DNA from: Chloroflexota bacterium | Lineage (GTDB): Bacteria > Chloroflexota > UBA11872 | Length of the DNA stretch: 64,000 bases | Direction of reading: 5' to 3' | Assembly (NCBI GenBank): GCA_022826485.1 | Contig: JAJDUU010000021.1 | Coordinates: 65,558-129,557 of the forward strand | Shown: positions 1 to 64,000 of the stretch, piece by piece | How the letters are laid out: every line of letters starts with the position of its first letter | How positions within the stretch are numbered: position 1 is the stretch's first letter | Position numbers and translations under genes: made by a program | Notes under the pieces: generated by a model | Databases searched by the model: none | Told to the model about the DNA's origin: nothing | Seen by the model: the letters and a program-made list of their open reading frames with translations, nothing else

Positions 1-17
1 GAGTCAGGGTGTCCTCG

Positions 18-1172
18 ATGAGCTATCCGCGAGCCTTTGCCAAGGGTGAATTCGAGCGCCGCGCCGCCGCCGTAACGTCGCGCATGCGCGATGCGGGGTT
101 GGACGCGCTGATCGCGTACTCGGTGCGCAACAGCCAGGGCCCGGTGGCCTATCTCGGTGGCTATGAGCCCGATCTCGGCCTCCACGACGTGTCTTATTTC
201 CTATTGATCCCCGGGGGATCGCCCGAGGCCGTTCTGGTGACCAACGGGTTCTGGGACGATCCCGCCTCGCGCACCTGGGTGGACGACGTGGTGATTTCCT
301 ACAAGTTCGAGCGGAGCCTGCCGGAGCTGCTGCCGAGCACGGCATTGCGGATCGGGGTTGCGGGCTTCGACTACCTGCCCGCTCCGGTCTACCTGGGCCT
401 AAAGGCGGCTCAGCCAGGACGCGAGATCGTGGATGCGACGCGCCTGGTAAAGGAAGTGGCGCAGATCAAGAGTCCGGCCGAGATCGAGGTCATTCGCACC
501 TGCATGTCGATCAACGATTGCGGCGGACGGGCATTCCTGGCGAACGTCCACGAGGGCGCAAACGAGCGGCTGCTGCAAGTCGCCGTCGAACAGGCGCTCA
601 TGCAGGCGGGAGCAGACGGCCTCTACTACAACCCCCAGATCTACAGCGGGCCGAGCGTGGATCACGGCATGGGCATGCGCACGGACCGCGTGCTTCGGGC
701 CGGCGACCAGGTGCAGGTGGACTGCGGGGCGATGTATCGCGGCTATCGCGGGGACCTCTCGCGGGTGACTACCGTCGGCCGCGCGGCGCCGGAGGTCAGG
801 CACATCATGGAGACCACGGCCCTGATGTACGAAGCCATGGTGGACGCCCTGCGCCCAAGTACGGCCGCGGCGGACGTGGCCCGCGCCGGGATTCGCGTGG
901 CCGAAGCGCATGGGCTCGGCGACTGCCTGTACCGCCCAACTTCGGACCATCCTGCGGGAATGTTGGGCCACGGCATCGGCTGCTGGGTCCACGAATTGCC
1001 GGACATCCAGCTCGATTCGACCGACGTGATCCAGCCCGGCATGGTGGTGGTGTTCGAGACCATCCTGGGGCGGCCGGGAACCGGCGGGGCGAAGATCGAA
1101 GACGCCGTGCTGGTCACCGAGGGCACACCCGAACGCTTGTCGAGCTTGCCGGTGCGCACGTGGCCGCTATGA
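18..1172 (+). CDS. M24-family metallopeptidase (Xaa-Pro aminopeptidase / creatinase-like)
   Basis: ORF 9..1172 translation has the creatinase/prolidase N-domain plus C-terminal 'pita-bread' fold motifs (…HGMGM…, …GHGIGCWVHE…, …GMVVVFE…). GTG at 9 or ATG at 18 are possible starts. Confidence 0.7.
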   Translation: MSYPRAFAKGEFERRAAAVTSRMRDAGLDALIAYSVRNSQGPVAYLGGYEPDLGLHDVSYFLLIPGGSPEAVLVTNGFWDDPASRTWVDDVVISYKFERSLPELLPSTALRIGVAGFDYLPAPVYLGLKAAQPGREIVDATRLVKEVAQIKSPAEIEVIRTCMSINDCGGRAFLANVHEGANERLLQVAVEQALMQAGADGLYYNPQIYSGPSVDHGMGMRTDRVLRAGDQVQVDCGAMYRGYRGDLSRVTTVGRAAPEVRHIMETTALMYEAMVDALRPSTAAADVARAGIRVAEAHGLGDCLYRPTSDHPAGMLGHGIGCWVHELPDIQLDSTDVIQPGMVVVFETILGRPGTGGAKIEDAVLVTEGTPERLSSLPVRTWPL

Positions 1173-1224
1173 GCGCGGTGGTAGCGTACGCGTCGGCCCA
1201 CCCGTGCCGTTTGAAGGTCTCCGC

Positions 1225-2877
1225 ATGAAAACCACCGTCGCGATCGCCCACATCCTGCAGGCCGAGGGCATCGAGTTCCTCAGCGCCTACCCAACCACGC
1301 CCGTGATCGAAGCGGTGTCGGAGGTCGGCATTCGTCCGATCATCTGCCGGCAGGAGCGGGTGGGCGTGGACATCGCCGACGGCTTCTCGCGCGTCAGCAA
1401 CGGCAAACCGCCCGGCGTCTTCGCGATGCAGTACGGACCGGGCGCTGAGAATGCGTTTTCCGGAATCGCCACGGCATTCACCGACGCGGCGCCGCTGCTG
1501 GTGCTGCCGCTGGGACAGCCAGGCGATCGCGACGGCGTGGCTCCGTTGTTCAGTTCCGTCCGCGCCTATGCCCCGATCACCACGTCCATCCAGCGTTTGA
1601 GCGCACCGGAGGACGTCGCAGATCGGATGCGGCGGGCGTTCGCCGCGCTGCGCATGGGACCCGGCGGACCCGTCATGGTGGAGATTCCGGCCGACGTGGC
1701 CGAGGCCGAGGTCGACGATGCCATTCCGGCAAGCTATCGACCGGTGCGTCCCGTGGTGGCGGCCCCGAACCCGGATGACGTCCAGCGCGCGGCGCGGGCC
1801 CTGCTCGACGCGCGGCATCCGGTGCTGCTCGCCGGTCAAGGCGTGCTTTACGCGGGCGCCGGTGACGAGCTGATGGCGTTGGCGGAGCTGCTCGGCGTTC
1901 CGGTGGCGACGACCATGGCCGGCAAGAGCGCGTTTCCGGAAAAGCACCCGTTGGCCCTGGGCAGCGTGTCCGGCGTGATGAACGAGGCCGCGCGGCATTT
2001 CGTGCAGCAGGCGGACCTTGTGTGCGGCATCGGCACCAGCTTCACCAAGCACATCATGAGCATGCCGATTCCGTCCGGAGTAACGGTCGTTCAACTGACC
2101 AACAACCCGCGCGATATTGCCAAGGACTACGACGTCGACGTGGCGGCAGTTGGCGACGCCAGCCTGGCGCTGCGACAGATTGCCGCGGCGTGTCGCGAGC
2201 TCATGGGCGGCAACCCGAGTGCGCGCGATGGAGCGACCGCCGCCGAGATCGAGCGGCTGCAGCGCGCCTGGCTGGGCGATTGGATGCCAAAGCTGACCTC
2301 GGAGACCAAGCCGATCAATCCCTACCGGGTCATCTGGGAGTTCATGCAGCGGGTCGACCCGAACGAGGCCATCGTGACGCATGATTCGGGCAGCCCCCGC
2401 GATCAGATCATGCCGTTCTATCAGGCCGGCGGTCCGCGCACGTATCTCGGCTGGGGCAAGTCCCACGGGCTGGGCACGGGCCTGGGCCTGAGCATTGGCG
2501 CGAAGCTCGCGGCGCCCGACAAGTTCGTCGTCAACTACATGGGGGACGCGGCATTCGGGATGACCGGTCTCGACATCGAGACGGCCGTGCGCTGCAAGAT
2601 TCCCATTCTGACCATCGTGCTCAACAACTCATCCATGGCCATCGAGGCGCGTCACCTCCCGCTCTCGCACGCCAAATACCGCACACGAGACATCGGCGGC
2701 GACTACGCGGACATGGCGGCGGCCATGGGCGCGTGGGCGGAGCGCGTGCACGAGCCCGACGACGTGGGCCCGGCCCTGGAACGGGCCAGACGCGCCACGG
2801 AGGACGGCCGCACGGCGCTGCTGGAGTTCATCACGAGCGAGGAAATCACGTTTTCGAACAAGAACGTGATTAGCTGA
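1225..2877 (+). CDS. Thiamine-pyrophosphate-dependent enzyme (acetolactate synthase large-subunit / sulfoacetaldehyde acetyltransferase-like)
   Basis: 551 aa. N-terminal TPP-pyrimidine-binding region (…FLSAYPTTPVIEAV…GVDIADGFSRV…), a central domain, and a C-terminal TPP-binding region (…GLGTGLGLSIGAKLA…NYMGDAAFGMTG…). ATG at 1225 (MKTTVAIAHILQ). Confidence 0.7.
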   Translation: MKTTVAIAHILQAEGIEFLSAYPTTPVIEAVSEVGIRPIICRQERVGVDIADGFSRVSNGKPPGVFAMQYGPGAENAFSGIATAFTDAAPLLVLPLGQPGDRDGVAPLFSSVRAYAPITTSIQRLSAPEDVADRMRRAFAALRMGPGGPVMVEIPADVAEAEVDDAIPASYRPVRPVVAAPNPDDVQRAARALLDARHPVLLAGQGVLYAGAGDELMALAELLGVPVATTMAGKSAFPEKHPLALGSVSGVMNEAARHFVQQADLVCGIGTSFTKHIMSMPIPSGVTVVQLTNNPRDIAKDYDVDVAAVGDASLALRQIAAACRELMGGNPSARDGATAAEIERLQRAWLGDWMPKLTSETKPINPYRVIWEFMQRVDPNEAIVTHDSGSPRDQIMPFYQAGGPRTYLGWGKSHGLGTGLGLSIGAKLAAPDKFVVNYMGDAAFGMTGLDIETAVRCKIPILTIVLNNSSMAIEARHLPLSHAKYRTRDIGGDYADMAAAMGAWAERVHEPDDVGPALERARRATEDGRTALLEFITSEEITFSNKNVIS

Positions 2878-2938
2878 GCGGCGCATGGCATGCCGGTCGT
2901 TACCGTGGCACCCCCAACGTCACTCCGAAACGAATTGC

Positions 2939-2981
2939 GGAATCTAAGGACGCTGTGCCTTCTCGCTGCTCCTTAGATTCC
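2939..2981. terminator. Candidate bidirectional terminator / structured element: perfect 12-bp stem (ggaatctaagga … tccttagattcc) with a 19-nt loop
   Basis: Perfect inverted repeat read directly at 2939-2950 and 2970-2981. It is locally AT-rich and sits between the convergent TPP-enzyme gene (ends 2877) and the nitrilase-family gene (ends 3044). The loop is long for an intrinsic terminator. Confidence 0.35.
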
Positions 2982-3043
2982 TCGCGTTGCTCGGAATGAC
3001 AAATCAAACTGACAAGTGTCGCGTCAACCCGGGAGTTGACTAG

Positions 3044-3856
3044 CTAGCCACGCGCTTCGATGTCGACGACGAGCAACGACTCCTCGTTTCCGGCGTTCGC
3101 CGCAAGCAATTGGCCGCCCGGGGCGAAGACCGCGGCCCTGCCGGTGACGCGGTGGGGCCACTCGGGGCGCTCGTCGAAATCGCCGCGCGGGTCCTTGGCG
3201 TCGAGGTAGAGCGCGAACACGCCGAGCCGCTGAGCCAGGCGTTCGGCGCGGCGCTTGAGCGTGTCGCGCTGGTTGAAGTCCAGGATTTCCTCCCATGAGG
3301 CTCCGGCGTCCTGGAAATCCTTGATGCAGTCGAAGTGGGGCTCGATGATGACGCGAGCGCCGAGTCCCACCAGCGTGTCGTGGATGGCCCGCGACTCGTT
3401 GTCGGCGCAGATGGTGACGCCGATCGAGTGATCCCGCAGCTGAAACGGCGCCATGTCGTCGCCGCCGCCTCGATAGAAGTCCATCTCGCTGGTGGTCGGT
3501 TGCAGCTTGCGCTGAACGTGCTGCACGCCCTCGCCGTTCACAATCACGTAGGCATTGAACGGCTTCGGCGCGAGCCCTCGCTCGGCGATGCCGGCCCCAA
3601 TGGCAAGGTCCCAGGTCGCGGCGATTCGCGCGAGGCGCTCGGTCGCGGGCCCGGGAATCGGCTCGGATTCGCCTTCAAGGTCCGCCGCGTCGGCATCGGC
3701 GTCGTAGGTGACCCAGGGGCCGTGCACGGAGAACTCGGGGAAGAGCACCAGGTCGCATCCGGCGGCGGCCGCCTGCTCGGCGAACGCCTCGATCTTCGCC
3801 AGATTCGCGTCCTTCCGCCCCCGCAGCGAGCACAGGGTGACCATGCCAATCCGCAT
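3044..3856 (-). CDS. Carbon-nitrogen hydrolase (nitrilase superfamily)
   Basis: Translation MRIGMVTLCSLRGRKDANLAKIEAFAEQAAAAGCDLVLFPEFS… shows the typical CN-hydrolase N-terminus with catalytic Glu (FPEF), Lys and Cys (…VTICADN…). ATG at 3856 is chosen over the upstream in-frame M at 3892. Confidence 0.7.
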   Translation of the reverse strand: MRIGMVTLCSLRGRKDANLAKIEAFAEQAAAAGCDLVLFPEFSVHGPWVTYDADADAADLEGESEPIPGPATERLARIAATWDLAIGAGIAERGLAPKPFNAYVIVNGEGVQHVQRKLQPTTSEMDFYRGGGDDMAPFQLRDHSIGVTICADNESRAIHDTLVGLGARVIIEPHFDCIKDFQDAGASWEEILDFNQRDTLKRRAERLAQRLGVFALYLDAKDPRGDFDERPEWPHRVTGRAAVFAPGGQLLAANAGNEESLLVVDIEARG

Positions 3857-4308
3857 CAAATTCCCGATCGCGGCTCTTCCGAAGTCCACCAAGCCTCACA
3901 CAGGCGGAGGCGCCGCGCGTACCCGGATCGCCGACGAGCGCTTGGCAACCGATCACGCCTGTTCGGGTGACGGGACCTCCGGCCAGGCACATCCCGTCAG
4001 TGGCATGTCGAGGCAAGTCGCCCATGGTTTTCCGCGCAACAGTGGCTATGCTTACAGTCGAATCAGCCGACGTGCGGCGACCCTGAGGCTGGGCGTGCAC
4101 GGCTGGGCCTTGTGCCACCCGCGCGAGCGGTGCTGGAACGGGCGCCGCGGCAGATCATCAGATCTGCCCGGCGGCTTGGAAACGATGAACGGTCCGCGCA
4201 TTGCGGCGCGGACCCGCATCCAGCAGGGTGAGAATCCCGCCGCACGTCACGTCGTGGTTGCCTGACCGGGGCTTACGCCCCGGACCATTCATGGACGGAG
4301 CATGTCCC

Positions 4309-4902
4309 ATGGCCCGCTTGGCGATATTCATCGATGGCGCCTACCTCGAGTCGATCCTCAAGTACGAGTACGGCGGCGTCCGGATCGATCTGACGAAGCT
4401 GGTGGACGAGATCCAGAGCTATATCGAGGAAAACAGCCCGGAGCCCATCGAGGTCCTGCGCACGTACTACTACAACTGCCGCCCGTATCAGAGCGACCCG
4501 CCCACACCGGAAGAGATCGACCGATACTCGAACTCCCGACGATTCGAGGATGCCCTGCGCTATCTGCCGCGCTTCGAGGTGCGGCTGGGATATCTCCGCA
4601 AGAGCGGCATCGACGAGTGGGGCAACCCGGTGTTCGAGCAGAAGCAGGTCGATCTGCTGCTGGGCCTCGACATGGCGCTGCTTGCCAGCAAGCGGCAAGT
4701 GCAGCACGTGGCGCTGGTGGCCGGTGACGGGGATCTCTATCCCGCCGTGCAAGTCCTCAAGAGCGAGGGCGCCATTGCCTGGTTGATCCACGGACCGCGG
4801 CAGGGCAGCGACGGGCGCCCGATGTACTCGTCCAATCTCTTCAAGGCCGCCGACGAGCGGTTCGAGTTGGACGAGGAGATGATCGACCGCCTGCGGATGT
4901 AG
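4309..4902 (+). CDS. NYN-domain protein (LabA-like PIN-fold RNase family)
   Basis: MARLAIFIDGAYLESI…LVAGDGDLYPAVQVL… is the hallmark NYN/LabA N-terminus and the GDGD acidic motif. It is 198 aa from ATG 4309, preceded by a ~450-bp intergenic region. Confidence 0.6.
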   Translation: MARLAIFIDGAYLESILKYEYGGVRIDLTKLVDEIQSYIEENSPEPIEVLRTYYYNCRPYQSDPPTPEEIDRYSNSRRFEDALRYLPRFEVRLGYLRKSGIDEWGNPVFEQKQVDLLLGLDMALLASKRQVQHVALVAGDGDLYPAVQVLKSEGAIAWLIHGPRQGSDGRPMYSSNLFKAADERFELDEEMIDRLRM

Positions 4903-4956
4903 GGGCCTCGCGCCGGGTCGTTCCCTGGACGCGCCCAAACGTCAACGCCACGGCCC

Positions 4957-6102
4957 CTAGGCCCCAGCCACGCGGGCTCGCGCGAGGCCGCGCCGGGCGA
5001 GCACGGTGACCAGCACCAGCGAGCCCGCGAGCGCGGCGACGCCGACCCAGTTCATGCCGCCGGCGCTGAACACCGGGCCGGTCGCGAGACTGCCGGTAGC
5101 CGCGGCAACCGCGGCGAGCGCATCGCCCGCGCCCTGGGTTCGTCCCCGCTCACGCGGCGAGAGGCCGTCGATGAGCAGGGCCGAGCCGGCGACGAAGCAC
5201 ATGTTCCAGCCGTAGCCAACCAGGAACATTGCGAGCAGCATCACGCCCAGGTCCGCCGAGAATGGCGTGAGGACGCTGGCGGCGACCAGTTGCCCCGCGC
5301 CAAGCACGATCACCGGCATGCGTCCGTAGCGGTCCACGAGCCGACCGGTGAGCGCCGCGAGTCCGAACATGCCCACGGTGTGGACCGCCACCGCAATCGC
5401 GATGGTGGTCGGCACGTGGTCGTGGTTGTGCAGGTGCAGCGGCGCAATGGTCATCACCATCACCATGACGAGTTGCCCGACCAGCATGGCGAGCACGGCC
5501 ACCCGGACGTTGACGGCGCGAAAGATTTCGCGCAAGGGGCGGACAGCCGCGTCCGAGCCGCCGCGCGTGACGACATCCAACGGCGACGCGACGGACATGT
5601 CGCGCGGGTCGGGGCGCACGAAGGTCAGAATCAAGCTCACGGCCACGCCAACCAGCACGGCGGCGGCCAGCCAGGGCCCGGCGAGTTCATTGATTCCGGC
5701 CCCCTCGGCCAGGTTCGTGGATACGTAGACGGTCAGCGGGCCGCCGATGGACCCGATGGTGCCGGCGAAGACCATGCGGCCGATGATCCGCCCGCGGCGC
5801 CGCGCCGAATGCACCTCGGCGGCGACGTAGCGCGACTGGTCGCTCGACGCCCGCGACATGCCGAAAACCGCCGCCCCTGCCACCAGTCCGGCGTAGGATT
5901 CGCCCATGATGGCAAGGGCTCCCACCACCGCGCCGACGACGCCCATCAGGTAGCCGAGCGCGAGCGCCGGGCGGCGTCCCGCGGCGTCCATGAGCCAACC
6001 GATCGGATAGGCCGCCAGCGCCCGCCCAAACAGCATGGCGGCGCCCGGTATCCCGGCGTAGGCGGCGTCTCCGGCCAGCGTCGCCGCGGCAATGGTCAAC
6101 AC
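4957..6102 (-). CDS. MFS transporter
   Basis: 381-aa translation with about 12 hydrophobic segments and the MFS loop motif (…GRRPALALGYL… and …DRYGRMPVIVLG…). Confidence 0.7.
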   Translation of the reverse strand: MLTIAAATLAGDAAYAGIPGAAMLFGRALAAYPIGWLMDAAGRRPALALGYLMGVVGAVVGALAIMGESYAGLVAGAAVFGMSRASSDQSRYVAAEVHSARRRGRIIGRMVFAGTIGSIGGPLTVYVSTNLAEGAGINELAGPWLAAAVLVGVAVSLILTFVRPDPRDMSVASPLDVVTRGGSDAAVRPLREIFRAVNVRVAVLAMLVGQLVMVMVMTIAPLHLHNHDHVPTTIAIAVAVHTVGMFGLAALTGRLVDRYGRMPVIVLGAGQLVAASVLTPFSADLGVMLLAMFLVGYGWNMCFVAGSALLIDGLSPRERGRTQGAGDALAAVAAATGSLATGPVFSAGGMNWVGVAALAGSLVLVTVLARRGLARARVAGA

Positions 6103-6296
6103 GGTAAAGCTGGCGCCGCCCGCGGCCGAGAACGAGGCTTGGGCGGCGAAGAGCGCCGCGGTAATGCGCTGTGGGGCGGTCAGCGCCGGAATGATGGACG
6201 TGAGCCTGTCTCCGCGCGTGGGCGTGCGGGCATTCTAGGCGGGAGTGAGACGGGCTATCGTGGTCCCAGACACGGGGCCACAAGGAGCGGGCACTG

Positions 6297-7097
6297 GTGG
6301 GCACATTCGACGGGAAATCAGTGGTGGTGACGGGCGGCGCTCAGGGCATCGGCGGCGGAATCAGCAGCGGCTTCGCGCAGGCCGGGGCGTCGGTCACGGT
6401 AGTGGACATCGACGAAGCGGCTGCCGCAGCGCTGATCGGCAGCCTGGAAGAGGACGGGTGCACGGCGCAGTACGTGATTGCCGACGTGAGCAGCCACGCG
6501 GACGCCAGGCGGGCCATCGCGCAGGCCGTGTCCGCCTTCGGCGGCGTCGATGTCCTGGTGAACAACGCGGGCATTCAGCCGATGGGGTCTTACGTCAAGC
6601 TCGATGCCGAAACCGAGGAGGGCTGGGACCGAATCATCGGGGTCAACCTGAAGGCCTGCTTCCTGATGTCGAAATACGCCATTCCCTCGATGCGCGAGCG
6701 CGGCGGGGGCGTTGTCATCAACATCGCCAGCGTGCAGGGTCTGCAATCGCAACCGATGGTGCCAGCCTACGCGGCATCGAAGGGCGGGATGCTGTCCCTG
6801 ACGCGCAACATGGCGCTGGACTATGCGCCCGAGAACATCCGGGTCGTGGCGATCAACCCGGGCGCGATGGATACGCCCATGCTGCGCACGCAGGCTCGGG
6901 CGGCGGGCGACGAGGACGCCATGGTGGAAACCTGGGGGCGCACGCACCCCATCGGACGCATCGGCCAGCCGGCGGACATTGCCAACGCGGCGATGTTCCT
7001 CGCCAGCGATCAGGCCAGCTTCATCACGGGCGAATACCTGTGCGTCGACGGCGGCTACATGGCCCGAGGCGCCTGGGCGGGGAACAACGAGGAGTAG
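6297..7097 (+). CDS. SDR-family oxidoreductase
   Basis: Rossmann motif TGGAQGIG, NNAG motif, and a YAASK catalytic tetrad segment. GTG start at 6297. Confidence 0.8.
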   Translation: MGTFDGKSVVVTGGAQGIGGGISSGFAQAGASVTVVDIDEAAAAALIGSLEEDGCTAQYVIADVSSHADARRAIAQAVSAFGGVDVLVNNAGIQPMGSYVKLDAETEEGWDRIIGVNLKACFLMSKYAIPSMRERGGGVVINIASVQGLQSQPMVPAYAASKGGMLSLTRNMALDYAPENIRVVAINPGAMDTPMLRTQARAAGDEDAMVETWGRTHPIGRIGQPADIANAAMFLASDQASFITGEYLCVDGGYMARGAWAGNNEE

Positions 7098-7194
7098 TCG
7101 AGGCCCGTCGAGCCACGGCGGCCGGCGCTCGGTCACCACCCGGTCTGGCGAAGGACTTGCCGAGGAATCCGGAGCTCCTACAAGGGCGGAACTG

Positions 7195-7220
7195 GATTCC
7201 GGCTTTCGCCGGAATGACGG
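7195..7220. repeat. REP-like palindromic element, copy 1 (variant GGATTCCGGCTTTCGCCGGAATGACGG)
   Basis: Same 8-bp-stem hairpin as the other copies, with both arms changed compensatorily (CCCGC/GCGGG -> CCGGC/GCCGG). It lies 21 nt downstream of the CopCD stop. Confidence 0.6.
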
Positions 7221-7240
7221 AAGGGTGGCACCACGGCTTC

Positions 7241-9469
7241 CTACGGCGGCAGCGTCTGCAGGTAGTTGACGAGGTTCCAAATGTCGATCAGGGCCAGCGT
7301 CTCCCCGAAGGCCGGCATGGAGGTGTCGGCGATGCCGTTCTCGATGAAGTTGTAAAGCTCACTGTCGGGGTGCAGCGGCACGTGAATCGTCAGGTCGAGC
7401 GGCGGCGGGTCGAGTCCGGCCGCCAGCGGGCCATCGCCCAGGCCGCCCGGACCGTGACAACTGGCGCAGTGGGCCTCGAAGAGCATGCGTCCGGCGTCGA
7501 TCGACTTCTGCTCGGGCGGCACCGGATTGCTGGCGCCGGCGGCGCCCGGTCCGAACGCGGGGGTCGAGACCAAGAACCCGAGCCCGACGAGTGCAGCGCC
7601 GAAGCCGGTGACCGTCAGCCCGCGCCGCACCCGGTCACCCCAGGCCGTCGGATGCAGTGCGCCGAAGGCCAGGAGCAGCCCCAGCGTGGCCAGGGCGATC
7701 GACCACACGCGACGCACGTCGTCCGCGGCCGGCAGAGGCGCGCCGCCGGCCGCCGCGCCGCCCGGCGTCACCGCGAACCGGAACGGCGCGCGCACATCGA
7801 ACTCGCCGGGACGCCGTACGACGACCAGCGCTTGCCAGCGTCCAATGAGACCGATGAAGTCGCCGGTGACGACATAGCGTCCGTCAGCGTCCGGCTCCGG
7901 GCGCAGGTCGCGCTGACCGATGTCCGAGTCCAGGAACTTGAACTGCAGCTCGAGGTCGGCGTTGGTCACGGGCTGTCCGCGATCCTGCAAGGTCACAGCG
8001 GCCGTGTTGATGCCTGGCGTGCCGGGCTGGATGCTCAGCGCCACGTCCAAGTCGTCGATGCGCGTTGCCACGTTGATGCCCCGCGAATCGCCCAGCGCGA
8101 CCTGGCGCGCCGGTTCGAGGCTCGTGAGCAGGCCGACCACGGCTACGACGGCAACTCCCAGCAGCACCTCGGCGGCTACGAGACGCGGCGCCCAGCGGCC
8201 GGCGCCGGCGGGACGATCCCGGTCAAGCCGGCGCCGCGTCCACAGCAGGTTGACGGCGCCCAGGCCAAGGAGCGGCGCCACCAGCACGAGCTTGGCCAGC
8301 AGCGCCCAGCCGTAATCAGTCTGCGCCAGGCGCGGCAGCTCGACGACCTGAATCCAGGTGGCAAACACACCGGTGATGACCAGGGCGCCAACCGAGATCG
8401 TGGCAATCGTCGAGAATCGCGCCAGCAGCGCTGCGAGCAAGCGGCGGCGCGGCTGACCGTCGTGTGCGCGGCGCGCCTGCACCAGCGACAGCAGCAGCGG
8501 CGCCAGACCGCCGGCCCACACGGCGGCCGTAAGCAGATGCAGCACATCGGCGCTGGTTGCCGCGACGGTGGATTCGAGCAGCGCCGCCGCGTGGCTGCCC
8601 AGCGAAACGGTGACGAGCACACCCGCAGACAGGGCTGCGACCGGCAGCCATGCCCACACTGGACGCGCCTGGCTGCCGGCGAGCATGAGCGCCGGCGCCA
8701 GGGCGGCGAGGACGACGGCTCGAACGATCCACAGCGGGCCCCACTGACCCAGGCCAAGCGCACTTCCGACGGCGCTCACCAGCTCCGCCTCGGCATCGCC
8801 CGCGAGGCCCACCGCTTGAGTCAGCAGCAATCCCACGTGCGCGCCGGCGGCGAGGCCCAAGCCAACCCACGCCAGCTCCACATAGCGCGATCCCGCTTGG
8901 CTGATCCCTACCGCACGTGCGGCCGGCGCGAATATCAGCGGCACGTGCACGGCGGTGCCCAGCACCAACATGGCGCCAATGAGCAGCACGGCTCGCAGCA
9001 CGGGCTCGGCGGGGCTGAGCACCAGCGCGGACGCCGGAGCGCTCGCCACATCAGCGTCGATGGGTTCACCCACGCTGAAGACGTACGAACCGCGGATCAG
9101 GTGCCCGTCGACCACCGACAGGGTGCGCCAGGCGACGACGTAGGTGCCGTCAGCGAGCGGCGGCACTCGCACCAGCATGGCGGATCGGTTCGACGGGTCG
9201 ACCTGGCTCGGCCCGTCGGCCACCGACGCCCCGGAGGCATCCAGGACATCGATGCGGCTGAACCCGGGCTCGAGTCGTTCGGAGAACTCGGCGGCGACGA
9301 CCTGCGGCGGCGTGTCAACCGTTGAGCCCGCGGCCGGGATCGCCCGCACGAGGTTGGCGTGGGCGCCGACCGGCACGAGCGCGAGGCATGCGAGCAGGGC
9401 GGCAAGCGCAGTCGCCAGCGCCCAGCGGCGGGCCGGCGGCCCTGTCAGGCGGTGGAGCGACCGTTGCAT
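7241..9469 (-). CDS. Copper transport fusion protein: CopC - CopD - YtkA-like - cytochrome c (YcnJ-like with C-terminal heme domain)
   Basis: Signal peptide, then the CopC domain beginning at His (…VGA|HANLVRAIPAAGSTV… …AWRTLSVVDGHLIRGSY…). About 8 TM helices follow (CopD). Then a YtkA/Ig-like domain (…GINTAAVTLQDRG…GRYVVTGDFIGLIGRWQALVVVRRPG…), two more hydrophobic helices, and a C-terminal class-I cytochrome c with CASCH (…MLFEAHCASCHGPGGLGDGP… …MPAF…). Confidence 0.75.
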   Translation of the reverse strand: MQRSLHRLTGPPARRWALATALAALLACLALVPVGAHANLVRAIPAAGSTVDTPPQVVAAEFSERLEPGFSRIDVLDASGASVADGPSQVDPSNRSAMLVRVPPLADGTYVVAWRTLSVVDGHLIRGSYVFSVGEPIDADVASAPASALVLSPAEPVLRAVLLIGAMLVLGTAVHVPLIFAPAARAVGISQAGSRYVELAWVGLGLAAGAHVGLLLTQAVGLAGDAEAELVSAVGSALGLGQWGPLWIVRAVVLAALAPALMLAGSQARPVWAWLPVAALSAGVLVTVSLGSHAAALLESTVAATSADVLHLLTAAVWAGGLAPLLLSLVQARRAHDGQPRRRLLAALLARFSTIATISVGALVITGVFATWIQVVELPRLAQTDYGWALLAKLVLVAPLLGLGAVNLLWTRRRLDRDRPAGAGRWAPRLVAAEVLLGVAVVAVVGLLTSLEPARQVALGDSRGINVATRIDDLDVALSIQPGTPGINTAAVTLQDRGQPVTNADLELQFKFLDSDIGQRDLRPEPDADGRYVVTGDFIGLIGRWQALVVVRRPGEFDVRAPFRFAVTPGGAAAGGAPLPAADDVRRVWSIALATLGLLLAFGALHPTAWGDRVRRGLTVTGFGAALVGLGFLVSTPAFGPGAAGASNPVPPEQKSIDAGRMLFEAHCASCHGPGGLGDGPLAAGLDPPPLDLTIHVPLHPDSELYNFIENGIADTSMPAFGETLALIDIWNLVNYLQTLPP

Positions 9470-9536
9470 GACCCAGCCTGGGCAAGTTTGGAACCTGAAC
9501 CTACGCGAACTACGACGCCACTAGGTATTGACCGGA

Positions 9537-9566
9537 CTGGATTCCCGCCTTCGCGGGAATGACGGG
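9537..9566. repeat. REP-like palindromic element, copy 2 (CTGGATTCCCGCCTTCGCGGGAATGACGGG)
   Basis: Inverted repeat ATTCCCGC / GCGGGAAT with a 4-nt loop. It sits between the stop of the 9569..10573 gene and the CopCD start. Confidence 0.6.
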
Positions 9567-9568
9567 AA

Positions 9569-10573
9569 TCAGGCACTGCGACGACTCCAAACCGCCAGCG
9601 CGACGGCGCCGGCAGCGGTCACCAGACCCAGGGCGCCTAAGACTATGCCGACGATGCCAATGACGCGCGTGCCGGCCGCCTCGTCGAGCGCCTCGTCCGC
9701 CGAAGCCTGCGAGTTGCGCACCACTCCCTCGAGCTCTCGCACGCTGGGGAGCGCGACGGGGAACTGGGCCACGGCGCGCGACTGCACGGCGTCGAACGTA
9801 TTCGCGCCGGACTCGAAGGCCTCATCGAACGGCTGGCCTTCGATGCTGCCAACGAACCGGAACCGATAGCCGCCAGGCTGCGTCGGAATGAAGTCCGCCG
9901 TGTAGGCGCCGGGGTGGTCGAACAGCGGCGCGAGCGCCATGACCGTCGACTGCCCGGAGGATATGTGGGTGACTTCAACCTGGAGCGTGTCCTCCAGACC
10001 GGTCACCGGGCCGCCGAGGCCGGCGGCGGCATGGGCTTCATCCGTGTGCATCCCGCTCGCGATGAGTTGCGGCTCGCCGGTGCGGTTCAGAAACACGACG
10101 GTGGCGCCCGGCTGGGCGCGAAGCATGGGCGGCACGGCGCCGTCTGCGCGCAACTCGATCTCCACGCGACTTCCCGCCGGTGCGTCCCGTGAGACTTCGA
10201 TCGACCCGGCACTGACGGCGTTGAGGTGGCTGTGGTAGGGAATCGTCATGCCGTCGAGGTCGTGCGGAATCTCCACCTCGAACGCGTCGCCGTCCTCGAA
10301 TGGCGTGGACACGAAGACGCCTCCGTGGGCCATGACGTCCGGCATCTGGCCGCCCGCCATGTCGTCAGGCTCCTGGGCCCCTTTTCTGGTGACCTCGAAA
10401 AATACGGCATTCAGATAGCCCTCGTAGGCGGGTTCGTTGAGGAAGCCGACGACAACGTCGTAGCCGGCCGATTCTCGGCCTTCGTGGGCCAGCACGCCCG
10501 AGGCCGCCGTGGCGGATAGGACCATCGCCGTCACCAGCGCGCGCACCGCGGCACGCGCGGATGTCCATGGCAT
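9569..10573 (-). CDS. Secreted, C-terminally membrane-anchored protein of the copper operon (possible Cu-binding protein with N-terminal His after the signal peptide)
   Basis: ATG at 10573 gives MPWTSARAAVRALVTAMVLSATAASGVLA|HEG… (signal peptide, then His). A C-terminal hydrophobic anchor (…VIGIVGIVLGALGLVTAAGAVALAVW) follows. It is co-directional with and immediately upstream of CopCD. No confident family assignment. Confidence 0.5.
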   Translation of the reverse strand: MPWTSARAAVRALVTAMVLSATAASGVLAHEGRESAGYDVVVGFLNEPAYEGYLNAVFFEVTRKGAQEPDDMAGGQMPDVMAHGGVFVSTPFEDGDAFEVEIPHDLDGMTIPYHSHLNAVSAGSIEVSRDAPAGSRVEIELRADGAVPPMLRAQPGATVVFLNRTGEPQLIASGMHTDEAHAAAGLGGPVTGLEDTLQVEVTHISSGQSTVMALAPLFDHPGAYTADFIPTQPGGYRFRFVGSIEGQPFDEAFESGANTFDAVQSRAVAQFPVALPSVRELEGVVRNSQASADEALDEAAGTRVIGIVGIVLGALGLVTAAGAVALAVWSRRSA

Positions 10574-10649
10574 GTCAGTTCTCCTTAGAGGCTGTGCACG
10601 GCGGCGTGAAACGACGAGACGCCTGCCGTGGTCGTGGTCGACTCGTCGA

Positions 10650-10997
10650 CTAGGCTCGTGGCGGTGGATGCGCCAGCTTTGGCGCCCATTCGGCGACCCG
10701 CTGGATGGCGAGCGAGGTCCGCCGCGACGCGACCAGGAGCAGCGCCGCGGCGAGCAACGCCGGAATGACCCCCGCCAGCAGCCCGGACACGCCCTCGGGG
10801 AACTCGCCCGAGGACGCCTCCGAATCGGTCTCCGCTGGCGCGTCGCCGGTCGCAAGGTGCACATGGCGGTGCCCTTCGTGACCGGGCGGAACCTCCATGT
10901 CGATGGCCTGCGCGAGCAGCACCGTCAGCACGGGCGCCGCGAGGGCAAGCAGCGCCGCTCGCGCGAGGATGCGCCCACCGACGCCGGATAGCTTCAT
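10650..10997 (-). CDS. Small His-rich membrane/periplasmic protein (putative metal-binding)
   Basis: ATG at 10997 gives MKLSGVGGRILARAALLALAAPVLTVLLAQA… then PPGHEGHRHVHLATGD and a C-terminal TM segment. It is the first gene of the minus-strand copper cluster. Confidence 0.4.
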   Translation of the reverse strand: MKLSGVGGRILARAALLALAAPVLTVLLAQAIDMEVPPGHEGHRHVHLATGDAPAETDSEASSGEFPEGVSGLLAGVIPALLAAALLLVASRRTSLAIQRVAEWAPKLAHPPPRA

Positions 10998-11155
10998 GGC
11001 TGCGGATACTCGCGGGAATCGACTGAGCGAACGAGCCAAGCTTACTGCCGCCGTGCGAGGGCCTCGCCAGCGGTGTACGCGATTCTGGGGTCGGAGCGCC
11101 GCGTGGTAGCCCAATGTCGGAGGGCACCCTTGATTCGTCGGTTGACTCATGGGGA

Positions 11156-11184
11156 TGGATTCCCGCCTTCGCGGGAATGACGGA
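11156..11184. repeat. REP-like palindromic element, copy 3 (ATGGATTCCCGCCTTCGCGGGAATGACGG)
   Basis: Same core as the other copies. It lies upstream of the copper cluster and gives rise to the spurious 'DSRLRGNDG' and 'IPAKAGI' peptides in the ORF track. Confidence 0.6.
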
Positions 11185-11221
11185 TTGAAGGCGTTCCGCC
11201 ACCCTCACGGAAGCCTTCCGA

Positions 11222-11488
11222 CTACAGGCGTGCAGACATATCAACGGGAAGGACAACCAGCATCGTGGAGCCGGCGCGGTTGGCGGACGCTCCATCGTCG
11301 GCGGCGGGAACATTGGCCCGGATGTGCTCGATGACCGCCGCGACCTCGCGTTCGGCGACGCCGACCAACAGCGTCACGTTGCCGCGCCGGAGAAACCCGC
11401 CCGTGGTGTTGATGCGCGTGACGCGAAACTCATCCTCGACCAGCGCCGCCTGGACCGCGTTGGCGTCGTCATTCGACAACACGGCCAT
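11222..11488 (-). CDS. darA: PII-like cyclic-di-AMP receptor (DarA/PstA, DUF970 family)
   Basis: MAVLSNDDANAVQAALVEDEFRVTRINTTGGFLRRGNVTLLVGVAEREV… matches the DarA/YaaQ pattern (F-R-V-T-K/R-x-x-T-T-G-G-F-L-x-x-G-N-T-x-L-x-G-V). Confidence 0.6.
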   Translation of the reverse strand: MAVLSNDDANAVQAALVEDEFRVTRINTTGGFLRRGNVTLLVGVAEREVAAVIEHIRANVPAADDGASANRAGSTMLVVLPVDMSARL

Positions 11489-11577
11489 GACGAGGCGTTC
11501 GACTGGATTCTCGGGTTGCACGAGCCACCAGCGCGAATTAGGTAGCGCGCGACGCTAGCACCGGCTAAATCGAGGGG

Positions 11578-12405
11578 TCAATCTCCGGGGGGCGGGAACG
11601 CCAGGTGCAAACCTTGCGCATGCGCCAGATCGAGCATGGCCTGGTGGATGCGCCCGTTGCTGAACACACAGCGGCGGCTGTCGGGGCCCATGGGACGCCC
11701 ATAGACGTCGGTGGCGCGACCACCGGCCCGCTCGACGATCAACGTCGCCGCCGCCTGGTCCCACCACTTGACGTTGCCCAGGAGCGCGCCGTCAAAGCGT
11801 CCCGCCGCCACCCAGGCCATCTCGAGGGCGGCGCTGCCGGTCAGCCTGACGCGATGAAAGACGGCGGCCGCCGCGGGCAGCGCTTCGCCAAGGCGCTTCG
11901 TGTCCTCCGGCGAGGCGCCGGCCTGCGCCCAGGCCACGGCTGAAATGGCGGGATCGTCGCGATCCGTGACGCGCACCGTCGCGCCGTTGCACGCCGCGGG
12001 CCCGTCGGCGGTGGCGGTAAACAGCTCGTCGCGCACCGGATCGAAGATCACGCCGACGTCAATGCGCCCGTGGGTCGCATGCGCCACGCTGACGCAAAAC
12101 TGCGGCTGGCCGCGAGAGTAGTTGTCGGTGCCGTCGAGCGGATCGATGACCCAAACGTCGGGTCCCAGGATGTCGTCGTGCGGTGCTTCTTCGGAGAGAA
12201 TCACGTGGTCGGGGAACCGGGCCATAATCACCTCGCGGATGGCGGCATCGGCAGCCATATCGGCATCGGTGACCACCGTCCGCTCGCCCTGGTAGGTCTT
12301 CCAGCGAATGTCGATGGCGCCGGCCAATCGCTGCATGAGCTCGCCGCCGGCCGCGCGCGCCGCCAGGGTGGCGGCCTCGAGCATGGCGGCGGGGTCGGCG
12401 GTCAT
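11578..12405 (-). CDS. Inositol monophosphatase family protein (IMPase/SuhB-like)
   Basis: Motifs …EE…DPLDGT… (WVIDPLDGTDNY) and the WDxAAG region (…WDQAAATLIV…). Confidence 0.75.
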   Translation of the reverse strand: MTADPAAMLEAATLAARAAGGELMQRLAGAIDIRWKTYQGERTVVTDADMAADAAIREVIMARFPDHVILSEEAPHDDILGPDVWVIDPLDGTDNYSRGQPQFCVSVAHATHGRIDVGVIFDPVRDELFTATADGPAACNGATVRVTDRDDPAISAVAWAQAGASPEDTKRLGEALPAAAAVFHRVRLTGSAALEMAWVAAGRFDGALLGNVKWWDQAAATLIVERAGGRATDVYGRPMGPDSRRCVFSNGRIHQAMLDLAHAQGLHLAFPPPGD

Positions 12406-12635
12406 GAGTTTCGGGCGTCGCGCCGACCGAGCGACATCGAGCCGGCGGAGGGTGCGGTGTGCATGGACGTATTGCTTTGCCGTTGGCCTGGCGGCGGCAT
12501 CATAGACGGCGGCTCATCCGCGGACCATGGCGCAAGGCGCGTTGTCCGACCGGCGCACCACGAACGCCGCCGTGGACCACAACCCGCACGGGGTACGCTA
12601 GCGCCCGTGCGCCGCGCGTATCGAGAGTGCAGGAC

Positions 12636-13811
12636 ATGCATCCGCTGACGTTTGCCGACCAAGAGCTCACGAACCTCCGTGGCAAGGGCCTGTGGCGGCC
12701 CCTGCGCGTGTTGGAATCTCCGCAGGGTCCGCGAATTCGCATCGGCGGAGACGACCTGCTGAACATGTCATCGAACGACTATCTAGGGCTGGCCAACGAC
12801 CCCGAGATGCGCGCCGCCGCGCAGGCTGCGGTGGATGCGTTTGGCGCCGGCGCCGGCGCGGTGCGGACCATTGCCGGGACGATGGAAATCCACGAGGCGC
12901 TGGAGCGTGAGATCGCCGAGTGGAAGGGCGTGGAAGCGACCCTGGTCTTGCAGTCGGGCTTCGCCGCCAATCTGGGCGCGGTGGCCTCGCTGGTGGGGCG
13001 TGACGACGTGATCCTGAGCGACGAGCTCAACCACGCCAGCATCATCGACGCGTGCCGGCTCAGCCGCGCCACCGTGCGCCGTTTCGCCCACGGCGACGCG
13101 GATTCGCTGCGCGCCGAGTTGCGGCAATGTGACGGCTATCCGCGCAAGCTGGTGGTGACCGATGGAGTGTTCAGCATGGATGGCGACATCGCCCCGCTGC
13201 CGGATCTGGTCGAGGTCGCCGAGGACTTTGGCGCGATGGTGATGGTGGACGACGCCCACGGCAGCGGCGTGCTGGGGCGGGGCGGGCGCGGCACGGTGGA
13301 CCACTTTGGACTCAAGGGCAGAGTCCACGTGCAGATGGGCACGCTGTCCAAGGCCATCGGATCGATGGGCGGCTACCTGGCGGGCTCGCAGACCTTGCGG
13401 GACTACCTGATCCACCACGCGCGACCCTTCCTGTTCTCGACCTCACATCCTCCAGCCGTGGTGGGCGCCACGCGGGCCGCCATCGCGATCCTCTCGCGTG
13501 ACACGCAGCGGGTGGAGAAGCTCTGGGAGAACGCACGTCAATTCAAGGCCGGCCTGGCGGACCTTGGGCTCAATACGGGACGCAGCGAGACGCCGATCAC
13601 GCCGGTGATCGTGGGCGAGGCGGAGACGGCGCACGCGTTGAGTGACAAGCTCCGCAGCCTTGGGATATTCGTTCAAAGCGTGGCGTATCCAACCGTGGCG
13701 CGGGACGCCGCGCGGGTGCGGGTGATGGTGAGCGCCGCGCACAGTCGCGACGATCTGGACCAGGCCATTGGTGCGTTTGCGCAGGCCGCCACCGACCTGG
13801 ACCTCAACTGA
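12636..13811 (+). CDS. Class-II PLP aminotransferase of the 8-amino-7-oxononanoate synthase / glycine C-acetyltransferase family
   Basis: …NMSSNDYLGLANDPE…, …SDELNHASIIDACRLS…, …VDDAHGSGVLG… and the PLP-Lys motif …GTLSKAIGSMGGY…. ATG at 12636 (MHPLTFADQELTNLRGKG…). Kbl and BioF cannot be told apart by eye. Confidence 0.8.
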   Translation: MHPLTFADQELTNLRGKGLWRPLRVLESPQGPRIRIGGDDLLNMSSNDYLGLANDPEMRAAAQAAVDAFGAGAGAVRTIAGTMEIHEALEREIAEWKGVEATLVLQSGFAANLGAVASLVGRDDVILSDELNHASIIDACRLSRATVRRFAHGDADSLRAELRQCDGYPRKLVVTDGVFSMDGDIAPLPDLVEVAEDFGAMVMVDDAHGSGVLGRGGRGTVDHFGLKGRVHVQMGTLSKAIGSMGGYLAGSQTLRDYLIHHARPFLFSTSHPPAVVGATRAAIAILSRDTQRVEKLWENARQFKAGLADLGLNTGRSETPITPVIVGEAETAHALSDKLRSLGIFVQSVAYPTVARDAARVRVMVSAAHSRDDLDQAIGAFAQAATDLDLN

Positions 13812-13880
13812 GGGGCTTGTCGATGGGCGGTTTTGGCTCCGAGATTGACCCGTGAGACTGGGTAGAGTCCAAGAGGTCCG

Positions 13881-14999
13881 GTGCTAGAATCCCGCCCATC
13901 TGCGACGGAGGGCCTAGCGGCGGTGGCCGATCAGCTCGATGAGCTCCGCCGCGCGGTGGACGCGTCGGATGATGAATTGGTTCGGCTGCTGAGCCAGCGC
14001 GCGGCCATCGCCCGCGAAATCGGCAGCCTCAAGGCCGAGACTTCGAGACCGTCATATGCTCCCGATCGCGAGCGCGCGATTCTGGATCGCGTGACCGCAG
14101 CCAATCACGGTCCCCTGAGCGCATCGCACATTCGAGACATCTTCCGCGAGATCATCTCGGCCTGCCGCAGCCTCGAAGAGCCTGAACGGGTGGTGTTCCT
14201 GGGACCGGCCTACACCTTTAGCCACGAGGCCGCGCGCGCTCACTTCGGCCGCTCGGCCAGCTATCTTCCCGCCGACTCGTTTCGCGAGGTCTTTGCTCAC
14301 GTCGAGCGCGGCGACGCCGCCTATGGCCTCGTCCCGGTGGAGAACTCAACCAGCGGGACCATTGGCGAGACCCTGGATCTGTTTTCGGAACACGATGTCT
14401 CGATTTGCGGCGAAGTGGTCGTGCCCATTTCGCATAACCTCATCGCCTCGGCCATCGAGGACTCGTTCGACACGGTCTTTTCGCACGCCCAGGCGCTGCA
14501 CCAGTGCCGCGACTGGCTGGCGCGCCAGTTGCCGACGGCGACGCGGCACGAGGTGGCCAGCACGTCCGAGGCCGCGCAGCGGGCCAGCGCGCAGCCCGGA
14601 GCGGCCGCCATTGGCACGGTGGCTGCCGCCGAGGCGTATGGGCTCATAGTCGTCCAGCAGCACATCCAGGACATCGCGGCCAACCGGACTCGCTTCTATG
14701 TGATCGCGCGCCGGCCGGCCAGCCGCACCGGACGAGACCGCACGGCATTGCTGGTTTCCATCCGCGACCGCGTGGGCGCGCTGCACGACATGCTCGGCAC
14801 GCTGCGCAGCCACGACGTCAACCTGAGCTACATCCAATCGCGTCCGTCCCGCACCAGGCCGGGCGACTACCTGTTCTTCCTCGAATTGACCGGCCACCCG
14901 GACGACGCCAACGTGGAGCAAGCGCTCGACGAGCTGGCCACGACGAGCGTGCTCGCTCGCGTGCTGGGCGCCTGGCCGACAAGCCCGGCACCGGCCTAG
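13881..14999 (+). CDS. pheA: Bifunctional chorismate mutase / prephenate dehydratase (P-protein)
   Basis: N-terminal chorismate mutase helices (…LDELRRAVDASDDELVRLLSQRAAIAREIG…), the PDT domain (…VVFLGPAYTFSHEAA… …ESTSG…) and a C-terminal ACT domain. GTG start at 13881. Confidence 0.8.
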   Translation: MLESRPSATEGLAAVADQLDELRRAVDASDDELVRLLSQRAAIAREIGSLKAETSRPSYAPDRERAILDRVTAANHGPLSASHIRDIFREIISACRSLEEPERVVFLGPAYTFSHEAARAHFGRSASYLPADSFREVFAHVERGDAAYGLVPVENSTSGTIGETLDLFSEHDVSICGEVVVPISHNLIASAIEDSFDTVFSHAQALHQCRDWLARQLPTATRHEVASTSEAAQRASAQPGAAAIGTVAAAEAYGLIVVQQHIQDIAANRTRFYVIARRPASRTGRDRTALLVSIRDRVGALHDMLGTLRSHDVNLSYIQSRPSRTRPGDYLFFLELTGHPDDANVEQALDELATTSVLARVLGAWPTSPAPA

Positions 15000-15220
15000 C
15001 CGGGGTTCGCAACTCCGGCGCGGGGCCGGGAATGGAGGCGGCGCGCCAACTCGCGCCGTGCCAGGAAGATGCGGCGACCGCAGCCCGTACACCGGAGCCC
15101 GACGTCACCGCCCACGCGCGTCACCGTCCACGTATCGGCGCCGCACGGGTGCGGCTTGCGCATGCGCACGGTTTCTCCGACGGCGAACTGCGGAATGTCG
15201 GCCGACGGCGACTCGGTCAC
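14996..15220 (-). CDS. DUF951-family small protein
   Basis: …GETVRMRKPHPCGADTWTVTRVGGDVGLRCTGCGRRIFLARRELARRL… matches the conserved DUF951 signature (KPHPCG…W…RVGADI…C..CGR). There is a 4-nt overlap with pyrF. Confidence 0.5.
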   Translation of the reverse strand: MTESPSADIPQFAVGETVRMRKPHPCGADTWTVTRVGGDVGLRCTGCGRRIFLARRELARRLHSRPRAGVANPG

Positions 15221-16092
15221 GCCGACCGCACCGCGTTGATGCGGTCGCGCAGCTCGCGCACGGCGGCGCGCGTCGCGAGCGCATAGTCGGCGTCGGCCGA
15301 TGCCCAGAGCGCGTTGCGTCCCGCGTTGATAAGCACCCCGGCGGGCGCCTCACCAAAGCCGTGCCGCACGACCGATTCCAGGTCGCCGCCTTGGGCGCCG
15401 ACGCCCGGCGCCAGCAGCGGCACGGTTGGCGCCGCGGCACGCACGCGGCGCACGTCGCCGGCCCGGGTGGCGCCGACGACCATCCCCAAGTTGCCCAACG
15501 CCGACCGTGACTGAATCTCACCGGCTATGCGCATGAACAGTGGATCCGCGTCCCGCGAACTCCCCTGAACGGCGTCCGCGTCCGGATTGCTGCTGCGGCC
15601 CCACACGAACACGCCGCGCGCCGGATCGACGAGCATTGGCTCGACCGTGTCCCAACCGCCGTAGAGGTCAACGGTCACCGCATCGGCATCGAATGCATCG
15701 AATGCCGCGCGAGCGTATCGCTCCATCGTGTCCGAAATATCCCCAAACTTACCGTCAAGAATCACGATGGCGCGATGGTCAATATGGTCGATGATATCGG
15801 CGAGCAGTCGAATCCCATCGGCGCCTAGCGCAAGATAAAACGCGAGATTTGGCTTGAAGGCCGCTACGTGTTCGACAGATGCGTCTACGACACTTCGCAG
15901 AAACTCTCGAGCACCTTCAATCGTGTGTGGAAGATTGGTGGGAAGTTGCGTCAGGACAACATCCAGACCAAGGCACACCCACGACTGCTTGGCCTCAGCC
16001 TCGGCCCACAGCCTTGCGGAGAATTCCGGCGGGTCCCCGGAAGCGTTGAGCGCTTCGATCTTCTCGGCCCGCGGCCGTGGTCGATGACTCAT
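15217..16092 (-). CDS. pyrF: Orotidine 5'-phosphate decarboxylase (type 2)
   Basis: ATG at 16092 (MSHRPRPRAEKIEAL…). Motifs …VCLGLD… and …DGKFGDI… and an overall long-form OMPdecase layout. Confidence 0.8.
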   Translation of the reverse strand: MSHRPRPRAEKIEALNASGDPPEFSARLWAEAEAKQSWVCLGLDVVLTQLPTNLPHTIEGAREFLRSVVDASVEHVAAFKPNLAFYLALGADGIRLLADIIDHIDHRAIVILDGKFGDISDTMERYARAAFDAFDADAVTVDLYGGWDTVEPMLVDPARGVFVWGRSSNPDADAVQGSSRDADPLFMRIAGEIQSRSALGNLGMVVGATRAGDVRRVRAAAPTVPLLAPGVGAQGGDLESVVRHGFGEAPAGVLINAGRNALWASADADYALATRAAVRELRDRINAVRSA

Positions 16093-16148
16093 GCTCGCGG
16101 TCAATGGTAGCCTATCGGCCCCGAACAGATCGCGCCTGGTGCGCGCCG

Positions 16149-16379
16149 ATGAGACTCCGCAAGCTGTTTCGAAGAGAACCGCCCCCCAGCGAGTGGCCAA
16201 TCCGCTACACTGTCAAAGTGATGCCGCGCGAGACACTGCGAACGATTGCCGAGCGGGAGTATGGCGATCAACGCCAGTGGCAGATCATCTTCGACCGCAA
16301 TAAGTGGCGATTTGACGGCGAGGATCCTCAGGCGGTTTATCCCGGAATGGATCTCGATATCCCGGAACCCGCGACATAG
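16149..16379 (+). CDS. LysM-domain small protein
   Basis: …YTVKVMPRETLRTIAEREYGDQRQWQIIFDRNKWRFDGEDPQAVYPGMDLDIPEP… fits the LysM pattern. Confidence 0.45.
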   Translation: MRLRKLFRREPPPSEWPIRYTVKVMPRETLRTIAEREYGDQRQWQIIFDRNKWRFDGEDPQAVYPGMDLDIPEPAT

Positions 16380-16394
16380 GCCAAGGCCGGGTAT

Positions 16395-16483
16395 TGGTGC
16401 CGAAGGTCGGGATCGAACCGACACGAGGAGTTACCTCACTGGTTTTTGAGACCAGCGCGTCTACCAATTCCGCCACTTCGGCG
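16395..16483 (-). tRNA. tRNA-Leu (anticodon CAA)
   Basis: Reverse complement: GCCGAAGTGGCGGAATTGGTAGACGCGCTGGTCTCAAAAACCAGTGAGGTAACTCCTCGTGTCGGTTCGATCCCGACCTTCGGCACCA. It shows an acceptor stem, anticodon loop CUCAAAA, a long variable arm, a T-arm GTCGG/TTCGATC/CCGAC, and an encoded CCA. Confidence 0.85.
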
Positions 16484-16485
16484 CG

Positions 16486-16562
16486 TGGCAGGAGTGGAGG
16501 GACTCGAACCCCCGACCTACGGTTTTGGAGACCGTTGCTCTAGCCAACTGAGCTACACTCCT
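16486..16562 (-). tRNA. tRNA-Trp (anticodon CCA)
   Basis: Reverse complement: AGGAGTGTAGCTCAGTTGGCTAGAGCAACGGTCTCCAAAACCGTAGGTCGGGGGTTCGAGTCCCTCCACTCCTGCCA, with anticodon loop CUCCAAA. It is 2 nt from the tRNA-Leu 5' end. Confidence 0.85.
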
Positions 16563-16787
16563 CCGCCGGTTTCACGGTAGCACAGGATCGGCGCGCCGCG
16601 GCCGCCGTTTTGAGCCTCGCGCGAGCCCAAGTCATACCGGCGCTACCCGCGCAGACCGGGGCGACACGGCGACGCGGACCGTAGCATTCCTGGGACGCGG
16701 GTGGTCGTTGATTCTGTCAGATCGAACACACATTGGCCACTCAGTTTGTACCAATGGATCAGTGTGACGATTCAAGTTGGCCGAGGC

Positions 16788-16816
16788 ATAGATTCCCGCC
16801 TTCGCGGGAATGACGA
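16788..16816. repeat. REP-like palindromic element, copy 4 (ATAGATTCCCGCCTTCGCGGGAATGACGAGGGG)
   Basis: Same core as the other copies. It lies in the intergenic region between tRNA-Trp and the 16979..17929 gene. Confidence 0.6.
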
Positions 16817-16978
16817 GGGGTAGAATCCAGGTGTTCTCCTGGCCTGGAGCATTCACTGCCATTGCACGGATCACAGATCATTCACTGGAAGCAAATCGTT
16901 CGACAGAGGTGCTCAGGATGGAACCAACATGGTTTTCACTTAGACTCGAACAATCGACGTCATCGATTTAGACCTGAC

Positions 16979-17929
16979 TTATTCGGCCTGCATCCAATGC
17001 CGATATTCGCTCCAAATGTCGTCTGGTCCCCTGTCCGGCTTGAAGACCAAGCGCCCCTGCCAACGGTACGCTTCGCCGGCCTGGCATTGCTTGATGACGA
17101 TGCCGAAGTCCCACGCCGGGTTGCGCGGCCCGCCCCCGGTCGGCTGGATGGCAAACCGCAGATGGTCATCCGTGCGCAGCATCAGCGCCAGCACCATGTT
17201 CCGCCAGCGGCCGAACATCACCGGCTCGACGTAGCGCAGGGGTTGGATGTTGTGCAGCAGGCGTCCCGCGGGATCCGGTTCGCCGGGCAGCAGCGCCGCT
17301 TCCCGCTCCGAGGCGAAGGCGCGTGCATCGTGCGGCGGCTCGGCCAGCGTCGCGGCCCTGTCGCTCTCCGCCCCTGCCCGAGGCCGGGCGCGAATGTAGG
17401 TGGTCTTGACCTCGGGCCGCCGGATATAGCAGGCCCAGAACAACCCCACCCAGTCGCCGGTGAACGAGCCTGGATGCGGGGACATCACGGTTTCCAGGTC
17501 GACGTAGTGGGGCGGTACGACTCTGAATGTGGTCTGCACGTCGACGCGTTGCGGTGGTTGGACGCGCGTCGTCAGGACTACGGTGGATTCGTCCACGCGC
17601 GTGAGGCTGCTGGGCGTGGGTGCGCCGCCGGAGCGCCCATCGACCCAGCGCGGTCGCATTGATGAGCCGGCGGCGTCGTAGACAAACTCGAAATTCAGGC
17701 CGCTTCCCCCGGCCACGCCGAAGATGTTCTCCGCCGGGCCGTGGCGGCTGTAGAGCTGTCGCATGCCGTTGTAGCCGGTGTACCTGTCGAAGCGAAAAGG
17801 GCCGTCTTCAAAGGTGCCGTCCTTGATCGCGGCCATGCGGGCGTCGTCCCGAGTCGGGGGGTCTGAAGCGTCGGCGTTGTCGACGATCTCGACGAACAGA
17901 TCGCCGGCGGTTATGAACTGGGTGCCCAC
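16979..17929 (-). CDS. Hypothetical protein (316 aa), divergent partner of the tandem paralog pair
   Basis: A long ORF on the opposite strand from no better-supported gene. I recognise no confident family. It shares a ~110-bp divergent region with the 18042 gene. Confidence 0.45.
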   Translation of the reverse strand: MGTQFITAGDLFVEIVDNADASDPPTRDDARMAAIKDGTFEDGPFRFDRYTGYNGMRQLYSRHGPAENIFGVAGGSGLNFEFVYDAAGSSMRPRWVDGRSGGAPTPSSLTRVDESTVVLTTRVQPPQRVDVQTTFRVVPPHYVDLETVMSPHPGSFTGDWVGLFWACYIRRPEVKTTYIRARPRAGAESDRAATLAEPPHDARAFASEREAALLPGEPDPAGRLLHNIQPLRYVEPVMFGRWRNMVLALMLRTDDHLRFAIQPTGGGPRNPAWDFGIVIKQCQAGEAYRWQGRLVFKPDRGPDDIWSEYRHWMQAE

Positions 17930-18041
17930 GCGCGCCCTCCAGTGCTGTCTCGTGGATGAGATAGCGTCTGATACGCTGCGCCGTCAACTGGTGGCCCGCG
18001 AAATCGACGCCGAGACGCGGGTCGGCGGAAGGGGTTGTGCC

Positions 18042-19847
18042 ATGGCTGGCGACGAGCGCGACCGCTTCGCGGACCGCTGGCTCTCGCGTTCCCCGATCTA
18101 TCTGACCGACCTGGACCGGTGCGAGCCTGCCGCGGCACTGGCCGACGTGCCGGCGTTGCGGCACTGGCGGAAGTTGGCCTTCTCCACCGACGACCTCGAG
18201 GGCACGATGCTGCTGGCGGGGCCACAGACCGCGGCGCCCACCATCACCTATCCGCTCGACGCGTCCGGCTGGCACGCCATCTCCGTTGGACTCGTGCGGT
18301 GCCATGCCGGAGGCCACCACACCCGGGCCAGCGAGCTGGAGCTTCGGCTGACGGATGACCGCGTGCCGACGGTGCTGGTGCTGCCGTCGCTGGCGGATCA
18401 CCATACCGACGAGCCGATGCCGGAGCACCGGGAAGTGGCCGAGCTGTTCTGGAAATACGCGGAGCTGGACGGACGACACCTGGAGCTCGGTCAGCCAGCC
18501 GCCCGCCTGAAGTCCGGCGATGAAGCCGCGTCGTTTGCCTGCGGCGCGGTGCACGTGGCGTATATCAAGCTCGTGCCGCTCACCGACGATGAGGCGGCCC
18601 TCGTCCAAGAAGACGGAAGCGGAGCCGACACGAAGCGACTGTTCGCGCACAACGACTCGCACGGTCCGCACTGGATCTGGCGGCTGACGTCGGCGGACGA
18701 GATTCGCCGCGAGATCGAGCCCTACCGCGATACCGATTTCACCCGCATGTACTGGGAAGCCGGCGGCGGCGACGAGGTCCACTACTTCTCCAAGATTGCG
18801 CACATCCCCACGTGCGAGGCAGTGCACGACTTCAACCGCCGCGGCGATCGGCTGCATGCCGAGAGCTGGCGCGAGTTCCGCGCCGCGGGAGTCGATCCAT
18901 TCGCCGTCGCCGTCGACCACACCCACGAGCTGGGCATGGAGTTCCACGCGGCCTGGCGAATCTCGGGGTTCCACTACCCGCCGCCCATCGACCACAACAA
19001 CTTCGGTGACACGTTCTACGACCGCCACCCGGAATGGCGCGGCGAGGATCGCGACGGCCGGCGCACGCCGATCATGGCCTACACCTACGCCGGCGTCCGC
19101 CAGTTCGCGGTCTCCCTGTTTCGCGAGATGGCGAAATATCCGATCGACGGCGTGTGTCCGCTATATAACCGGCGTCTGCCGCTGGTGGAGTACGAGCCGC
19201 CGTTGGTGGAAGGGTTCAAGCGCGAATTCGGTACCGACCCGCGGGAGTTGGACGAGCGCGATCCAACCTGGCTGGCCTACCGCTCGCGGATCCTCACCCA
19301 GTTCATGCGGGAGCTGCGCCAGGCGATGGACGAGGTGAGCCGCGAGCAGGGGCGGACGAAGCCAATCGCCGTGTCAGCGGTGGTGGAAGGCCGGGAGGCC
19401 GCCAACAGCTTCTTTGGCTGCGACCTCAAGACCTGGGCGCAGGAAGGCCTGGTGGACACGCTGATTCCCTACGTCTCGGACTGGGAGTCGCGCGGGAGCG
19501 TGGCGCCATGGACCGACGCGCGCGAGCTGGACTATTTCCTGGATGCGGTCGACGGGACGTCGTGCGTGCTGGCGCCGAACGTCATGCCGCGCTCGATGAG
19601 TCCGGAGGACTTTCGCCGCCGGGCCGCCACGATCTATGGGGCGGGGATCGAGCACCTGTTCTTCTGGGACTGCGCGGGTGGCGAGGGGCGGGCAAACTAC
19701 CGGCCGATGTGGAGCGCGGTACGTCGCCTGGGCCACGTGGACGAGGTCTTGGCGTGGCGGGACGCGGGAGAGCCGGAGTTGGGCTGGATCTCGTCGGATT
19801 TGCGAAGCGTGGGCGACTGGAGCACGGCCTATGACGACGCCGGGTAG
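18042..19847 (+). CDS. Large hypothetical protein, paralog A (possible TIM-barrel glycoside-hydrolase-like fold)
   Basis: ATG at 18042 (MAGDERDRFADRWLSRSPIYLTDLDRC…). It is colinear with paralog B along its whole length. Shared motifs: AYIKLVPL, FAHND-HG, YWEA, GxEFHA-[WY]R[IV][SA]GFH, YP[IV][DN]GV, NRRxPLxxYE, LVEGF, GLVDT[LV]IPY, CVLAPN-MPR. Confidence 0.6.
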   Translation: MAGDERDRFADRWLSRSPIYLTDLDRCEPAAALADVPALRHWRKLAFSTDDLEGTMLLAGPQTAAPTITYPLDASGWHAISVGLVRCHAGGHHTRASELELRLTDDRVPTVLVLPSLADHHTDEPMPEHREVAELFWKYAELDGRHLELGQPAARLKSGDEAASFACGAVHVAYIKLVPLTDDEAALVQEDGSGADTKRLFAHNDSHGPHWIWRLTSADEIRREIEPYRDTDFTRMYWEAGGGDEVHYFSKIAHIPTCEAVHDFNRRGDRLHAESWREFRAAGVDPFAVAVDHTHELGMEFHAAWRISGFHYPPPIDHNNFGDTFYDRHPEWRGEDRDGRRTPIMAYTYAGVRQFAVSLFREMAKYPIDGVCPLYNRRLPLVEYEPPLVEGFKREFGTDPRELDERDPTWLAYRSRILTQFMRELRQAMDEVSREQGRTKPIAVSAVVEGREAANSFFGCDLKTWAQEGLVDTLIPYVSDWESRGSVAPWTDARELDYFLDAVDGTSCVLAPNVMPRSMSPEDFRRRAATIYGAGIEHLFFWDCAGGEGRANYRPMWSAVRRLGHVDEVLAWRDAGEPELGWISSDLRSVGDWSTAYDDAG

Positions 19848-21615
19848 CGTGCCGCTCGACCGCCACACCGACCGCTGGCTTTCCGCTGCGCCGGTGTACC
19901 TGGCGGACCTGGACCGCTGCGCGCCGGCCGATGCACAGAGCTCCGAACCGGCGTTGCGGCGCTGGCGCGCGCTGCCGTTCACGGCCGAGGCCTGCGCCGG
20001 CACGATGCTGGTGGCCGGTCCCGAAACCGCGGCGCCCGACGTCACCTATCCCCTCGACGTGGAGGGTTGGCACGCAATCTCGATCGGCGTCTACGCCGAA
20101 ATGCACGGCGAGAGCCGCGCGATGCGCGCCCGACTCACGGGAGAGGCGTCCTTCACCTACCTGGCGACTCACCCCGACGAGGGCAACTTTCAGGCCGAGC
20201 ACCTGCTGGAGCGGTTCTGGAAAATCGCCGACTTGACGGATCGACAGATTGAGCTTGGACAGATCAGGCCCCGCGTCGGATCCGGTGACGAGGCCGGATC
20301 GTTCGTCTGCACACCGGCGAACATCGCCTATATCAAGCTGGTTCCGCTGTCACCGGCCGAGGTAGAGGCGCACCTGGCAGACGAGGCCCGCACGGACCGG
20401 CGGCGCATATTCGCGCACAACGACGCCCACGGCTACCTGTGGAACGGCGGGCCGCTCACGGTCGAAGAGATCCAGCGCGAGGTCGCCCCGTTCGCCGATT
20501 CGGACGTGGCGCGGATCTATTGGGAGGCCGCGGTCGGCGACCTGACGTTCTATCCCTCCAACATCGGCCACATGCCGACGGCCGACGGCGTGGAGGACTT
20601 CATACGCGTCGGCGATCTCACGCACGCGCGAGCCTGGCGGCACTTTCGCGACGAGGGAATCGACCCGCTGCGCATCGCCGCCGAGACCGCGCGGTCCGTC
20701 GGAATTGAGTTCCACGCCTCATACCGCGTTGCCGGTTTCCACTTTGCGCCGCCGATCTACGACGCGTGGAACGCCGGCGGGTTCTACCTGGACCATCCCG
20801 AGCTTCGCTGTGTGACACGCGACGGCACTCCGGCACCGCGCCTGTCGTATGCCTTCCCCGAGACGCGGGAGCTCGTGATTTCGCTCTTGCGAGAGATGGC
20901 GAGCTATCCGGTCAACGGCGTCGCGCTGCTGTTCAATCGCCGCCCGCCGCTCTTGGATTACGAGCAAACGTTGGTTGAGGGATTCCAGGCGCAATTCGGC
21001 ATGGACCCCCGCACGCTGGAGGAGCGCGACGAGCGCTGGCTGCGCTATCGGGCCGGCTTCCTGACCACATTCATGCGTGAGTTGCGCGCCGGACTTGACG
21101 CCACGGACCGCGAGCTCGGACGCACCGATCCCACGCAGATCTCGGCGGTCGTGCTGAGCAGCGAAGCCGAGAACCTCTACCGAGCCATCGACCTTCGCAC
21201 CTGGGTCGCTGAAGGCCTGGTGGACACGGTGATCCCCTATACCTCGGCGCCAAACCTCGACAGCGGCGCGGAGGCCTGGGGCGACCCGGCGTCGATCGAG
21301 TTTTTTACCGAGCTGGTCAGCGGGACCGACTGCGTGCTGGCGCCGAACCTGATGCCGCGCTACATGGCGCCCGCCGAACTGCGGCGACGCGCGCGCGAGC
21401 TCTACGACGCCGGCGTGACGCACCTCTTTGCCTGGGATGCCGTGGTCCTCGGCGGGCGCGTGCTGTTCAACGACTATTGGGACGCGCTGCGCCGGTTGGG
21501 CCATCGCGACGAGATCGAGGCCTGGATCGCAGCGGGCGAGCCATCGCTCGGCTCGACCACCATGCGCCTGTTGACGCTCGGCGACTGGGACATGTCCTAC
21601 GCCACGCCGGGCTAG
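19831..21615 (+). CDS. Large hypothetical protein, paralog B (tandem duplicate of 18042..19847)
   Basis: ATG at 19831 (MTTPGSVPLDRHTDRWLSAAPVYLADLDRC…). It overlaps the end of paralog A by 17 nt and has the same motif set as paralog A. Confidence 0.6.
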   Translation: MTTPGSVPLDRHTDRWLSAAPVYLADLDRCAPADAQSSEPALRRWRALPFTAEACAGTMLVAGPETAAPDVTYPLDVEGWHAISIGVYAEMHGESRAMRARLTGEASFTYLATHPDEGNFQAEHLLERFWKIADLTDRQIELGQIRPRVGSGDEAGSFVCTPANIAYIKLVPLSPAEVEAHLADEARTDRRRIFAHNDAHGYLWNGGPLTVEEIQREVAPFADSDVARIYWEAAVGDLTFYPSNIGHMPTADGVEDFIRVGDLTHARAWRHFRDEGIDPLRIAAETARSVGIEFHASYRVAGFHFAPPIYDAWNAGGFYLDHPELRCVTRDGTPAPRLSYAFPETRELVISLLREMASYPVNGVALLFNRRPPLLDYEQTLVEGFQAQFGMDPRTLEERDERWLRYRAGFLTTFMRELRAGLDATDRELGRTDPTQISAVVLSSEAENLYRAIDLRTWVAEGLVDTVIPYTSAPNLDSGAEAWGDPASIEFFTELVSGTDCVLAPNLMPRYMAPAELRRRARELYDAGVTHLFAWDAVVLGGRVLFNDYWDALRRLGHRDEIEAWIAAGEPSLGSTTMRLLTLGDWDMSYATPG

Positions 21616-21643
21616 CGCCGCCCTGCGGCCAGGCGCCTAGAGC

Positions 21644-22843
21644 GTGACGAGCGAGCCGCTGGTGGACGGACCGCGGGCCTGCGCCCTCGAGGAGTTCGAT
21701 GAGGTCCTCGATCTGCTCAACCACGTGTTCCGCGCCGGGTCCGACCAGAAAACGCAGACCGACTATCCGCTGATCTTCGATCCGGCGCGGCGCGAAAACA
21801 TGCGCGTGGTAAGCGTTGACGGCGCCGTTGTGGCGCACGTACCGGTGGCGCCGCGGGGCGTGGTCATCGACGGCGACGCGTTCACACTCGCCATCATCGG
21901 CGGAACGGTGACCCACCCGGATCATCGGCATCGCGGCTACGCGACCGCCTGCCTGCGGGACGGCGTCCGCATCATGGTCGAGCGCGGCTGGCCGGTCTCG
22001 GCGCTGTGGACGATCGAGCCGACGTATCCGTTCTATCGAAACTCAGGCTGGGAGGCGGTCGGGTCGCAGGGATGGATGTACACGCTGGCCGCGGATGACG
22101 CGGCGCGACTGCGGCCCAGCCACCACCGCATCGCCGTCTACGAACCCGGCAACGACGAGCATCTGAGCGCCATCCGCCGAATTCACGATCGCGAGCCGCT
22201 GCGCATCGCTCGCTCGACCGATGAGTACGCGGTCCTGTTCAGCCTGCCCAAGATGCACACTTTCCTAGCCTTCGAGGGTGATGAGGTCGCCGCCTACCTG
22301 ACGGTTGGACAGGGGACGAACAAGCCAGGTCTGGTCGAGGGCGGCGGCGACCGCCTAGCGCTAGAGGCGTTGGTGCGACGCGCGCGCGCCGAGTGGCCGG
22401 CAGACCAGGAACTCCAGGTCGTGCTGCCGCTCACGCCGTGCGCCCTGGGCGACGTGGTCGAGGCAATCAAGCCGGGGCAACGGCGGCCGGTGGAGAAGGC
22501 CAGCGGCGTCGGGTTTCAGATGATGCGGGTGAACGATCTCGGCTTGCTGCTGCGCCAACTAAAGAACCACCTGCGGCGACGGTCGCCGGGCATCCTCGGC
22601 GACGTGTGCATCGTGTGCGAGGACAGCGACGAGTCCGTGTCGCTGCACGTGCGCGACGGTGAGGTCGAAGTCAGCGCCGAGCGCTTGCCGGAGCCGGTCA
22701 CGTTGAGCCGCCGCCAACTGACGCAGCTGGTCTTTGGCGCGCATGCGTCCGTGCCGCCGCTGGAGCTAACGGGAGCGGCGGCCGCGCTGCTTGAAGCCCT
22801 GTTCCCGCTCTACGCGCCAATCTGGGAGATCGATCACTCATAG
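21644..22843 (+). CDS. GNAT-family N-acetyltransferase with C-terminal SCP2-like domain (Eis-like architecture)
   Basis: GNAT core (…LAIIGGTVTHPDHRHRGYATACLRDGVRIMVERG…). Its length (399 aa) and C-terminal region are consistent with the Eis-type layout. GTG start at 21644. Confidence 0.55.
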   Translation: MTSEPLVDGPRACALEEFDEVLDLLNHVFRAGSDQKTQTDYPLIFDPARRENMRVVSVDGAVVAHVPVAPRGVVIDGDAFTLAIIGGTVTHPDHRHRGYATACLRDGVRIMVERGWPVSALWTIEPTYPFYRNSGWEAVGSQGWMYTLAADDAARLRPSHHRIAVYEPGNDEHLSAIRRIHDREPLRIARSTDEYAVLFSLPKMHTFLAFEGDEVAAYLTVGQGTNKPGLVEGGGDRLALEALVRRARAEWPADQELQVVLPLTPCALGDVVEAIKPGQRRPVEKASGVGFQMMRVNDLGLLLRQLKNHLRRRSPGILGDVCIVCEDSDESVSLHVRDGEVEVSAERLPEPVTLSRRQLTQLVFGAHASVPPLELTGAAAALLEALFPLYAPIWEIDHS

Positions 22844-22859
22844 CGCGTCGCGGCAGCGA

Positions 22860-24338
22860 ATGGAGCATTCCGTGAGCCGTCCCAACATCCTGCTCATCGT
22901 CACCGACCAGCAGCGGGGCGACTGCCTCGGCTTGGCGGGTCACCCGGTGCTGCGGACGCCAAACATGGATTACATCGGCGGCGCCGGCACGCACTTCACC
23001 CGCGGGTACAGCGAGGTGCCGTCCTGCATTCCGGCGCGCCACGTGCTGATGTCGGGGCAAGCCGCGGACGTGAGCGGGATGGTGGGGTTCTACTACCGAT
23101 CCGACGAGTCGCCGTGGCGGCCGCCGGCAACGCTGCCCGGCGAGCTGCGCCGCGCCGGCTACGAGACGCGCCTCATCGGCAAGCTGCACCTGCAGCCGCG
23201 ACGCCGCCGCTGGGGGTTCGACGCCATGGAGCTGGCCGACGGCGTGGGCGGGGCCGACAACGACTACGTGGACTGGCTGCGCGAGCGCGTGCCCGACGAT
23301 CAACTCCAAGCCGCGCACGGCGTCGGCTCCAACAGCTGGGTCGGCCGGCCGTCGCACCTGCCGGAGCACCTGAGCTACTCGGCGTGGGTGGTCACACGGG
23401 CGCTGGAGTATCTGGAGAAGCGCGACCCGTCGACGCCGTTCTTTCTCAACCTCTCGTTCTTTCCGCCGCATCCTCCGCTCGCGCCGTCGCGCGTCTTCTA
23501 TGAGCGCTACGCCACGCTCGATCTCCCGGAGCCGGTGATTGGAGATTGGGTGGAGCCGTTGCCGCCGGGCGCATCGCGCGGGCTCGATCCCATCGGCGGC
23601 TCGCAGCGCCTGCATCTCGATCCGCTGACCATGCACTACTGCCGCGCGGCGTACTACGGGCTGATCAACGAGATCGACGCGCAGCTTGGCCGGCTATTCA
23701 ACGCCATTCGCGGCTCGTTGCTGACCAACACGTTCGTGATGTTCGTGTCCGACCACGGCGAGATGCTCGGCGATCACCACCTGTTCGCGAAGACCGAGCC
23801 GTTCGAGGCGTCCGCCCGGATCCCCTTCATGGCGATGGCGCCCCAGCCGGGACGGGGCAAGGTTAATGCCGAGTTTCCCTCGGGAATCACCTGCGACGCG
23901 CCGGTCGGCCTGCAAGACGTGATGCCCACGTTGCTGGACGCGGCCGGCGTGCCGATCCCGTCGGAGGTGACCGGTCGAAGCCTGCTGCCCTTCATGCGCG
24001 GCGCGCAGCCGGAATGGCGCGATGCCTTGCACGGCGAGCACGCCACCTGGCGCACGCCGGACAGCGGCACCCACTGGCTGGTGACGGCCACCCATAAGTA
24101 CATCTGGCACAGCCAGACCGGGCAAGAGCTCCTGTTCGATCTGGTGGCCGATCCGAATGAGCTGCACGACCTGTCCGGCGAGCAGGACCTCGAGCCGTGG
24201 CGTCGGGGAATGGTCGCGGCGCTGGCCGAGCGCCCGGAAGGTTTCACCGATGGGCGCCGGCTCATACCGGGCCAGCCGCATCGCGCGTTCGTACCGGGCA
24301 AGGGGCCGGTCGTCGAGTGGCCGGACGTGGGGCGCTGA
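22860..24338 (+). CDS. Sulfatase (formylglycine-dependent arylsulfatase family)
   Basis: NILLIVTDQQRGDCLG… and the sulfatase signature C-x-P-x-R (…VPSCIPARHVLMSG…). ATG at 22860. Confidence 0.8.
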   Translation: MEHSVSRPNILLIVTDQQRGDCLGLAGHPVLRTPNMDYIGGAGTHFTRGYSEVPSCIPARHVLMSGQAADVSGMVGFYYRSDESPWRPPATLPGELRRAGYETRLIGKLHLQPRRRRWGFDAMELADGVGGADNDYVDWLRERVPDDQLQAAHGVGSNSWVGRPSHLPEHLSYSAWVVTRALEYLEKRDPSTPFFLNLSFFPPHPPLAPSRVFYERYATLDLPEPVIGDWVEPLPPGASRGLDPIGGSQRLHLDPLTMHYCRAAYYGLINEIDAQLGRLFNAIRGSLLTNTFVMFVSDHGEMLGDHHLFAKTEPFEASARIPFMAMAPQPGRGKVNAEFPSGITCDAPVGLQDVMPTLLDAAGVPIPSEVTGRSLLPFMRGAQPEWRDALHGEHATWRTPDSGTHWLVTATHKYIWHSQTGQELLFDLVADPNELHDLSGEQDLEPWRRGMVAALAERPEGFTDGRRLIPGQPHRAFVPGKGPVVEWPDVGR

Positions 24339-24548
24339 GCAGGCGTCGTCCCGCGCCGGCCTCGCAGCCGCCCGTCCACGCCCGCAGGGAGTGACAATCG
24401 AGGCGCACAGCACGGCATGCGTCACAATGATCGACATGCGCGCCGGTCGTTCGCACAGTGCGCCCGATCACCGCCGCGTCCCCGCGAGCATTGCTGCGAG
24501 TGTCAGCGTTGTGCACCACGCCGGCACACCTGAAGGGCCTACTACTCC

Positions 24549-25991
24549 TTGACGCGACTTGCCAACCGCACCGTGGTCTTGCGGGTGGCGGATTGGACGG
24601 GACGGCTCTTGCTCCTGGGGGCCGTGGGACTGTGGTGGGGCGGTCACGTGGGGCCGCAGCTTTTCAGCCTGGCGTTCCCGGCGCTGCTGTCGCCGGACCA
24701 TTTGCTGCGGCCACTGGACCCCGAGCTGGATGAGGGTCTAGCCAACACCCTTTCGGCCGCGACGCTGCTGATCGTGGGGCTGTTGGCCTTTGCCAGCGCC
24801 ATCGCCAGGTGGCGACGGACGAGCGGCATGACGGCTCCCGCGGGCTGGGGCGTGCTGGGAGTGGTCGCCTCGGCGATCGCCGTCAGCGAAATGAGCGACA
24901 CGCACAACGACGCCGTGGTGGCCGCCTTACCGCTGGTGTTCGGCGCGGAGGCGGCCGATGCGGACTGGGCTCGCATCGCGCTGCTCGGCCCACTGCTGGC
25001 GGTGTTCGCCCTGGCGATGTGGATATTCGGCCGCCGTGGACTGGCTACGCCGGCGGTGCGGGTGCCCTTTGTCCTGGGCATTGGAGCCTGGCTGCTGGCG
25101 GTCGCCTTCGACTCCACCCAGCCGATCCTGTTGAACGGCCAGGACGACGTGTTGGGAAGCGTCGTTGAAGAGATGCTCGAATTGAGCGGGGCGCTGTTGC
25201 TTGGCCTGAGCGCCGCCACGGACCTGCGCGGGAATGCCGCGTCACGGCCGTCACCGCACCTGTTCCGCGACCGCTGGCTGAAACCGCTTCTCGGGTCGAT
25301 GGCTCTCGTAATCGTGTTGGGCGCTTTGGCATTCGTCGTGGCATTCCGGGTGCTACTTATCGACGCGCGCGCCACGATCGATCACGACACCCTCGATCTG
25401 CGGCTGTCCGCGCAGGAATCGGTCATGCAGGAGCTGCGGATGCCGGCTGATCCCGTCGGGCGGATTGACCTACAGCTGGCGCATCATGACCCGAACGGCC
25501 GCGCCGGAACCGCGGCCATCCGCATCACCGAACCGGCGAATCCGGAACGGACGCTGGCCGTTGGGTCGGTGGAAGTCCCCGTCGGTGATCGACCGCGATG
25601 GCGGAGCATCGATCTCCTGCCCCCGCTGGCCGAGGCTCACGACCAGCAGCTACAGATCTGGGTGATTGCCGACATCACGCCCGGGACCCAGCTTCAGGTC
25701 GGGGTGACACAGGCAGACCGTTATCCGGACGGGGGGTTTTGGATCAACGGGGAGCCCGGCGAGGCGCACCACGACCTGCAATTCGTGGCCTATGGGGCGG
25801 CCGAGCCGACGTTGAGCAAGCTCCAGGCCGTCTGGCAGACCATATCGTCTGACTGGCGCTGGCCGGTTCTGCTGCTCCGATTGGCCATAGGTTTGACGCT
25901 TATCACCGTAACCCCGGTCGCACTGATCGCCGCAGCAATCGGCGGTCTGGGGCGCGAGGGCCGCTCGCGACCAGGCGGCGACAGCGAGTAG
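24549..25991 (+). CDS. Hypothetical polytopic membrane protein
   Basis: 480-aa ORF with several hydrophobic helices in the N-terminal two-thirds and a C-terminal soluble region. TTG start at 24549 is uncertain. Confidence 0.4.
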   Translation: MTRLANRTVVLRVADWTGRLLLLGAVGLWWGGHVGPQLFSLAFPALLSPDHLLRPLDPELDEGLANTLSAATLLIVGLLAFASAIARWRRTSGMTAPAGWGVLGVVASAIAVSEMSDTHNDAVVAALPLVFGAEAADADWARIALLGPLLAVFALAMWIFGRRGLATPAVRVPFVLGIGAWLLAVAFDSTQPILLNGQDDVLGSVVEEMLELSGALLLGLSAATDLRGNAASRPSPHLFRDRWLKPLLGSMALVIVLGALAFVVAFRVLLIDARATIDHDTLDLRLSAQESVMQELRMPADPVGRIDLQLAHHDPNGRAGTAAIRITEPANPERTLAVGSVEVPVGDRPRWRSIDLLPPLAEAHDQQLQIWVIADITPGTQLQVGVTQADRYPDGGFWINGEPGEAHHDLQFVAYGAAEPTLSKLQAVWQTISSDWRWPVLLLRLAIGLTLITVTPVALIAAAIGGLGREGRSRPGGDSE

Positions 25992-26029
25992 CCCCGACTG
26001 GGGCGCGGGCGCCCGCGGCGGAGCGCTCG

Positions 26030-27490
26030 CTAGATCAGACCGGCCCGCCGCAGGGCGCGCGGCACACGGCTAGCTTGGGCGCGAGCCATGGCGTCGAGCG
26101 TGCCCGCTAGCTCCCCTGCCTGGAAGGCGGCGGCCGGATCAGCCATCGGCCGCGTGCGCAGCCAATCCGCCGCGACGACGGCGTCGTTGTAGTCGCCGAG
26201 GATGTCTTGGAGCGCGGCGAGACGACGCGCTAGGCGCTTCACGGGCTTGCCGCCGTGCCGTTGCACCGCCTCGGCGGCGTAGCGCGCGCGCTTGGCCACG
26301 ATGCGCATGCGGTGCAGCTCGTCGGCGCTGGTGGCGGAGTCGACCTTTGACGCCACGCGGCTCAGGCGTCCCTCGGCCCGGCGGGCCAGAGACCGCAAGT
26401 CGCGCGGCGCCATGTCGTGTGCGTCGTCGAGCACCTGCGGCGACGACGATGCCTCGATGACGCGATCGAGCAACTGGTCGGTGCGCTCGCTCTGAAGCAT
26501 GGTCAGGAGCTCTTCCCGCGCTTCCTGCCGCTCGACCAGCAACCGCGCCAGGACCGACTCGGGCGTGGTGCGCGATGGGTCCAGGGTTCGAGCCGCCGTT
26601 TCGAGCGTCTCGAGCATCACGTCGGCATCGCGAATTGGCTGCATCAGCCCAGCCAGCCACCGGAGCTCGTCGCCCAGCGCACGTCGCCAGGCGTCGTCCA
26701 AGAGGGGTCCAAACGTGCGCATGTTGGAGCGCAGCCGACGCGTGGCGACTCGGGCTTGATGCACGGCCTCGGGATCCTCGTCCAAGACAACCCCCGGCAG
26801 CGCCAGCACCAGTCGCCGCGCGGCCTCGGCGAACGCGGTCCGAATGACGTCGGCCGCCGTGGCGTGGGCGCCGAGCCGGGATACCACCACCTCGGGAGAC
26901 GCCGCGGCGTCGGCATCGATGGCGCGCCGCAGCTTCGGCACGTGAATCGGCACGGTCGCGCCGGCCGCCTGCAAGCGTGTGACGACGTCCCGCACGGTTT
27001 CCTCGGACACATCCGGCTGCAACTCGACTTCCACCTCGCGAAACTGCTTGGCCATGGCGCCGCCGGCATAGGCCGTCACGGCGTCCTCGGAAATCTCGGC
27101 GAGGCCTTGTCCCTCGGCGTCGGTCACATCCGTGGACCGGCGCGTCGTTTCCAAGCGAACCAGCGGGACAACCGGACGCGCGCGAGTGAATGGCCGCACG
27201 ATGGTGAGCGCGTGGCGCGGAGGAGCGTCCGCCGGGCCGTCCACGGGAACCTCGTCTCGCGCGAGCGCGGTGCCGTCGTCGAGCACGGGGAGCTTGACCA
27301 GCCATCCCTCGCCGACGCGATATCGCAGCGTGCAGCCCCAGCGCAGGAGTCGCAGGTCGGCGGTGTCGTAGTACCTGGTGACCAGCTGTCGAGGCTCGTG
27401 GCGGCGCGTCACGTAGGCGGCCAGCGCCCGGTCAAGGTTCAACTCAACGAGCGGATCGATGCCCAGCTTGTGCTCGCGCTCACGGGTCAC
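26030..27490 (-). CDS. CYTH-domain (triphosphate tunnel metalloenzyme) + CHAD-domain protein
   Basis: GTG at 27490 gives VTREREHKLGIDP… (CYTH E-x-E-x-K start). A long helical CHAD region follows (…VHQARVATRRLRS… …MRIVAKRARYAAEA…). Confidence 0.65.
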   Translation of the reverse strand: MTREREHKLGIDPLVELNLDRALAAYVTRRHEPRQLVTRYYDTADLRLLRWGCTLRYRVGEGWLVKLPVLDDGTALARDEVPVDGPADAPPRHALTIVRPFTRARPVVPLVRLETTRRSTDVTDAEGQGLAEISEDAVTAYAGGAMAKQFREVEVELQPDVSEETVRDVVTRLQAAGATVPIHVPKLRRAIDADAAASPEVVVSRLGAHATAADVIRTAFAEAARRLVLALPGVVLDEDPEAVHQARVATRRLRSNMRTFGPLLDDAWRRALGDELRWLAGLMQPIRDADVMLETLETAARTLDPSRTTPESVLARLLVERQEAREELLTMLQSERTDQLLDRVIEASSSPQVLDDAHDMAPRDLRSLARRAEGRLSRVASKVDSATSADELHRMRIVAKRARYAAEAVQRHGGKPVKRLARRLAALQDILGDYNDAVVAADWLRTRPMADPAAAFQAGELAGTLDAMARAQASRVPRALRRAGLI

Positions 27491-27738
27491 CGGCAAGGCC
27501 CAACTCCTGTCCGCCCAACGCCCCGCAGCCCCACGATCCGGCAGCGCGGGCCGACTATCATATAAGCCCCTCGCCGCCCCCTGAGGACCACGTTGTGAGA
27601 CTCGCCGGACTCGCTGGCCTCTTGCGGGCATGGGCGGCGCGGAGTCGCCGAGGGACGGGGGCAACAGCCGGCACGGAGCGAGACGGCGGCGCGTCGGACG
27701 GTGGCCCAGCCGCGCCATCGAGTCGCCGCGCGCCAGCC

Positions 27739-28497
27739 ATGTCGGACCAAGGCGGCATGCCGCCGGGCCCATTTCCGGGGCGGCTGTTCGTTGTGGAAGG
27801 CATTGACGGCTCCGGCAAGAGCACCCAGCTCGATCTGCTGCACAAGTGGCTGACCAGCCGCGGCGTGCTGGTGGTGTCGAGCGAGTGGAACTCGTCGCCA
27901 ATCGTTCGCGGCACCACCCGACGGGGAAAGCGGCGCCGCTTGTTTTCCCCAATGACGTTCAGCCTGATCCACTGCGCGGACTTGGCGAATCGGGTCTACG
28001 AGCAAATCCTCCCGGCGCTGCACGCCGGGGCCACGGTGCTCGCCGACCGCTATATCTACACGGCGTTCGCCCGTGACGCCGCCCGCGGCGTCAATCCCGT
28101 TTGGCTGCGCCACCTCTACGCCTTCGCGCCCAAGCCAACCATGGCGTTCTACTTCGACGTGCCGCTGCCGGAGGCGATTCGGCGGATCGAAGACGGACGG
28201 GCGCGGCTGAAGTACTACGAGGCCGGCATGGACCTGGGGCTGAGCAGCGATCTCAACCGCTCGTTCCAGGCGTTTCAGGGCATGATCCAAACCGAATACG
28301 AGCGGATGCTCGATGAGTTCGGACTGATCTCCATCGATGCGACCGCCCCGCCAACCGAGCAGCAGCACAGAGTCCGGGAGCTTGTGGAGCCCCACATCGA
28401 CGGCGCGCTCAAGATTCAGGACGGCGGCCTGGCCGACGCCCTAACGGCATCGGGGCTCACGGGGCGCTACCTGGACACGCTCGGGGCCCGACGATGA
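27739..28497 (+). CDS. Thymidylate-kinase-like P-loop kinase, paralog A (canonical Walker A)
   Basis: ATG at 27739. The Walker A is …LFVVEGIDGSGKSTQ… and the DRY-type motif is …LADRYIYT…. Confidence 0.65.
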   Translation: MSDQGGMPPGPFPGRLFVVEGIDGSGKSTQLDLLHKWLTSRGVLVVSSEWNSSPIVRGTTRRGKRRRLFSPMTFSLIHCADLANRVYEQILPALHAGATVLADRYIYTAFARDAARGVNPVWLRHLYAFAPKPTMAFYFDVPLPEAIRRIEDGRARLKYYEAGMDLGLSSDLNRSFQAFQGMIQTEYERMLDEFGLISIDATAPPTEQQHRVRELVEPHIDGALKIQDGGLADALTASGLTGRYLDTLGARR

Positions 28498-29201
28498 CGA
28501 ACCGGCAAGCGCGGGTGCTGCGCTTCTTCGGGGAGCCGCCCACCGGATGGCACGACCGGGAGGTCCTGGGCCGCATCATCGTGTTCGAAGGCCCCGACGG
28601 CGCCGGGCGATCGACCCATATCCGGCTCATCAAGGAGTGGCTGGAGGACATGGGGCTTCCCGCCGTGGATACCGGACTCACCCGCTCCAATCTTGCCGGG
28701 CGCGGCATCGACCGGGCCAAGACGGGGCACCGGTTGGACGCCGTGACGCTCAACCTGTTCTACGCCACCGACTTCTGCGACCGCCTGGAGCGGGTGATCC
28801 TGCCGTCAGCCCGCGCCGGAATGGTGGTGCTCGCCGACCGCTATTTCTATTCGCTCATCGCGCGGGCCTGTGTGCGGGACATGCCGCGTGAGTGGATGGA
28901 CGGGCTCTATTCGTTCGCCCCGATCCCCGACAAGGTGATTTATCTCGACGTTGATGTGGATCAGCTGCTACCGCGGGCGCTGCATGCCGGCAACATCGAC
29001 TATTGGGAATCGGGGCAGGACTTCCTGAAGGGAACCGATCCGCATTCGACCTATATCGAGTATCAGACGGACATGATCCGAGAGCTCCGCGAGTTGGCCG
29101 GCATCCATGACTTCGACGTCGTGGACGCGCGCGGACCCATCACGCAAACCTTCGAATCCATCCGCGGGCGCATTCAGGAAGTGATCGCCGACATCGCCTG
29201 A
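28494..29201 (+). CDS. Thymidylate-kinase-like protein, paralog B (degenerate Walker A: K->R)
   Basis: …IIVFEGPDGAGRSTH… (GxGRST instead of GxGKST) and …LADRYFYS…. There is a 4-nt ATGA overlap with paralog A. Confidence 0.6.
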   Translation: MTNRQARVLRFFGEPPTGWHDREVLGRIIVFEGPDGAGRSTHIRLIKEWLEDMGLPAVDTGLTRSNLAGRGIDRAKTGHRLDAVTLNLFYATDFCDRLERVILPSARAGMVVLADRYFYSLIARACVRDMPREWMDGLYSFAPIPDKVIYLDVDVDQLLPRALHAGNIDYWESGQDFLKGTDPHSTYIEYQTDMIRELRELAGIHDFDVVDARGPITQTFESIRGRIQEVIADIA

Positions 29202-29225
29202 GCCTGCGCCGCTTGGCAGCGACTC

Positions 29226-30323
29226 CTAGTCCCCGAGCTCCACGCCCGTGTCGCGCGCAGCGGCGATCCAATGATGGTCGAGCGGAACGGTCTTGCGCTC
29301 GCCGGCAACATCGCCAAGGTCGACCGGCCCGACCTTCCCGCCCAGGACGCCGATCATGCTGCCCGTGACACCGTCGGCCACGTAGCGCGCGCAGGCGGTT
29401 CCGAGATGGGTGGCCAACACACGGTCGAAGGGCGACGGCGTACCGCCGCGCTGCACGTGTCCCAGGATCGTCAGCCGCGATTCCAGACCGGTCAACTCCT
29501 CCAGCTGGCGGGCAACCTGCTGGGATTGGGCGCCAAGTGAATCGCCGTGCCCATTGCGTCGTCCGCCGGCTGCCTTGGCGTTGCCACGCTCGTTCCCCGA
29601 GGCGCCTTCGACGGGCCGCGCCCCCTCCGAAATCGCCACGATGCTGAATCCACGACCGCCCATGCTGCGGCGGCGGATCGCTTCCGCAACCGTCTCGATG
29701 TCATAGGGAATCTCGGGGATGAGGACGACGTCGGCGCCGGCGGCCAGACCCGCCCCGAGGGCAAGCCAGCCGGTGTTGTGACCCATCGTCTCGACCACGA
29801 TGATCCGATGATGGCTGTGCGCCGTGCTGTGCAGGCGGTCGATGGCCTCGGTGGCAATCGTCAGCGCCGTGTTGAACCCGATGCTCACGTCGGTGCCGGC
29901 AACGTCGTTGTCGATGGTCTTGGGCAGAGTGACGATCCGCAGACCTTTGCGAAGCAACCGGTAGGCGCTGGCCTGCGTGCCCCCGCCGCCCAGGCAGACG
30001 AGCGCATCCAAGCGGTGTTTCTCGAAGTTTTCGGCCATGATGTCGGTCATATCCGCCTTGCGCCCGGCCACCGGCATGCGATGCGGCTTGTCGCGACTTG
30101 CCCCCAGCATCGTGCCGCCGAGGGTCAGGATTCCCGACAGGTTGTCGTTGTTGAGCTCGATGAATCGGTTTTCCATGAGCCCGCGAAAGCCATCGCGGAA
30201 GCCGACCACACGCATGCCGAACTGTTGAATCGCGGTCTTGCCGACGCCGCGAATGGCCACGTTCAATCCCGGGCTGTCGCCGCCTGCCGTGAGGACCCCG
30301 ATGTTTCTCAACGACAGCTGCAC
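29226..30323 (-). CDS. pfk: 6-phosphofructokinase
   Basis: …[19 protein letters not shown]…, …GGGGTQ…, …[10 protein letters not shown]…, …MGHNTGWLA… and …HVQRGG… are all classic PFK-A family motifs. Confidence 0.85.
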
Positions 30324-30781
30324 GGCACTCCGCCCCTACCCATCGAGGCCCGTGGGGCTATCGACACCGCCCAAGGCCGTCGTCACGTCAATCAGATCGC
30401 CGTCGCGCTGGAGGCGGTGCGCCCATCTGCGGCGCCAGCGCTCGGCAGAGCGGCTCATCATCCGGTGCGCAGGCCCGTGGCGCGTCGCGGGGGCGGCATG
30501 ACGGCCGCCGACCGAGCGTCCCAGAGCATGGTTGGCCCTCCCTCTACGCGCCACCGTGCTGGAATGATACGCGCGGCGCGTGATCGTCGCTGGCGCCAGC
30601 GATCCCCTGGATATCGGTCGGCCGACGCACAGGTCGTTCCGGCCGCGATTGACGCCAAGCCTGGATGAGCTAAGCGCAACCTAAACACTCCTCATCGTTC
30701 GACAAGACTTGGCCCGTCCGACACTCGCCATACCCGCATTCGCTGCTATAACTCCAGCGAGAGCTTCAGGAATTCACCGCC

Positions 30782-31672
30782 ATGACTCAGTGCCATCGAC
30801 CTCCGCAGTTTTCCCTTGCGACGAGCATGTGGGGCGAAGTGCCAACGACAAGCCTCGCCGAGACTCTGTCGGATGTGACCGCAGCGAACTTTGAGGCGAT
30901 CGAGCTCTGGCCGCCGCTTTGTCCCCTGTTTTCCGACAAGATGCGCACCAACGCTCGAGAGGCGTTCGCGCGGACTAACGTTCGGCCGGACACGATGCAC
31001 GCGCCGCTCACGTCAACCGTGAAGCTCTCGGCGGTCGAGGAGCTCGACCGGCGCCTTGCGGTGTACGAGGTTGCCGCATGGCTGTCACCCTTTGCCGACC
31101 TCGGCGGCGACGTGGTGGTGATTCACCTGACGGGCGCCGACTTCAGCGACGAAGCGTCGCATGGCATCAACGTCGAAACGGCCGTCGATGCGGCCCGCCG
31201 GTCACTCGACGAGCTCTATACGATCGCCGATCGCCTGGGTCTGCGGATCGCCTGCGAAAACCTGATGGAGCGCGGCACACCGCGGCCGCTCTGTCGGATG
31301 GAGCAGTTGCGAGCGTTCGTCGACCCGTATCCCGCAACCGTCGGAATCTGCCTGGACACCGGACACGCGGTGGTCAACGGCCTCAATCCGGCGTCGGAGG
31401 CGCGCGCCGCGGGCGACCGGCTGATTGCGACGCACCTGCAGGACACCGATGGCATCGATGATCGGCATTGGGTGCCGGGCGCCGGGCGGATCAACTGGGA
31501 CGAGCTCGTGTCAGCCCTTCACGAGATTGACTACACCGGCAAGTGGACGTTCGAGCTGAGCGCGCGCGACAGCGATCCCGCATCCGTGGCAAGCGCCGCG
31601 ATGCAGGTGGCGTTGGTCTGGAGTGGTCAGGGAAGCGTGGATTCGGCGGATTTCAGCCGCCGAGCTGACTAG
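30782..31672 (+). CDS. Sugar phosphate isomerase/epimerase (xylose-isomerase-like TIM barrel)
   Basis: …FEAIELW…, …IACENLM… and …CLDTGHA… motifs. Confidence 0.6.
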   Translation: MTQCHRPPQFSLATSMWGEVPTTSLAETLSDVTAANFEAIELWPPLCPLFSDKMRTNAREAFARTNVRPDTMHAPLTSTVKLSAVEELDRRLAVYEVAAWLSPFADLGGDVVVIHLTGADFSDEASHGINVETAVDAARRSLDELYTIADRLGLRIACENLMERGTPRPLCRMEQLRAFVDPYPATVGICLDTGHAVVNGLNPASEARAAGDRLIATHLQDTDGIDDRHWVPGAGRINWDELVSALHEIDYTGKWTFELSARDSDPASVASAAMQVALVWSGQGSVDSADFSRRAD

Positions 31673-31804
31673 CACAGGCCGTCACGCCGGGCAATTCTGG
31701 ACCAGAAGGAATTCACAGCGGTATAGTCCGACGACAGGCGCCGGCAACACTGAGGTGGGTTTTTTGTCCCATCGGCAGGCCGGCCACATGGGGAGGGCAC
31801 ACGT

Positions 31805-33778
31805 ATGAGCCAACACTTACGCGCAGGCGTCTCGCGACGGCGCGTCCTCAAGGGCGCTGCCGCGGGACTGTTTGGCGCAGCCGGGGCAGCCGTGTTGGCG
31901 GCGTGCGGTGAAACGCAGGTCGTCACCAAGGAAGTCATCAAGGAAGTCCCGGTCGAGACGGTCGTGACCCGGGAAGTGGTCAAGGAAGTTCCGGTCGAGA
32001 CGGTCGTGACCAAGGAAGTCGTCAAGGAAGTCGCGGTCGAGAAGCTGGTGACCACCGAGGTCGTCAAGCAGGTCGAGGTCATCAAGGAAGTCCCGGTTGA
32101 GGTCGAGAAGGTCGTGACGAAGGAAGTCGAGGTCATCAAGGAAGTCACGGCCGAGATGATGATTCCTGAGGGTCCGATCAGCGGCGGCACGCTGAATCAC
32201 AGCGGCAGCGGCCCGAACCACCAGGACATCTTCAACCCGCTCAAGCAGGTCAGCAGCTCGCAGGCCTACATCACGGACTACGTGTTCATGCCCCTGTGGT
32301 ATGGCGACACGTGGGGCGCCGGTGACACGCCGGCCATGACGGGCGAGTGGGACAAGGGCGTGGCCAGCAGCTGGGACGAGGTCGAGCGGGCCCGCGTCTA
32401 CAACTTCCACCTCAACCCCGACGTCACCTGGCACGACCAGGTGCCGCTGACGGCGGACGACGTGCTGTTCGGCGCCAAGATGGGGCTGGACAAGAACTAC
32501 GGCTCGGGTCAGCACAAGAAGGCCTGGGGCCGGATCGAGGGCGCGGAAGCCTGGGGCGAGAACCCCACGGACAACGTGGAGGACGTTCCCGGCATCACCA
32601 AGCTGGACGAGATGACGGTGCAGATCGCGATCGATCGGCCCGACTCCGCCTGGTGGGCGAGCCGCGACTGGCACCTCCCGCCGATGGCCCGGCACCACTA
32701 CGAGGGTCTTGACCCGGCGACGGCAATCCAGACCCGGGCGCTGAACCCGCTGGGCAACGGCCCGATGATTTGGGAGCGCTACGTCACCCAGCAGTTCGCC
32801 GACATGACGGCGCACAAGGCCTTCGCGTACGGCGCGCCGTACGTCGATGACTACGTCGTCCGCTACGGTGAGCGAAACGCGCTGGACGCGGCCATGGAGG
32901 CCGGCGAGCAGGACTTCCACCGCGCCAGCAACATCGAGGCCTTCCAGCGACTCGCGAGCCTTGGACACCTGCGGCCATTCCCGCAGCGCTCGCCGTTCGG
33001 CGGGCACGTGTTCTTGAACCAGTCCGCCGAGATCTTCTCCGACATGACCCTCGAGCAGCAGTCGCTGATGATCGAGGCCATGGTGCGGGCAGTGGACCGG
33101 GACACGATCAACAACGAGCTCCACGCGGGCACGCTGTTCATCTCGGACTACATCTTCGAGCACGTGGCGCTGATGCAGGACCCGCCGGAAGGCACCTTCC
33201 GCGCCATGCCTTACGACCCGGACGCGGCGCGCGCCCTGGTCGAGGAGGCCCAGTGGGACTCCGAGAAGGAGATCCAGTGGATCAAGTGGGGGCCACCGAC
33301 GCCGACGGACCTGGCGCTCAAGAACTACTGGGAGCAGGTGGGCATCAAGGTTGAGTTCTTCCTGGTCGACGGCTCAGCGGTGATCGAGAAGCTGTACCAG
33401 GAGCGGGTCCACGACCTGGTCCTCGCCAACATGGGCGGCGACCAGGCCGTGGTGGATGCGTGTCTGCGCGTCTGCAGCGACCGGGTCTACGAGCTCGGCG
33501 GCTGGAACCACTCGAACATCAACCGCCCGTGGATCGACGAGGCCTACGCCGACATGTTCGCGGCGGAGGACAACGAGGCGCTGCGCGAGCGATGGATCGA
33601 ATTCGCCACGCGACTCCACTCCAAGGGCAACATGGTGGCCGGGCTGCTGTGGCGCGGTTCGCTGCGGAACCTGTATCACAGGCGTCTGCAGGGGGCGTTC
33701 TACATGCAGTTCTACGCCATGCCGGTGCACTCGCCGATCGAGCGGGTGTGGCTGGACGAGTACTGGGACGAGCGGTAG
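31805..33778 (+). CDS. ABC transporter substrate-binding lipoprotein, family 5 (peptide/oligosaccharide type), with repetitive linker
   Basis: Tat motif SRRRVLKGAAAGLFGAAGAAVLAAC plus lipobox Cys. A ~75-aa KEVPVETVVT repeat linker precedes an SBP_bac_5-like body. There is an RBS GGAGG about 10 nt upstream of ATG 31805. Confidence 0.8.
   Translation: MSQHLRAGVSRRRVLKGAAAGLFGAAGAAVLAACGETQVVTKEVIKEVPVETVVTREVVKEVPVETVVTKEVVKEVAVEKLVTTEVVKQVEVIKEVPVEVEKVVTKEVEVIKEVTAEMMIPEGPISGGTLNHSGSGPNHQDIFNPLKQVSSSQAYITDYVFMPLWYGDTWGAGDTPAMTGEWDKGVASSWDEVERARVYNFHLNPDVTWHDQVPLTADDVLFGAKMGLDKNYGSGQHKKAWGRIEGAEAWGENPTDNVEDVPGITKLDEMTVQIAIDRPDSAWWASRDWHLPPMARHHYEGLDPATAIQTRALNPLGNGPMIWERYVTQQFADMTAHKAFAYGAPYVDDYVVRYGERNALDAAMEAGEQDFHRASNIEAFQRLASLGHLRPFPQRSPFGGHVFLNQSAEIFSDMTLEQQSLMIEAMVRAVDRDTINNELHAGTLFISDYIFEHVALMQDPPEGTFRAMPYDPDAARALVEEAQWDSEKEIQWIKWGPPTPTDLALKNYWEQVGIKVEFFLVDGSAVIEKLYQERVHDLVLANMGGDQAVVDACLRVCSDRVYELGGWNHSNINRPWIDEAYADMFAAEDNEALRERWIEFATRLHSKGNMVAGLLWRGSLRNLYHRRLQGAFYMQFYAMPVHSPIERVWLDEYWDER
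31915..32150 (+). repeat. In-frame tandem coding repeats encoding (K/R)EV(P)VE(T)VVT linker in SBP1
   Basis: DNA unit ~gtcaaggaagtcccggtcgagacggtcgtgaccaaggaagtc repeated with variants. The protein reads VVTKEVIKEVPVETVVTREVVKEVPVETVVTKEVVKEVAVEKLVTTEVVKQVEVIKEVPVEVEKVVTKEVEVIKEV. Confidence 0.8.
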
Positions 33779-33824
33779 CGCCCAGCGCGATGCCGCTGCC
33801 CTGAGCAGCGGCACCCGCGGAGTT

Positions 33825-33860
33825 CGAAGGGCCGGCGGTCGAATGACCGCCGGCCCTTCG
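33825..33860 (+). terminator. Intrinsic-terminator-like hairpin after SBP1 (14-bp perfect stem, 8-nt loop; no U-tract)
   Basis: cgaagggccggcgg-tcgaatga-ccgccggcccttcg. There is a second 8-bp stem hairpin at ~33792-33815. Confidence 0.5.
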
Positions 33861-34228
33861 GCGTTGCGCCGTCTCCGCGGTGAGCCGCGGCGGTTCAGCC
33901 GTTAGGCACTGTTGACGAGTTTCCGCTTTCTAAACTACTTTGCCCCAAAGTGCGGGCTGACGTTGGGCGGATCGATGCCGAATTCAGGCATTCCAACGGA
34001 CAACTGGGACCGCACGCGGCCTGCGCCGCGAGGCCGACGAGCCATTAGGCCGGGCCAGCCGGACAAGCCCTACTTCAACGTTCTTCCGGCCGCCCACTCC
34101 TCCACAGCACACCGTTCCGCGGTCTATCGCCGTCTGACTGAAGGGAGGAGGTCCAGACCCAAACGCGGATAGCCGCTGGAGCCGTGGTCGGACACTGAAT
34201 CTGTCGCACTGTGCAAACACGAGAGGGA

Positions 34229-36292
34229 ATGCCGATGCTTGACGTTGGTAAGCGAATGATGACCCGCCGAAACCTGATTCGGGGAGCGAGCGCCGGCCTC
34301 TTTGGGGCAGCGGGCGCGGCCGTGCTCGCCGCGTGCGGCGAGGCGCAGGTCGTCGAGCGGGTCGTCACGCAGGAAGTGATCAAAGAGGTTCCGGTCGAGA
34401 CCATCGTGACCAAGGAAGTGGTCAAGGAGGTCCCGGTCGAGTCGGTGGTGACCAAGGAGGTCGTCAAGGAAGTCCCGGTCGAAAAGATCGTGACCCAGCA
34501 GGTCGTCCAACAGGTCGTCAAGGAAGTCCCGGTCACGATCGAGAAGGTGGTTGAGGTCGAGAAGGTCGTCACGGTCGAGGTCGAGAAGGTGATCGAAGTC
34601 GAGAAGGTCGTGACCGTCGAGGTCGAGAAGGTCATCGAGACAGAGAAGATCGTCGAGCGGCCCACGTCCGTGCAGGCCGGTCAGCCGGTCTACGGCGGGG
34701 ACCTGAGGGTCAGCTGGGGCGGCGGGATCGCCGGCGCGAGCTTCAACAGCTACACGCAAATCTCCAGCGACCAGGCCATCGTCAACGTGGAGGTCGGCAC
34801 TTCGCTGATCCACGGCGCCAGTTGGGGCGACGGCCCGTTCGCGTCGCTTGAAACCCGCTTCGGCGACGGCGTGGCCAAGTCCTTCGAAGAGGTGGCGCCG
34901 GAAGAGTCCTATATCTTCCACCTCGACGAGCGCTTCACCTTCCACGACGGCGCGCCGGTGACGGCGGACGACTTCATGTACACGTTCCACATCGTGACGC
35001 ACCCGGACTGGGGCGTGGGATATGGCTCCCGGCAGCTCGAACAGCTGAAGGGATTCAAGGCGTGGGCTGAGAACCCGACGGACAACATCGAAGACACCGG
35101 CGGGGTGAAGAAGATCGACAACATGACGATCCAGCTCACCACCGACGGCGTGCAGGAGCCCTTCTGGGCGAGCCCGAACCCCATGCAGCCCATGCCCAAG
35201 CACATCTATGAGACGCTGGACCCAGCCACGGCGTTCGACACGATGGCGCTGCAACCGGTCGGCAATGGGCCGTTCAAGTTCGAGCGCTACGTCGACCAGC
35301 AGTTCGCCGAGCTGAGCCGCAACGACGCCTATCCCTACGGTGCGCCGTGGGTGGACCGCTACATCGTGCGCTATGGCGACCCGGACGCGCTCGACGCCGC
35401 GACGGAGGCGGGCGAGCTCGACTTCCTGCGCACCAGCAGCGTCGAGGCCTATGCGCGCCTGGCCGGCATGCCGCACATGCAGGCACAGCCCATGCGATCG
35501 CCGTTTGCGAGCTTGATCTTCCTCAACCACAACATCTTTGCGGAGAAGTGGCCGGACGTGAACGTCTCGCTGATGACCGAGGCGATGGTTATCGGGGCCG
35601 ACCGTGTGTCGATCGCCAACAACATCATGGCCGGCACGCTGTTTGTGGATGACTACCACTTCAGCCATATCCGGTTCATGCAGGACGTGCCGATGGACGC
35701 CTATCGGCCGCTGCCTTACAACCCGGAAGCGGCCAAGGCCCTGCTCGAGGAGTCCGGCTGGAACCCCGACGACACGCTCACATGGCTCGGGTGGTTCGCG
35801 CCGCGTCCGCAAGACCTCGCGCTGATGGCGAACTGGCTCGACATGGGCCTGAAGGTGGAGTTCGAAAGAGTCGACCGTGCCGTGGTGGTCGAGCACCTGT
35901 GGGAGACCGGCGCCAACGAAATGGTGGTGGCCAACCTGGGCGGCTCGCAGGACGTGGGTGACGCGTTCCGGCGGATCGGATGCGACAACATCTGGCCCAA
36001 CGGCTACAACTACCACCACACCTGCTTCCCGGAGATCGACGCGCTCTATCAGGCGGCGTTCGACGCGCCGAATAAGGAGGCGCTGAAGGAGGCCTGGATC
36101 GAGATCTCCCGCTACCTGCATGGTCGCGGGACCATGATCGCCGGGCAGCTGTGGAAGCACTCGCTGCTGTTCCTCTACCACCGACGCGTGAGCGGACCGT
36201 GGTGGATGAACAACTACGCGATTCCGGCGCGCAGGCCCACCCACCGCGTGTGGCTTGACCCGCGCTGGTCCGGTAGGGACTACGTCGGGTAG
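34229..36292 (+). CDS. ABC transporter substrate-binding lipoprotein, family 5, paralog of 31805..33778, with longer repetitive linker
   Basis: MPMLDVGKRMMTRRNLIRGASAGLFGAAGAAVLAAC, then a ~105-aa KEVPVE/VEVEKV repeat linker and an SBP body colinear with SBP1 (…NPTDN[VI]ED…, …L[NQ]P[LV]GNGP…, …YG[AP][PW]VD[DR]Y[VI]VRYG…). The RBS is gagaggg before ATG 34229. Confidence 0.8.
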   Translation: MPMLDVGKRMMTRRNLIRGASAGLFGAAGAAVLAACGEAQVVERVVTQEVIKEVPVETIVTKEVVKEVPVESVVTKEVVKEVPVEKIVTQQVVQQVVKEVPVTIEKVVEVEKVVTVEVEKVIEVEKVVTVEVEKVIETEKIVERPTSVQAGQPVYGGDLRVSWGGGIAGASFNSYTQISSDQAIVNVEVGTSLIHGASWGDGPFASLETRFGDGVAKSFEEVAPEESYIFHLDERFTFHDGAPVTADDFMYTFHIVTHPDWGVGYGSRQLEQLKGFKAWAENPTDNIEDTGGVKKIDNMTIQLTTDGVQEPFWASPNPMQPMPKHIYETLDPATAFDTMALQPVGNGPFKFERYVDQQFAELSRNDAYPYGAPWVDRYIVRYGDPDALDAATEAGELDFLRTSSVEAYARLAGMPHMQAQPMRSPFASLIFLNHNIFAEKWPDVNVSLMTEAMVIGADRVSIANNIMAGTLFVDDYHFSHIRFMQDVPMDAYRPLPYNPEAAKALLEESGWNPDDTLTWLGWFAPRPQDLALMANWLDMGLKVEFERVDRAVVVEHLWETGANEMVVANLGGSQDVGDAFRRIGCDNIWPNGYNYHHTCFPEIDALYQAAFDAPNKEALKEAWIEISRYLHGRGTMIAGQLWKHSLLFLYHRRVSGPWWMNNYAIPARRPTHRVWLDPRWSGRDYVG
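34340..34665 (+). repeat. In-frame tandem coding repeats encoding KEVPVE.VVT / VEVEKV linker in SBP2
   Basis: VVTQEVIKEVPVETIVTKEVVKEVPVESVVTKEVVKEVPVEKIVTQQVVQQVVKEVPVTIEKVVEVEKVVTVEVEKVIEVEKVVTVEVEKVIETEKIV. Confidence 0.8.
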
Positions 36293-36332
36293 GCCCTGGC
36301 GAGCGCCCCGGCTAGCGGGTCGCTCACCAACG

Positions 36333-36363
36333 CAAGCGGCGGGGGTGAATCACCCCCGCCGCT
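36333..36363. terminator. Bidirectional terminator-like hairpin between convergent SBP2 and sialidase-like genes (12-bp stem)
   Basis: aagcggcggggg-tgaatca-cccccgccgctt, read directly. Confidence 0.45.
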
Positions 36364-36387
36364 TCGCGATTGGGCTTCGCGAGGAAG

Positions 36388-37995
36388 TTAGTCCTCGACG
36401 ACCGCCTCCAGCCGGCGAACCAAAGTCGCACCGCTCTCCGCGTCAGAGGTGCGCCCGTAGAACGTGAGATAGCAGATTCCCAGCGGGGCGTGCTCAATTG
36501 GAACGCGACGCTGCCGATCCCCAACGCTAACGTCGGCCGCCTGCTCGGCGACGTTCCAGGAGACCGTTACGGGCACCCATGCACCCGCGGGCACGAGGTC
36601 CGCGTCCAGGCCGATGTCTATGGCCCCGTTCCGCCGGCGGTCCCTGGGGTCCCAATAGGTCTCGTCGAGCACCAGGTCCACGCCCGACGAGGACTCGTCG
36701 CGCCGCAGCTGGAAGCTCAGCCTGCCGCGCTCGGCGAAGGGGAAGTTGCGCTCGGCCCCGAACAGGTCCTCGCCATCGCTCTGCAGGCGCAGCGCATGTT
36801 CCTCGTCGAGCAGCACCGTCTGCACGGCCGTCGCGCCGCTGAACGACCAGCCCGCCAGTCCGTTGACAAAGTCCTCGCGATCGCTGGTCTCGTCCAGGCG
36901 ATTGGGATCGACATAGACGTACTGGCAGTCTGCCCGCTCGCCGCCCGAATGGTGGCCGAACTGCACCAGGACGTCGCCTTCGGGCAGCTCCGCAAACCGC
37001 GGATAGCCAACCCGGGCGCCGTCGGGCTCGTGCCCGATCGTCCGCACGATCTCACGATAGCCGCGCCACGTGGCGCCGTTGTCGTGCGAAACCGCGACGT
37101 TGAAGACGTGGCGGCACCAAGACTCGGTGGGATAGTCGGCCCACTCCGAGAGCATGTCGGAGGCGAAGGGCGGTCCGATCCCGTTCGTCCACACGAACAG
37201 CAACCGCCCGTCACGCAGCCGCAGCGCCTCGCCGGGGGAGCTTGAAGACTTGAAGCGGCTGGGCTGCGAGGGGGACCAGATGCGCCCGTCTTCGGAAAAC
37301 GACTCGTAGAAACACCCGAGCTGCGTGCGAATCAGCATCCACACGCGACCACCATCGAGCTCGGCCACCACCGGTTCAACGGCGCCGGAGTGGCTGTGCT
37401 GCCCGCCTGAAGCGACCGGAAGATGGGTGGAGTCGTGCCCCCAGGTGCGCCCGCCGTCGTCGGAGTAGCACGACTTGGAGACGTATTTCCCCACGGCGCG
37501 TTCGACGTCGAAGTACTCCAGCGGAAGCACGATGCGGCCATTGGCGAGGTGCGCCACATTCATGATCGCCGCGGTGAACTCCTCGCCGTAGTCGAGTCGC
37601 ACCGGGCCTTCCCACGTGGCGCCGCCATCGCGGGACACGACGTGGTACACGTCCGTGCGCTGCTCGTGGAGCTTTGGATCCTCACGATCCTCAGGCCACT
37701 TCAAGAACCGCATGCCGAAGAGGTGAATGTCACCTTGACGGTCGACGAAGTTGATGCAGCCTTCCCAGCAGCCCAGGCCCATGGGAAGCTCCATGATCAC
37801 CTGGCGGCTCTCCCACTCGATGGGTCGTCCGCGCCCGTACTTGACGGTGAGGTATTCGGGAACCCACGGGTCGTCGAAGGCGCCGGATTCGAGCGAGTGA
37901 TGCAGCACCTTGCCCCGCGTGGACGCACTCATGTAGCGGCCATCCGGGAGGACGCTGATCTGTCCAGGCGTTGGGTGACGGTCGGCGAGGATCAT
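36388..37995 (-). CDS. BNR-repeat glycoside hydrolase (exo-alpha-sialidase-like)
   Basis: Three S-x-D-x-G-x-T-W BNR motifs (SRDGGATW, SDDGGRTW, SHDNGATW). The start is ATG 37995 or TTG 38022. No signal peptide is seen. Confidence 0.7.
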   Translation of the reverse strand: MILADRHPTPGQISVLPDGRYMSASTRGKVLHHSLESGAFDDPWVPEYLTVKYGRGRPIEWESRQVIMELPMGLGCWEGCINFVDRQGDIHLFGMRFLKWPEDREDPKLHEQRTDVYHVVSRDGGATWEGPVRLDYGEEFTAAIMNVAHLANGRIVLPLEYFDVERAVGKYVSKSCYSDDGGRTWGHDSTHLPVASGGQHSHSGAVEPVVAELDGGRVWMLIRTQLGCFYESFSEDGRIWSPSQPSRFKSSSSPGEALRLRDGRLLFVWTNGIGPPFASDMLSEWADYPTESWCRHVFNVAVSHDNGATWRGYREIVRTIGHEPDGARVGYPRFAELPEGDVLVQFGHHSGGERADCQYVYVDPNRLDETSDREDFVNGLAGWSFSGATAVQTVLLDEEHALRLQSDGEDLFGAERNFPFAERGRLSFQLRRDESSSGVDLVLDETYWDPRDRRRNGAIDIGLDADLVPAGAWVPVTVSWNVAEQAADVSVGDRQRRVPIEHAPLGICYLTFYGRTSDAESGATLVRRLEAVVED

Positions 37996-38276
37996 CGGGA
38001 ACCCCCAGGTCCCGCCCGGCAATCGGACTTCATGCTCCGGATATCAAAGTTCGCTGCCATCACGGGATCCCTCGCCTTCCTGTATCTGGGACGAGTTTGC
38101 GGGCCACAACCCCAATGTCGCGACACTCCAGATTCAGCCGCGTGGCAGGTTCCGTCAAGCGCGTACGCTCGTGCTCCCGAACTCGGGTCATCTGCCAGAT
38201 GAGACGGCCGCGCGTGGAAGCTTGGAAGAGTGCGCGGTCTCCCGTTTGAACTCAAGGGCGATGCACAGAAATAATC

Positions 38277-39881
38277 TTGCGCTCTCTCGCCACAAACCGT
38301 GGCTCTAGAATCGATCGCGTGACTACTCCACCCGTGCAGGACCTCGAAACTATCGCCATCATTCCGGCTCCGGCCGAGATCAGGCCCCTCCAGGGCCGAT
38401 TCCGGCTCGGGCCATCCACGGCCATCCACCTGACCGATCCGGGACTCGAGCCGGTTGTTGATCGAGAAGTGCAACGGCTTCGCGCATCCACGGGCCTGGA
38501 GCTGCCGGTCACGTCGAATGAGCCGGCGGACATCGTGATTGCATCGGACGCGTCGATCCCGCCGGAGGGCTATCGACTCGAGGTGGGACCCGACGCCGTT
38601 CGGATGCAGGCCGCCGACGCCGCCGCGCTGTTCTACGCCTTTCAGTCGATCCGGCAACTGTTGCCGCCCGAGGTGGAGTGCGAGCACATCCGTTCAGACG
38701 TTGACTGGAGCCTTCCCGCTGTCGAAATCGCGGATCACCCGCGCTTTGCCTACCGCGGACTGATGCTGGACGTGAGCCGTCACTTCTACGAGGTCGATTT
38801 CGTCAAGCGCTTCATCGATCTGATGTCGCGCTACAAGTTCAACCGTTTCCATTGGCATCTGACGGATGACCATGGATGGCGCATCGAGATTCCCGCCTAT
38901 CCGCGCCTGACCGAAGTGGGCGCCTGGCGAAGCGAAACGATGGTCGGGAACAACCTCAAGACGTACGCCGGCGACGGGATTCCACACGGAGGCTTCTACA
39001 CCCAGGACGAGATCCGGGAGGTACTGGACTACGCCGCCCAGCGCTTTGTGACCGTCATTCCCGAGATTGAGATGCCGGGCCATTCCACCGCCGCGCTGGC
39101 CGCCTATCCGGAGTTCGGATGCCACTCCGGTCCTTACGAAGTACCCACGGGTTGGGGGATCAAGAGCGACATTTACTGCCCATCGGAGGCCACGTTCGGT
39201 TTCCTGGAAGACGTGCTCACTGACGTTATGCAGCTATTTCCCAGCGAATACATTCACATCGGAGCGGACGAAGTTCCGAAAGACCAGTGGAGAGACAACA
39301 GCCTGGCGCAAGAGGTCATCGCACGCGAGGGCCTTGCCGATGAAGACGAATTGCAGAGCTGGTTCATCAGGCGCATCGAGGCCTTTCTGAATGCCAATGG
39401 GCGCCGTCTCATCGGCTGGGACGAGATCCTGGAGGGAGGTTTGGCGCCGAACGCGACGGTCATGTCATGGCGCGACATGATCGGTGGAATTGAGGCGGCG
39501 CGACAGGGCCACGACGTCATCATGACGCCCAAGGACTACGTCTACTTCGACTACTTTCAGGGCGATCCCGCCAGCGAGCCGCTGGCCGGCCGCTTCGGCC
39601 ACCCGATCCCGCTGGACACCGTGTATGGGTTCGAACCGATTCCGGGCGAGCTGACGGAGCGGGAAGCCCAGCACATCATCGGCGCACAGGGCAACGTCTG
39701 GACGGAATTCATCAGTACGCGCGAGCACGCGGAATACATGTCGTATCCGAGGGCCGTGGCTCTGTCGGAGGTCGTGTGGTCGCCGAAAGCCACGCGGAGC
39801 TTCGAAGGGTTTTCCAGGCGGCTGAGCGCCAATCTTGCGCATCTGGATGCACTCGGCGTGAACTACCGGGCGCTGGACTAG
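38277..39881 (+). CDS. Beta-N-acetylhexosaminidase (GH20)
   Basis: GH20 catalytic region …RGLMLDVSRHF…, …FHWHLTDDHGWRIEI… and …HIGADEV…. Start is TTG 38277 or GTG 38319. Confidence 0.8.
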   Translation: MRSLATNRGSRIDRVTTPPVQDLETIAIIPAPAEIRPLQGRFRLGPSTAIHLTDPGLEPVVDREVQRLRASTGLELPVTSNEPADIVIASDASIPPEGYRLEVGPDAVRMQAADAAALFYAFQSIRQLLPPEVECEHIRSDVDWSLPAVEIADHPRFAYRGLMLDVSRHFYEVDFVKRFIDLMSRYKFNRFHWHLTDDHGWRIEIPAYPRLTEVGAWRSETMVGNNLKTYAGDGIPHGGFYTQDEIREVLDYAAQRFVTVIPEIEMPGHSTAALAAYPEFGCHSGPYEVPTGWGIKSDIYCPSEATFGFLEDVLTDVMQLFPSEYIHIGADEVPKDQWRDNSLAQEVIAREGLADEDELQSWFIRRIEAFLNANGRRLIGWDEILEGGLAPNATVMSWRDMIGGIEAARQGHDVIMTPKDYVYFDYFQGDPASEPLAGRFGHPIPLDTVYGFEPIPGELTEREAQHIIGAQGNVWTEFISTREHAEYMSYPRAVALSEVVWSPKATRSFEGFSRRLSANLAHLDALGVNYRALD

Positions 39882-40094
39882 AACCGCTTCATTCGTAGGG
39901 CGTACGCCAGGACGCTGACACTTCCGGCCATTGGGTGACGTTCAGCAGAGGTCACGGGCATTGTCAGCAGGTGACGGCGTGCCGAACGCACTCCATGTCC
40001 GGTGCGGCTAGCGAATCTTGCAAGTCCCAGCAGGCCATTTGCGGTGATTCAAGGCAACGCGAGACAACCCGCGACGTTGCCGGAGAAGAACGGC

Positions 40095-40487
40095 CTACAG
40101 CACAGTCCGCACGTGAGGGTAGCCGGCGATTTTCTCGTCGGAGGTCACCAGGGGGAAACCAAGCACCCGGGCAGTGGCGACGATGATCTGGTCCGACGGA
40201 TCACGATGGAACTCTCCGGGCAGGCTGATCGACTCCACAGCGACCGCAGGCGTCAACTCCAACAGGGTGACTCCGGGATATCCGAGCGCTGCATCGAACC
40301 ACTCGGAAAGACCGACCGGCAACGCCAAGCGTCCGTACTCGCAGAGCTTCGCGATCTCCCAGCAGGAAATGGCGCTGACGCCGATGCCGACGTCCTCGCT
40401 CCCCGCGATCTCCCTCCGCTGCGTGCCGGTCAGCCGCTCGGGATCAATCGTCCACCACACCCAGGCGTGGGTGTCAAGCATGATCAT
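40095..40487 (-). CDS. PIN-domain protein (VapC-like toxin)
   Basis: MIMLDTHAWVWW…, …VSAISCWEIA… and …IIVATARVLGFPLVTSD… match the PIN acidic quartet layout. The ATG overlaps the stop of the upstream gene (ATGA). Confidence 0.7.
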   Translation of the reverse strand: MIMLDTHAWVWWTIDPERLTGTQRREIAGSEDVGIGVSAISCWEIAKLCEYGRLALPVGLSEWFDAALGYPGVTLLELTPAVAVESISLPGEFHRDPSDQIIVATARVLGFPLVTSDEKIAGYPHVRTVL

Positions 40488-41101
40488 GACCGAATCGCCC
40501 AGTCGTCCGCCGCAACCGGTTCGTGGGGGAGATCGTAGCGGTAGGGTTCGCCTCGCAGGGGGTAGCGACCGTCGTCGGGTGGAACCCGTTTCACCGCCCA
40601 CCTCGGCTCGTGCTCCAGGTTGAAGTGCCTGCCGTGGGTCAGGACGTAGATTCGCGGGTTCGGACCCGAGACATCCACAACCCGGTAAATCGAAGCACCC
40701 CCACGGGTGAGGGCGTCGTGCGACCTCTGGCTGGAGACCTTGAGCTTGTGCCAGTCCAGAGTGGACGACTCGGTGCCCTTGACCTCAATTCGCTCGCACC
40801 GACCGTCGATAGAGACCCTGAGGTCCGCGCCGTCCCCATCCTCCTCGATCTCCGCCCGGCGTCCGTGTCTGTCGCTTAGGTGCTTGCGGACGATCGACAC
40901 CGCCTTTTCGGCGGTGCCGAGGCCGGCCAGATCGTGGCGCTGCGTCGGGCTCAGGGCAACCGAGAATGATGGGTAACGGCTGGTGGATTCAGGCAATGCG
41001 TCGATCTGCGATGTGGATTGGGCGTGCGGAGAGGTGATCGCTGTCCCCCGGCGGCCGCTGGTCACGTTTATCCGTTGCCTGAGCTGGTCGGCCCGGTCCA
41101 T
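40484..41101 (-). CDS. DUF3883-like (predicted PD-(D/E)xK nuclease fold) domain protein, translationally coupled to the PIN gene
   Basis: …AGLGTAEKAVSIVRKHL…GADLRVSIDGRCERIEVKGTESS…LKVSSQRSHDAL…IYRVVDV… matches the DUF3883 pattern GxxGExxV…YDI…IEVK(T)T…LSxNE…YxxYRV. The start is ATG 41101 or upstream M at 41158. Confidence 0.5.
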   Translation of the reverse strand: MDRADQLRQRINVTSGRRGTAITSPHAQSTSQIDALPESTSRYPSFSVALSPTQRHDLAGLGTAEKAVSIVRKHLSDRHGRRAEIEEDGDGADLRVSIDGRCERIEVKGTESSTLDWHKLKVSSQRSHDALTRGGASIYRVVDVSGPNPRIYVLTHGRHFNLEHEPRWAVKRVPPDDGRYPLRGEPYRYDLPHEPVAADDWAIRS

Positions 41102-41546
41102 GGCTCGACGCCTCTCAGATTCCTGAGTCGGGCCGTCGTCCCCCGGGTCCGCGACCAATCGAAACTGGCCGCGGCCAACGCGCCAGACCTTGGGCGCCGA
41201 TCCCCTCCCGACAAAGTCGCCGATCTTCTCGCCTTCCGTTGAGACGCTGCTGTTGAACGGACAGACGTTGATCGTGGTCAGCGCGAACTCGGGACTTCCG
41301 GGACCCGCAAGAAACGGTAAGGTCGCCAGTCCTCCATACGCGAGGGATGAGGTCCCGGTCGCGAAGGTCGTAGACGTGATCCCAGAAGGTGGTCCGACGG
41401 TCGCTCATCGGTACGCCTCGATACGGCCTGTTTCGTATACCTATCCTATTCTAGGATCGGATATATAGTATAGGAGTTTTTGTGCAAGGCCGCAGGCGCG
41501 GCAGCGGACGAACCGCTCTTGGTAATAGACGCAGCATGGTGAGACT

Positions 41547-41621
41547 TGGCTCCTCGGGCAGGACTCGAACCTGCAACCCTGCGGTTAACAGCCGCACGCT
41601 CTACCATTGAGCTACCGAGGA
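41547..41621 (-). tRNA. tRNA-Asn (anticodon GTT)
   Basis: Reverse complement: TCCTCGGTAGCTCAATGGTAGAGCGTGCGGCTGTTAACCGCAGGGTTGCAGGTTCGAGTCCTGCCCGAGGAGCCA, with anticodon loop CUGUUAA. Confidence 0.85.
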
Positions 41622-41691
41622 ATGCGGCGCGGCAGGCTCACACGAACATGGCGCCCGTAAAGGGCGCCAATGTCGCTATGGCCGGCGAGGA

Positions 41692-41806
41692 TTAGCCCTC
41701 GGCGACCTCTTCGGCATCTCCGCCGCCAATAAACTTCCGGATTGCGCGGAATGCCACCGCGACCACCCCGACGATCGCTGTGAGAATACCGATGCGTTTG
41801 AGCATG
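41692..41806 (-). CDS. Possible 37-aa single-TM peptide
   Basis: MLKRIGILTAIVGVVAVAFRAIRKFIGGGDAEEVAEG, with aagg about 10 nt upstream. A short ORF is weak evidence in this GC-rich sequence. Confidence 0.25.
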
Positions 41807-41946
41807 TACGAGCACCTTCGCCTTCGTCCGCCGCTTCCGACTATAGCAGAGGCCCGCGGAGATTTGACCCTGCCCGCCTGCCAAAACGAGACGATGCCAT
41901 CGGGTCGCAAGCGGCAGGTTCGGACGGACCGGCAGCGGCGTTCGGG

Positions 41947-43461
41947 CTAGCCTTTGATCACGCCCACGGGCCGGAGCCGGGCCACGTTCCGAGAGATGCC
42001 GGCGCCATGGGTGACGGCGGTCACGTCGGCCACATTCTTGTAGGCGTCTGGCGCTTCCTCGCTGAGCAATCGGGCGTTGCGGGCGCGAACGCCGACACCC
42101 ATCGCGCCGAGGCGCTCGACCATGTTCACCCCTCGGAGCTGCCGGCGCGCCGCCGAACGGCTGAGCGCGCGGCCGGCGCCGTGGCAGGTGGAACCAAATG
42201 ACTGCTCCATGGCGCCCGCCGTGCCGACGGCCACGTAGGACGCCCGCCCCATATCGCCCGGGATGAACACGGGTTGCCCCACCTCCTGGTATTTGCTCGG
42301 AAGCTCGGGGTGCCCAGGCGGGAAGGCGCGCGTGGCGCCCTTGCGGTGGACGCAGACGCGACGCGGTTGCCCGTCAACGATGTGCTCCTCAATCTTGGCG
42401 ATGTTGTGCGCCACGTCGTACACGACGTCCATCCCGAGCGCGCGCGACGACCGGCCAAACACGCCCGCGAGGGCCTCCCGCGTCCAGTGCGTGATGGCTT
42501 GCCGATTGGCCCAGGCGAAGTTCGCGCCGCATGCCATGGCCGCCAGGTAGTCCTGGCCTTCCGGCGAGCGCAGCGGGGCGCAGGCCAGCTGGCGATCAGG
42601 CAGATGGATTGAGCGGCTGGCCGGTGCTTGGGCAAATGTCTGCAAGTAGTCCTGGCAGATCTGGTGGCCACAGCCACGAGATCCGGTGTGCAGGAAGACG
42701 ACGATGGTTCCCGGCACCTCGATCCCAAGGGCAGCCGCGGCGGGTGCGTCGAATACCTCGTCGACGGCCTGCAGTTCGAGGAAGTGATTGCCCGAGCCCA
42801 AGGTGCCGAGTTGACCGGCGCCACGTTCCTTGGCGCGTGCCGAAACCGCGTTGGGGTCGGCGCCGGCGAGCGTTCCGCGCTCCTCGGCGACCTCGAGGTC
42901 CTCGGGCCAGCCGAGGCCCTGGTCAACGGCCCACGCGGCGCCCCGGCGCAGCACCCGGTCCATATTCTTGCGCGTCAGCCGGATGCGGCCCTTGGTCCCC
43001 ATGCCGGCAGGCACGGCGCGGAACAACGCATCGAGGGTTTCGTCGAGCCTGGGACGAAGCTCCGCCTCGGTGAGGTTGGTGCGAATGAGCCGCACGCCGC
43101 AGTTGATGTCGAAGCCGATGCCGCCGGGAGATATCACGCCGTCTCGCACGTCCGTCGCCGCCACGCCCCCGACGGGAAACCCATAGCCCCAGTGCACGTC
43201 GGGCATGGCCAGGGCGTGCCCCACGATCCCGGGCAAGAACGTGACGTTGGCCAATTGCTCCAGCGGCTTGTCGGACAGAACGGTCGGCAGCATGGTCTCG
43301 GACGAATAGATGACTCCCGGCACTCGCATGCCGGTCTTGTAGCTGGTTGGGATTTGCCAGCGATACGTATCGAGGCGCTCGAGGTGCGACGCGTCGGGGC
43401 CGGATGCCGGCGGCCCCGCGCCCCGGCCGCGCGAACGCTTCTTGCGGCGTGAGGCGCTCAC
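41947..43461 (-). CDS. rtcB: RNA-splicing ligase RtcB
   Basis: …HWGYGFPVGG…, …GIGFDINCGVR…, …GSGNHF…, …HTGSRG… and …HNIA… are RtcB metal- and GTP-binding motifs. Confidence 0.85.
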   Translation of the reverse strand: MSASRRKKRSRGRGAGPPASGPDASHLERLDTYRWQIPTSYKTGMRVPGVIYSSETMLPTVLSDKPLEQLANVTFLPGIVGHALAMPDVHWGYGFPVGGVAATDVRDGVISPGGIGFDINCGVRLIRTNLTEAELRPRLDETLDALFRAVPAGMGTKGRIRLTRKNMDRVLRRGAAWAVDQGLGWPEDLEVAEERGTLAGADPNAVSARAKERGAGQLGTLGSGNHFLELQAVDEVFDAPAAAALGIEVPGTIVVFLHTGSRGCGHQICQDYLQTFAQAPASRSIHLPDRQLACAPLRSPEGQDYLAAMACGANFAWANRQAITHWTREALAGVFGRSSRALGMDVVYDVAHNIAKIEEHIVDGQPRRVCVHRKGATRAFPPGHPELPSKYQEVGQPVFIPGDMGRASYVAVGTAGAMEQSFGSTCHGAGRALSRSAARRQLRGVNMVERLGAMGVGVRARNARLLSEEAPDAYKNVADVTAVTHGAGISRNVARLRPVGVIKG

Positions 43462-43473
43462 GCCAGCCTCACG

Positions 43474-43911
43474 CTAGACATCCACAATCACGCGAACCCG
43501 CACGGCATCGGCATCGCAATGAACCTCCAGATCGTGGTAGCTCACGGCTTTCACTCCCACGCCGAGGACATGCCGCGTTTCGTCAAACGTCTCGCCACGC
43601 GCGGTGGCGACGAGCCGGCCGGGATCGTTGACGGCAACCTCGAAACTCGCCGACAGCCAGCCGTCGGTTTCAAACGCGTAGAGCAACTCGCTGAGCCACG
43701 CGACCACCAGCGCCGCCGCATCGTCGGCCGAGACGCGGAACGTGCGCAAGTCGCCGGCTCGCACCGAGCCAGCGTGCAGCATGATGCCTTGAAGGCCCAT
43801 TCCGGCCTCGGCGAGCGCCTCGCCAGTCGTTGCGCCCCACGCTTCGAGCCCGACATCGGCCGTGTGATCGAAGGTGGCATGGCCGCGCCCGCGATCCTGA
43901 TTGCCCGGCAT
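43474..43911 (-). CDS. Archease (RtcB activator)
   Basis: ATG at 43911 gives …ATFDHTADVGLEAWG… (archease HTAD motif). It is directly upstream of rtcB. Confidence 0.8.
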   Translation of the reverse strand: MPGNQDRGRGHATFDHTADVGLEAWGATTGEALAEAGMGLQGIMLHAGSVRAGDLRTFRVSADDAAALVVAWLSELLYAFETDGWLSASFEVAVNDPGRLVATARGETFDETRHVLGVGVKAVSYHDLEVHCDADAVRVRVIVDV

Positions 43912-43973
43912 GTGCGCTCCTTTGGACAAGGATAGGCGAGCCGGCGGGGTTAGACTGGTCGCCACCGCAGGCA

Positions 43974-45278
43974 GTGAGATCTCTGACAGTGGCCGGCACC
44001 GACACGTTCTTATCCGTTGACGAGGCGCGCGAGCGCATCCTGGCGGCCGTGACGCCGCTGGCCCCGGTTTCGGTGGGCCTGGCCGAGGCCCATGGGTTGG
44101 TGACCGCCCAAGACGTGACGTCGCAGGTCGACGTGCCCGGATTCGACAATTCGGCGTTCGACGGCTACGCCCTGCGGGCGGCGGACGTCGGGCGCGCGCG
44201 GGAGGACGCCGGCGTGTCCTTGCGGGTGGTCGGTGAGGTGGCCGCCGGCAGCGCCGGCGAGGTGCGCATCGAGGCCGGAACCGCGGCGCGAATCATGACC
44301 GGAGCGCCCATTCCGCCGGGCGCCGATGCCGTGCTTCCGTTCGAGGACACGGACGGTGTGCACTGGGCGCGGAAGCCCGGGGCCGGCGATGGCCACGTCC
44401 AGGTCCTGGAGTCCGCGGACGTCGGGGAGAACATTCGGCGGCGCGCGGGCGATGTCGCCGAGGGCGACGTCGTCGCCCCCAAGGGCCGGGTGCTGAATGC
44501 GGCCCACATTGGCGTGCTGGCTTCGGTGGACGTCACCGAGGTTCGCGTCCATCCGCGCGCCCGGGTTGCGATCCTCCCGACGGGTGACGAGATTGTCGAG
44601 GTCGGTGAACCCATCGCCCCGGGACAGGTGCGCAATAGCAATGCCTGGGGCCTGACCGCGCTCACCAGGCGCTACGGCGCGACCGCCGAGCGGCTCCCAA
44701 TCGCGCCCGACACCGAGTCCGGCTTGCGCGCCGCGATTCGGCACGGCCGGGACGCCGATCTCCTGGTGACGATCGGCGGCGTGTCCATGGGCGACTACGA
44801 TCTCGTGCGCAACGTGATCGCCTCGGCCGGCCGGATGGACTTCTGGCAGATCAACATGCGCCCCGGCAAGCCGCTGGCGTTCGGCGAGATCGACGGGACG
44901 CCCGTGATCGGCCTGCCCGGGAACCCCGTGTCGAGCATGGTCTGCTTTGAGCTGTTCGTGCGGCCCGCGCTGCTCAAGCAGATGGGGCACCCGCAACTGG
45001 AGAATCCCATCGTGCGCCCCCGCGCCCTCGAGCCCATGCGCAGCTCGGCGGGCAAGCGCACCTACGTGCGGGTGACCGTACGGCGCGATGGCGACGAACT
45101 CGTCTGCGCGCCCGCTGGTGAGCAGGATTCGTTCCGACTGACCTCGATGACCCAGGGCAACGGCCTGGCCGTGGTGCCCGAGGGGACGGCGATTCAAGCC
45201 GGCGATCCGGTGTCCGTGATCGCCCTTGACGAGCGCGAAATGCTGCTGCTGTCGCGACCGGCCGCGCTGATACCATGA
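43974..45278 (+). CDS. moeA: Molybdopterin molybdotransferase
   Basis: …FDNSAFDGYA…, …PTGDE… and …GGVSMGDYD… motifs. GTG at 43974. Confidence 0.8.
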   Translation: MRSLTVAGTDTFLSVDEARERILAAVTPLAPVSVGLAEAHGLVTAQDVTSQVDVPGFDNSAFDGYALRAADVGRAREDAGVSLRVVGEVAAGSAGEVRIEAGTAARIMTGAPIPPGADAVLPFEDTDGVHWARKPGAGDGHVQVLESADVGENIRRRAGDVAEGDVVAPKGRVLNAAHIGVLASVDVTEVRVHPRARVAILPTGDEIVEVGEPIAPGQVRNSNAWGLTALTRRYGATAERLPIAPDTESGLRAAIRHGRDADLLVTIGGVSMGDYDLVRNVIASAGRMDFWQINMRPGKPLAFGEIDGTPVIGLPGNPVSSMVCFELFVRPALLKQMGHPQLENPIVRPRALEPMRSSAGKRTYVRVTVRRDGDELVCAPAGEQDSFRLTSMTQGNGLAVVPEGTAIQAGDPVSVIALDEREMLLLSRPAALIP

Positions 45279-45287
45279 CAAGCCCTC

Positions 45288-45361
45288 GGGCGCGTAGCTC
45301 AGCTGGTCAGAGCGCGCGGTTCACATCCGCGAGGTCATAGGTTCGAGTCCTATCGCGCCCA
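45288..45361 (+). tRNA. tRNA-Val (anticodon CAC)
   Basis: GGGCGCGTAGCTCAGCTGGTCAGAGCGCGCGGTTCACATCCGCGAGGTCATAGGTTCGAGTCCTATCGCGCCCA, with anticodon loop UUCACAU. CCA is not fully encoded. Confidence 0.85.
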
Positions 45362-45607
45362 CCGAGACGCCGCCACCTATCCCGGCATCGCCGCCAAAAC
45401 GGAAGATTCGACGTCGGCTGGTCGCACCTTCGATCTCCACGCAGCCGGGAGGCACCGGTTGAATCCAGGCTCAATCGACCGGCGGTCGTCGAGCAGATGC
45501 CGGGCCTGAAGCCGACTGCTCTATGGTAAAGTCGCCAAACCTGGCTCCGACCGACAAGCCGCCGCGCGCCGCGTCCGGCGGAAATCATAATTTAAGAGGG
45601 CTCCAAC

Positions 45608-47887
45608 GTGACTGAATCCCTCGCTCGAGTCAGCGCGCGAAGACCCTGGGTTACCATCGGCATTTGGGGCGTTCTCGTCCTGGCGGCGCTCGGATTAGTT
45701 CAGGCGCTATTGGCAAGTGCCACGACCACTGATCTGCGGCTGGCGGATCGTTACGAATCGGAGCGCGCCGCCGCGTTGCTGGAAGATCGGTTGCGTGGAC
45801 CCAGGGCCCTGGCCGAAATCGTCATTGTCCAGTCTCCTGATTTGACTGTAGATGACGATGCATTTCGCGCCAAAGTAGAGCAAGTTCATCAGAATATCAC
45901 CGCGCTTGGTCCCGAGATAATATCCGGTGGGATAGATGGACAGCAGATCGGCGGACAGCCGTTTTCGCACTACTATCAGGCGGCTGCCGTCAGCGCCCTC
46001 ATTCCTCCGGAACAGCTCCAGCAGCTGCTTTCAATCCTCGTTTCCGAGAGCCAGCGGACGGTGCTGCTGCATTACACGCTGGCCGGTGACCTAGACGAGG
46101 CGACGGCGAACGTCGAGGAGCTGATTCACGTCGTCCGTGAGGCCAACGCCGCGGATGATTTCCGCGTGTTGATCGGCGGTGACGCAAGCGTGTCCTTTGA
46201 AAACAATGAGCTGAGCGCGCATGACCTGGAGCAAGGCGAGCGTTTCGGCGTTCCCATCGCGCTGATCATCCTGCTGCTGCTCTTCGGTGCGGTGGCCGCT
46301 ACGCTGCTGCCGCTCGGAATGGCCATCGTCGCCATCGCCATGGCGCTCGCGGCCGTGGGGATCATCGGCCAGGCCTTCGAGTTGATCTTCTTCGTCACGA
46401 TGATTATCACCATGATCGGCCTGGCGGTGGGCATCGACTACTCGCTGCTGATCGTGTCGCGGTTCCGGGAGGAACTGAGCCGCGGCCTCGACAAACACGA
46501 AGCCGTCGCCAAAGCGGGCGATACGGCGGGGCGCACGGTCCTCTTCAGCGGCACCACCGTCGTGATCGCCTTGCTGGGAATGTTCATCGTGCCCGTGTCC
46601 TTCTTCCAATCACTGGGGCTGGGAGCCATCCTGGTGGTGCTCACCGCCCTCGCCGCAACGCTGACACTCCTGCCGGCCCTGCTGGCCTTGCTCGGCCCCA
46701 GGGTGGATTTCCTGACCATTCCCTTCCTCTCCAGGTTCTCCCTCAAGGGCGCGCAGGACTCCGAAGGCGGCTTCTGGTTGACCATCACCCGCGCCGTCAC
46801 GCGGTTCCCCGTGTTCAGCATCCTGCTCATCGGCGTGCCGATGATCGTGCTGTCGTCGTTCTATTTCGGCATCACCACGGGCCTCAACGACGTCAACAGC
46901 TTCCCCGAGAAATCCGAGACCAAGGAAGCGTTCATCGTCTTCGAAGAGGAGTTCTCCTTCGGCGACGTGAGCCCCGCCGGGGTGCTCAGCCCCGCGGAAA
47001 TCGTCGTGGACGGCGACATCGGCAGTCCACAGGTGCAGACGGCGATCGCGCGTCTCACGCAATCGCTGGCGGAGGACCCCGCCTTTCCGATCCCGCCCGA
47101 GGAGCCGGAGGTCAACGCCGCCGGCGACCTCGCGCTGCTGACGCTGCCATTCCCCGGCCACATCAATAGCCGTGCGGCCACGGAGAAGATGGCGACGATT
47201 CGCGACGTGCACGTTGCCGAGGCGTTCGACGGGGTGCCCGCCGAGGTCTACGTGGGCGGCGCGACCGCTGAGGCCGCCGACTTCTTCAGCATTGTCGACA
47301 CGTTTACGCCAATCGTCTTCGCGTTCGTGCTTGGCTCCAGCTTCATCATCCTGATGCTGGTGTTTCGATCGATCGTCATCCCGCTCAAAGCCATCATCAT
47401 GAACCTGCTCTCGGTCGGCACGGCCTACGGTCTGCTGGTGATCGTGTTCCAACACGGCGTTGGTCGAGAGTTCTTTGGCTTTCAGCAGGCGGAGGTGATC
47501 GACGCCTGGATACCCCTCTTCCTGTTTTCCATCCTCTTCGGACTTTCCATGGACTACCACGTCTTTCTGCTGAGTCGCATCCGCGAACGCTACGACGAGA
47601 GCCAGGACAACCTGCAAGCCGTGGCCTACGGCCTGCAATCCACCGGCAGGATGATCACCGGCGCCGCCCTGATCATGGTCGCCGTATTTGGCGCGTTTGC
47701 CGCCGGCGAGACCATCGTCAATCAGCTGGTCGGATTTGGATTGGCCGTGGCGGTGCTGTTGGACGCGACGCTGGTGCGCTCGGTCTTGGTGCCGGCGAGC
47801 ATGGCGGTGCTCGGCAAAGGCAACTGGTATCTGCCATCGTGGCTGGGTTGGCTTCCAGACCTGCGAGTCGAGGCCGAAGAGGGTTAA
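45608..47887 (+). CDS. MMPL-family (RND superfamily) membrane transporter
   Basis: 759 aa with two blocks of ~6 TM helices, each followed by a large extracytoplasmic domain. The …GIDYSLL… and …GLSMDY… motifs are typical of MMPL. RBS agaggg, GTG at 45608. Confidence 0.8.
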   Translation: MTESLARVSARRPWVTIGIWGVLVLAALGLVQALLASATTTDLRLADRYESERAAALLEDRLRGPRALAEIVIVQSPDLTVDDDAFRAKVEQVHQNITALGPEIISGGIDGQQIGGQPFSHYYQAAAVSALIPPEQLQQLLSILVSESQRTVLLHYTLAGDLDEATANVEELIHVVREANAADDFRVLIGGDASVSFENNELSAHDLEQGERFGVPIALIILLLLFGAVAATLLPLGMAIVAIAMALAAVGIIGQAFELIFFVTMIITMIGLAVGIDYSLLIVSRFREELSRGLDKHEAVAKAGDTAGRTVLFSGTTVVIALLGMFIVPVSFFQSLGLGAILVVLTALAATLTLLPALLALLGPRVDFLTIPFLSRFSLKGAQDSEGGFWLTITRAVTRFPVFSILLIGVPMIVLSSFYFGITTGLNDVNSFPEKSETKEAFIVFEEEFSFGDVSPAGVLSPAEIVVDGDIGSPQVQTAIARLTQSLAEDPAFPIPPEEPEVNAAGDLALLTLPFPGHINSRAATEKMATIRDVHVAEAFDGVPAEVYVGGATAEAADFFSIVDTFTPIVFAFVLGSSFIILMLVFRSIVIPLKAIIMNLLSVGTAYGLLVIVFQHGVGREFFGFQQAEVIDAWIPLFLFSILFGLSMDYHVFLLSRIRERYDESQDNLQAVAYGLQSTGRMITGAALIMVAVFGAFAAGETIVNQLVGFGLAVAVLLDATLVRSVLVPASMAVLGKGNWYLPSWLGWLPDLRVEAEEG

Positions 47888-47932
47888 CGTTGCCCAAGCC
47901 AGCCCGGAGTTGAGGTCGGGCTTTTCGAACCC

Positions 47933-49102
47933 ATGGAAATACCTTCCGATTACCACCACGGTCTTGCGAGGGCCCGCAAGCTCGCGCCCAAGCTCGCGGA
48001 CAACTACATCGCGCATACGGTCGTTGGCGACCCGGAAGCGGACGCGCTGATCGAGGAGCTTGCTCCCCTCGGGCAAGCGAAGCTGGGCAGGTTTATCCAG
48101 ATCGGCATGGACGGTCGGGACGAGCGCGCGCTGCGCGAATCACCCGCCGCGCTGCGCGAGTTCTTCAGGTCCTGCGAGGTCGTGCCCGACTGGGTCGACC
48201 ATGCGGGATTTGTTCCTGGGATTCGCATGTTTCACAGGAATTCACAGTTGGTCTTGGGGGCGATGGTCGGCGGCACGCTGGTCGAGGGGTTTTCCACCAA
48301 CATCTCCAAGTCGTTCTTCATCACGGGCAGGCTTCGCGATCAAGGTGTGCGGCGCCTGCGACAGAACAATCGCCACATGGTCGAAATATTCTTTCCGGGC
48401 GGCCTGGAGCGGCAAAGCGACGGGTGGAAGCTGTCCGTTCGCATTCGGCTCATTCACGCCATGGTCCGACGGCTCTTGGATGGTTCCGACGACTGGAACC
48501 ATGAGGCCTGGGGAACGCCGATCAGCGCCGCCCACGTAGGCTATGCCATCACCGCATTCTCAGCACGATTGCTCAAGCACCTCAAGAGCTTGGGGGCCAC
48601 GTTCGATGACGAAGAGCGCGCGAGCTTCATGCAAGTATGGCGCTATTCAGGATATTTGATGGGCATTCCGGAATCGATTTTATTTCAGAATGAGCGCGAT
48701 GCCTTGGATCTATTCGAAATCGGTGGGATCTGTGAACCCGATCCAGACTTTGAGTCTGTTGCCCTTGCGCATTCGCTCGTCAATTCAGCTCCCCTCATTG
48801 CTGGAGTCACTGAGAATGATGCCCGCGGGAAGCTCGCAGGCTATATATTCCGGGTGTCGCGCGCGCTCATTGGCGCTGAGCTCGCCAATCACTTGAAATA
48901 CCCCAGGTATCCCACGCCAGGCGTTCTGTGGTGGTTTCGGATGCAGGGTCGCTATAACAAGCTCATGAGCAAACTGTTCAAGGGTCGCCTCCGCAATGAG
49001 AATCAAATGACGGCCCTGCTGGACGTATCCATGTTTGACGAGACCGGCATCACCTACCGCTTGCCCGACCACGTCTACGCCGAGGAATCCTCCAAGTGGT
49101 AG
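47933..49102 (+). CDS. MpaB/DUF2236-family putative oxygenase
   Basis: …ISAAHVGYAITAF… and the overall helical ~390-aa layout fit this family. Assignment is from memory of the family pattern only. The 3' third of the gene is noticeably AT-richer than its surroundings. Confidence 0.45.
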   Translation: MEIPSDYHHGLARARKLAPKLADNYIAHTVVGDPEADALIEELAPLGQAKLGRFIQIGMDGRDERALRESPAALREFFRSCEVVPDWVDHAGFVPGIRMFHRNSQLVLGAMVGGTLVEGFSTNISKSFFITGRLRDQGVRRLRQNNRHMVEIFFPGGLERQSDGWKLSVRIRLIHAMVRRLLDGSDDWNHEAWGTPISAAHVGYAITAFSARLLKHLKSLGATFDDEERASFMQVWRYSGYLMGIPESILFQNERDALDLFEIGGICEPDPDFESVALAHSLVNSAPLIAGVTENDARGKLAGYIFRVSRALIGAELANHLKYPRYPTPGVLWWFRMQGRYNKLMSKLFKGRLRNENQMTALLDVSMFDETGITYRLPDHVYAEESSKW

Positions 49103-49182
49103 GCCGAGGAACCTGGCCGAATCCCACAATGCGAGCCCGTCCGGAAAGACACTAGGCAGGCCGTCTTTCCGGCGGCAGGGAA

Positions 49183-49569
49183 TCAGACTTCCCCGAAGGG
49201 CTTCACCTTTTCCTCGAGCCACTCACGCAGTTGGGCAAAGCGGAAGGTGTTCGTTTCGAACAGGTGCATCAAGAACTCGTAGGCTTCGCGGTCATCGCAG
49301 TCGATGAAGTGGCCGTTCAAGCTCAGGAATACCTCGGTTGCGGCAAAAGCCGTCCGCTTATTCCCGTCCACGAATGGGTGATTCATGGTCAGGCTCTCCA
49401 AGAGTGCGGCGGCCTCATCAAGGAGTCCGTCGTAGTAGCCAAGCTGCGGTCGCATGATGGCGGACTCCAATGCGCCGGCGTCACGAAGGCCAAGCGACCC
49501 ACCAAACTCCTCGATCTGGGCGTCGTGGATGGCTAGGACTTCCTCAAGCGTTGGGAAGTCGTGGGTCAC
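49183..49569 (-). CDS. doc: Doc (death-on-curing) family toxin, Fic fold
   Basis: …NHPFVDGNKRTAFAA… is the Doc variant of the Fic motif. Confidence 0.8.
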   Translation of the reverse strand: MTHDFPTLEEVLAIHDAQIEEFGGSLGLRDAGALESAIMRPQLGYYDGLLDEAAALLESLTMNHPFVDGNKRTAFAATEVFLSLNGHFIDCDDREAYEFLMHLFETNTFRFAQLREWLEEKVKPFGEV

Positions 49570-49793
49570 CGAGCGAGCAATTCATAGAGGTGGCGGTGTC
49601 GCTCGACGCTCGCACGATAGTGCGCCATCACCTCGGGACGCACGCGCTGGTTCGCCCGGCTTTCGATGTAGTGGCTCATGGCGTCTTCCAGCACGGCCTG
49701 GAATTGGCGGCCGTCGGTGCGCGCGATCTGCCGCATCGCCGCCAGCAGCTCCGGGTCGGCCTGGCTGGAGAACTTCTTGCGTGGCGCAATCAT
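49566..49793 (-). CDS. Phd-like antitoxin (probable ribbon-helix-helix type)
   Basis: A 75-aa ORF overlapping doc by 4 nt (…MRQIARTDGRQFQAVLEDAMSHYIESR…), in the classic antitoxin position. Confidence 0.55.
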   Translation of the reverse strand: MIAPRKKFSSQADPELLAAMRQIARTDGRQFQAVLEDAMSHYIESRANQRVRPEVMAHYRASVERHRHLYELLAR

Positions 49794-49912
49794 TGTTCAT
49801 ACCTCTCAATGGACTCCCTAAGTGTGGCGCGCCATCTCGACATGGTCAAGAATCATCATGACAAAAGCAGGTGCCTGCCGTGGGAACTTGACGGTACGCG
49901 GCTGGCTTAGAC

Positions 49913-50323
49913 TTGCGCATGACCGCCTCACTCGCCGCAGCCCTCGTCAGCGGCATTGCCGCGGGTTTGCTCGTGGGGATCGGCGTGGCCGTGCTGATTC
50001 CGTGGGTGCGGAGTACGCGCACGCCAGCCGCTGAGGCCGCTGCTTCCACCGAGGCTCGGCTCGCACGAGACTTCACCGTGCTGGCGGACTTGCTGGCCGC
50101 ACGTCTGGCAAAGATCTGGCTGGCCGACACGCCTGGGGCGCCCCCGGCCGAGGGCGACACGCTCTATCACCACGTGTTGGAGTCCACCACCACGATCGTG
50201 CGTCAGGCGGGGGCATCCCCAAAGGCGGCGACCGCGGTCGGCGCGCTCACGGCCAAGCGGGTGCGGCCCGGTCCGATTCGCGGCCGGCACGACGACGGGT
50301 CGCCAGTGGGATCGCCCCGCTAG
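49913..50323 (+). CDS. Hypothetical small membrane protein
   Basis: N-terminal hydrophobic helix (LAAALVSGIAAGLLVGIGVAVLIPW). There is no other support. Confidence 0.3.
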   Translation: MRMTASLAAALVSGIAAGLLVGIGVAVLIPWVRSTRTPAAEAAASTEARLARDFTVLADLLAARLAKIWLADTPGAPPAEGDTLYHHVLESTTTIVRQAGASPKAATAVGALTAKRVRPGPIRGRHDDGSPVGSPR

Positions 50324-50332
50324 TCGCGGCGC

Positions 50333-51259
50333 CTACGCGGGAACTGGCGTCGGAGCGAACTCGGGCAGATAGGACTGGAGCAGATCGAAGGCAGCGTCGA
50401 GTTGCGCGTCGTCACAGGAAGTCTTGGGCGGCGCGACCCACCGCTCCATGATCCCCACTCGGCTCAGCAGCCCCTTGGCGTTGGCGTGGCCAAAGCCGGG
50501 CAGTGATTGGAACAGTTCCAGAAAGTCGTTGGTCCGGACTTGGGCAGCCGCCGCGGCCTCGAGGTCGCCGGCGCGCCAGGCTTCGTAGATGTCCAGGTTC
50601 AATTGGGGCGCCATGTTGGGCGTCATGCCGGTGGTGGCCGCCGCGCCCGAGATCAGCGCGTGCAGAAACGTCACGTCGCCGCCCACGATGACGCGAAACT
50701 CGGGGCCGCCGCGCGTGGCGGCCAGATAGCTCATCACGTTCGACACCGAGCCGGAGCTGTCCTTGGTCCCCTGCACGCCGACGTCACGCAGCCGAGGCAG
50801 CGTCGCCGGCTCGGCGGGGACTCCGGTCAGGCGCGGGATGTTGTAGAGCAGCACGGGCGCCGGTGACTCGCGCACGACGCCCTCGAAGTACCCCACGAGC
50901 TCGTCCTGCGTCATTTCGAAGTAGAACGGCGGGTTGACGAGCACCCCGTCGGCGCCGAGATCGCCGGCCGCGCGAAGTTGCTCGTGGGTCCGTCGCACGT
51001 TCGGCTGCCCGCACGCCACGATCACGGGAACCGCGCCGGCAACCTCATCGACTGCCGCACGGATGACGACCTCGCGGTCCGCATCGTCAATCGAGGCGAA
51101 CTCACCGGTCGTGCCAAGCACGACGATCCCGTGGCAGCCGACGTCGACGACGCGACGCGTGAGCCGGCGCAACGCGGCTTCGTCCGCGCTGAAATCGGCG
51201 TGAAGCGGCGTGAGCAGCGCCGGAATCACCCCCTGAATGCGGGACTGAAACGTCGTCAT
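50333..51259 (-). CDS. Dihydrodipicolinate synthase / N-acetylneuraminate lyase family aldolase
   Basis: …IPALLTPLHAD…, …GIVVLGTTGEF… and …VACGQ… show the DapA-family layout. No obvious Schiff-base Lys context is read. ATG at 51259 or TTG at 51271. Confidence 0.7.
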   Translation of the reverse strand: MTTFQSRIQGVIPALLTPLHADFSADEAALRRLTRRVVDVGCHGIVVLGTTGEFASIDDADREVVIRAAVDEVAGAVPVIVACGQPNVRRTHEQLRAAGDLGADGVLVNPPFYFEMTQDELVGYFEGVVRESPAPVLLYNIPRLTGVPAEPATLPRLRDVGVQGTKDSSGSVSNVMSYLAATRGGPEFRVIVGGDVTFLHALISGAAATTGMTPNMAPQLNLDIYEAWRAGDLEAAAAAQVRTNDFLELFQSLPGFGHANAKGLLSRVGIMERWVAPPKTSCDDAQLDAAFDLLQSYLPEFAPTPVPA

Positions 51260-51381
51260 GAGGGAGTCCAAGTATTGGTGCGGGCCAACTGCGGCTGATT
51301 ATAGGCGTCGCCTACACGCAAGCGCCGCGAGAGTGGCATCATCGCCGCCGCGGGGCGTTGACCAGCAAGGAGTTGAGCCCG

Positions 51382-52326
51382 ATGGAGTACGTGAACATGG
51401 GCCGTTCGGGGCTCAAGGTGTCCCAGGTCGCGCTTGGATGCGGATTCCGCGGCATGACGGACCAGGACCTGATGGAAGGGATCATCCGGCACGCGATCGA
51501 CCGGGGCGTCAACTTCATCGACTGCGCCAACACCTACGTCGGCGGCATCGGGGAGCAGGTGCTGGGTCGCGTGCTGCCAGGGCAGCGCGACGATCTGGTC
51601 ATCACCACCAAGGTGACGTCGATCGTGGGCCAGGGACCGAACGACATCGGCAGCTCGCGCTACCACATCCTGCGCGAGATCGACCGCAGCCTAGAGCGCC
51701 TCCAGACCGACCACGTGGACATCTACATCGTCCACTGGCGCGACCAAACGACCCCGCTCGAGGAGACGGTGCGCGCGATGACGGATGTCGTGGCCAGCGG
51801 CAAGACGCGGTATTGGGGCGTCTCCAGCTATCAGGCGTGGGAGGCATGCCAGGCGCTCTGGATTGCCGACCGAGCGGTCGCGCCCGGCTTCATCACCACG
51901 CAAAACCAGTACAGCCTGCTGTGCCGCGCCCCGGAGCAGGAGCTTTTTCCCTTCTGCCGGGAGTTCGGCATTGGGGTCATGGCCTTTTCGCCGCTGGCCG
52001 TGGGCGTGCTCAGCGGCGACCTGCAACAGGGCCAGCCGGCCCCCGCGGGCACGCTATGGGATCGGCAACCGCCCTACGAGCTCCAATCGGTCCTCACCGA
52101 CCGGGCGCAGCGGGTCATCGACGCCCTGCGCGAGATTGGCGCCGCCCACGGACGCAATCCAACCGCCGTTGCCATTAGGTGGGTAATCTCGCATCCCGAG
52201 GTGGCCACGGCCATCGCCGGACCCGACACCACCGAGCAACTCGACGCGTATATCGATGCCGCCGGCTGGGAATTGACGGCCGAAGAGATCGCACGGCTGG
52301 ATGAGGCCTCGGACTCGGCGGACTAG
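51382..52326 (+). CDS. Aldo/keto reductase
   Basis: …VSQVALGCGFRGM…, …FIDCANTYVGG…GEQVLG… and …ITTKV… motifs. RBS aaggag, ATG at 51382. Confidence 0.8.
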   Translation: MEYVNMGRSGLKVSQVALGCGFRGMTDQDLMEGIIRHAIDRGVNFIDCANTYVGGIGEQVLGRVLPGQRDDLVITTKVTSIVGQGPNDIGSSRYHILREIDRSLERLQTDHVDIYIVHWRDQTTPLEETVRAMTDVVASGKTRYWGVSSYQAWEACQALWIADRAVAPGFITTQNQYSLLCRAPEQELFPFCREFGIGVMAFSPLAVGVLSGDLQQGQPAPAGTLWDRQPPYELQSVLTDRAQRVIDALREIGAAHGRNPTAVAIRWVISHPEVATAIAGPDTTEQLDAYIDAAGWELTAEEIARLDEASDSAD

Positions 52327-53096
52327 ATATTCGAGCGGGACTGCCCGCCATCCACGTTGATGCAGGCGCCGGTGACGAGGCTGGCCTGTTCGGAGGCGAG
52401 GAATGCCACCACGGCGGCCACTTCCTCCGGGCGGCCAAATCGCCCCATGGGCATGTCGCGCTCCACAAAAGCCGCCATGCCGTCCGGATCGCGACGCTGT
52501 CGCCGTTCCCAGCCACCGCCCGGGAACAGGATCGAGCCCGGCGCCACCGCATTGACCGTGATGCCAAACGGCGCCAGCTCGTGCGCCATCGAGGTCGCCA
52601 GGCTGTTCATGGCCGATTTGGCGGCGTTATAGGCGGGTGGGCCACCGGCCTCGCGGCCATAGATCGACGTGATGTGCACGATGCGGCCCCAGCCGGCGGC
52701 TTTCATGAGCGGCGCCGCCGCGCGACTGGCGCGCACGGCCGCGCTTAGGTTGACGTCAAACGTCGCGGACCATTGCTCGTCGGTACCCGTCACAAAGTCG
52801 ATGTCGCCCATGGCGCCGCCGACGTTGTTGACCAGCACGTTGATGCCCCCAAGCTCGGCCACCGTGCGCGCCACGGCCTGAGCCGGAGCGGCGGCGTCAC
52901 GCATGTCCATCGAGAGCGAAAGTGCGTGAACGCCCAGCGCCGAGATGTCATCAGCGGTGCGGCGCAGATCATCCCCGCCTCGCGCGACGATGGCCACGTC
53001 ACATCCCTCGGCCGCAAGTCCGAGAGCAATCGCCCGGCCGATGCCGCGGCTCCCACCCGTGACGAGCGCCACCCGGTCACGAAGCCCAAGATCCAT
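52323..53096 (-). CDS. SDR-family oxidoreductase
   Basis: TGGSRGIGRAIA, NNVG, and a YNAAK-type catalytic segment (…PAYNAAKSA…). Confidence 0.8.
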   Translation of the reverse strand: MDLGLRDRVALVTGGSRGIGRAIALGLAAEGCDVAIVARGGDDLRRTADDISALGVHALSLSMDMRDAAAPAQAVARTVAELGGINVLVNNVGGAMGDIDFVTGTDEQWSATFDVNLSAAVRASRAAAPLMKAAGWGRIVHITSIYGREAGGPPAYNAAKSAMNSLATSMAHELAPFGITVNAVAPGSILFPGGGWERRQRRDPDGMAAFVERDMPMGRFGRPEEVAAVVAFLASEQASLVTGACINVDGGQSRSNI

Positions 53097-53160
53097 CAGT
53101 GACTCCTGCTCACACCCAGCGTTTGCCGGGCCACGAATCCGGCCGTCGAATGTGCCAAGC

Positions 53161-54006
53161 CTACTGGTCAGGCTCGCCGATGCGAACCAGGGTCAGCCGC
53201 GGCACTTCCGCCGGCGCATTGACTCGCATGGGGATTCCAACCGTACCGACCCCGCGGGTGATGAACACCAGCCGGCCGTCAATGTGCATGAGCCCGCTAG
53301 CCCTCGGGAGTGGCGAGCGCGTGCTGGTCATCGGCGGCGTCATGAACGGCGGCACGATCTGGCCGCCGTGGGTGTGCCCGCAAACCACGAGGTCTACGCG
53401 TGCTCGCCCCAGCCGCGGCACCGCGTCGGGATTGTGCGTCAGCACGAGGGTCAACACGTCCTCGTCGACACCATCAAATGCGCGAGCCGCGTCGTCACCC
53501 CGATGCGTTGCGTCGCCGATGCCGACGATGGCCAGCTCCGCGTCACCGATCCGGTGGCGCGCGTGCGCGTTCTCGAGCACCGTGATGCCCTCGGCGCTGA
53601 ATGCCTGCCGCAAGAATCCCAGCGGCTGGGTGCGATAGCCGATCCACGCCGGGTCGGTCGCGGCGCGAGACGCGAACAGATCGTGGTTGCCCCAGACGGC
53701 GTAGGCGCCGTGCACGGGCTCGATCGCCGCCAGCGCCTCGGCCACCAACGGCGCGGCATCAACGTGATCGCTGAGGTCGCCGCAGGCGAATAGGAAGTCC
53801 GGGCGAGTGCCCGCGAGCCGGCGCAGAGCGTTCAAACTGGGCGTGCGCGGCGAGCGCACGTGAAGGTCGGACACGACCTGGACCGTCAGGCCGTCGAGGG
53901 CCCGCGGCAGCCGTGGCAGGGGCGCCGGCACCGTCGCCGCCACCGCGTCGAACGACCGCGCGACGGCGCGGGCCGTAAATCCCAGGGCTGTGAGTCCGGC
54001 GATCAC
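53161..54006 (-). CDS. Metallophosphoesterase (calcineurin-like)
   Basis: …QVVSDLHV…, …FACGDLSD…, …GNHD… and …GHTHGG… motifs. Confidence 0.7.
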   Translation of the reverse strand: MIAGLTALGFTARAVARSFDAVAATVPAPLPRLPRALDGLTVQVVSDLHVRSPRTPSLNALRRLAGTRPDFLFACGDLSDHVDAAPLVAEALAAIEPVHGAYAVWGNHDLFASRAATDPAWIGYRTQPLGFLRQAFSAEGITVLENAHARHRIGDAELAIVGIGDATHRGDDAARAFDGVDEDVLTLVLTHNPDAVPRLGRARVDLVVCGHTHGGQIVPPFMTPPMTSTRSPLPRASGLMHIDGRLVFITRGVGTVGIPMRVNAPAEVPRLTLVRIGEPDQ

Positions 54007-54081
54007 TGCCGTCCGACGGACGTTCAGAACAACCGCTCGGCATGTGGACGCCGTCCAGGCTGTCGGCCAGGAGTCGAAGGG

Positions 54082-55092
54082 CTAGAGGCCGTGACGGTCC
54101 TCTGGCACGACGCCCGAACCGTCGACCACCACTTCGTCCGGAGACGATTCCACGTGGGCGCTCATCGCGCGGAACTTGGCGTACCGCTCCGTTACCAGCT
54201 CGGTCGGCGGAATGGCCTGCAGCTCATCCAGCGCCTCGACGAGCGCCGCCGTGAGACTCTCCGCGGTGGCGTCGTAGTCACGATGCGCGCCCCCGGGCGG
54301 TTCGGGGACGATGCGATCGATGAGGTCCGCCGCGTAGAGGACTTCCGAGGTCAGCCCAAGGGCCTCCGCCGCACGCTCGGCAAACTTCGAGTCCCGCCAA
54401 ATGATCGCGGCGGCAGCCTCCGGCGAGGCCACGGAGTAGATGGCGTGCTCCAGCATCAGAATGCGATCGCCGACGCCCATCGCCAGGGCGCCCCCGCTGC
54501 CGCCTTCACCGATGACCGCGACGACGATGGGCGTCTCCAGACGCGCCAACACGGCCATGCTCTCGGCGATGGCCCACGATTGGCCACGCTCCTCATCCTC
54601 CAATGCCGGACCGGCTCCGGGCGTGTCGAGCAGGGTGATGACGGGAAGACCAAAGCGGGCCGCAAGCTGGAACAGGCGGATGGCCTTGCGGTATCCCTCA
54701 GGGTGCGCCATACCAAAGTTGCGCTCGACGTTCTGGCGCGTGCCGCGGCCCTTCTGATGGCCGACGATCACGACCCGCCGCCCCTGTAGGGACCCGACGC
54801 CGCCGACGACGGCCATATCGTCGCCGTGCCGACGATCGCCGTGCAGCTCGACAAAGCCGTCGATCATGCGCTCGATAAAGTCGAGCGTGTGGGGCCGATC
54901 GCGATGGCGGGCGAGCTGCACACGCTGCCAGGGTGTCAGTCGAGAAAACACGTCGGCGGTGCGCGCCTCGAGCTCCAGTTGCATCAGTTCCAGCTGCCGC
55001 AGGACGTCCGACGCCGAGTCCAGATCGCTCTCGGCCTCAAGCTCCGCAATGCGGCTGCGTAGCTCGTCGAGATCTCGCTCGAAGTCCAGCAC
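54082..55092 (-). CDS. accA: Acetyl-CoA carboxylase carboxyltransferase alpha subunit
   Basis: …PEGYRKAIRLFQLAARFGLPVITLLDTPGA… and …IGEGGSGGALAMGVGD… motifs. GTG start. Confidence 0.85.
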   Translation of the reverse strand: MLDFERDLDELRSRIAELEAESDLDSASDVLRQLELMQLELEARTADVFSRLTPWQRVQLARHRDRPHTLDFIERMIDGFVELHGDRRHGDDMAVVGGVGSLQGRRVVIVGHQKGRGTRQNVERNFGMAHPEGYRKAIRLFQLAARFGLPVITLLDTPGAGPALEDEERGQSWAIAESMAVLARLETPIVVAVIGEGGSGGALAMGVGDRILMLEHAIYSVASPEAAAAIIWRDSKFAERAAEALGLTSEVLYAADLIDRIVPEPPGGAHRDYDATAESLTAALVEALDELQAIPPTELVTERYAKFRAMSAHVESSPDEVVVDGSGVVPEDRHGL

Positions 55093-55104
55093 GGCCGGCG
55101 CTCG

Positions 55105-55995
55105 CTAGCCCAGCCGCGTTCGCGCCGTGTCACCAATCTCGGCGCGCCGAGATGCCCGGGCGGGCGCCAATAGCTCGATGAGCCGGCCGATGGTGCGGCG
55201 CTGGTCCCGACGCGGGACGACCGCGTCGATCATGCCGCGCCGCAGCACCCACTCCGCCGTGTGGTCGTCGGCCTGCGCCCGGCGGCTCAACGTGCCTTGA
55301 ACCACACGCGAGCCGGCGAATCGAATGGTGGCGCCCGGCTCGCCGATGATGACGTCAGCCACGGCCGCGAAGCTGGCGGTCACGCCGGCCAACGTGGGAT
55401 CCGCCATCAGCGCGATGTAGGGCACGCCGGCGTCGGCAAGTCGCGCGGCCGCGGCGGTGGTCTTGGCCATTTGCATCAAGGCAAACACACCCTCGTCCTG
55501 CCGGGCGCCGCCCGACGAGGTCACCATCACCAGCGGAATGCGTCGTTCGTGGGCGAGCTCGAACAGCCGGGCGATGCGCTCTCCGGCGGCCCCGCCCATG
55601 CTGCCGGCAATAAAGCCGAATTCCATCACGCCCACGGCCACTTCATGACCCTGGATATGCCCCACGCCGCACACGACGGCTTCCGAGCGCCCCGTAGATT
55701 CTTGGGCCTTGGCCACGCGATCCGGGTACCGCCCACTTGGCCGGGAGAAGTTGAGCGGATCGGAGGTCAGCACATCCCCCGCCAATTCCTGGAAGCTCCC
55801 GGCGTCGTCCAGAAGGAGATCGAGCCGCTGGCCGACCGTCAGGCGATCGTGGTAGTCGCAGCGGGTGCAGACGTGCAGCCCCGCCTCGAACTCCGGGCGG
55901 TAGTGCATGGCGCCGCACTTGCGGCACGTGGCCCAGAGATCGGCGGGGACGCCGCCACGCCGGCGACCGGCAAGCAGATCACGCACGGGCATCAC
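55105..55995 (-). CDS. accD: Acetyl-CoA carboxylase carboxyltransferase beta subunit
   Basis: Zn-ribbon C-x-x-C…C-x-x-C (CRKCGAM…CTRCDYH), then …GSMGGAAGE…. It is upstream of accA. Confidence 0.85.
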   Translation of the reverse strand: MMPVRDLLAGRRRGGVPADLWATCRKCGAMHYRPEFEAGLHVCTRCDYHDRLTVGQRLDLLLDDAGSFQELAGDVLTSDPLNFSRPSGRYPDRVAKAQESTGRSEAVVCGVGHIQGHEVAVGVMEFGFIAGSMGGAAGERIARLFELAHERRIPLVMVTSSGGARQDEGVFALMQMAKTTAAAARLADAGVPYIALMADPTLAGVTASFAAVADVIIGEPGATIRFAGSRVVQGTLSRRAQADDHTAEWVLRRGMIDAVVPRRDQRRTIGRLIELLAPARASRRAEIGDTARTRLG

Positions 55996-56089
55996 GCAAT
56001 CTGAAACGTGGCTCGTGGCAAAGAGTTATGGGGTACGCCTCCCTGGGGATAGATCGCGGAGTATATCAACAGGGTGTGGATATCTGGAC

Positions 56090-56797
56090 TTATGGTTCGA
56101 GAGGGCGATCCGGCGGCGGTCGCGCCGCCACCACCGCCCCCACCCAGGACGCGCCGCGACGCCTGAGCGCTCGCGCGGCCGCCTCGAGCGTGGCTCCAGT
56201 CGCCGCCACGTCGTCGACCAGCAGAACACGGACTCCGCTCATGTTGTGGAGACAGGTAAACGCGCCAATCACATTCCGCCAGCGGGCTTCGCGCGTCAGC
56301 GACATCTGTGGAACCGTATCGCGGTGCCGGATCAGATGCTGATCCAGGACCGGCACGGGCAGCCATTGCGTCAATTGGGCCGCGATGAGTTGACTCTGAT
56401 TGAATCCACGCTCCCGCTCGCGCTGGGCGCCCAGCGGAATGGGTATGAGCGCATCGACGTCGAGCGTGTCGGGCAGGGCTCGTGCCGCGACCCCGGCAAG
56501 CGCCGCGGCCAGATATCGCTTGTTGCGAAACTTGAGCCGCAGGATGGCGTCGCGCACCGGCGTCTCGTAGGGATAGCGCACAAATACATGGTCGATGCGC
56601 CGTTCCTGGTGCCGGCATGCGGCGCACTGGTCGCCGTGCTCGAGCGCTCGGTTGCACTGACGACAGCACCGGCGCGATAGCGGGTCGAGTTCGGAAATGC
56701 AAGCGGGGCAAATGCCCTCACCGAGCGAGCCGCAACCTGCGCACACCGGCGGGAAGACAATTTCCGCAAGGCTCCGGCCCACGGTTCGGACGACCAT
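56090..56797 (-). CDS. comF: ComF-family protein (phosphoribosyltransferase domain)
   Basis: N-terminal Zn-finger cysteines (…FPPVCAGCG…CPACI…CRQCN…CAAC…) and a PRTase motif (…VLLVDDVAATGATL…). ATG at 56797. Confidence 0.7.
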   Translation of the reverse strand: MVVRTVGRSLAEIVFPPVCAGCGSLGEGICPACISELDPLSRRCCRQCNRALEHGDQCAACRHQERRIDHVFVRYPYETPVRDAILRLKFRNKRYLAAALAGVAARALPDTLDVDALIPIPLGAQRERERGFNQSQLIAAQLTQWLPVPVLDQHLIRHRDTVPQMSLTREARWRNVIGAFTCLHNMSGVRVLLVDDVAATGATLEAAARALRRRGASWVGAVVAARPPPDRPLEP

Positions 56798-56855
56798 GCC
56801 AATCGACCTCAGCGCCGGCGCACCCAACCCGCCGCGGACGAGACGCGAGCCTCGG

Positions 56856-59360
56856 TCACTCTCGAGGCGCGGGCGCCCCCGCGGCCTCCGCCATCGGAAC
56901 TTCGACGACGGCAGGCTCGCCGTCCTCGACTCGGAGTTCGAACTCTTTTCCGGCAGCGCTGCCGTCGACCACATGCTCGGTCAGCGGCTCGTCAACGTAG
57001 CGGCTCACGAGTTGACGCAGGGGGCGCGCCCCCTGATTGCGGTCGGCAGCCGCACGGACAAAGAAATCGAGGGCCTCGGACGTGACGTGCAGCTCAATCC
57101 CCACCGCCCGCGCGCGGAGGATCGCCGCCGAGAGCAGCCGCCGCGCGATCTCGCGCAGCTCGGCCTCTCCGAGATCATGAAATATCAGCAGGCGATCGAT
57201 GCGGTTGAGAAACTCCGCCGGGAGATGCCGCCGCGCATGATCCCGCATGCGTGACTCGAACGACGCGCGCTCGCCGGCCCGCTGCGTCGGACCGGAACCG
57301 AAGCCGATCTTGGGCCCACGCGACTCCTCGACGCCAAGGTTGGACGTCATCACGACGATGGTGCTGCGAAAGTCGACGGTGCGCCCATTCGCATCCGTGA
57401 GCACGCCGTCCTCCATGATCTGCAGCATCATGTGCAACGTTCGCGGATGGGCCTTCTCGACGTCGTCGAACAGCACAACGGAAAAGGGGTTCCGGCGCAC
57501 GGACTCGGTGAGTTCGCCAGCCTGATCATGCCCCACATATCCGGGCGGTGACCCGACCAGGCGAGACACGGCGTGCCATTCGCCAAACTCGCTCATATCG
57601 ACGCGCACAAGCTTGTGCTCGTCGCCGCTCACGAACTCGGCCGCGGCCTTGGCCGTCTCGGTCTTGCCGACGCCCGTGGGACCGATCATGAGAAACGATC
57701 CGATTGGCCGGCGCTCGTCGCGCATGCCGGCCACCGCGCGACGCAGGGATCGGCCCAGCTCATTGAGCGCCTCGTCCTGACCCACGACTCGCTTCTGGAG
57801 CATCGATTCAATGGCCAGGAAGCGCTCGGCTTCAGCCTCGATGAGGGTCGGCGTGGGGACGCCGCTCCAGCGCGACACGACACCGGCCACCTCGTGGATG
57901 CCGATGACGGGAGTGTTGGCCCGCGCCTCGGATTCCCAGGCGCGGCGTTCGTCGCGCAGCTCTTCGCGCAGCTGAGCCTCCGCCGCCGCCAGTTCCAGGA
58001 CTTGCGCCGGCTGCCCTTCCACGCCAAGTTCAGCGCGCGTGGTCGCCAGGTCTTCGAGGCGCTGCTCGAGTTGCCGCAGACGCTCGGGGGCGGTGAGGCG
58101 GGCCACCTTGGCCTTGGCCGCGGCCTCATCGATCAGGTCGATGGCCTTGTCCGGCAGCTGACGTTCCGTCATGTAGCGCCGCGACATGCTCACGGAAGCC
58201 TCCAGGGCTTCGTCGCTGATCCGCACGCCGTGAAATTGCTCATAGACGGGACGCAGGCCCTCCACAATGGCGATCGCCGCCTCGTCATCGGGCTCGCCCA
58301 CGTCAATGGGCTGCATCCGCCGGGTCAAGCTCTTGTCGTTGGCGATATGGCGGCGGTATTCGCGCCAGGTGGTCGCGCCGATGAGCCGCAACTCGCCGCG
58401 TGCGAGATGGCCCTTGAGCATGTTGGCGGCATCGAGCGAGCCGGCGGCCCCGCCGGCGCCGACGACGGTATGCACTTCGTCGATGAACAGGATGACGTTT
58501 GGATCGCCGCGAGCCTCGGCAATGACGCCCTGCACTCGTTCCTCGAACTCGCCGCGATACTTCGTGCCGGCGATGGTCGCGGCCAGATCAAGCGCCACGA
58601 TGCGGCCCTTGCGCAAATCGGGTGGCACATCGCCTGCCTGAATGCGCTGCGCCAATCCTTCGACGATGGCGGTCTTGCCCACCCCCGCGTCGCCCACGAG
58701 CACGGGATTGTTCTTGGTGCGTCGAACGAGAATCTCGATCATCCGATCCATTTCAGCCCGTCGACCGACCACCGGATCGAGGTCACCGCTCGCGGCGGCG
58801 CGCGTCACGTCGGTGCCGTACTCGGCCAGCGGGCTCTTGGTGCGACGCCGGCCGCGACGACTCGCTCGCCGCCCACCGCCACCCACGCGACCGGGACGGT
58901 ACGACGCTTCGATGCGGCGGCGAATCGAGCGGAAGTCGACCCCGGCCTGGCGCAAACCTTCGCCGGCCGGTCGACCATGATGGGCCAGCACGCCCAGGAG
59001 CAGGTGCTCGGTGCCGATGAAGCGCACGCCGGTGCGCTCGGCTTCCAGCGCGGCGGCACGGAGCGCGTTCCGGCCGCCCGGACCGAGCGGGCGGCGACCG
59101 GCGTCGTTGTCGTCGCCGGGACCCAGTGCCTCGACCAACACCTCGCGCAGCTTCAGCACGTCGACCTGGGCCTCGCGCAAGATGCGCGCCGCCGCCGTTT
59201 GCGGCGAAGCGAGGATCGCCAGCAGCAGGTGATCAGCGCCGACCGCCGAGTGCCCCAGGTTGGTCGCCTCGACCTCCGCCTGGGCGAGAATCCGTCGGCC
59301 CTTGGTCGTCAGGCGCCGCAGATACTCGACCGGTTCGTATTCGTCTCGCGTCGATTCCAC
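56856..59360 (-). CDS. Clp/Hsp100 AAA+ chaperone (ClpC-like: N-domain repeats, two AAA+ modules, short M-domain)
   Basis: Clp-N repeats (…[15 protein letters not shown]… and …[11 protein letters not shown]…). Walker A motifs [15 protein letters not shown] and GPTGVGKTE, with a ~75-aa coiled-coil between the AAA modules. The start is inferred as GTG 59360, just after the stop of the upstream small ORF. Confidence 0.8.
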
Positions 59361-59364
59361 GCTG

Positions 59365-59577
59365 TTAGCTCGTGAATGGCTGGGAGATGGTGTCCAGCAG
59401 GCCGTCGAGCCCCTCTCCGATGCTATCGCCAAGGGTCGTGAGGACAAGAACGAGCACGACCACGAACGCGACCGCGACCAGCGCGTAGCCAACAACGCCC
59501 TGTCCGCCCTGGCCGACTACGGAGCCGCCATGGGCGCGTTCGGTCTGTTCGTTCGAGTCGTCGTGCATGCGAGCCAC
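59365..59577 (-). CDS. Possible small membrane protein upstream of the Clp ATPase
   Basis: MARMHDDSNEQTERAHGGSVVGQGGQGVVGYALVAVAFVVVLVLVLTTLGDSIGEG… with one clear TM helix. Weak support. Confidence 0.25.
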   Translation of the reverse strand: MARMHDDSNEQTERAHGGSVVGQGGQGVVGYALVAVAFVVVLVLVLTTLGDSIGEGLDGLLDTISQPFTS

Positions 59578-59910
59578 CGCCTGAGTCCCACGCGGATGCT
59601 AGGTAGCCCGTCGTCGGCGTGTCAACGAAGGCGTGCCGGGGACGGGCGCCCGGTGCTCCGTGCATGAACCGTCCGAGTCGCGCCACGGCGGCCGCGGGAG
59701 CTGCGCAGCGTCGCCGTTGGAAGCGTTTGCAGTAACAAAATGGGAACAATTCGCAGTCGCAGTCGCCCGCCGGTCGAACATCACCTGGCGTGCCGGTTCA
59801 CGACGCCATTGCCAAGCGCCGGCCGGTCCCGATTTTCGCGCTCAACCTGATAGAATTGGTTCCGGGAATTCCGCCGTTTCATCTCGCCCAGAGGAGTCCA
59901 CCACGCACGC

Positions 59911-60423
59911 ATGGGGCTGACGCACTTCGACGGTGCCGGGGCCCCGCGCATGGTGGATGTCGGCGCAAAACCGGAAACTGAGCGCGTCGCCGTGGCGGCG
60001 GCGCGAATCGAAATGCAGGCCGCCACGCTGGCCATGATTCGCGCGCAACTGGACGGCCGTGAGTCGTCGCTGTCAAAGGGTGACGTCGTGGGCGTGGCGC
60101 GGGTGGCCGGGATCATGGCGGCCAAGCGCACGCCGGACCTCATCCCGCTGTGCCATCCGCTGCCCCTGAGCGGCATTGACGTGGCCATTGACCCCGTGAA
60201 CGACCCGCCGGGCCTCACCGTCGAGGCCACGGTGCGCACCACCGCCCGCACCGGCGTGGAGATGGAGGCCTTGACCGCCGTCTCCGTCGCCGCCCTGGCG
60301 GTCTATGACATGTGCAAAGCCGTGGACCGCGGGATGACTGTGCGCGACGTGCGCCTATTGCAGAAGTCCGGCGGCGCCAGCGGCGACTTTCAGGCCGCCG
60401 ACCAGCCGGCCAGGGAGGACTAA
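59911..60423 (+). CDS. moaC: Cyclic pyranopterin monophosphate synthase
   Basis: …[28 protein letters not shown]…[19 protein letters not shown]…LIPLCHPL…. Confidence 0.85.
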
Positions 60424-62865
60424 GTGACCGACGACCGTCTCATGCCCATCGAGCTTGCCGAGGAGATGGAAGCCTCGTACATCGACTACGCCATGAGCAC
60501 CATCATGGCGCGCGCCATTCCGGACGTGCGCGATGGGCTCAAGCCGGTCCAGCGCCGTCTCCTCTATTCGATGGACGAGCTGGGCGCGGCGCCCAACGCG
60601 GGATTCCGCAAGGCGGCGCGCGTGGTGGGCGACACCATGGGGAAATACCACCCCCACGGCGACGGCGCGCTGTACGACACGCTGGTGCGCATGGCCCAGC
60701 CGTTTTCGCTGCGCTACCCGCTGGTGGACGGCCAGGGCAATTTCGGCTCGGTCGACGGCGATCCGGCCGCCGCCATGCGCTACACCGAAACCCGGCTGAC
60801 GGCAATGTCGGCGGCGATGCTCGACGAGATCGATCGGGACACGGTGGATTTCGTCGAGAACTTCGACGGATCGGCCGAAATGCCCGAGGTCCTGCCGGCG
60901 GTCGTGCCCAATCTGCTGATCAACGGCTCGACGGGCATCGCCGTCGGGATGGCCACGAGCATTCCGCCGCACAACCTGCGCGAAGTGGGACGGGCGATCC
61001 AGCACCTGCTGGACGAACCCGACGCGAGCCGCGACGACCTGATGAAGTTTGTGAAGGGACCGGACTTTCCCACGGCGGCAAGCATCGTCGGGGCCGAGGA
61101 CATCCAGGACACCTACCGGCAGGGCCGCGGTCGCGTGGTGGTGCGCGCCCGGGTCACGATCGAGGAAGTCCGCGGCGAGCGCATGGCGCTGGTCGTCACC
61201 GAGCTGCCGTACATGGTCAACAAGGCCACGCAGATCGAGCGCATCGCGGACCTGGTGCGCAACCGCACCATCGAGGGCATTTCGGACATCCGCGACGAGT
61301 CCGATCGCCACGGCATGCGGGCGGTCATCGAGCTGAAGCGCGACGCCCGGCCCGCGGCGGTGCTCAACCAGCTGTACAAGCACACGTCGCTGCAATCCAC
61401 GTTCAGCATCAACATGCTGGCCCTGGTCGACGGGCGGCCGGAGCAGCTCACGCTCAAGCGCATGATCGAGCTGTTCATCGAGCATCGGCGGGAGGTGATC
61501 CGCCGGCGGACCGAATTCGATCTCAATAAGGCGCGCGTCCGCGAGCACCTGCTCGAGGGCTATGTCATTGCGCTGGACAACATCGACGAGGTGATCGAGT
61601 GCATTCGCGCCGCCGCCGACACGGAAGCCGCGCGAAACGAGCTGATGCGCCGATTCGGCCTCTCGGAGACGCAGGCCAACGCGATTCTCGATATGCAGCT
61701 ACGGCGGCTGGTGCGCCTGGAGCGGCAGCGCATCCTCGACGAGCTCGACGCCGTGCGGGCGGAGATTGCCGACCTGGAAGACATCCTGGCCGACCCGAAC
61801 CGGGTGCGGGAGATCATCCGCACCGAGACCCGCGACGTGGTGGATCGCTTCGGCGACGAGCGCCGCACCGAGATCCTGGCCGGCGCAAGCGGCGAATTCT
61901 CGGATGCGGATCTGGTGGCCGATGAAGATTGCCTGGTCACGCTGTCATCCAATGGTTATGTCAAGCGGGTGCAGGCAACCGCCTACCGCCGTCAGGGCCG
62001 CGGCGGTCGCGGGATCATCGGGTTCCGCAGCAAGGCGGGCGGGATCGTCGAGCACTTCCTGATCACCAACTCGCACGACTATCTGCTGTTCTTCACCAAC
62101 CGCGGCAAGGTCTATCGCCTGCGGACCTATGAGATTCCACAGCACGGGCGCGACGCGCAGGGCATCAACGTGATCAACCTGCTGCCCATCGAGCAGGGAG
62201 AAACGGCCACCGCGGTATTGGCCATCCCCAACTTCGAGGCGGGCGACTTCCTGGTGTTCGGAACGCGCCGCGGTCAGGTCAAGCGCAGCGCACTCACGCA
62301 GTTCGTCACCATCCGCAACAACGGCCTGTTGGCGATGAACGTGGCGCCGGACGACGAGCTGGCCTGGGTGCGCCTGGCGACCGACGAAGACAGCGTGATG
62401 TTCTTCACCCGCCAGGGTCTGTCCATTCGCTTCAGCCTGGATAACGTGCGCGCCAGCGGCCGCACCAGCGGAGGCGTGCGTGCCATCAGTTTGGCCGAGG
62501 AAGACGAGGTCGTGGCCATGGACCTCGTGCACCAGGAAGCCTATGTGCTGCTGGTCACTCGCAACGGCTATGGCAAGAAGACACCGGTGTCGGACTTTCG
62601 GCCCCAAGGCCGCAGCGGCCAAGGTCTGCGCGCCATAGGTCTCAACGAAAAGACCGGCCCCGTGGCAGACGTCCGCACGTTGCTCAGTCCGGACGAGGAG
62701 ATCGTGCTGGTTTCGTCCGACGGCCAGGTGATTCGTTGCAGCCTCAAGGAAGTCCGACCGCTCAGCCGTACCGCCGCCGGCGTGATCGTGATGCGCATGA
62801 AGGACAACGTCGAGTTGCTGCGCGTGGCGCGGCTGGCCGATGGCCGCGACGGGGACTCCGGCTAG
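60424..62865 (+). CDS. gyrA: DNA gyrase subunit A
   Basis: …[37 protein letters not shown]… and …AAMRYTE…. The C-terminal beta-pinwheel repeats run to 62865. The GTG start abuts the moaC stop. Confidence 0.9.
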
Positions 62866-62996
62866 CCGACCGGGCGCATTCCGACTGTTCCGCTGACAAA
62901 GTCCGAATTTTCATTGAGCCGAGAGGGAACGTTTCGTTTCCGCTGCGCGTAGTGTTTAAGTACCGGGTGAAAGCCCAGACACGACGGGAAGTCTCC

Positions 62997-64000
62997 ATGC
63001 ATCGGTTTCGAGCAGCATTCATCGTCCTGATCGTTCTGGCGCTCACGGCCTGCGGCGAGGCGGAGAGCTCAGCCGAATCCCTTGACTTCGGCGACCGACC
63101 GATGGCCGCGCCGGCAGTGGCTATGGCCACGGAATCAGAGGCCATGGCCGTGCGCGAGGTGCCGGTCGAGGTCGAGGTCATCCGCGAGGTGCCGGTTGAA
63201 GTCGCGGTCGAGAAGGTGGTCGAGAAGATGGTCACCGCGGCCCCGGCGCCGGCAATCGCGCCGGCGGCAGCCACGCCGCAATCGCTCGACGCCGGTGTGG
63301 TCGAGCGCCAGATCATCCGCACCGGCACGCTCAGCGTCGTCGTCGCCGAGCTTGCGGCCGCAGTGACCCAGGTTGACGACATCATGGCGGGCATCCCCGG
63401 AGCGTTCGTCGCGGCATCGAACATCCAGCAGGACGACCCGCGGCGCGTCAGCACGATCACCGTGCGCGTACCCGTCGAGGCGTTCGACGCCACGCTGGCC
63501 GCGCTGCGCAACATCGGCGCCGAGGTGATCGACGAGGACATCCGCAGCCAGGACGTCACGGCGCAGTACACCGACCTGACCGCCCGGCTGCGCAACGCCA
63601 CCGCCGCGGAGCAGCAGTTGCTCGACATTCTCACCCGCGCGCAGAGCGTGCAGGACACCATCGAGGTGCAGCGCGAGCTGACGGACGTGCGCGAGCGCAT
63701 CGAGGTGCTCCAGGGCCAGCTCAATCTGCTGACCAACCAGACCTCGCTGGCCACGATCGTGCTGCGCCTGCATCCGGCAGCGGACCTGATTGTGACGCGC
63801 GAGGTCCCTAGCCACTTCCGCATGCACGACCAGACCCACCTGGGCCTGACGGTGCGCAACGACGGCACGGTGGATCTGAAGCAGGTGGAGGTCATCGACC
63901 GGCTGGATGCGGGCATGATCTTCCTGGCCGCCGGCGACGGCGGCGTCTACGACGCAGCCGCGCACACGGTGTCGTGGACGATCGACCGGCTGGGTCCCGG
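62997..64000 (+). CDS. Lipoprotein with REVPVEVEV repeat linker and DUF4349-like coiled-coil body (partial; runs off window end)
   Basis: My own translation from ATG 62997: MHRFRAAFIVLIVLALTACGEAESS… (lipobox LTAC), …AVREVPVEVEVIREVPVEVAVEKVVEKMV…, then …RQIIRTGTLSVVVAEL… and …AQYTDLTARLRNATAAEQQLLDIL…. There is no stop before 64000. This ORF is absent from the supplied track. Confidence 0.5.
   Translation, partial: MHRFRAAFIVLIVLALTACGEAESSAESLDFGDRPMAAPAVAMATESEAMAVREVPVEVEVIREVPVEVAVEKVVEKMVTAAPAPAIAPAAATPQSLDAGVVERQIIRTGTLSVVVAELAAAVTQVDDIMAGIPGAFVAASNIQQDDPRRVSTITVRVPVEAFDATLAALRNIGAEVIDEDIRSQDVTAQYTDLTARLRNATAAEQQLLDILTRAQSVQDTIEVQRELTDVRERIEVLQGQLNLLTNQTSLATIVLRLHPAADLIVTREVPSHFRMHDQTHLGLTVRNDGTVDLKQVEVIDRLDAGMIFLAAGDGGVYDAAAHTVSWTIDRLGP

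Follow-up and report, generated by a model that had tools for sequence, protein, structure and literature searches.

A 14-residue Val/Glu/Lys-rich repeat behind the lipobox of Chloroflexota solute-binding lipoproteins, a candidate modular tether

N-terminal disordered linkers are known in lipoproteins as the tethers of Borrelia surface lipoproteins and as the linkers of E. coli lipoproteins. Lipoprotein linkers of the Gram-positive Parageobacillus are also N-terminal and disordered, with a mean length of 17 +/- 11 aa (PMC13068155). The stalk described here, from two solute-binding lipoproteins of a Chloroflexota bacterium, is a variant of this already known theme: like such linkers it lies directly behind a putatively lipidated Cys, is predicted to be non-globular, and sits between the anchor and a folded domain; unlike them, it extends over 84-110 aa (up to about 186 aa in relatives), 5-10 times their length, consists of 14-aa tandem repeats, and is Val/Glu/Lys-rich rather than Gly/Ser/Ala/Pro-rich, with a sequence conserved over unrelated proteins. 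Solute-binding lipoproteins of archaea and actinobacteria are likewise ABC binding proteins, in many cases Tat-exported, and have a linker in the same position, but one that is Ser/Thr/Pro-rich, often glycosylated and not periodic; a Ser/Thr/Pro-type linker also takes the place of the stalk in two Chloroflexota lipoproteins from neighbourhood loci (L075, L090). In the Vlp and Vsa proteins of Mycoplasma the lipobox is likewise followed by in-frame tandem repeats, of strain-dependent copy number; these proteins are nearly all repeat, lack a ligand-binding domain, and have near-perfect DNA repeats with fast size and antigenic variation, whereas the stalk units are 62-90% identical, stalk lengths are mostly stable per cluster, and a conserved transporter-type domain follows. 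The Glu-Pro/Lys-Pro spacer of TonB and the Pro-rich regions with which surface proteins of Gram-positive bacteria cross the wall are commonly pictured as extended rods bridging an envelope compartment, and the stalk resembles them in being charged, Pro-containing and of low complexity; those segments, however, are anchored differently, through a TM helix or through sortase linkage at LPXTG, and differ in repeat chemistry and partners. Lastly, articulins, which belong to the membrane skeletons of euglenoids and ciliates, contain VPVP--V-V-V- 12-mers and about 30% beta-sheet (PMC2120578). They share with the stalk Val/Pro repeats, alternating acidic and basic residues, a membrane-adjacent position and a composition favouring beta or extended structure, but are eukaryotic, cytoplasmic, filamentous, richer in Pro and of period 12 rather than 14, and the resemblance is compositional.

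The window analysed, a stretch of 64,000 nucleotides, contains three lipoprotein genes with the repeat, all on the plus strand. The first, p1 (31805..33778, 657 aa), encodes a family-5 solute-binding lipoprotein (PF00496, E=3.3e-39, residues 185-548), and a protein identical to it is recorded on ENA contig KELL22-1 scaffold_75. Its translated signal peptide (31805..31906) has the twin-arginine motif VSRRRVLKG and a LAAC lipobox, with the codon of Cys34 at 31904-31906 and an AF2 helix over residues 11-22; a TIGR02811 TAT match to it was weak and below threshold (E=0.0016). The stalk occupies residues 35-118 (84 aa; 31907..32158), with three good 14-aa units of the form VVTKEV(I/V)KEVPVET followed by degenerate units, and the mature part (32159..33775) is an OppA/DppA/NikA-like (cluster C) binding domain according to PF00496, an AF2 model and Foldseek, which gave CtaP, AppA, NikZ and OppA as best PDB matches (E about 1e-31). 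The second family-5 gene, p2 (34235..36292), which adjoins p1, encodes 685 aa from the ATG at 34235 (PF00496, E=3.5e-44, and an AF2 model); a GTG upstream at 34211 is also open, and orthologs begin MLDVGK. Its signal peptide (34235..34336) translates with the twin-arginine motif MTRRNLIRG and a LAAC lipobox (Cys codon 34334-34336), with an AF2 helix over residues 11-32, and its stalk of 110 aa (34337..34666) has proximal VVTKEVVKEVPVE(T/S) units and distal VEKVVTVEVEKVIE units. PF00496 begins at residue 185 in p1 and at residue 220 in p2. No ABC permease gene adjoins either gene within the window, which counts against the tether proposed below. The third gene, p3 (62997..64000), runs past the window end and encodes a DUF4349 and DUF11 lipoprotein (PF14257, E=3.8e-40; PF01345), whose full-length form is P0357 (578 aa, 100% match); its lipobox is LTAC, with the Cys19 codon at 63051-63053, and its short REVPVEV-type repeat, VREVPVEVEVIREVPVEVAVEKVVEKMVT, occupies residues 52-80 (63150..63236). 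From these signal sequences, lipidation of the lipobox Cys and Tat export of p1 and p2 would be expected. The preliminary description had placed the repeat directly after the Cys in all three proteins, at lengths of 75, 105 and 30 aa; all three do carry it, and in p1 and p2 it begins 5 residues past the Cys, but in p3 the onset is at residue 52, 32 residues after the Cys, and by measurement the three repeats span 84, 110 and about 29 aa. Close orthologs of p3 also differ in unit number, P0370 having one and P0372-P0374 having more, and in distant DUF4349 proteins this repeat is vestigial or absent.

At the DNA level, the three top-scoring Tandem Repeats Finder (TRF) arrays of the window all lie within p1 and p2: one of period 42 in p1 (31918-32068, 3.6 copies, 84% matches, score 211) and two in p2, also of period 42 (34371-34495, 3.0 copies, 81% matches, score 166; 34539-34654, 2.8 copies, 83% matches, score 162). 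The p3 array (63153-63209) has a period of 30, with 1.9 copies, 88% matches and a score of 93, and the three ORFs together hold 9 of the 10 six-frame matches to [KRQ]EV[PAE]VE in the whole window. GC3 of 0.89-0.90 marks the plus-strand frames as coding, and the long minus-strand ORFs across the repeats were rejected as mirror artefacts. The earlier characterization of these repeats as near-perfect was not borne out: matches reach 81-88%, the best three p1 units are 86-90% identical and later ones fall to 38-74%, and within the p2 repeat families identity to the reference copy is 62-79%. With units only 62-90% identical, the DNA is thus a poor substrate for slippage.

In the p1 and p2 proteins the 14-residue repeats (VVTKEVVKEVPVET) give stalks of 36% V, 22-23% E, 12-13% K and 9-12% T, the Thr at fixed repeat positions, with an entropy of 2.67 bits versus 4.18 bits in the folded domain. 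Beta-branched residues make up 51-52%, the V/I lag-14 autocorrelation is 0.52-0.60, alternating V-x-V runs occur (e.g., EVPVEVEVI), and in the better-preserved units a single Pro recurs every 14 residues; hardly any Gly, Ser or Ala is present (G+S+A+N+D = 3-4%). Negative and positive charges are interspersed very evenly (FCR 0.35-0.37, NCPR -0.08, kappa about 0.05). A valine content of 36% with strict periodicity is unusual for a purely disordered spacer, a point against a tether.

AF2 models, built on MSAs of 52-57 sequences, showed no DSSP secondary structure in residues 16-116 of p1 (pLDDT about 30) or 16-144 of p2 (pLDDT 29-34), and confident OppA-like folds in the adjoining domains (pLDDT mostly >90). 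The repeat is therefore predicted to be a non-globular spacer beside the membrane anchor. That AF2 is blind to intermolecular or ligand-induced structure tells against a tether; a collagen-like or known wall-binding domain, looked for as a competing identity, gave no match to the stalk. Neither Pfam nor NCBIfam matched it, nor did any PDB sequence at E<=10, and although the repeat is common in Chloroflexota it is absent from descriptions in all resources searched. Composition could also be read as that of a structure-forming module, in which beta-prone V/I/T-rich 14-mers pair mutually or with wall or S-layer components, so as to build an ordered rod, sheet or palisade on which numerous ectoproteins would stand at one set height. 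The beta-branched content, lag-14 periodicity and V-x-V alternation are consistent with this, as are the filament-forming articulin 12-mers with their alternating charges (PMC2120578). Nevertheless, AF2 found no secondary structure, the sequence searches matched it to no solved structure and to no curated domain, the units differ freely in order and type, as a precise lattice would hardly allow, and homologs' stalks span about 16 to 186 aa; such a module appears unlikely.

With each species represented by a single genome, a motif scan yielded at least 71 Chloroflexota ORFs with the motif. Among the matches listed, a lipobox Cys lies within 50 residues before the motif in 64 of 71 Chloroflexota ORFs; a proximal lipobox is missing from the remaining 7, and in those inspected a hydrophobic segment resembling a membrane helix precedes the repeat. 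In other phyla the motif is internal, with lipobox linkage in 1 of 47 ORFs among the matches listed, and the KEVPVE repeat also occurs, internally and not lipobox-linked, in Saprospiraceae, spirochaetes, Clostridia, Mollicutes and Saccharibacteria. Lineage specificity, as first proposed, therefore does not hold for the motif itself, which unrelated proteins in several phyla seem to have recruited independently (a point in favor of a structure-forming module); it is the use of the repeat directly behind the lipobox that is Chloroflexota-specific in the listed sample. Domain matches for 66 Chloroflexota motif ORFs were SBP_bac_5 (28), SBP_bac_1 (15), SBP_bac_8 (5), OpuAC (5), SBP_bac_6 (2), SBP_bac_11 (2) and vWA (6), i.e., at least five unrelated binding-protein families plus vWA proteins, and the stalk also precedes Peripla_BP_6-type proteins (P0161, P0166), the SBP_bac_8 protein P0168 and DUF4349 proteins. 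The 69% identity of p1 to P0168 is confined to the first 95 residues, the mature domains being unrelated. Some p2 homologs (P0098, P0100, P0172) have stalks of only 0-19 aa, and 4 of 10 additional lipoprotein-like ORFs in Chloroflexota neighbourhoods have Ala/Pro/Ser/Thr-rich linkers or none, so a fixed envelope-spanning length is not a general requirement.

Length variation within 90%-identity clusters is located in the stalk. In five such clusters the post-stalk part is constant in nearly all full-length members (531, 532, 537, 536 and 533 aa; one cluster-3 member has 575 aa), and stalks differ (92 vs 78; 119/121/125; 62-73; 116/118; 72 vs 88 aa). Steps between close relatives can equal one 14-aa unit, and a 28-aa insertion distinguishing P0077 and P0084 copies adjoining stalk sequence. 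Such unit-sized differences agree with the length change by slippage or recombination proposed in the preliminary description, but the poor repeat identity and a mostly single length per cluster (10 of 12 members in that of p1) do not. These indels would also suit a tolerated low-complexity expansion with little function of its own, its signal-plus-stalk cassette spread by recombination or gene conversion and its length set by slippage, and so would the idiosyncratic unit order …VE(K/R)LVTTEVVKQ… common to p1 and the unrelated P0168, the relaxed p1 stalk (dN/dS 0.66 versus 0.27 in the domain), and the mosaic paralog L053 of a related genome, whose domain DNA is 92% identical to p1 and whose signal and proximal stalk are p2-type. 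However, p2 and its L081 ortholog gave dN/dS of 0.09 in the stalk (0.06 in the domain), which indicates purifying selection and speaks for conservation of length and sequence rather than rapid flux, and with a stalk dS of 0.40 the retained amino acids point to selection on the protein and not to recent homogenisation. The diverged DNA units, the stable lengths inside ortholog clusters, and the post-anchor placement in 64 of 71 listed matches, across divergent Chloroflexota and different signal types, likewise make tolerated expansion improbable. Purifying selection on p2 would also fit a structure-forming module, as would the greater conservation of stalks than of domains between paralogs p1 and p2 (about 83% versus about 45% aa identity), which hints at a sequence-specific role and tells against a plain tether.

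It might also be supposed that the stalk serves mainly as a modification or protection site, by Thr O-glycosylation or as a charged protease-resistant shield, rather than setting distance. O-glycosylation is found on actinobacterial and archaeal lipoprotein linkers, glycosylated Ser/Thr-rich linkers occur in other monoderm and archaeal binding proteins, and the fixed Thr positions and scarcity of flexible, protease-sensitive loop residues would be in keeping with this. Yet related stalks frequently have K, E, R or Q in place of Thr, and many variants (EVIKEVPVEVVVEK) are entirely without it, so this is the least probable of the readings considered.

In summary, the repeat is probably a long, charged and extended modular tether that holds nutrient-binding domains off the membrane, in agreement with the spacer position beside the anchor, the pLDDT of about 30 and the attachment to unrelated ectodomains. 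After export by Tat-type signals (p1 and p2) or a Sec-type signal (p3), the lipobox Cys would be lipidated and the 84-110-residue V/E/K/T/P stalk would join the membrane-embedded lipid to the ectodomain. Beta-branched richness, regular Pro, scarce Gly/Ser/Ala and well-mixed charges suggest a chain that is expanded and fairly stiff, unlike either a collapsed coil or the floppy kind of linker made of Gly/Ser. Chloroflexota are regarded as monoderm (PMC13319060), and the periplasm of Tepidiforma, a member of this phylum, measures 40 nm and includes a peptidoglycan layer of 20-30 nm beneath an S-layer (PMC10284905); by analogy, the host organism may likewise be a monoderm cell enclosed by a thick wall or S-layer. 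The binding domain would reach several nm if the stalk were coiled and about 26-37 nm at most, the contour length, if it were fully stretched, which would be the scale of the wall zone in cultivated Chloroflexota. Spanning that zone, the binding protein could gather ligand throughout the wall or pseudo-periplasm and then return to its membrane transporter, and gain or loss of units would tune stalk length, with each ortholog group largely retaining its own.

Two adjacent genes for family-5 solute-binding lipoproteins (SBPs), p1 (31805-33778, plus strand, 657 aa) and p2 (34235-36292, plus strand, 685 aa, with an alternative GTG start at 34211), encode a long repetitive stalk between the lipobox cysteine and the folded domain, and this stalk most likely acts as a tether for the binding domain. 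That reading draws on the position of the stalk between anchor and domain, its predicted non-globular state, the unrelated ectodomains to which it is joined, and the confinement of nearly all length variation to it. A third gene, p3, starts at 62997 and runs past the window end; its product combines DUF4349 and DUF11 behind a lipobox whose cysteine is residue 19. Pfam assignments are firm, with PF00496 (SBP_bac_5) in p1 and p2 at 135.5 and 151.9 bits (gathering cutoff 32.4) and PF14257 (DUF4349) in p3 at 138 bits (cutoff 27.7), and a full-length protein identical to p3, P0357, has PF14257 plus PF01345.

In all three proteins a positively charged n-region and a hydrophobic h-region, the latter modelled as a helix by AF2 in p1 and p2, precede a lipobox of the form [LVI][ASTVI][GAS]C (LAAC in p1 and p2, LTAC in p3). 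The h-region GLFGAAGAAVLAAC is identical in p1 and p2, and the lipobox cysteine is residue 34 in both. By eye, the n-regions VSRRRVLKG (p1) and MTRRNLIRG (p2) fit the twin-arginine motif (S/T)RRxFLK; the sole Tat-model match, TIGR02811, is sub-threshold (18.7 bits, cutoff 48.45), and the p3 n-region, MHRFRAAF, is without an RR pair. Judged from their sequences, the three proteins would be lipidated, and by screening no other called gene in the window appears to encode a convincing predicted lipoprotein. A fourth candidate, the CopC/CopD protein at 7244-9520 on the minus strand, was set aside, its 'LLAC' being part of a Sec-type h-region with AHA at its end; this single ORF joins CopC, CopD and a C-terminal cytochrome c (cbb3-type) domain. 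C-terminal to the p1 and p2 stalks is a conserved folded domain of 531-541 aa, predicted by AF2 with pLDDT mostly above 90 (alignments of 57 and 52 sequences). Foldseek against the PDB placed 5isu first (E=9.4e-32, target-normalised TM 0.85), and CtaP, AppA, NikZ, MppA and OppA are among its matches, with E between about 1e-31 and 1e-29; as modelled, the domain is that of an ordinary cluster C binding protein (OppA/DppA/NikA type), with the bilobed fold of solved members.

The stalk begins after C-G-E-(T/A)-Q, occupies residues 35-118 of p1 and 35-144 of p2, and is a low-complexity array of repeats of the type VVTKEVVKEVPVET. Tandem Repeats Finder arrays of period 42 lie at 31918-32068 (score 211), 34371-34495 (166) and 34539-34654 (162), and one of period 30 at 63153-63209 (93), so that the tandem repeats noticed in the preliminary description are confirmed for both SBPs and the DUF4349 protein; the best array of the window outside these genes scores 59. 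Similarly, nine of the ten six-frame matches to [KRQ]EV[PAE]VE in the window fall within the three ORFs. Placement of the repeat directly after the lipidated cysteine, claimed for all three, holds for p1 and p2, but the short p3 segment, REVPVEVEVIREVPVEVAVEKVVEKMVT at residues 52-80, lies 32 residues past the cysteine. The stalks consist of 36% V, 22-23% E, 12-13% K and 9-12% T, have an entropy of 2.67 bits (4.18 bits for the domains) and show a lag-14 autocorrelation of 0.5-0.6. At the DNA level the three best p1 units are 86-90% identical and the others, later in the array, 38-74%, while in p2 the copies of each family match their reference copy at 62-79%, and the description of near-perfect DNA repeats therefore has to be abandoned. 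Long, T/S-rich minus-strand ORFs (…TSLMTSTSFVTTFSTSTGTS…) at 31669-32190 and 34075-34665 lie exactly over the stalk repeats. They were rejected as genes, the plus frames having a GC3 of 0.89-0.90 and Pfam support, and are mirror images of the periodic coding sequence that arise because its GTC/GAG/AAG codons recur periodically; they could be miscalled as genes.

The stalk has no counterpart in Pfam, NCBIfam or the PDB, nor in the literature searched. When the three proteins were scanned with Pfam and NCBIfam at E<=0.1, no model covered it and the only families to score were SBP_bac_5 and DUF4349/DUF11; a phmmer search with the stalk as query over every PDB chain sequence returned 0 matches at E<=10. 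A known domain, such as a collagen-like (GXY) or wall-binding repeat (SLH, LysM, CW_binding, SPOR), had been named as an outcome that would speak against a new tether; no match to either was found, and the composition is unfit, Gly being nearly missing. Searches of the literature with repeat strings (EVPVE, KEVPV, KEVIKEV, VVEKEVV and others) brought up the articulin paper alone as relevant (PMC2120578), and those on linkers of Chloroflexi lipoproteins or SBPs turned up no account of the stalk. Articulins are eukaryotic cytoskeletal proteins with 12-residue VPVP--V-V-V- core repeats, whereas the stalk has period 14, one Pro per unit and a place in an exported bacterial lipoprotein; the likeness is compositional only.

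Prediction of disorder and secondary structure, suggested at the outset, answered part of the question: AF2 gives the stalk a pLDDT of about 30 and no DSSP secondary structure (residues 16-116 of p1 and 16-144 of p2), but it cannot exclude intermolecular order. A structure-forming or wall-binding module, which we consider unlikely, is favoured by the high valine content, the strict periodicity, the articulin analogy, and a stalk identity between p1 and p2 (83%) that exceeds that of their domains (about 45%). A more specific proposal, that the (V/I)KEVPVE-type 14-mer is no passive linker but a semi-rigid rod or a beta-pairing module binding itself, the wall or the S-layer, seems quite unlikely.

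By its chemistry the stalk would be an expanded, rather stiff chain. Beta-branched residues make up 51-52% of it, Gly, Ser, Ala, Asn and Asp combined only 3-4%, and one Pro occurs per unit in the better-preserved repeats; charged residues account for a fraction of 0.35-0.37 and are mixed very evenly, kappa, at about 0.05, lying more than 2 SD below that of shuffled sequences. The contour length comes to 26-37 nm and the estimated end-to-end distance as a coil about 7-8 nm. Cryo-ET of Tepidiforma (Dehalococcoidia) revealed a 40-nm 'periplasm' that contains a 20-30-nm peptidoglycan layer, with an S-layer above (PMC10284905), and Chloroflexota are regarded as monoderm (PMC13319060). For the present organism we infer the extended conformation, the envelope and the functional benefit of the stalk, just as lipidation was inferred. 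Linkers behind the lipidated cysteine are a well-known kind of element to which the stalk belongs, with a mean of 17 +/- 11 residues in ordinary Gram-positive lipoproteins (PMC13068155), but the stalk is 5-10 times longer and is made of conserved 14-aa V/E/K/P repeats. A role as glycosylation site or protease shield is very improbable, many stalk variants being without Thr.

Comparison between relatives located the length variation. Among full-length members of five 90%-identity clusters the post-stalk length is constant in nearly all (531, 532, 537, 536 and 533 aa; the exception is one cluster-3 member with 575 aa), and nearly all length differences therefore lie within the stalk. Stalk lengths within clusters are 92 versus 78 aa (exactly one unit), 119/121/125, 62-73, 116/118, and 72 versus 88 aa, and between two of the database relatives, P0077 and P0084, a 28-aa insertion duplicates adjacent stalk sequence. 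The ongoing expansion and contraction proposed in the preliminary description is thus upheld to the extent that unit-sized differences exist, but most cluster members share one length (10 of 12 in the p1 cluster). That stability distinguishes the stalk from the size-variable lipoproteins of mycoplasmas, which have near-identical DNA repeats and high-frequency switching and whose mature protein is mainly repeat; here units are only 62-90% identical and the stalk is followed by a large folded domain. Selection was estimated against L081, a locus on a 3.19-Mb Chloroflexota MAG contig that shares synteny and about 90% DNA identity with the window. With estimates from only 84-110 codons, to be read cautiously, the p2 stalk has a dN/dS of 0.09 (domain 0.06) and a dS of 0.40, its synonymous sites having drifted under a conserved amino-acid sequence, and the p1 stalk is more relaxed (0.66 versus 0.27 for the domain), mainly because its last unit has been remodelled.

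The N-terminal part of these proteins also appears to be mobile, or subject to recombination, among genes for binding proteins. P0168, a protein of the SBP_bac_8/1 type, is 69% identical to p1 over the first 95 residues, from the signal peptide through the stalk (window 31829-32113), including a degenerate unit, …VE(K/R)LVTTEVVKQ…, in the same unit order, and has no similarity to p1 beyond them, a pattern that suggests exchange of an N-terminal cassette between unrelated binding-protein genes. A non-syntenic paralog on the contig that also carries L081 (L053:5139-7280, CBDEVI010000002.1) has a domain 92% DNA-identical to p1 joined to a p2-type signal and proximal stalk, with a longer stalk of about 108 aa, and looks like a recombinant. 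With GC3 at about 0.9 everywhere, third-position identity gave no readable signal of gene conversion between p1 and p2. A recombining low-complexity cassette devoid of function is nevertheless decidedly unlikely, since the p2 stalk is under purifying selection, the DNA repeats are imperfect and lengths are stable.

With the stalk alone and with full-length p2 as queries, more than 100 metagenomic proteins were retrieved, whose named sources are always Chloroflexi/Chloroflexota and whose stalks behind the lipobox range from about 16 to 186 aa. One partial member of the p2 cluster, P0303, in the cluster of P0073, is labelled 'Gammaproteobacteria bacterium' by NCBI, all others being Chloroflexota; the label probably reflects misbinning in the source MAG. 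Four proteins of 180-190 aa (P0007, P0052, P0022, P0067) have KEVPVEKIVE arrays and no signal peptide or lipobox, and one of them is source-labelled 'surface protein G'. A phmmer search of the stalk against 1.84 billion representatives gave only 162 matches at E<=1e-3 and was discarded as a census because low-complexity score correction and database size make it unusable for counts. Counts were taken instead from 8-kb loci around pattern matches in a scan that took one genome for each GTDB species and looked for two KEVPVE units at a spacing of 14 codons. This yielded at least 116 loci; among the matches listed, 69 are from Chloroflexota, Dehalococcoidia or SAR202, the others mainly from Saprospiraceae and further Bacteroidota, and a few from spirochaetes, Clostridia, Bacilli, Mollicutes, Saccharibacteria and one alphaproteobacterium.

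The motif has a lipobox cysteine no more than 50 residues upstream in 64 of the 71 Chloroflexota ORFs among the matches listed; in other phyla, among the same matches, a nearby lipobox occurs in 1 of 47 and arrays are internal. The spread of the motif over phyla means that it is not itself lineage-specific, as had been supposed, but in this sample its placement behind the anchor, as a module joined to many unrelated ectodomains, is a habit of Chloroflexota. Pfam, run on 66 Chloroflexota ORFs, gave SBP_bac_5 (28), SBP_bac_1 (15), SBP_bac_8 (5), OpuAC (5), SBP_bac_6 (2), SBP_bac_11 (2) and vWA families (6), and the stalk is a module common to at least five binding-protein folds. The remaining 7 of the 71, without a proximal lipobox, include vWA/YfbK-type proteins, and those inspected have a hydrophobic, membrane-helix-like segment and then the repeat. 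In the vWA/YfbK-type proteins (L019:2634-4070, L044:5096-7081, L092:2-1360, L104:259-1005, L020:4666-6489) the stalk stands right behind that segment (…NWLPVMVTGGAVAVAASAVLVAG…), and it therefore also follows a non-lipid membrane anchor. Chloroflexota orthologs of p3 have one to several (R/K)EVPVEV units in the pre-domain linker, whereas DUF4349 proteins of Gemmataceae or Actinomycetota have Ala/Pro/Gly/Ser linkers instead. The stalk is not universal in Chloroflexota: some p2 homologs are nearly stalkless, and 4 of 10 additional lipoprotein-like ORFs in fetched neighbourhoods have other linkers or none. Three Chloroflexota lipoproteins at two loci (two ORFs in L075, one in L090) have CGE after the lipobox and then Gly/Pro/Ser/Thr/Ala-rich linkers, so that at least two linker types coexist in these genomes.

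Motif proteins outside Chloroflexota are heterogeneous (HHH_5, OmpA, SPOR, a caspase and others), with HHH_5 (helix-hairpin-helix) at the C-terminal end in 6 of 46 ORFs. Saprospiraceae loci (L003, L007, L013, L016, L017, L024 and others; e.g., L007:3946-7491) encode very long EVIKEVPVEVIKEVEV arrays with no lipobox, several of them preceded by sequence that is coiled-coil-like by eye; the repeat chemistry is the same and the architecture wholly different. In one Bacteroidota repeat protein (L002:894-4298, minus strand) a Pfam match to EAD9 (effector-associated domain 9; E=1.7e-8, residues 737-759) sits inside the repeat region and could be an artefact that this model produces on low-complexity sequence. 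On the quite unlikely reading of the 14-mer as a rod or pairing module, Chloroflexota would use it as a common 'height-setting' device on dozens of ectoproteins per genome. Saprospiraceae, spirochaetes, Mollicutes and Clostridia would have taken it up convergently for other spacer or scaffold roles, and the 14-mer would then form a widespread class of repeat, so far unrecognised and with biophysics of its own.

No gene for an ABC permease or ATPase was found near p1 and p2 among those called and scanned in the window. SBP genes are commonly encoded apart from their transporters, and a missing nearby permease therefore does not exclude transport. The neighbours are a xylose-isomerase-like TIM barrel (30782-31672), PFK and a BNR/sialidase-like protein (36388-38022); two GHL10-like proteins (17775-21612) and a sulfatase (22770-24335) are also encoded in the window. 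These surroundings may point to uptake of glycan-derived substrates, not peptides.

The occurrence of the repeat in at least 118 ORFs of several phyla without a Pfam, NCBIfam or PDB entry constitutes a database gap, and the stalk could serve as an annotation marker for exported lipoproteins in MAGs. As a natural valine-rich, well-mixed polyampholyte spacer, it has a stiffness and a length that would lend themselves to measurement and to reuse in protein engineering. Oceans, sponges, sediments and bioreactors all harbour abundant Chloroflexota, but these bacteria are difficult to cultivate and their envelope is poorly understood. If a large share of their substrate-binding lipoproteins carries such a long repeat tether, its length would provide a genomic read-out of the distance between the membrane and the site of nutrient capture.

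Follow-up and report, generated by a model that had tools for sequence, protein, structure and literature searches.

A Candidate VapBC-Like Cassette with a Composite, Nuclease-Fold Antitoxin in a Chloroflexota Bacterium

Genes and Features of the Locus

The window analyzed here is a stretch of 64,000 nucleotides from a Chloroflexota bacterium (NCBI GenBank assembly GCA_022826485.1, contig JAJDUU010000021.1, positions 65,558 to 129,557), and all coordinates refer to it. A two-gene module lies on its minus strand, with RtcB and GH20 as its neighbours. The upstream gene (40484..41408) belongs to a family of proteins of ~308 aa that are proposed here to act as antitoxins, and it is frameshifted in the window. 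The downstream gene (40095..40487) encodes a VapC-like PIN-domain protein of 130 aa. The stop codon of the first gene (TGA, 40484-40486) overlaps the ATG of the second (40485-40487) as ATGA, as the initial annotation of the locus had described; the upstream reading frame ends at 40484. In six related loci (L080, L081, L083-L086), the gene calls give the same overlap of 4 nt. A tRNA-Asn(GTT) gene, also present in the initial annotation, is located at 41547..41621 on the minus strand and is recognized by ARAGORN and by the Rfam tRNA model (72 bits). It lies upstream of the antitoxin gene in the same orientation, with 138 nt between the tRNA and the ATG, and it is also the neighbour in L002 and L003. 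The tRNA is context and lies outside the module.

The PIN protein is the more familiar partner. It matches the Pfam PIN family at E 4.4e-13 and 50.3 bits, well over the cut-off of 23.6, in keeping with its earlier description as VapC-like. Residue mapping on the minus strand places the acidic positions at D5 (40473-40475), E44 (40356-40358), D96 (40200-40202), D99 (40191-40193) and D117 (40137-40139). In an alignment with 17 relatives, which are partner PINs of loci that carry the C-terminal tail discussed below, D5, E44, D96 and D117 do not vary and D99 hardly varies, at identities to the window PIN of 53-79%. Public data contain an exact match to the window sequence (P0154), and NCBI names the members of its cluster “type II toxin-antitoxin system VapC family toxin”. 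A PDB sequence search with the PIN profile returned a weak VapC match alone (7by2, E 0.0017), and the NCBIfam search matched no family to either protein of the module. With its acidic active site complete, the PIN protein is predicted to be an RNase toxin.

The Upstream Gene

The upstream gene had been read as a standalone protein of about 200 aa. Its relatives tell otherwise: they are 302-320 aa long, match at E values of about 1e-190 to 5e-190, cover 100% of the query and align from an ATG at 41408. The sequence motifs quoted for the shorter protein (GTAEKAV, GADLRV, IEVKGT, LKVSSQRSHDA and IYRV) are all present in the open reading frame. A DNA alignment with L080, L001 and L002 shows that the frame is split by a deletion of 2 nt at 41318/41319 on the minus strand, where the CG of the Arg31 codon is missing from CTT-CGA-CCG. 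Three-frame translation gives a shifted reading frame from 41408 to 41115, followed downstream by an in-frame ATG (MDRADQL...) at 41099-41101. The N-terminal module was overlooked at first reading because of this frameshift. When the 2 nt are restored, a protein of 308 aa is obtained that is identical to P0001 at 289/308 positions.

The family is found in uncultured Chloroflexota (SAR202, Dehalococcoidia), partly in sponge-associated MAGs, and its members are annotated in public data as “hypothetical proteins”. No antitoxin family of Pfam or NCBIfam matches the upstream protein, and a PDB sequence search with the family profile found nothing. The earlier view that the partner is something other than an AbrB- or RHH-type VapB is borne out.

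Domains of the Proposed Antitoxin

Four parts can be distinguished in the restored protein. Residues 1-118 (41057..41408, minus strand) form an N-terminal module with a winged-helix-like part (about 1-90) and a long helix (93-118). The antitoxin therefore has a putative domain of the DNA-binding type. When the first 116 residues served as the sole query for homologues, a single truncated protein was returned, which was uninformative on other winged-helix contexts. The module is followed by a low-complexity linker, residues 119-144 (40979..41056, minus strand), with pLDDT <50 at 119-143; its length and sequence differ among relatives in alignment A1. What had been taken for an N-terminal extension of ~60 aa with unknown function is the end of the winged-helix/helix module together with this linker.

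Residues 145-275 (40586..40978, minus strand) form a PD-(D/E)xK domain that resembles DUF3883/NOV_C. The restriction-endonuclease-like fold is accompanied by a D...ExK motif, intact in the window, with putative catalytic residues D196 (40823-40825), E209 (40784-40786) and K211 (40778-40780), all on the minus strand. A protein with a nuclease-fold domain does occupy the antitoxin position, as first proposed. Its match to DUF3883, described earlier as good, holds for the family and for the fold but falls short for the window protein itself. The window reading frame scores 18.6 bits against NOV_C (PF13020; E 0.002), under the gathering cut-off of 22.1, the composite of repaired length scores 17.8 bits and P0001 scores 13.7 bits. 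NOV_C is matched by 32 of 40 relatives at E <= 0.1, the best at 1.3e-7, and PF13020 is precomputed for 16 of 120 relatives among the matches listed. Because some relatives pass the Pfam cut-off while the window protein does not, the family is best described, from profile scores, as a divergent branch of DUF3883, with the window protein outside formal membership.

The catalytic positions are well kept. Among 40 sequences, E209 never varies, and the conservation of D196 and of K211 is 90% or more; over a wider set, ExK is present in 99/116 relatives and the aspartate in 105/116. The motif is retained in about 85% of the family, which suggests selection on catalysis or on metal/nucleic-acid binding. 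A passive “accessory” role would leave this conservation unexplained. The residues are lost (RVN, EVN, QVS) in ~15% of relatives and in most of the variants of 169 aa described below, and the PIN gene is kept there.

The C-Terminal Tail

The last part of the protein, residues 280-308 (DDGRYPLRGEPYRYDLPHEPVAADDWAIRS; 40487..40573, minus strand), is the proposed PIN-neutralizing peptide. It consists of ~28 residues with the highly conserved consensus YPLRGxPYRYDxPxxPVAxxDWE; Y283, Y292, P295, A300 and W304 are invariant in the family alignment. In the structure model, it is disordered, with pLDDT <50 at 286-298 and 304-308 and block means of 46-48 from residue 281.

The same tail ends proteins of quite different construction. 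It is found on proteins of 169 aa that contain the nuclease domain alone, on proteins of 135-142 aa with the winged helix alone, and on antitoxin-like proteins of ~70 aa from Acidobacteriota, Cyanobacteria, Planctomycetota, Gemmatimonadota and others. The ~70-aa proteins are mostly without a Pfam match, and their AbrB/DUF104-like appearance was judged by eye only. One tail-bearing protein, P0198, is a FitA-like RHH antitoxin (Pfam PF22513, E 1.4e-12). The C-terminal extension to which no function had been assigned is the key part of the protein, a conserved tail that classical small PIN antitoxins, the FitA-like one among them, have as well. A single 30-aa tail query against 1.84 billion representatives gave only 24 matches at E <= 0.001; the search displays the length diversity and the FitA-like case and is not a real census. 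One of the matches, P0179, is a eukaryote-like repeat protein and was set aside as spurious.

Counted over tail-bearing loci with downstream sequence, a PIN gene of the same subfamily follows directly in 63 of 75; the 12 loci without it are orphans or remnants. L047 and L048 are natural variants that lack the nuclease domain and keep the PIN gene. L049, which served as a negative control, has a nuclease-like domain and neither tail nor PIN. A NUDIX fusion, L073, bears the tail, with a PIN gene absent downstream.

A Candidate Operator

The AT-rich patch noticed earlier between the module and the tRNA is real. The GC content is 33% at 41430-41480, compared with 66.8% over the whole window, and the promoter/operator-like patch extends over 41430..41487 on the minus strand. 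It contains an imperfect palindrome, CCGATCCTA-GAA-TAGGATAGG (41440-41460), a second inverted repeat enclosing the palindrome (41444-41475) and a TTGCAC hexamer (41482-41487), while a GAGG motif resembling a Shine-Dalgarno sequence is located at 41414-41419, all on the minus strand. The inverted repeat in the patch beats all 100 shuffles. In the closest relative, L080, the palindrome is perfect (CCTATCCTA-AAA-TAGGATAGG), and other relatives have TTGACA and their own short repeats in the equivalent position. Two results weigh on the other side: of 26 sequences, just 4 (the window, L080, L010 and L020) have significant inverted repeats upstream, and a sigma-70 consensus scan detected no promoter at the module. 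The terminator scan gave one terminator-like match, within the coding region and at chance level, and among Rfam families the tRNA alone matched around the module. The patch can be explained as a candidate promoter/operator.

A Probable Composite Antitoxin

Whether the pairing recurs across genomes is readily answered: in all 36 loci with a full-length antitoxin relative, the PIN gene is immediately downstream. Taken as a whole, the locus is likely to be a chromosomal cassette of the type II, VapBC-like kind whose antitoxin is composite: the tail would neutralize the PIN toxin and the winged helix would bind the operator.

In such a cassette, the disordered C-terminal ~28 residues would fold onto the PIN protein and block it. 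The tail would be a portable peptide that evolution has joined to many N-terminal modules. The winged helix, probably dimerized by way of the long helix, the nuclease-fold domain or both, would bind the palindrome in the AT-rich patch, and the operon would regulate itself in this way. The central PD-(D/E)xK domain would be accessory and dispensable for the toxin–antitoxin pairing itself; its most likely activity is the binding or cleavage of nucleic acid, and it may influence the timing of PIN release.

Alternative Readings

The nuclease fold also invites a defence interpretation. The module might be a guard-type abortive-infection system of two nucleases, in which an Mrr-like, restriction-type sensor or effector of DNA holds the PIN toxin latent by means of the tail, and the engagement of foreign or modified DNA, or attack by a phage anti-restriction factor, releases it. 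We consider this unlikely. The D196/E209/K211 triad, which is among the best-conserved positions, speaks in its favour, and so does the order of winged helix and REase domain, which resembles that of Mrr. DUF3883 is, moreover, the catalytic domain of characterized modification-dependent restriction enzymes (PMC6765204) and, in R-M operons, has been called a novel REase domain (PMC3710099). In PADLOC-DB v2, the C-terminal part of TmtA (Tiamat) gave weak domain-level matches (best E 5e-5 for P0038; 0.018 for P0001). Apart from this weak TmtA domain, no PADLOC system matched; the PIN protein was unmatched, and no single system was matched by both proteins. The called flanks of L080, L081 and L083-L086 are housekeeping or metabolic and contain no defence genes, by which a defence-island context was ruled out. 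Zero relatives were found on the viral contigs scanned with the family profile. The losses of catalytic residues described above, and of the whole nuclease domain in L047 and L048, with the PIN gene kept, also count against a guard.

A more specific form of this idea is quite unlikely. The 308-aa protein would be a working Mrr-like DNA sensor/restriction enzyme with a VapB-type tail, wired to a latent PIN toxin. An infection that engages, titrates or inhibits the nuclease domain would make the tail release the PIN toxin, which would then abort the infection. If true, this would be a single-polypeptide guard, a “restriction enzyme as antitoxin”, and the portable tail would serve generally as an adaptor that couples PIN toxins to arbitrary sensors. 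The NUDIX fusion L073 fits the adaptor idea, though it has no PIN gene downstream.

The frameshift raises a further question, namely whether the composite antitoxin is intact in this organism. If the deletion were real, the winged helix would be lost from the genome of the window, which would count against the composite reading. The gene would then be a true pseudogene or encode a truncated antitoxin, with translation re-initiated at the ATG at 41101, 14 nt past the stop of the shifted frame, and a 205-aa protein of nuclease domain and tail would still neutralize the PIN toxin. The deletion is present in the given sequence and lies outside any homopolymer, the shifted frame stops at 41115, shortly before the in-frame ATG, and the natural 169-aa relatives without a winged helix coexist with intact PINs. 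Against this stand two independent assemblies, L081 and L082 (one an ENA scaffold, the other a Logan assembly of SRR16351679). Their identity to the window is 100% over 6.4 kb and 4.5 kb, the gap excepted, and both carry the missing bases and an intact 308-aa gene. Since these assemblies show zero mismatches, the simplest explanation of the deletion is an artefact or a minor variant. The 2-nt frameshift is specific to the window sequence and is probably an assembly artefact or a rare variant; a truncated antitoxin here is rather improbable. Programmed frameshifting was ruled out, as neither the relatives nor the identical assemblies have the shift.

Finally, the pair had been thought to resemble a mini-island or an integration scar next to the 3' end of tRNA-Asn. 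A position near a tRNA recurs in about three independent contexts, with other tRNAs within about 140-300 nt of the module (Leu-Cys-Leu in L006-8; Arg/His in L009 and L023), by rough estimate well above chance, so that a weak link to tRNA hot-spots remains. The 36 loci present the module in about 12 different flank contexts, from which it follows that the module moved during evolution. A search for att-like repeats found none: the 3' end of the tRNA has no direct repeat that bounds the module, and the only repeat around the tRNA is a 10-nt match (D18) that flanks the gene itself. No integrase, recombinase or transposase was found among the called genes and Pfam matches flanking L080, L081 and L083-L086. 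The GC content of the module is mostly 63-67%, as in its surroundings, with the promoter patch as the sole anomaly. L001-L003, L031 and L080 keep the gene order RtcB, tRNA-Asn, module, GH20, BNR; across these species, RtcB and BNR are 92-96% identical and the antitoxin just 72-79%, which points to long vertical residence. With the synteny kept and the AT-rich patch accounted for by a candidate promoter/operator, it is very improbable that a mini-island or integration event at this tRNA brought in the two genes.

Relation to Known Systems

The cassette shares much with VapBC and FitAB. The PIN toxin has conserved acidic residues, the antitoxin gene is upstream and translationally coupled, the antitoxin combines an N-terminus of putative DNA-binding type with a C-terminal region modelled as disordered, the candidate promoter contains a palindrome, and the tail itself occurs on a FitA-like antitoxin. 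In contrast to those systems, the antitoxin has 308 aa rather than about 70-90, carries a winged helix in place of RHH, AbrB or Phd, has a PD-(D/E)xK domain between the putative DNA-binding module and the tail, and matches no Pfam or NCBIfam antitoxin family.

Antitoxin families associated with PIN toxins include COG2442/DUF433 (with winged-HTH fusions such as Rv2018), COG2886, COG2880/DUF104, COG1753 and MerR-like proteins (Makarova et al. 2009, PMC2701414). The proteins described here resemble them in their varied, swappable N-terminal modules, and winged-HTH antitoxins of PIN toxins have a precedent there. They differ in that none of the listed families has a nuclease-fold domain and in that the antitoxins here are still unannotated. 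In multidomain PanA antitoxins, neutralization of the toxin falls to a C-terminal element, and a sensor function has been proposed for the globular domain (PMC10440598). PanA proteins (Panacea/DUF4065, NetFlax network) are comparable in joining a globular domain to a separate short C-terminal neutralizing element, as is proposed here. The globular folds are unrelated (PD-(D/E)xK versus Panacea), and the promiscuous element here is the tail and not the globular domain.

Among DUF3883/NOV_C nucleases (YenY4I/McaZI-type, SNF2-DUF3883, the TmtA C-terminus), the PD-(D/E)xK core with D...ExK is shared, and the Pfam NOV_C and PADLOC TmtA matches are weak to moderate. Unlike those nucleases, the protein described here is small, is fused to an antitoxin tail and has no ATPase, helicase or DUF3427 partner domain; the window protein remains under the Pfam gathering cut-off, and catalytic residues are lost in part of the family. 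A further parallel is conceptual only. The latent anticodon nuclease PrrC is silenced by the restriction enzyme EcoprrI, a case of an RNase toxin kept in check by a DNA enzyme of the restriction type, as the guard reading would have it; the proteins are unrelated to those described here.

Significance

The finding opens no long-standing question, and its functional steps are all predictions from sequence and modelled structure. Provided that the reading as a composite antitoxin holds, the module illustrates the way in which type II antitoxins are put together. A neutralizing peptide of ~28 residues would be shared across phyla and grafted onto RHH, AbrB-like, helical, winged-helix, nuclease-fold and NUDIX modules. 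The nuclease-fold version would be a first example of a PD-(D/E)xK domain within an antitoxin of the VapB class. In annotation, the label “hypothetical protein” could give way to that of PIN antitoxin for such sequences, and searches with the tail motif could turn up further ones. The family would also provide a concrete system for asking whether the accessory domains of antitoxins work as sensors.

Organization of the Module

The toxin, a 130-aa PIN protein, is an ordinary member of the VapC family; its gene runs on the minus strand from the ATG at 40487 to the stop at 40095 (Pfam PF01850, E 4.4e-13; score 50.3 bits, cut-off 23.6). The acidic residues D5, E44, D96, D99, and D117 are all present in the window, and among 17 aligned PIN relatives, D5, E44, D96, and D117 are invariant and D99 is nearly so. 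The exact protein sequence is present in public data, and members of its 90% cluster are named "type II toxin-antitoxin system VapC family toxin" by NCBI. The upstream ORF described in the initial annotation (40484–41158) exists and bears every motif ascribed to it, and its TGA overlaps the PIN ATG in an ATGA, as had been noted; the overlap is 4 nt wherever gene calls are available for the relatives' loci.

The view of this ORF as a standalone protein of ~200 aa did not hold. The real antitoxin gene (40484–41408, minus strand) starts at ATG 41408 in another frame, from which three-frame translation gave a plausible N-terminus. A composite of the two reading frames, used as a query, retrieved 181 relatives; the best 120 of them are nearly all 302–320 aa long, cover 97–100% of the query, and are "hypothetical" proteins, the top match having 93% identity (E 5e-190). 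The antitoxin partners found in the searches are all annotated "hypothetical", and uncultured Chloroflexota account for almost all of the relatives whose source is named and of the full-length genome loci. Alignment with the DNA of three relatives revealed a 2-nt deletion between 41318 and 41319, the CG of CTT-CGA-CCG (Arg31), which does not lie within a homopolymer. Two independent public assemblies carrying the identical PIN (L081, an ENA scaffold, and L082, a Logan contig from SRR16351679) show no difference from the window other than this gap over 6,393 and 4,482 bases (100% identity), and both encode an intact 308-aa antitoxin. For this reason, the frameshift belongs to the window sequence alone, and its simplest explanation is an assembly artefact or a minor variant. 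When the two bases are restored, 289 of the 308 residues are identical to those of the full-length relative P0001. If the frameshift is real, a product without the winged helix could start at an in-frame ATG at 41101, which follows the stop of the shifted ORF (41115) by 14 nt.

Domains of the Antitoxin

The AlphaFold2 model, built on a 40-sequence alignment (mean pLDDT 81), comprises four parts: a confident, winged-helix-like N-terminal domain (residues ~1–90) that leads into a long helix (93–118), a disordered and variable linker (119–143), a confident alpha/beta domain (145–275), and a disordered tail (286–308). The top Foldseek matches are to Hjc, with a probability of up to 0.93 and E-values of only about 0.02, which agrees with the proposed PD-(D/E)xK fold. 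The DUF3883 assignment stood for the family and failed for the window ORF, which reached 18.6 bits against the Pfam NOV_C/DUF3883 cut-off of 22.1; 32 of 40 relatives match this family (best E 1.3e-7), and some relatives give weak matches to the DUF3883 region at the C-terminus of TmtA, a Tiamat protein. The window antitoxin retains the complete triad D196…E209-x-K211. In the 116 relatives scored for the motif, D is found in 105 and ExK in 99, and those without ExK carry variants such as ExQ, ExN, ExE, or VxK.

A Tail Shared by Different Proteins

A scan of one genome per species yielded 79 loci. A PIN gene of the same subfamily lies directly downstream in 36/36 loci with full-length relatives, so the pairing does recur in other genomes. 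At many further loci, the match is restricted to the last ~25–50 residues, and individual reading of these loci showed that very different proteins end in YPLRGxPYRYDxP(F/Y)(D/E)PVAxx(D/E)WE. The loci L037–L044 (e.g., L037 3998–4507) encode the nuclease domain and tail without the winged helix in 169–181 aa. Their ExK is mostly degenerate (RVN, EVN, QVS, or RVS, as in most of the 169-aa variants), the PIN genes downstream are intact, and this branch appears to have kept the fold without catalysis. In L047 (3977–4405) and L048 (3995–4402), which encode proteins of 135–142 aa and have a PIN downstream, the tail follows straight after the winged helix and long helix; the nuclease domain is thus a cassette that can be inserted and removed. 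L046 holds an internally deleted form. Tail-bearing proteins of ~70 aa have at least three N-terminal types and occur in Acidobacteriota, Planctomycetota, Gemmatimonadota, Cyanobacteria, Calditrichota, Proteobacteria, and others. A NUDIX fusion (L073 3500–4081; Pfam NUDIX E 4e-18) ends in the tail YPLRGQPYRYDKPFDSVAEKDW; no PIN was detected downstream of it, and it may be an orphan or paired with something else.

When 30 residues of the tail were searched against 1.84 billion representative proteins, proteins of 43–316 aa were matched. One of the tail-bearers, P0198, has a bona fide FitA-like RHH antitoxin domain at its N-terminus (PF22513, E 1.4e-12). By our own count, of the 75 tail-bearing loci whose downstream sequence is available, 63 adjoin a PIN of the same subfamily, and the partner PINs are 53–79% identical to the window PIN (17 aligned). 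L049, alone among the relatives in having a nuclease-like domain without the tail, is not accompanied by a PIN. The tail is disordered alone, has invariant aromatic and proline positions (Y283, Y292, P295, A300, and W304 are invariant), and travels with one toxin subfamily regardless of the module that bears it; thus, it looks like a toxin-binding antitoxin segment.

Several loci deviate from this arrangement. Only the tail-coding end survives in L051, L052, and L053 (Vicinamibacterales); in L052, the ORF right after the tail end has a PIN-like start, MIVLDS, and for the rest is similar to the ORFs downstream in L051 and L053. In L050, the PIN is split across frames. These four loci look like eroded copies of the module. 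The PIN is also split across reading frames in L010 (4882–5565), L038 (2240–2672), and L077 (4039–4554), as is the antitoxin gene in L042 (3995–4835); these are either sequencing indels or pseudogenes, between which the sequences cannot distinguish. In the cyanobacterial loci L065 (about 3959–6172) and L075 (3863–7247), the PIN is absent, and the ORF after the small tail-bearer is large (about 1,030 aa in L075); judged by eye, it looks like the HsdR subunit of a type I restriction system.

Upstream Region and Genomic Setting

The AT-rich patch is real, with 33% GC at 41430–41480 vs. 66.8% for the window. In gene orientation, the region reads …TTGCAC-AAAAACTCCTATACTATATATCCGATCCTAGAATAGGATAGGTATACG…GAGGCGTACCG-ATG and contains an imperfect palindrome, CCGATCCTA-GAA-TAGGATAGG (41440–41460), which is perfect in the closest relative, L080 (CCTATCCTA-AAA-TAGGATAGG). 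Of the 26 sequences tested, the window, L080, L010, and L020 have a best inverted repeat that none of 100 shuffles equals, and most of the others fall short of this. In more distant relatives, a TTGACA hexamer stands at this position, with short AT-rich repeats of their own after it. A consensus promoter scan was negative. It is plausible that the patch is the promoter/operator of the operon, with the winged helix as its likely binder.

The adjacent tRNA-Asn(GTT) was confirmed (41547–41621, minus strand). The proposal of a mini-island or integration scar was not borne out. A repeat search found no direct repeat of the tRNA 3' end bounding the module, and the GC content of the module is like that of its flanks. 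The flank gene calls comprise six gene tables, two of them describing the window's own sequence, and neither an integrase nor a defence gene is present in the called flanks of five relatives' loci. L001–L003, L031, and L080 share with the window the order RtcB, tRNA-Asn, module, GH20, BNR; their RtcB and BNR are 92–96% identical to those of the window, and their antitoxins are only 72–79% identical. Synteny and composition indicate that the module in the window has long been inherited vertically and is no recent scar. The 36 loci have about 12 flank contexts, and therefore the cassette moved during evolution; in about three of these contexts, tRNA genes of differing identity are at most a few hundred bases away from the module, so there is perhaps some preference for tRNA-proximal sites. 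The modules and flanks of L011 (a Dehalococcoidia MAG) and L014 (a Vicinamibacterales MAG) are nearly identical, which suggests either a binning error or a recent inter-phylum transfer.

Immediately upstream of tRNA-Asn and the PIN module is an RtcB RNA ligase gene (41947–43461, minus strand), and the gene calls of L081 place an archease gene right after RtcB on the far side. That an RNA-repair ligase adjoins a toxin that probably cuts tRNA or rRNA is suggestive; this arrangement is seen only in the synteny group of this clade, so it may be a coincidence. Between RtcB and tRNA-Asn is a 37-aa ORF (MLKRIGILTAIVGVVAVAFRAIRKFIGGGDAEEVAEG, 41692–41805, minus strand) that has the look of a small membrane protein; the gene calls of L080 and L081 include it, and it has no Pfam match.

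Proposed Mechanism and Relation to Known Systems

The module is probably a VapBC-type type II system in which the tail would neutralise the PIN toxin, the winged helix would autoregulate the operon, and the PD-(D/E)xK domain would be accessory. Natural variants without either globular domain keep the tail and the PIN; therefore, neither domain is needed for pairing. It is unlikely that the antitoxin is instead a restriction-type sensor guarding a latent PIN, an arrangement of which we take PrrC-EcoprrI to be an analogue; the conservation of the motif is the one observation in favour of this. The triad is strongly, although not universally, conserved, which argues that, in most lineages, the domain has a task that depends on these residues, for example metal binding, nucleic-acid binding, or cleavage. 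Repeated losses of the triad pull the other way and argue that this activity of the nuclease-fold domain is separable from the antitoxin function.

Multidomain PanA antitoxins, whose toxins are neutralised by a short C-terminal element and whose globular domain has been proposed as a sensor (PMC10440598), are a published precedent for such an architecture. A survey of PIN-associated antitoxin families included winged-HTH fusions and not a nuclease-fold domain (PMC2701414). In our literature search, DUF3883 was described solely as a restriction-type nuclease domain (PMC3710099, PMC6765204), and no link to PIN or antitoxins was found. We classify the module as a variant within a known kind of toxin-antitoxin system, not as a categorically new one, of relevance to toxin-antitoxin and defence specialists.
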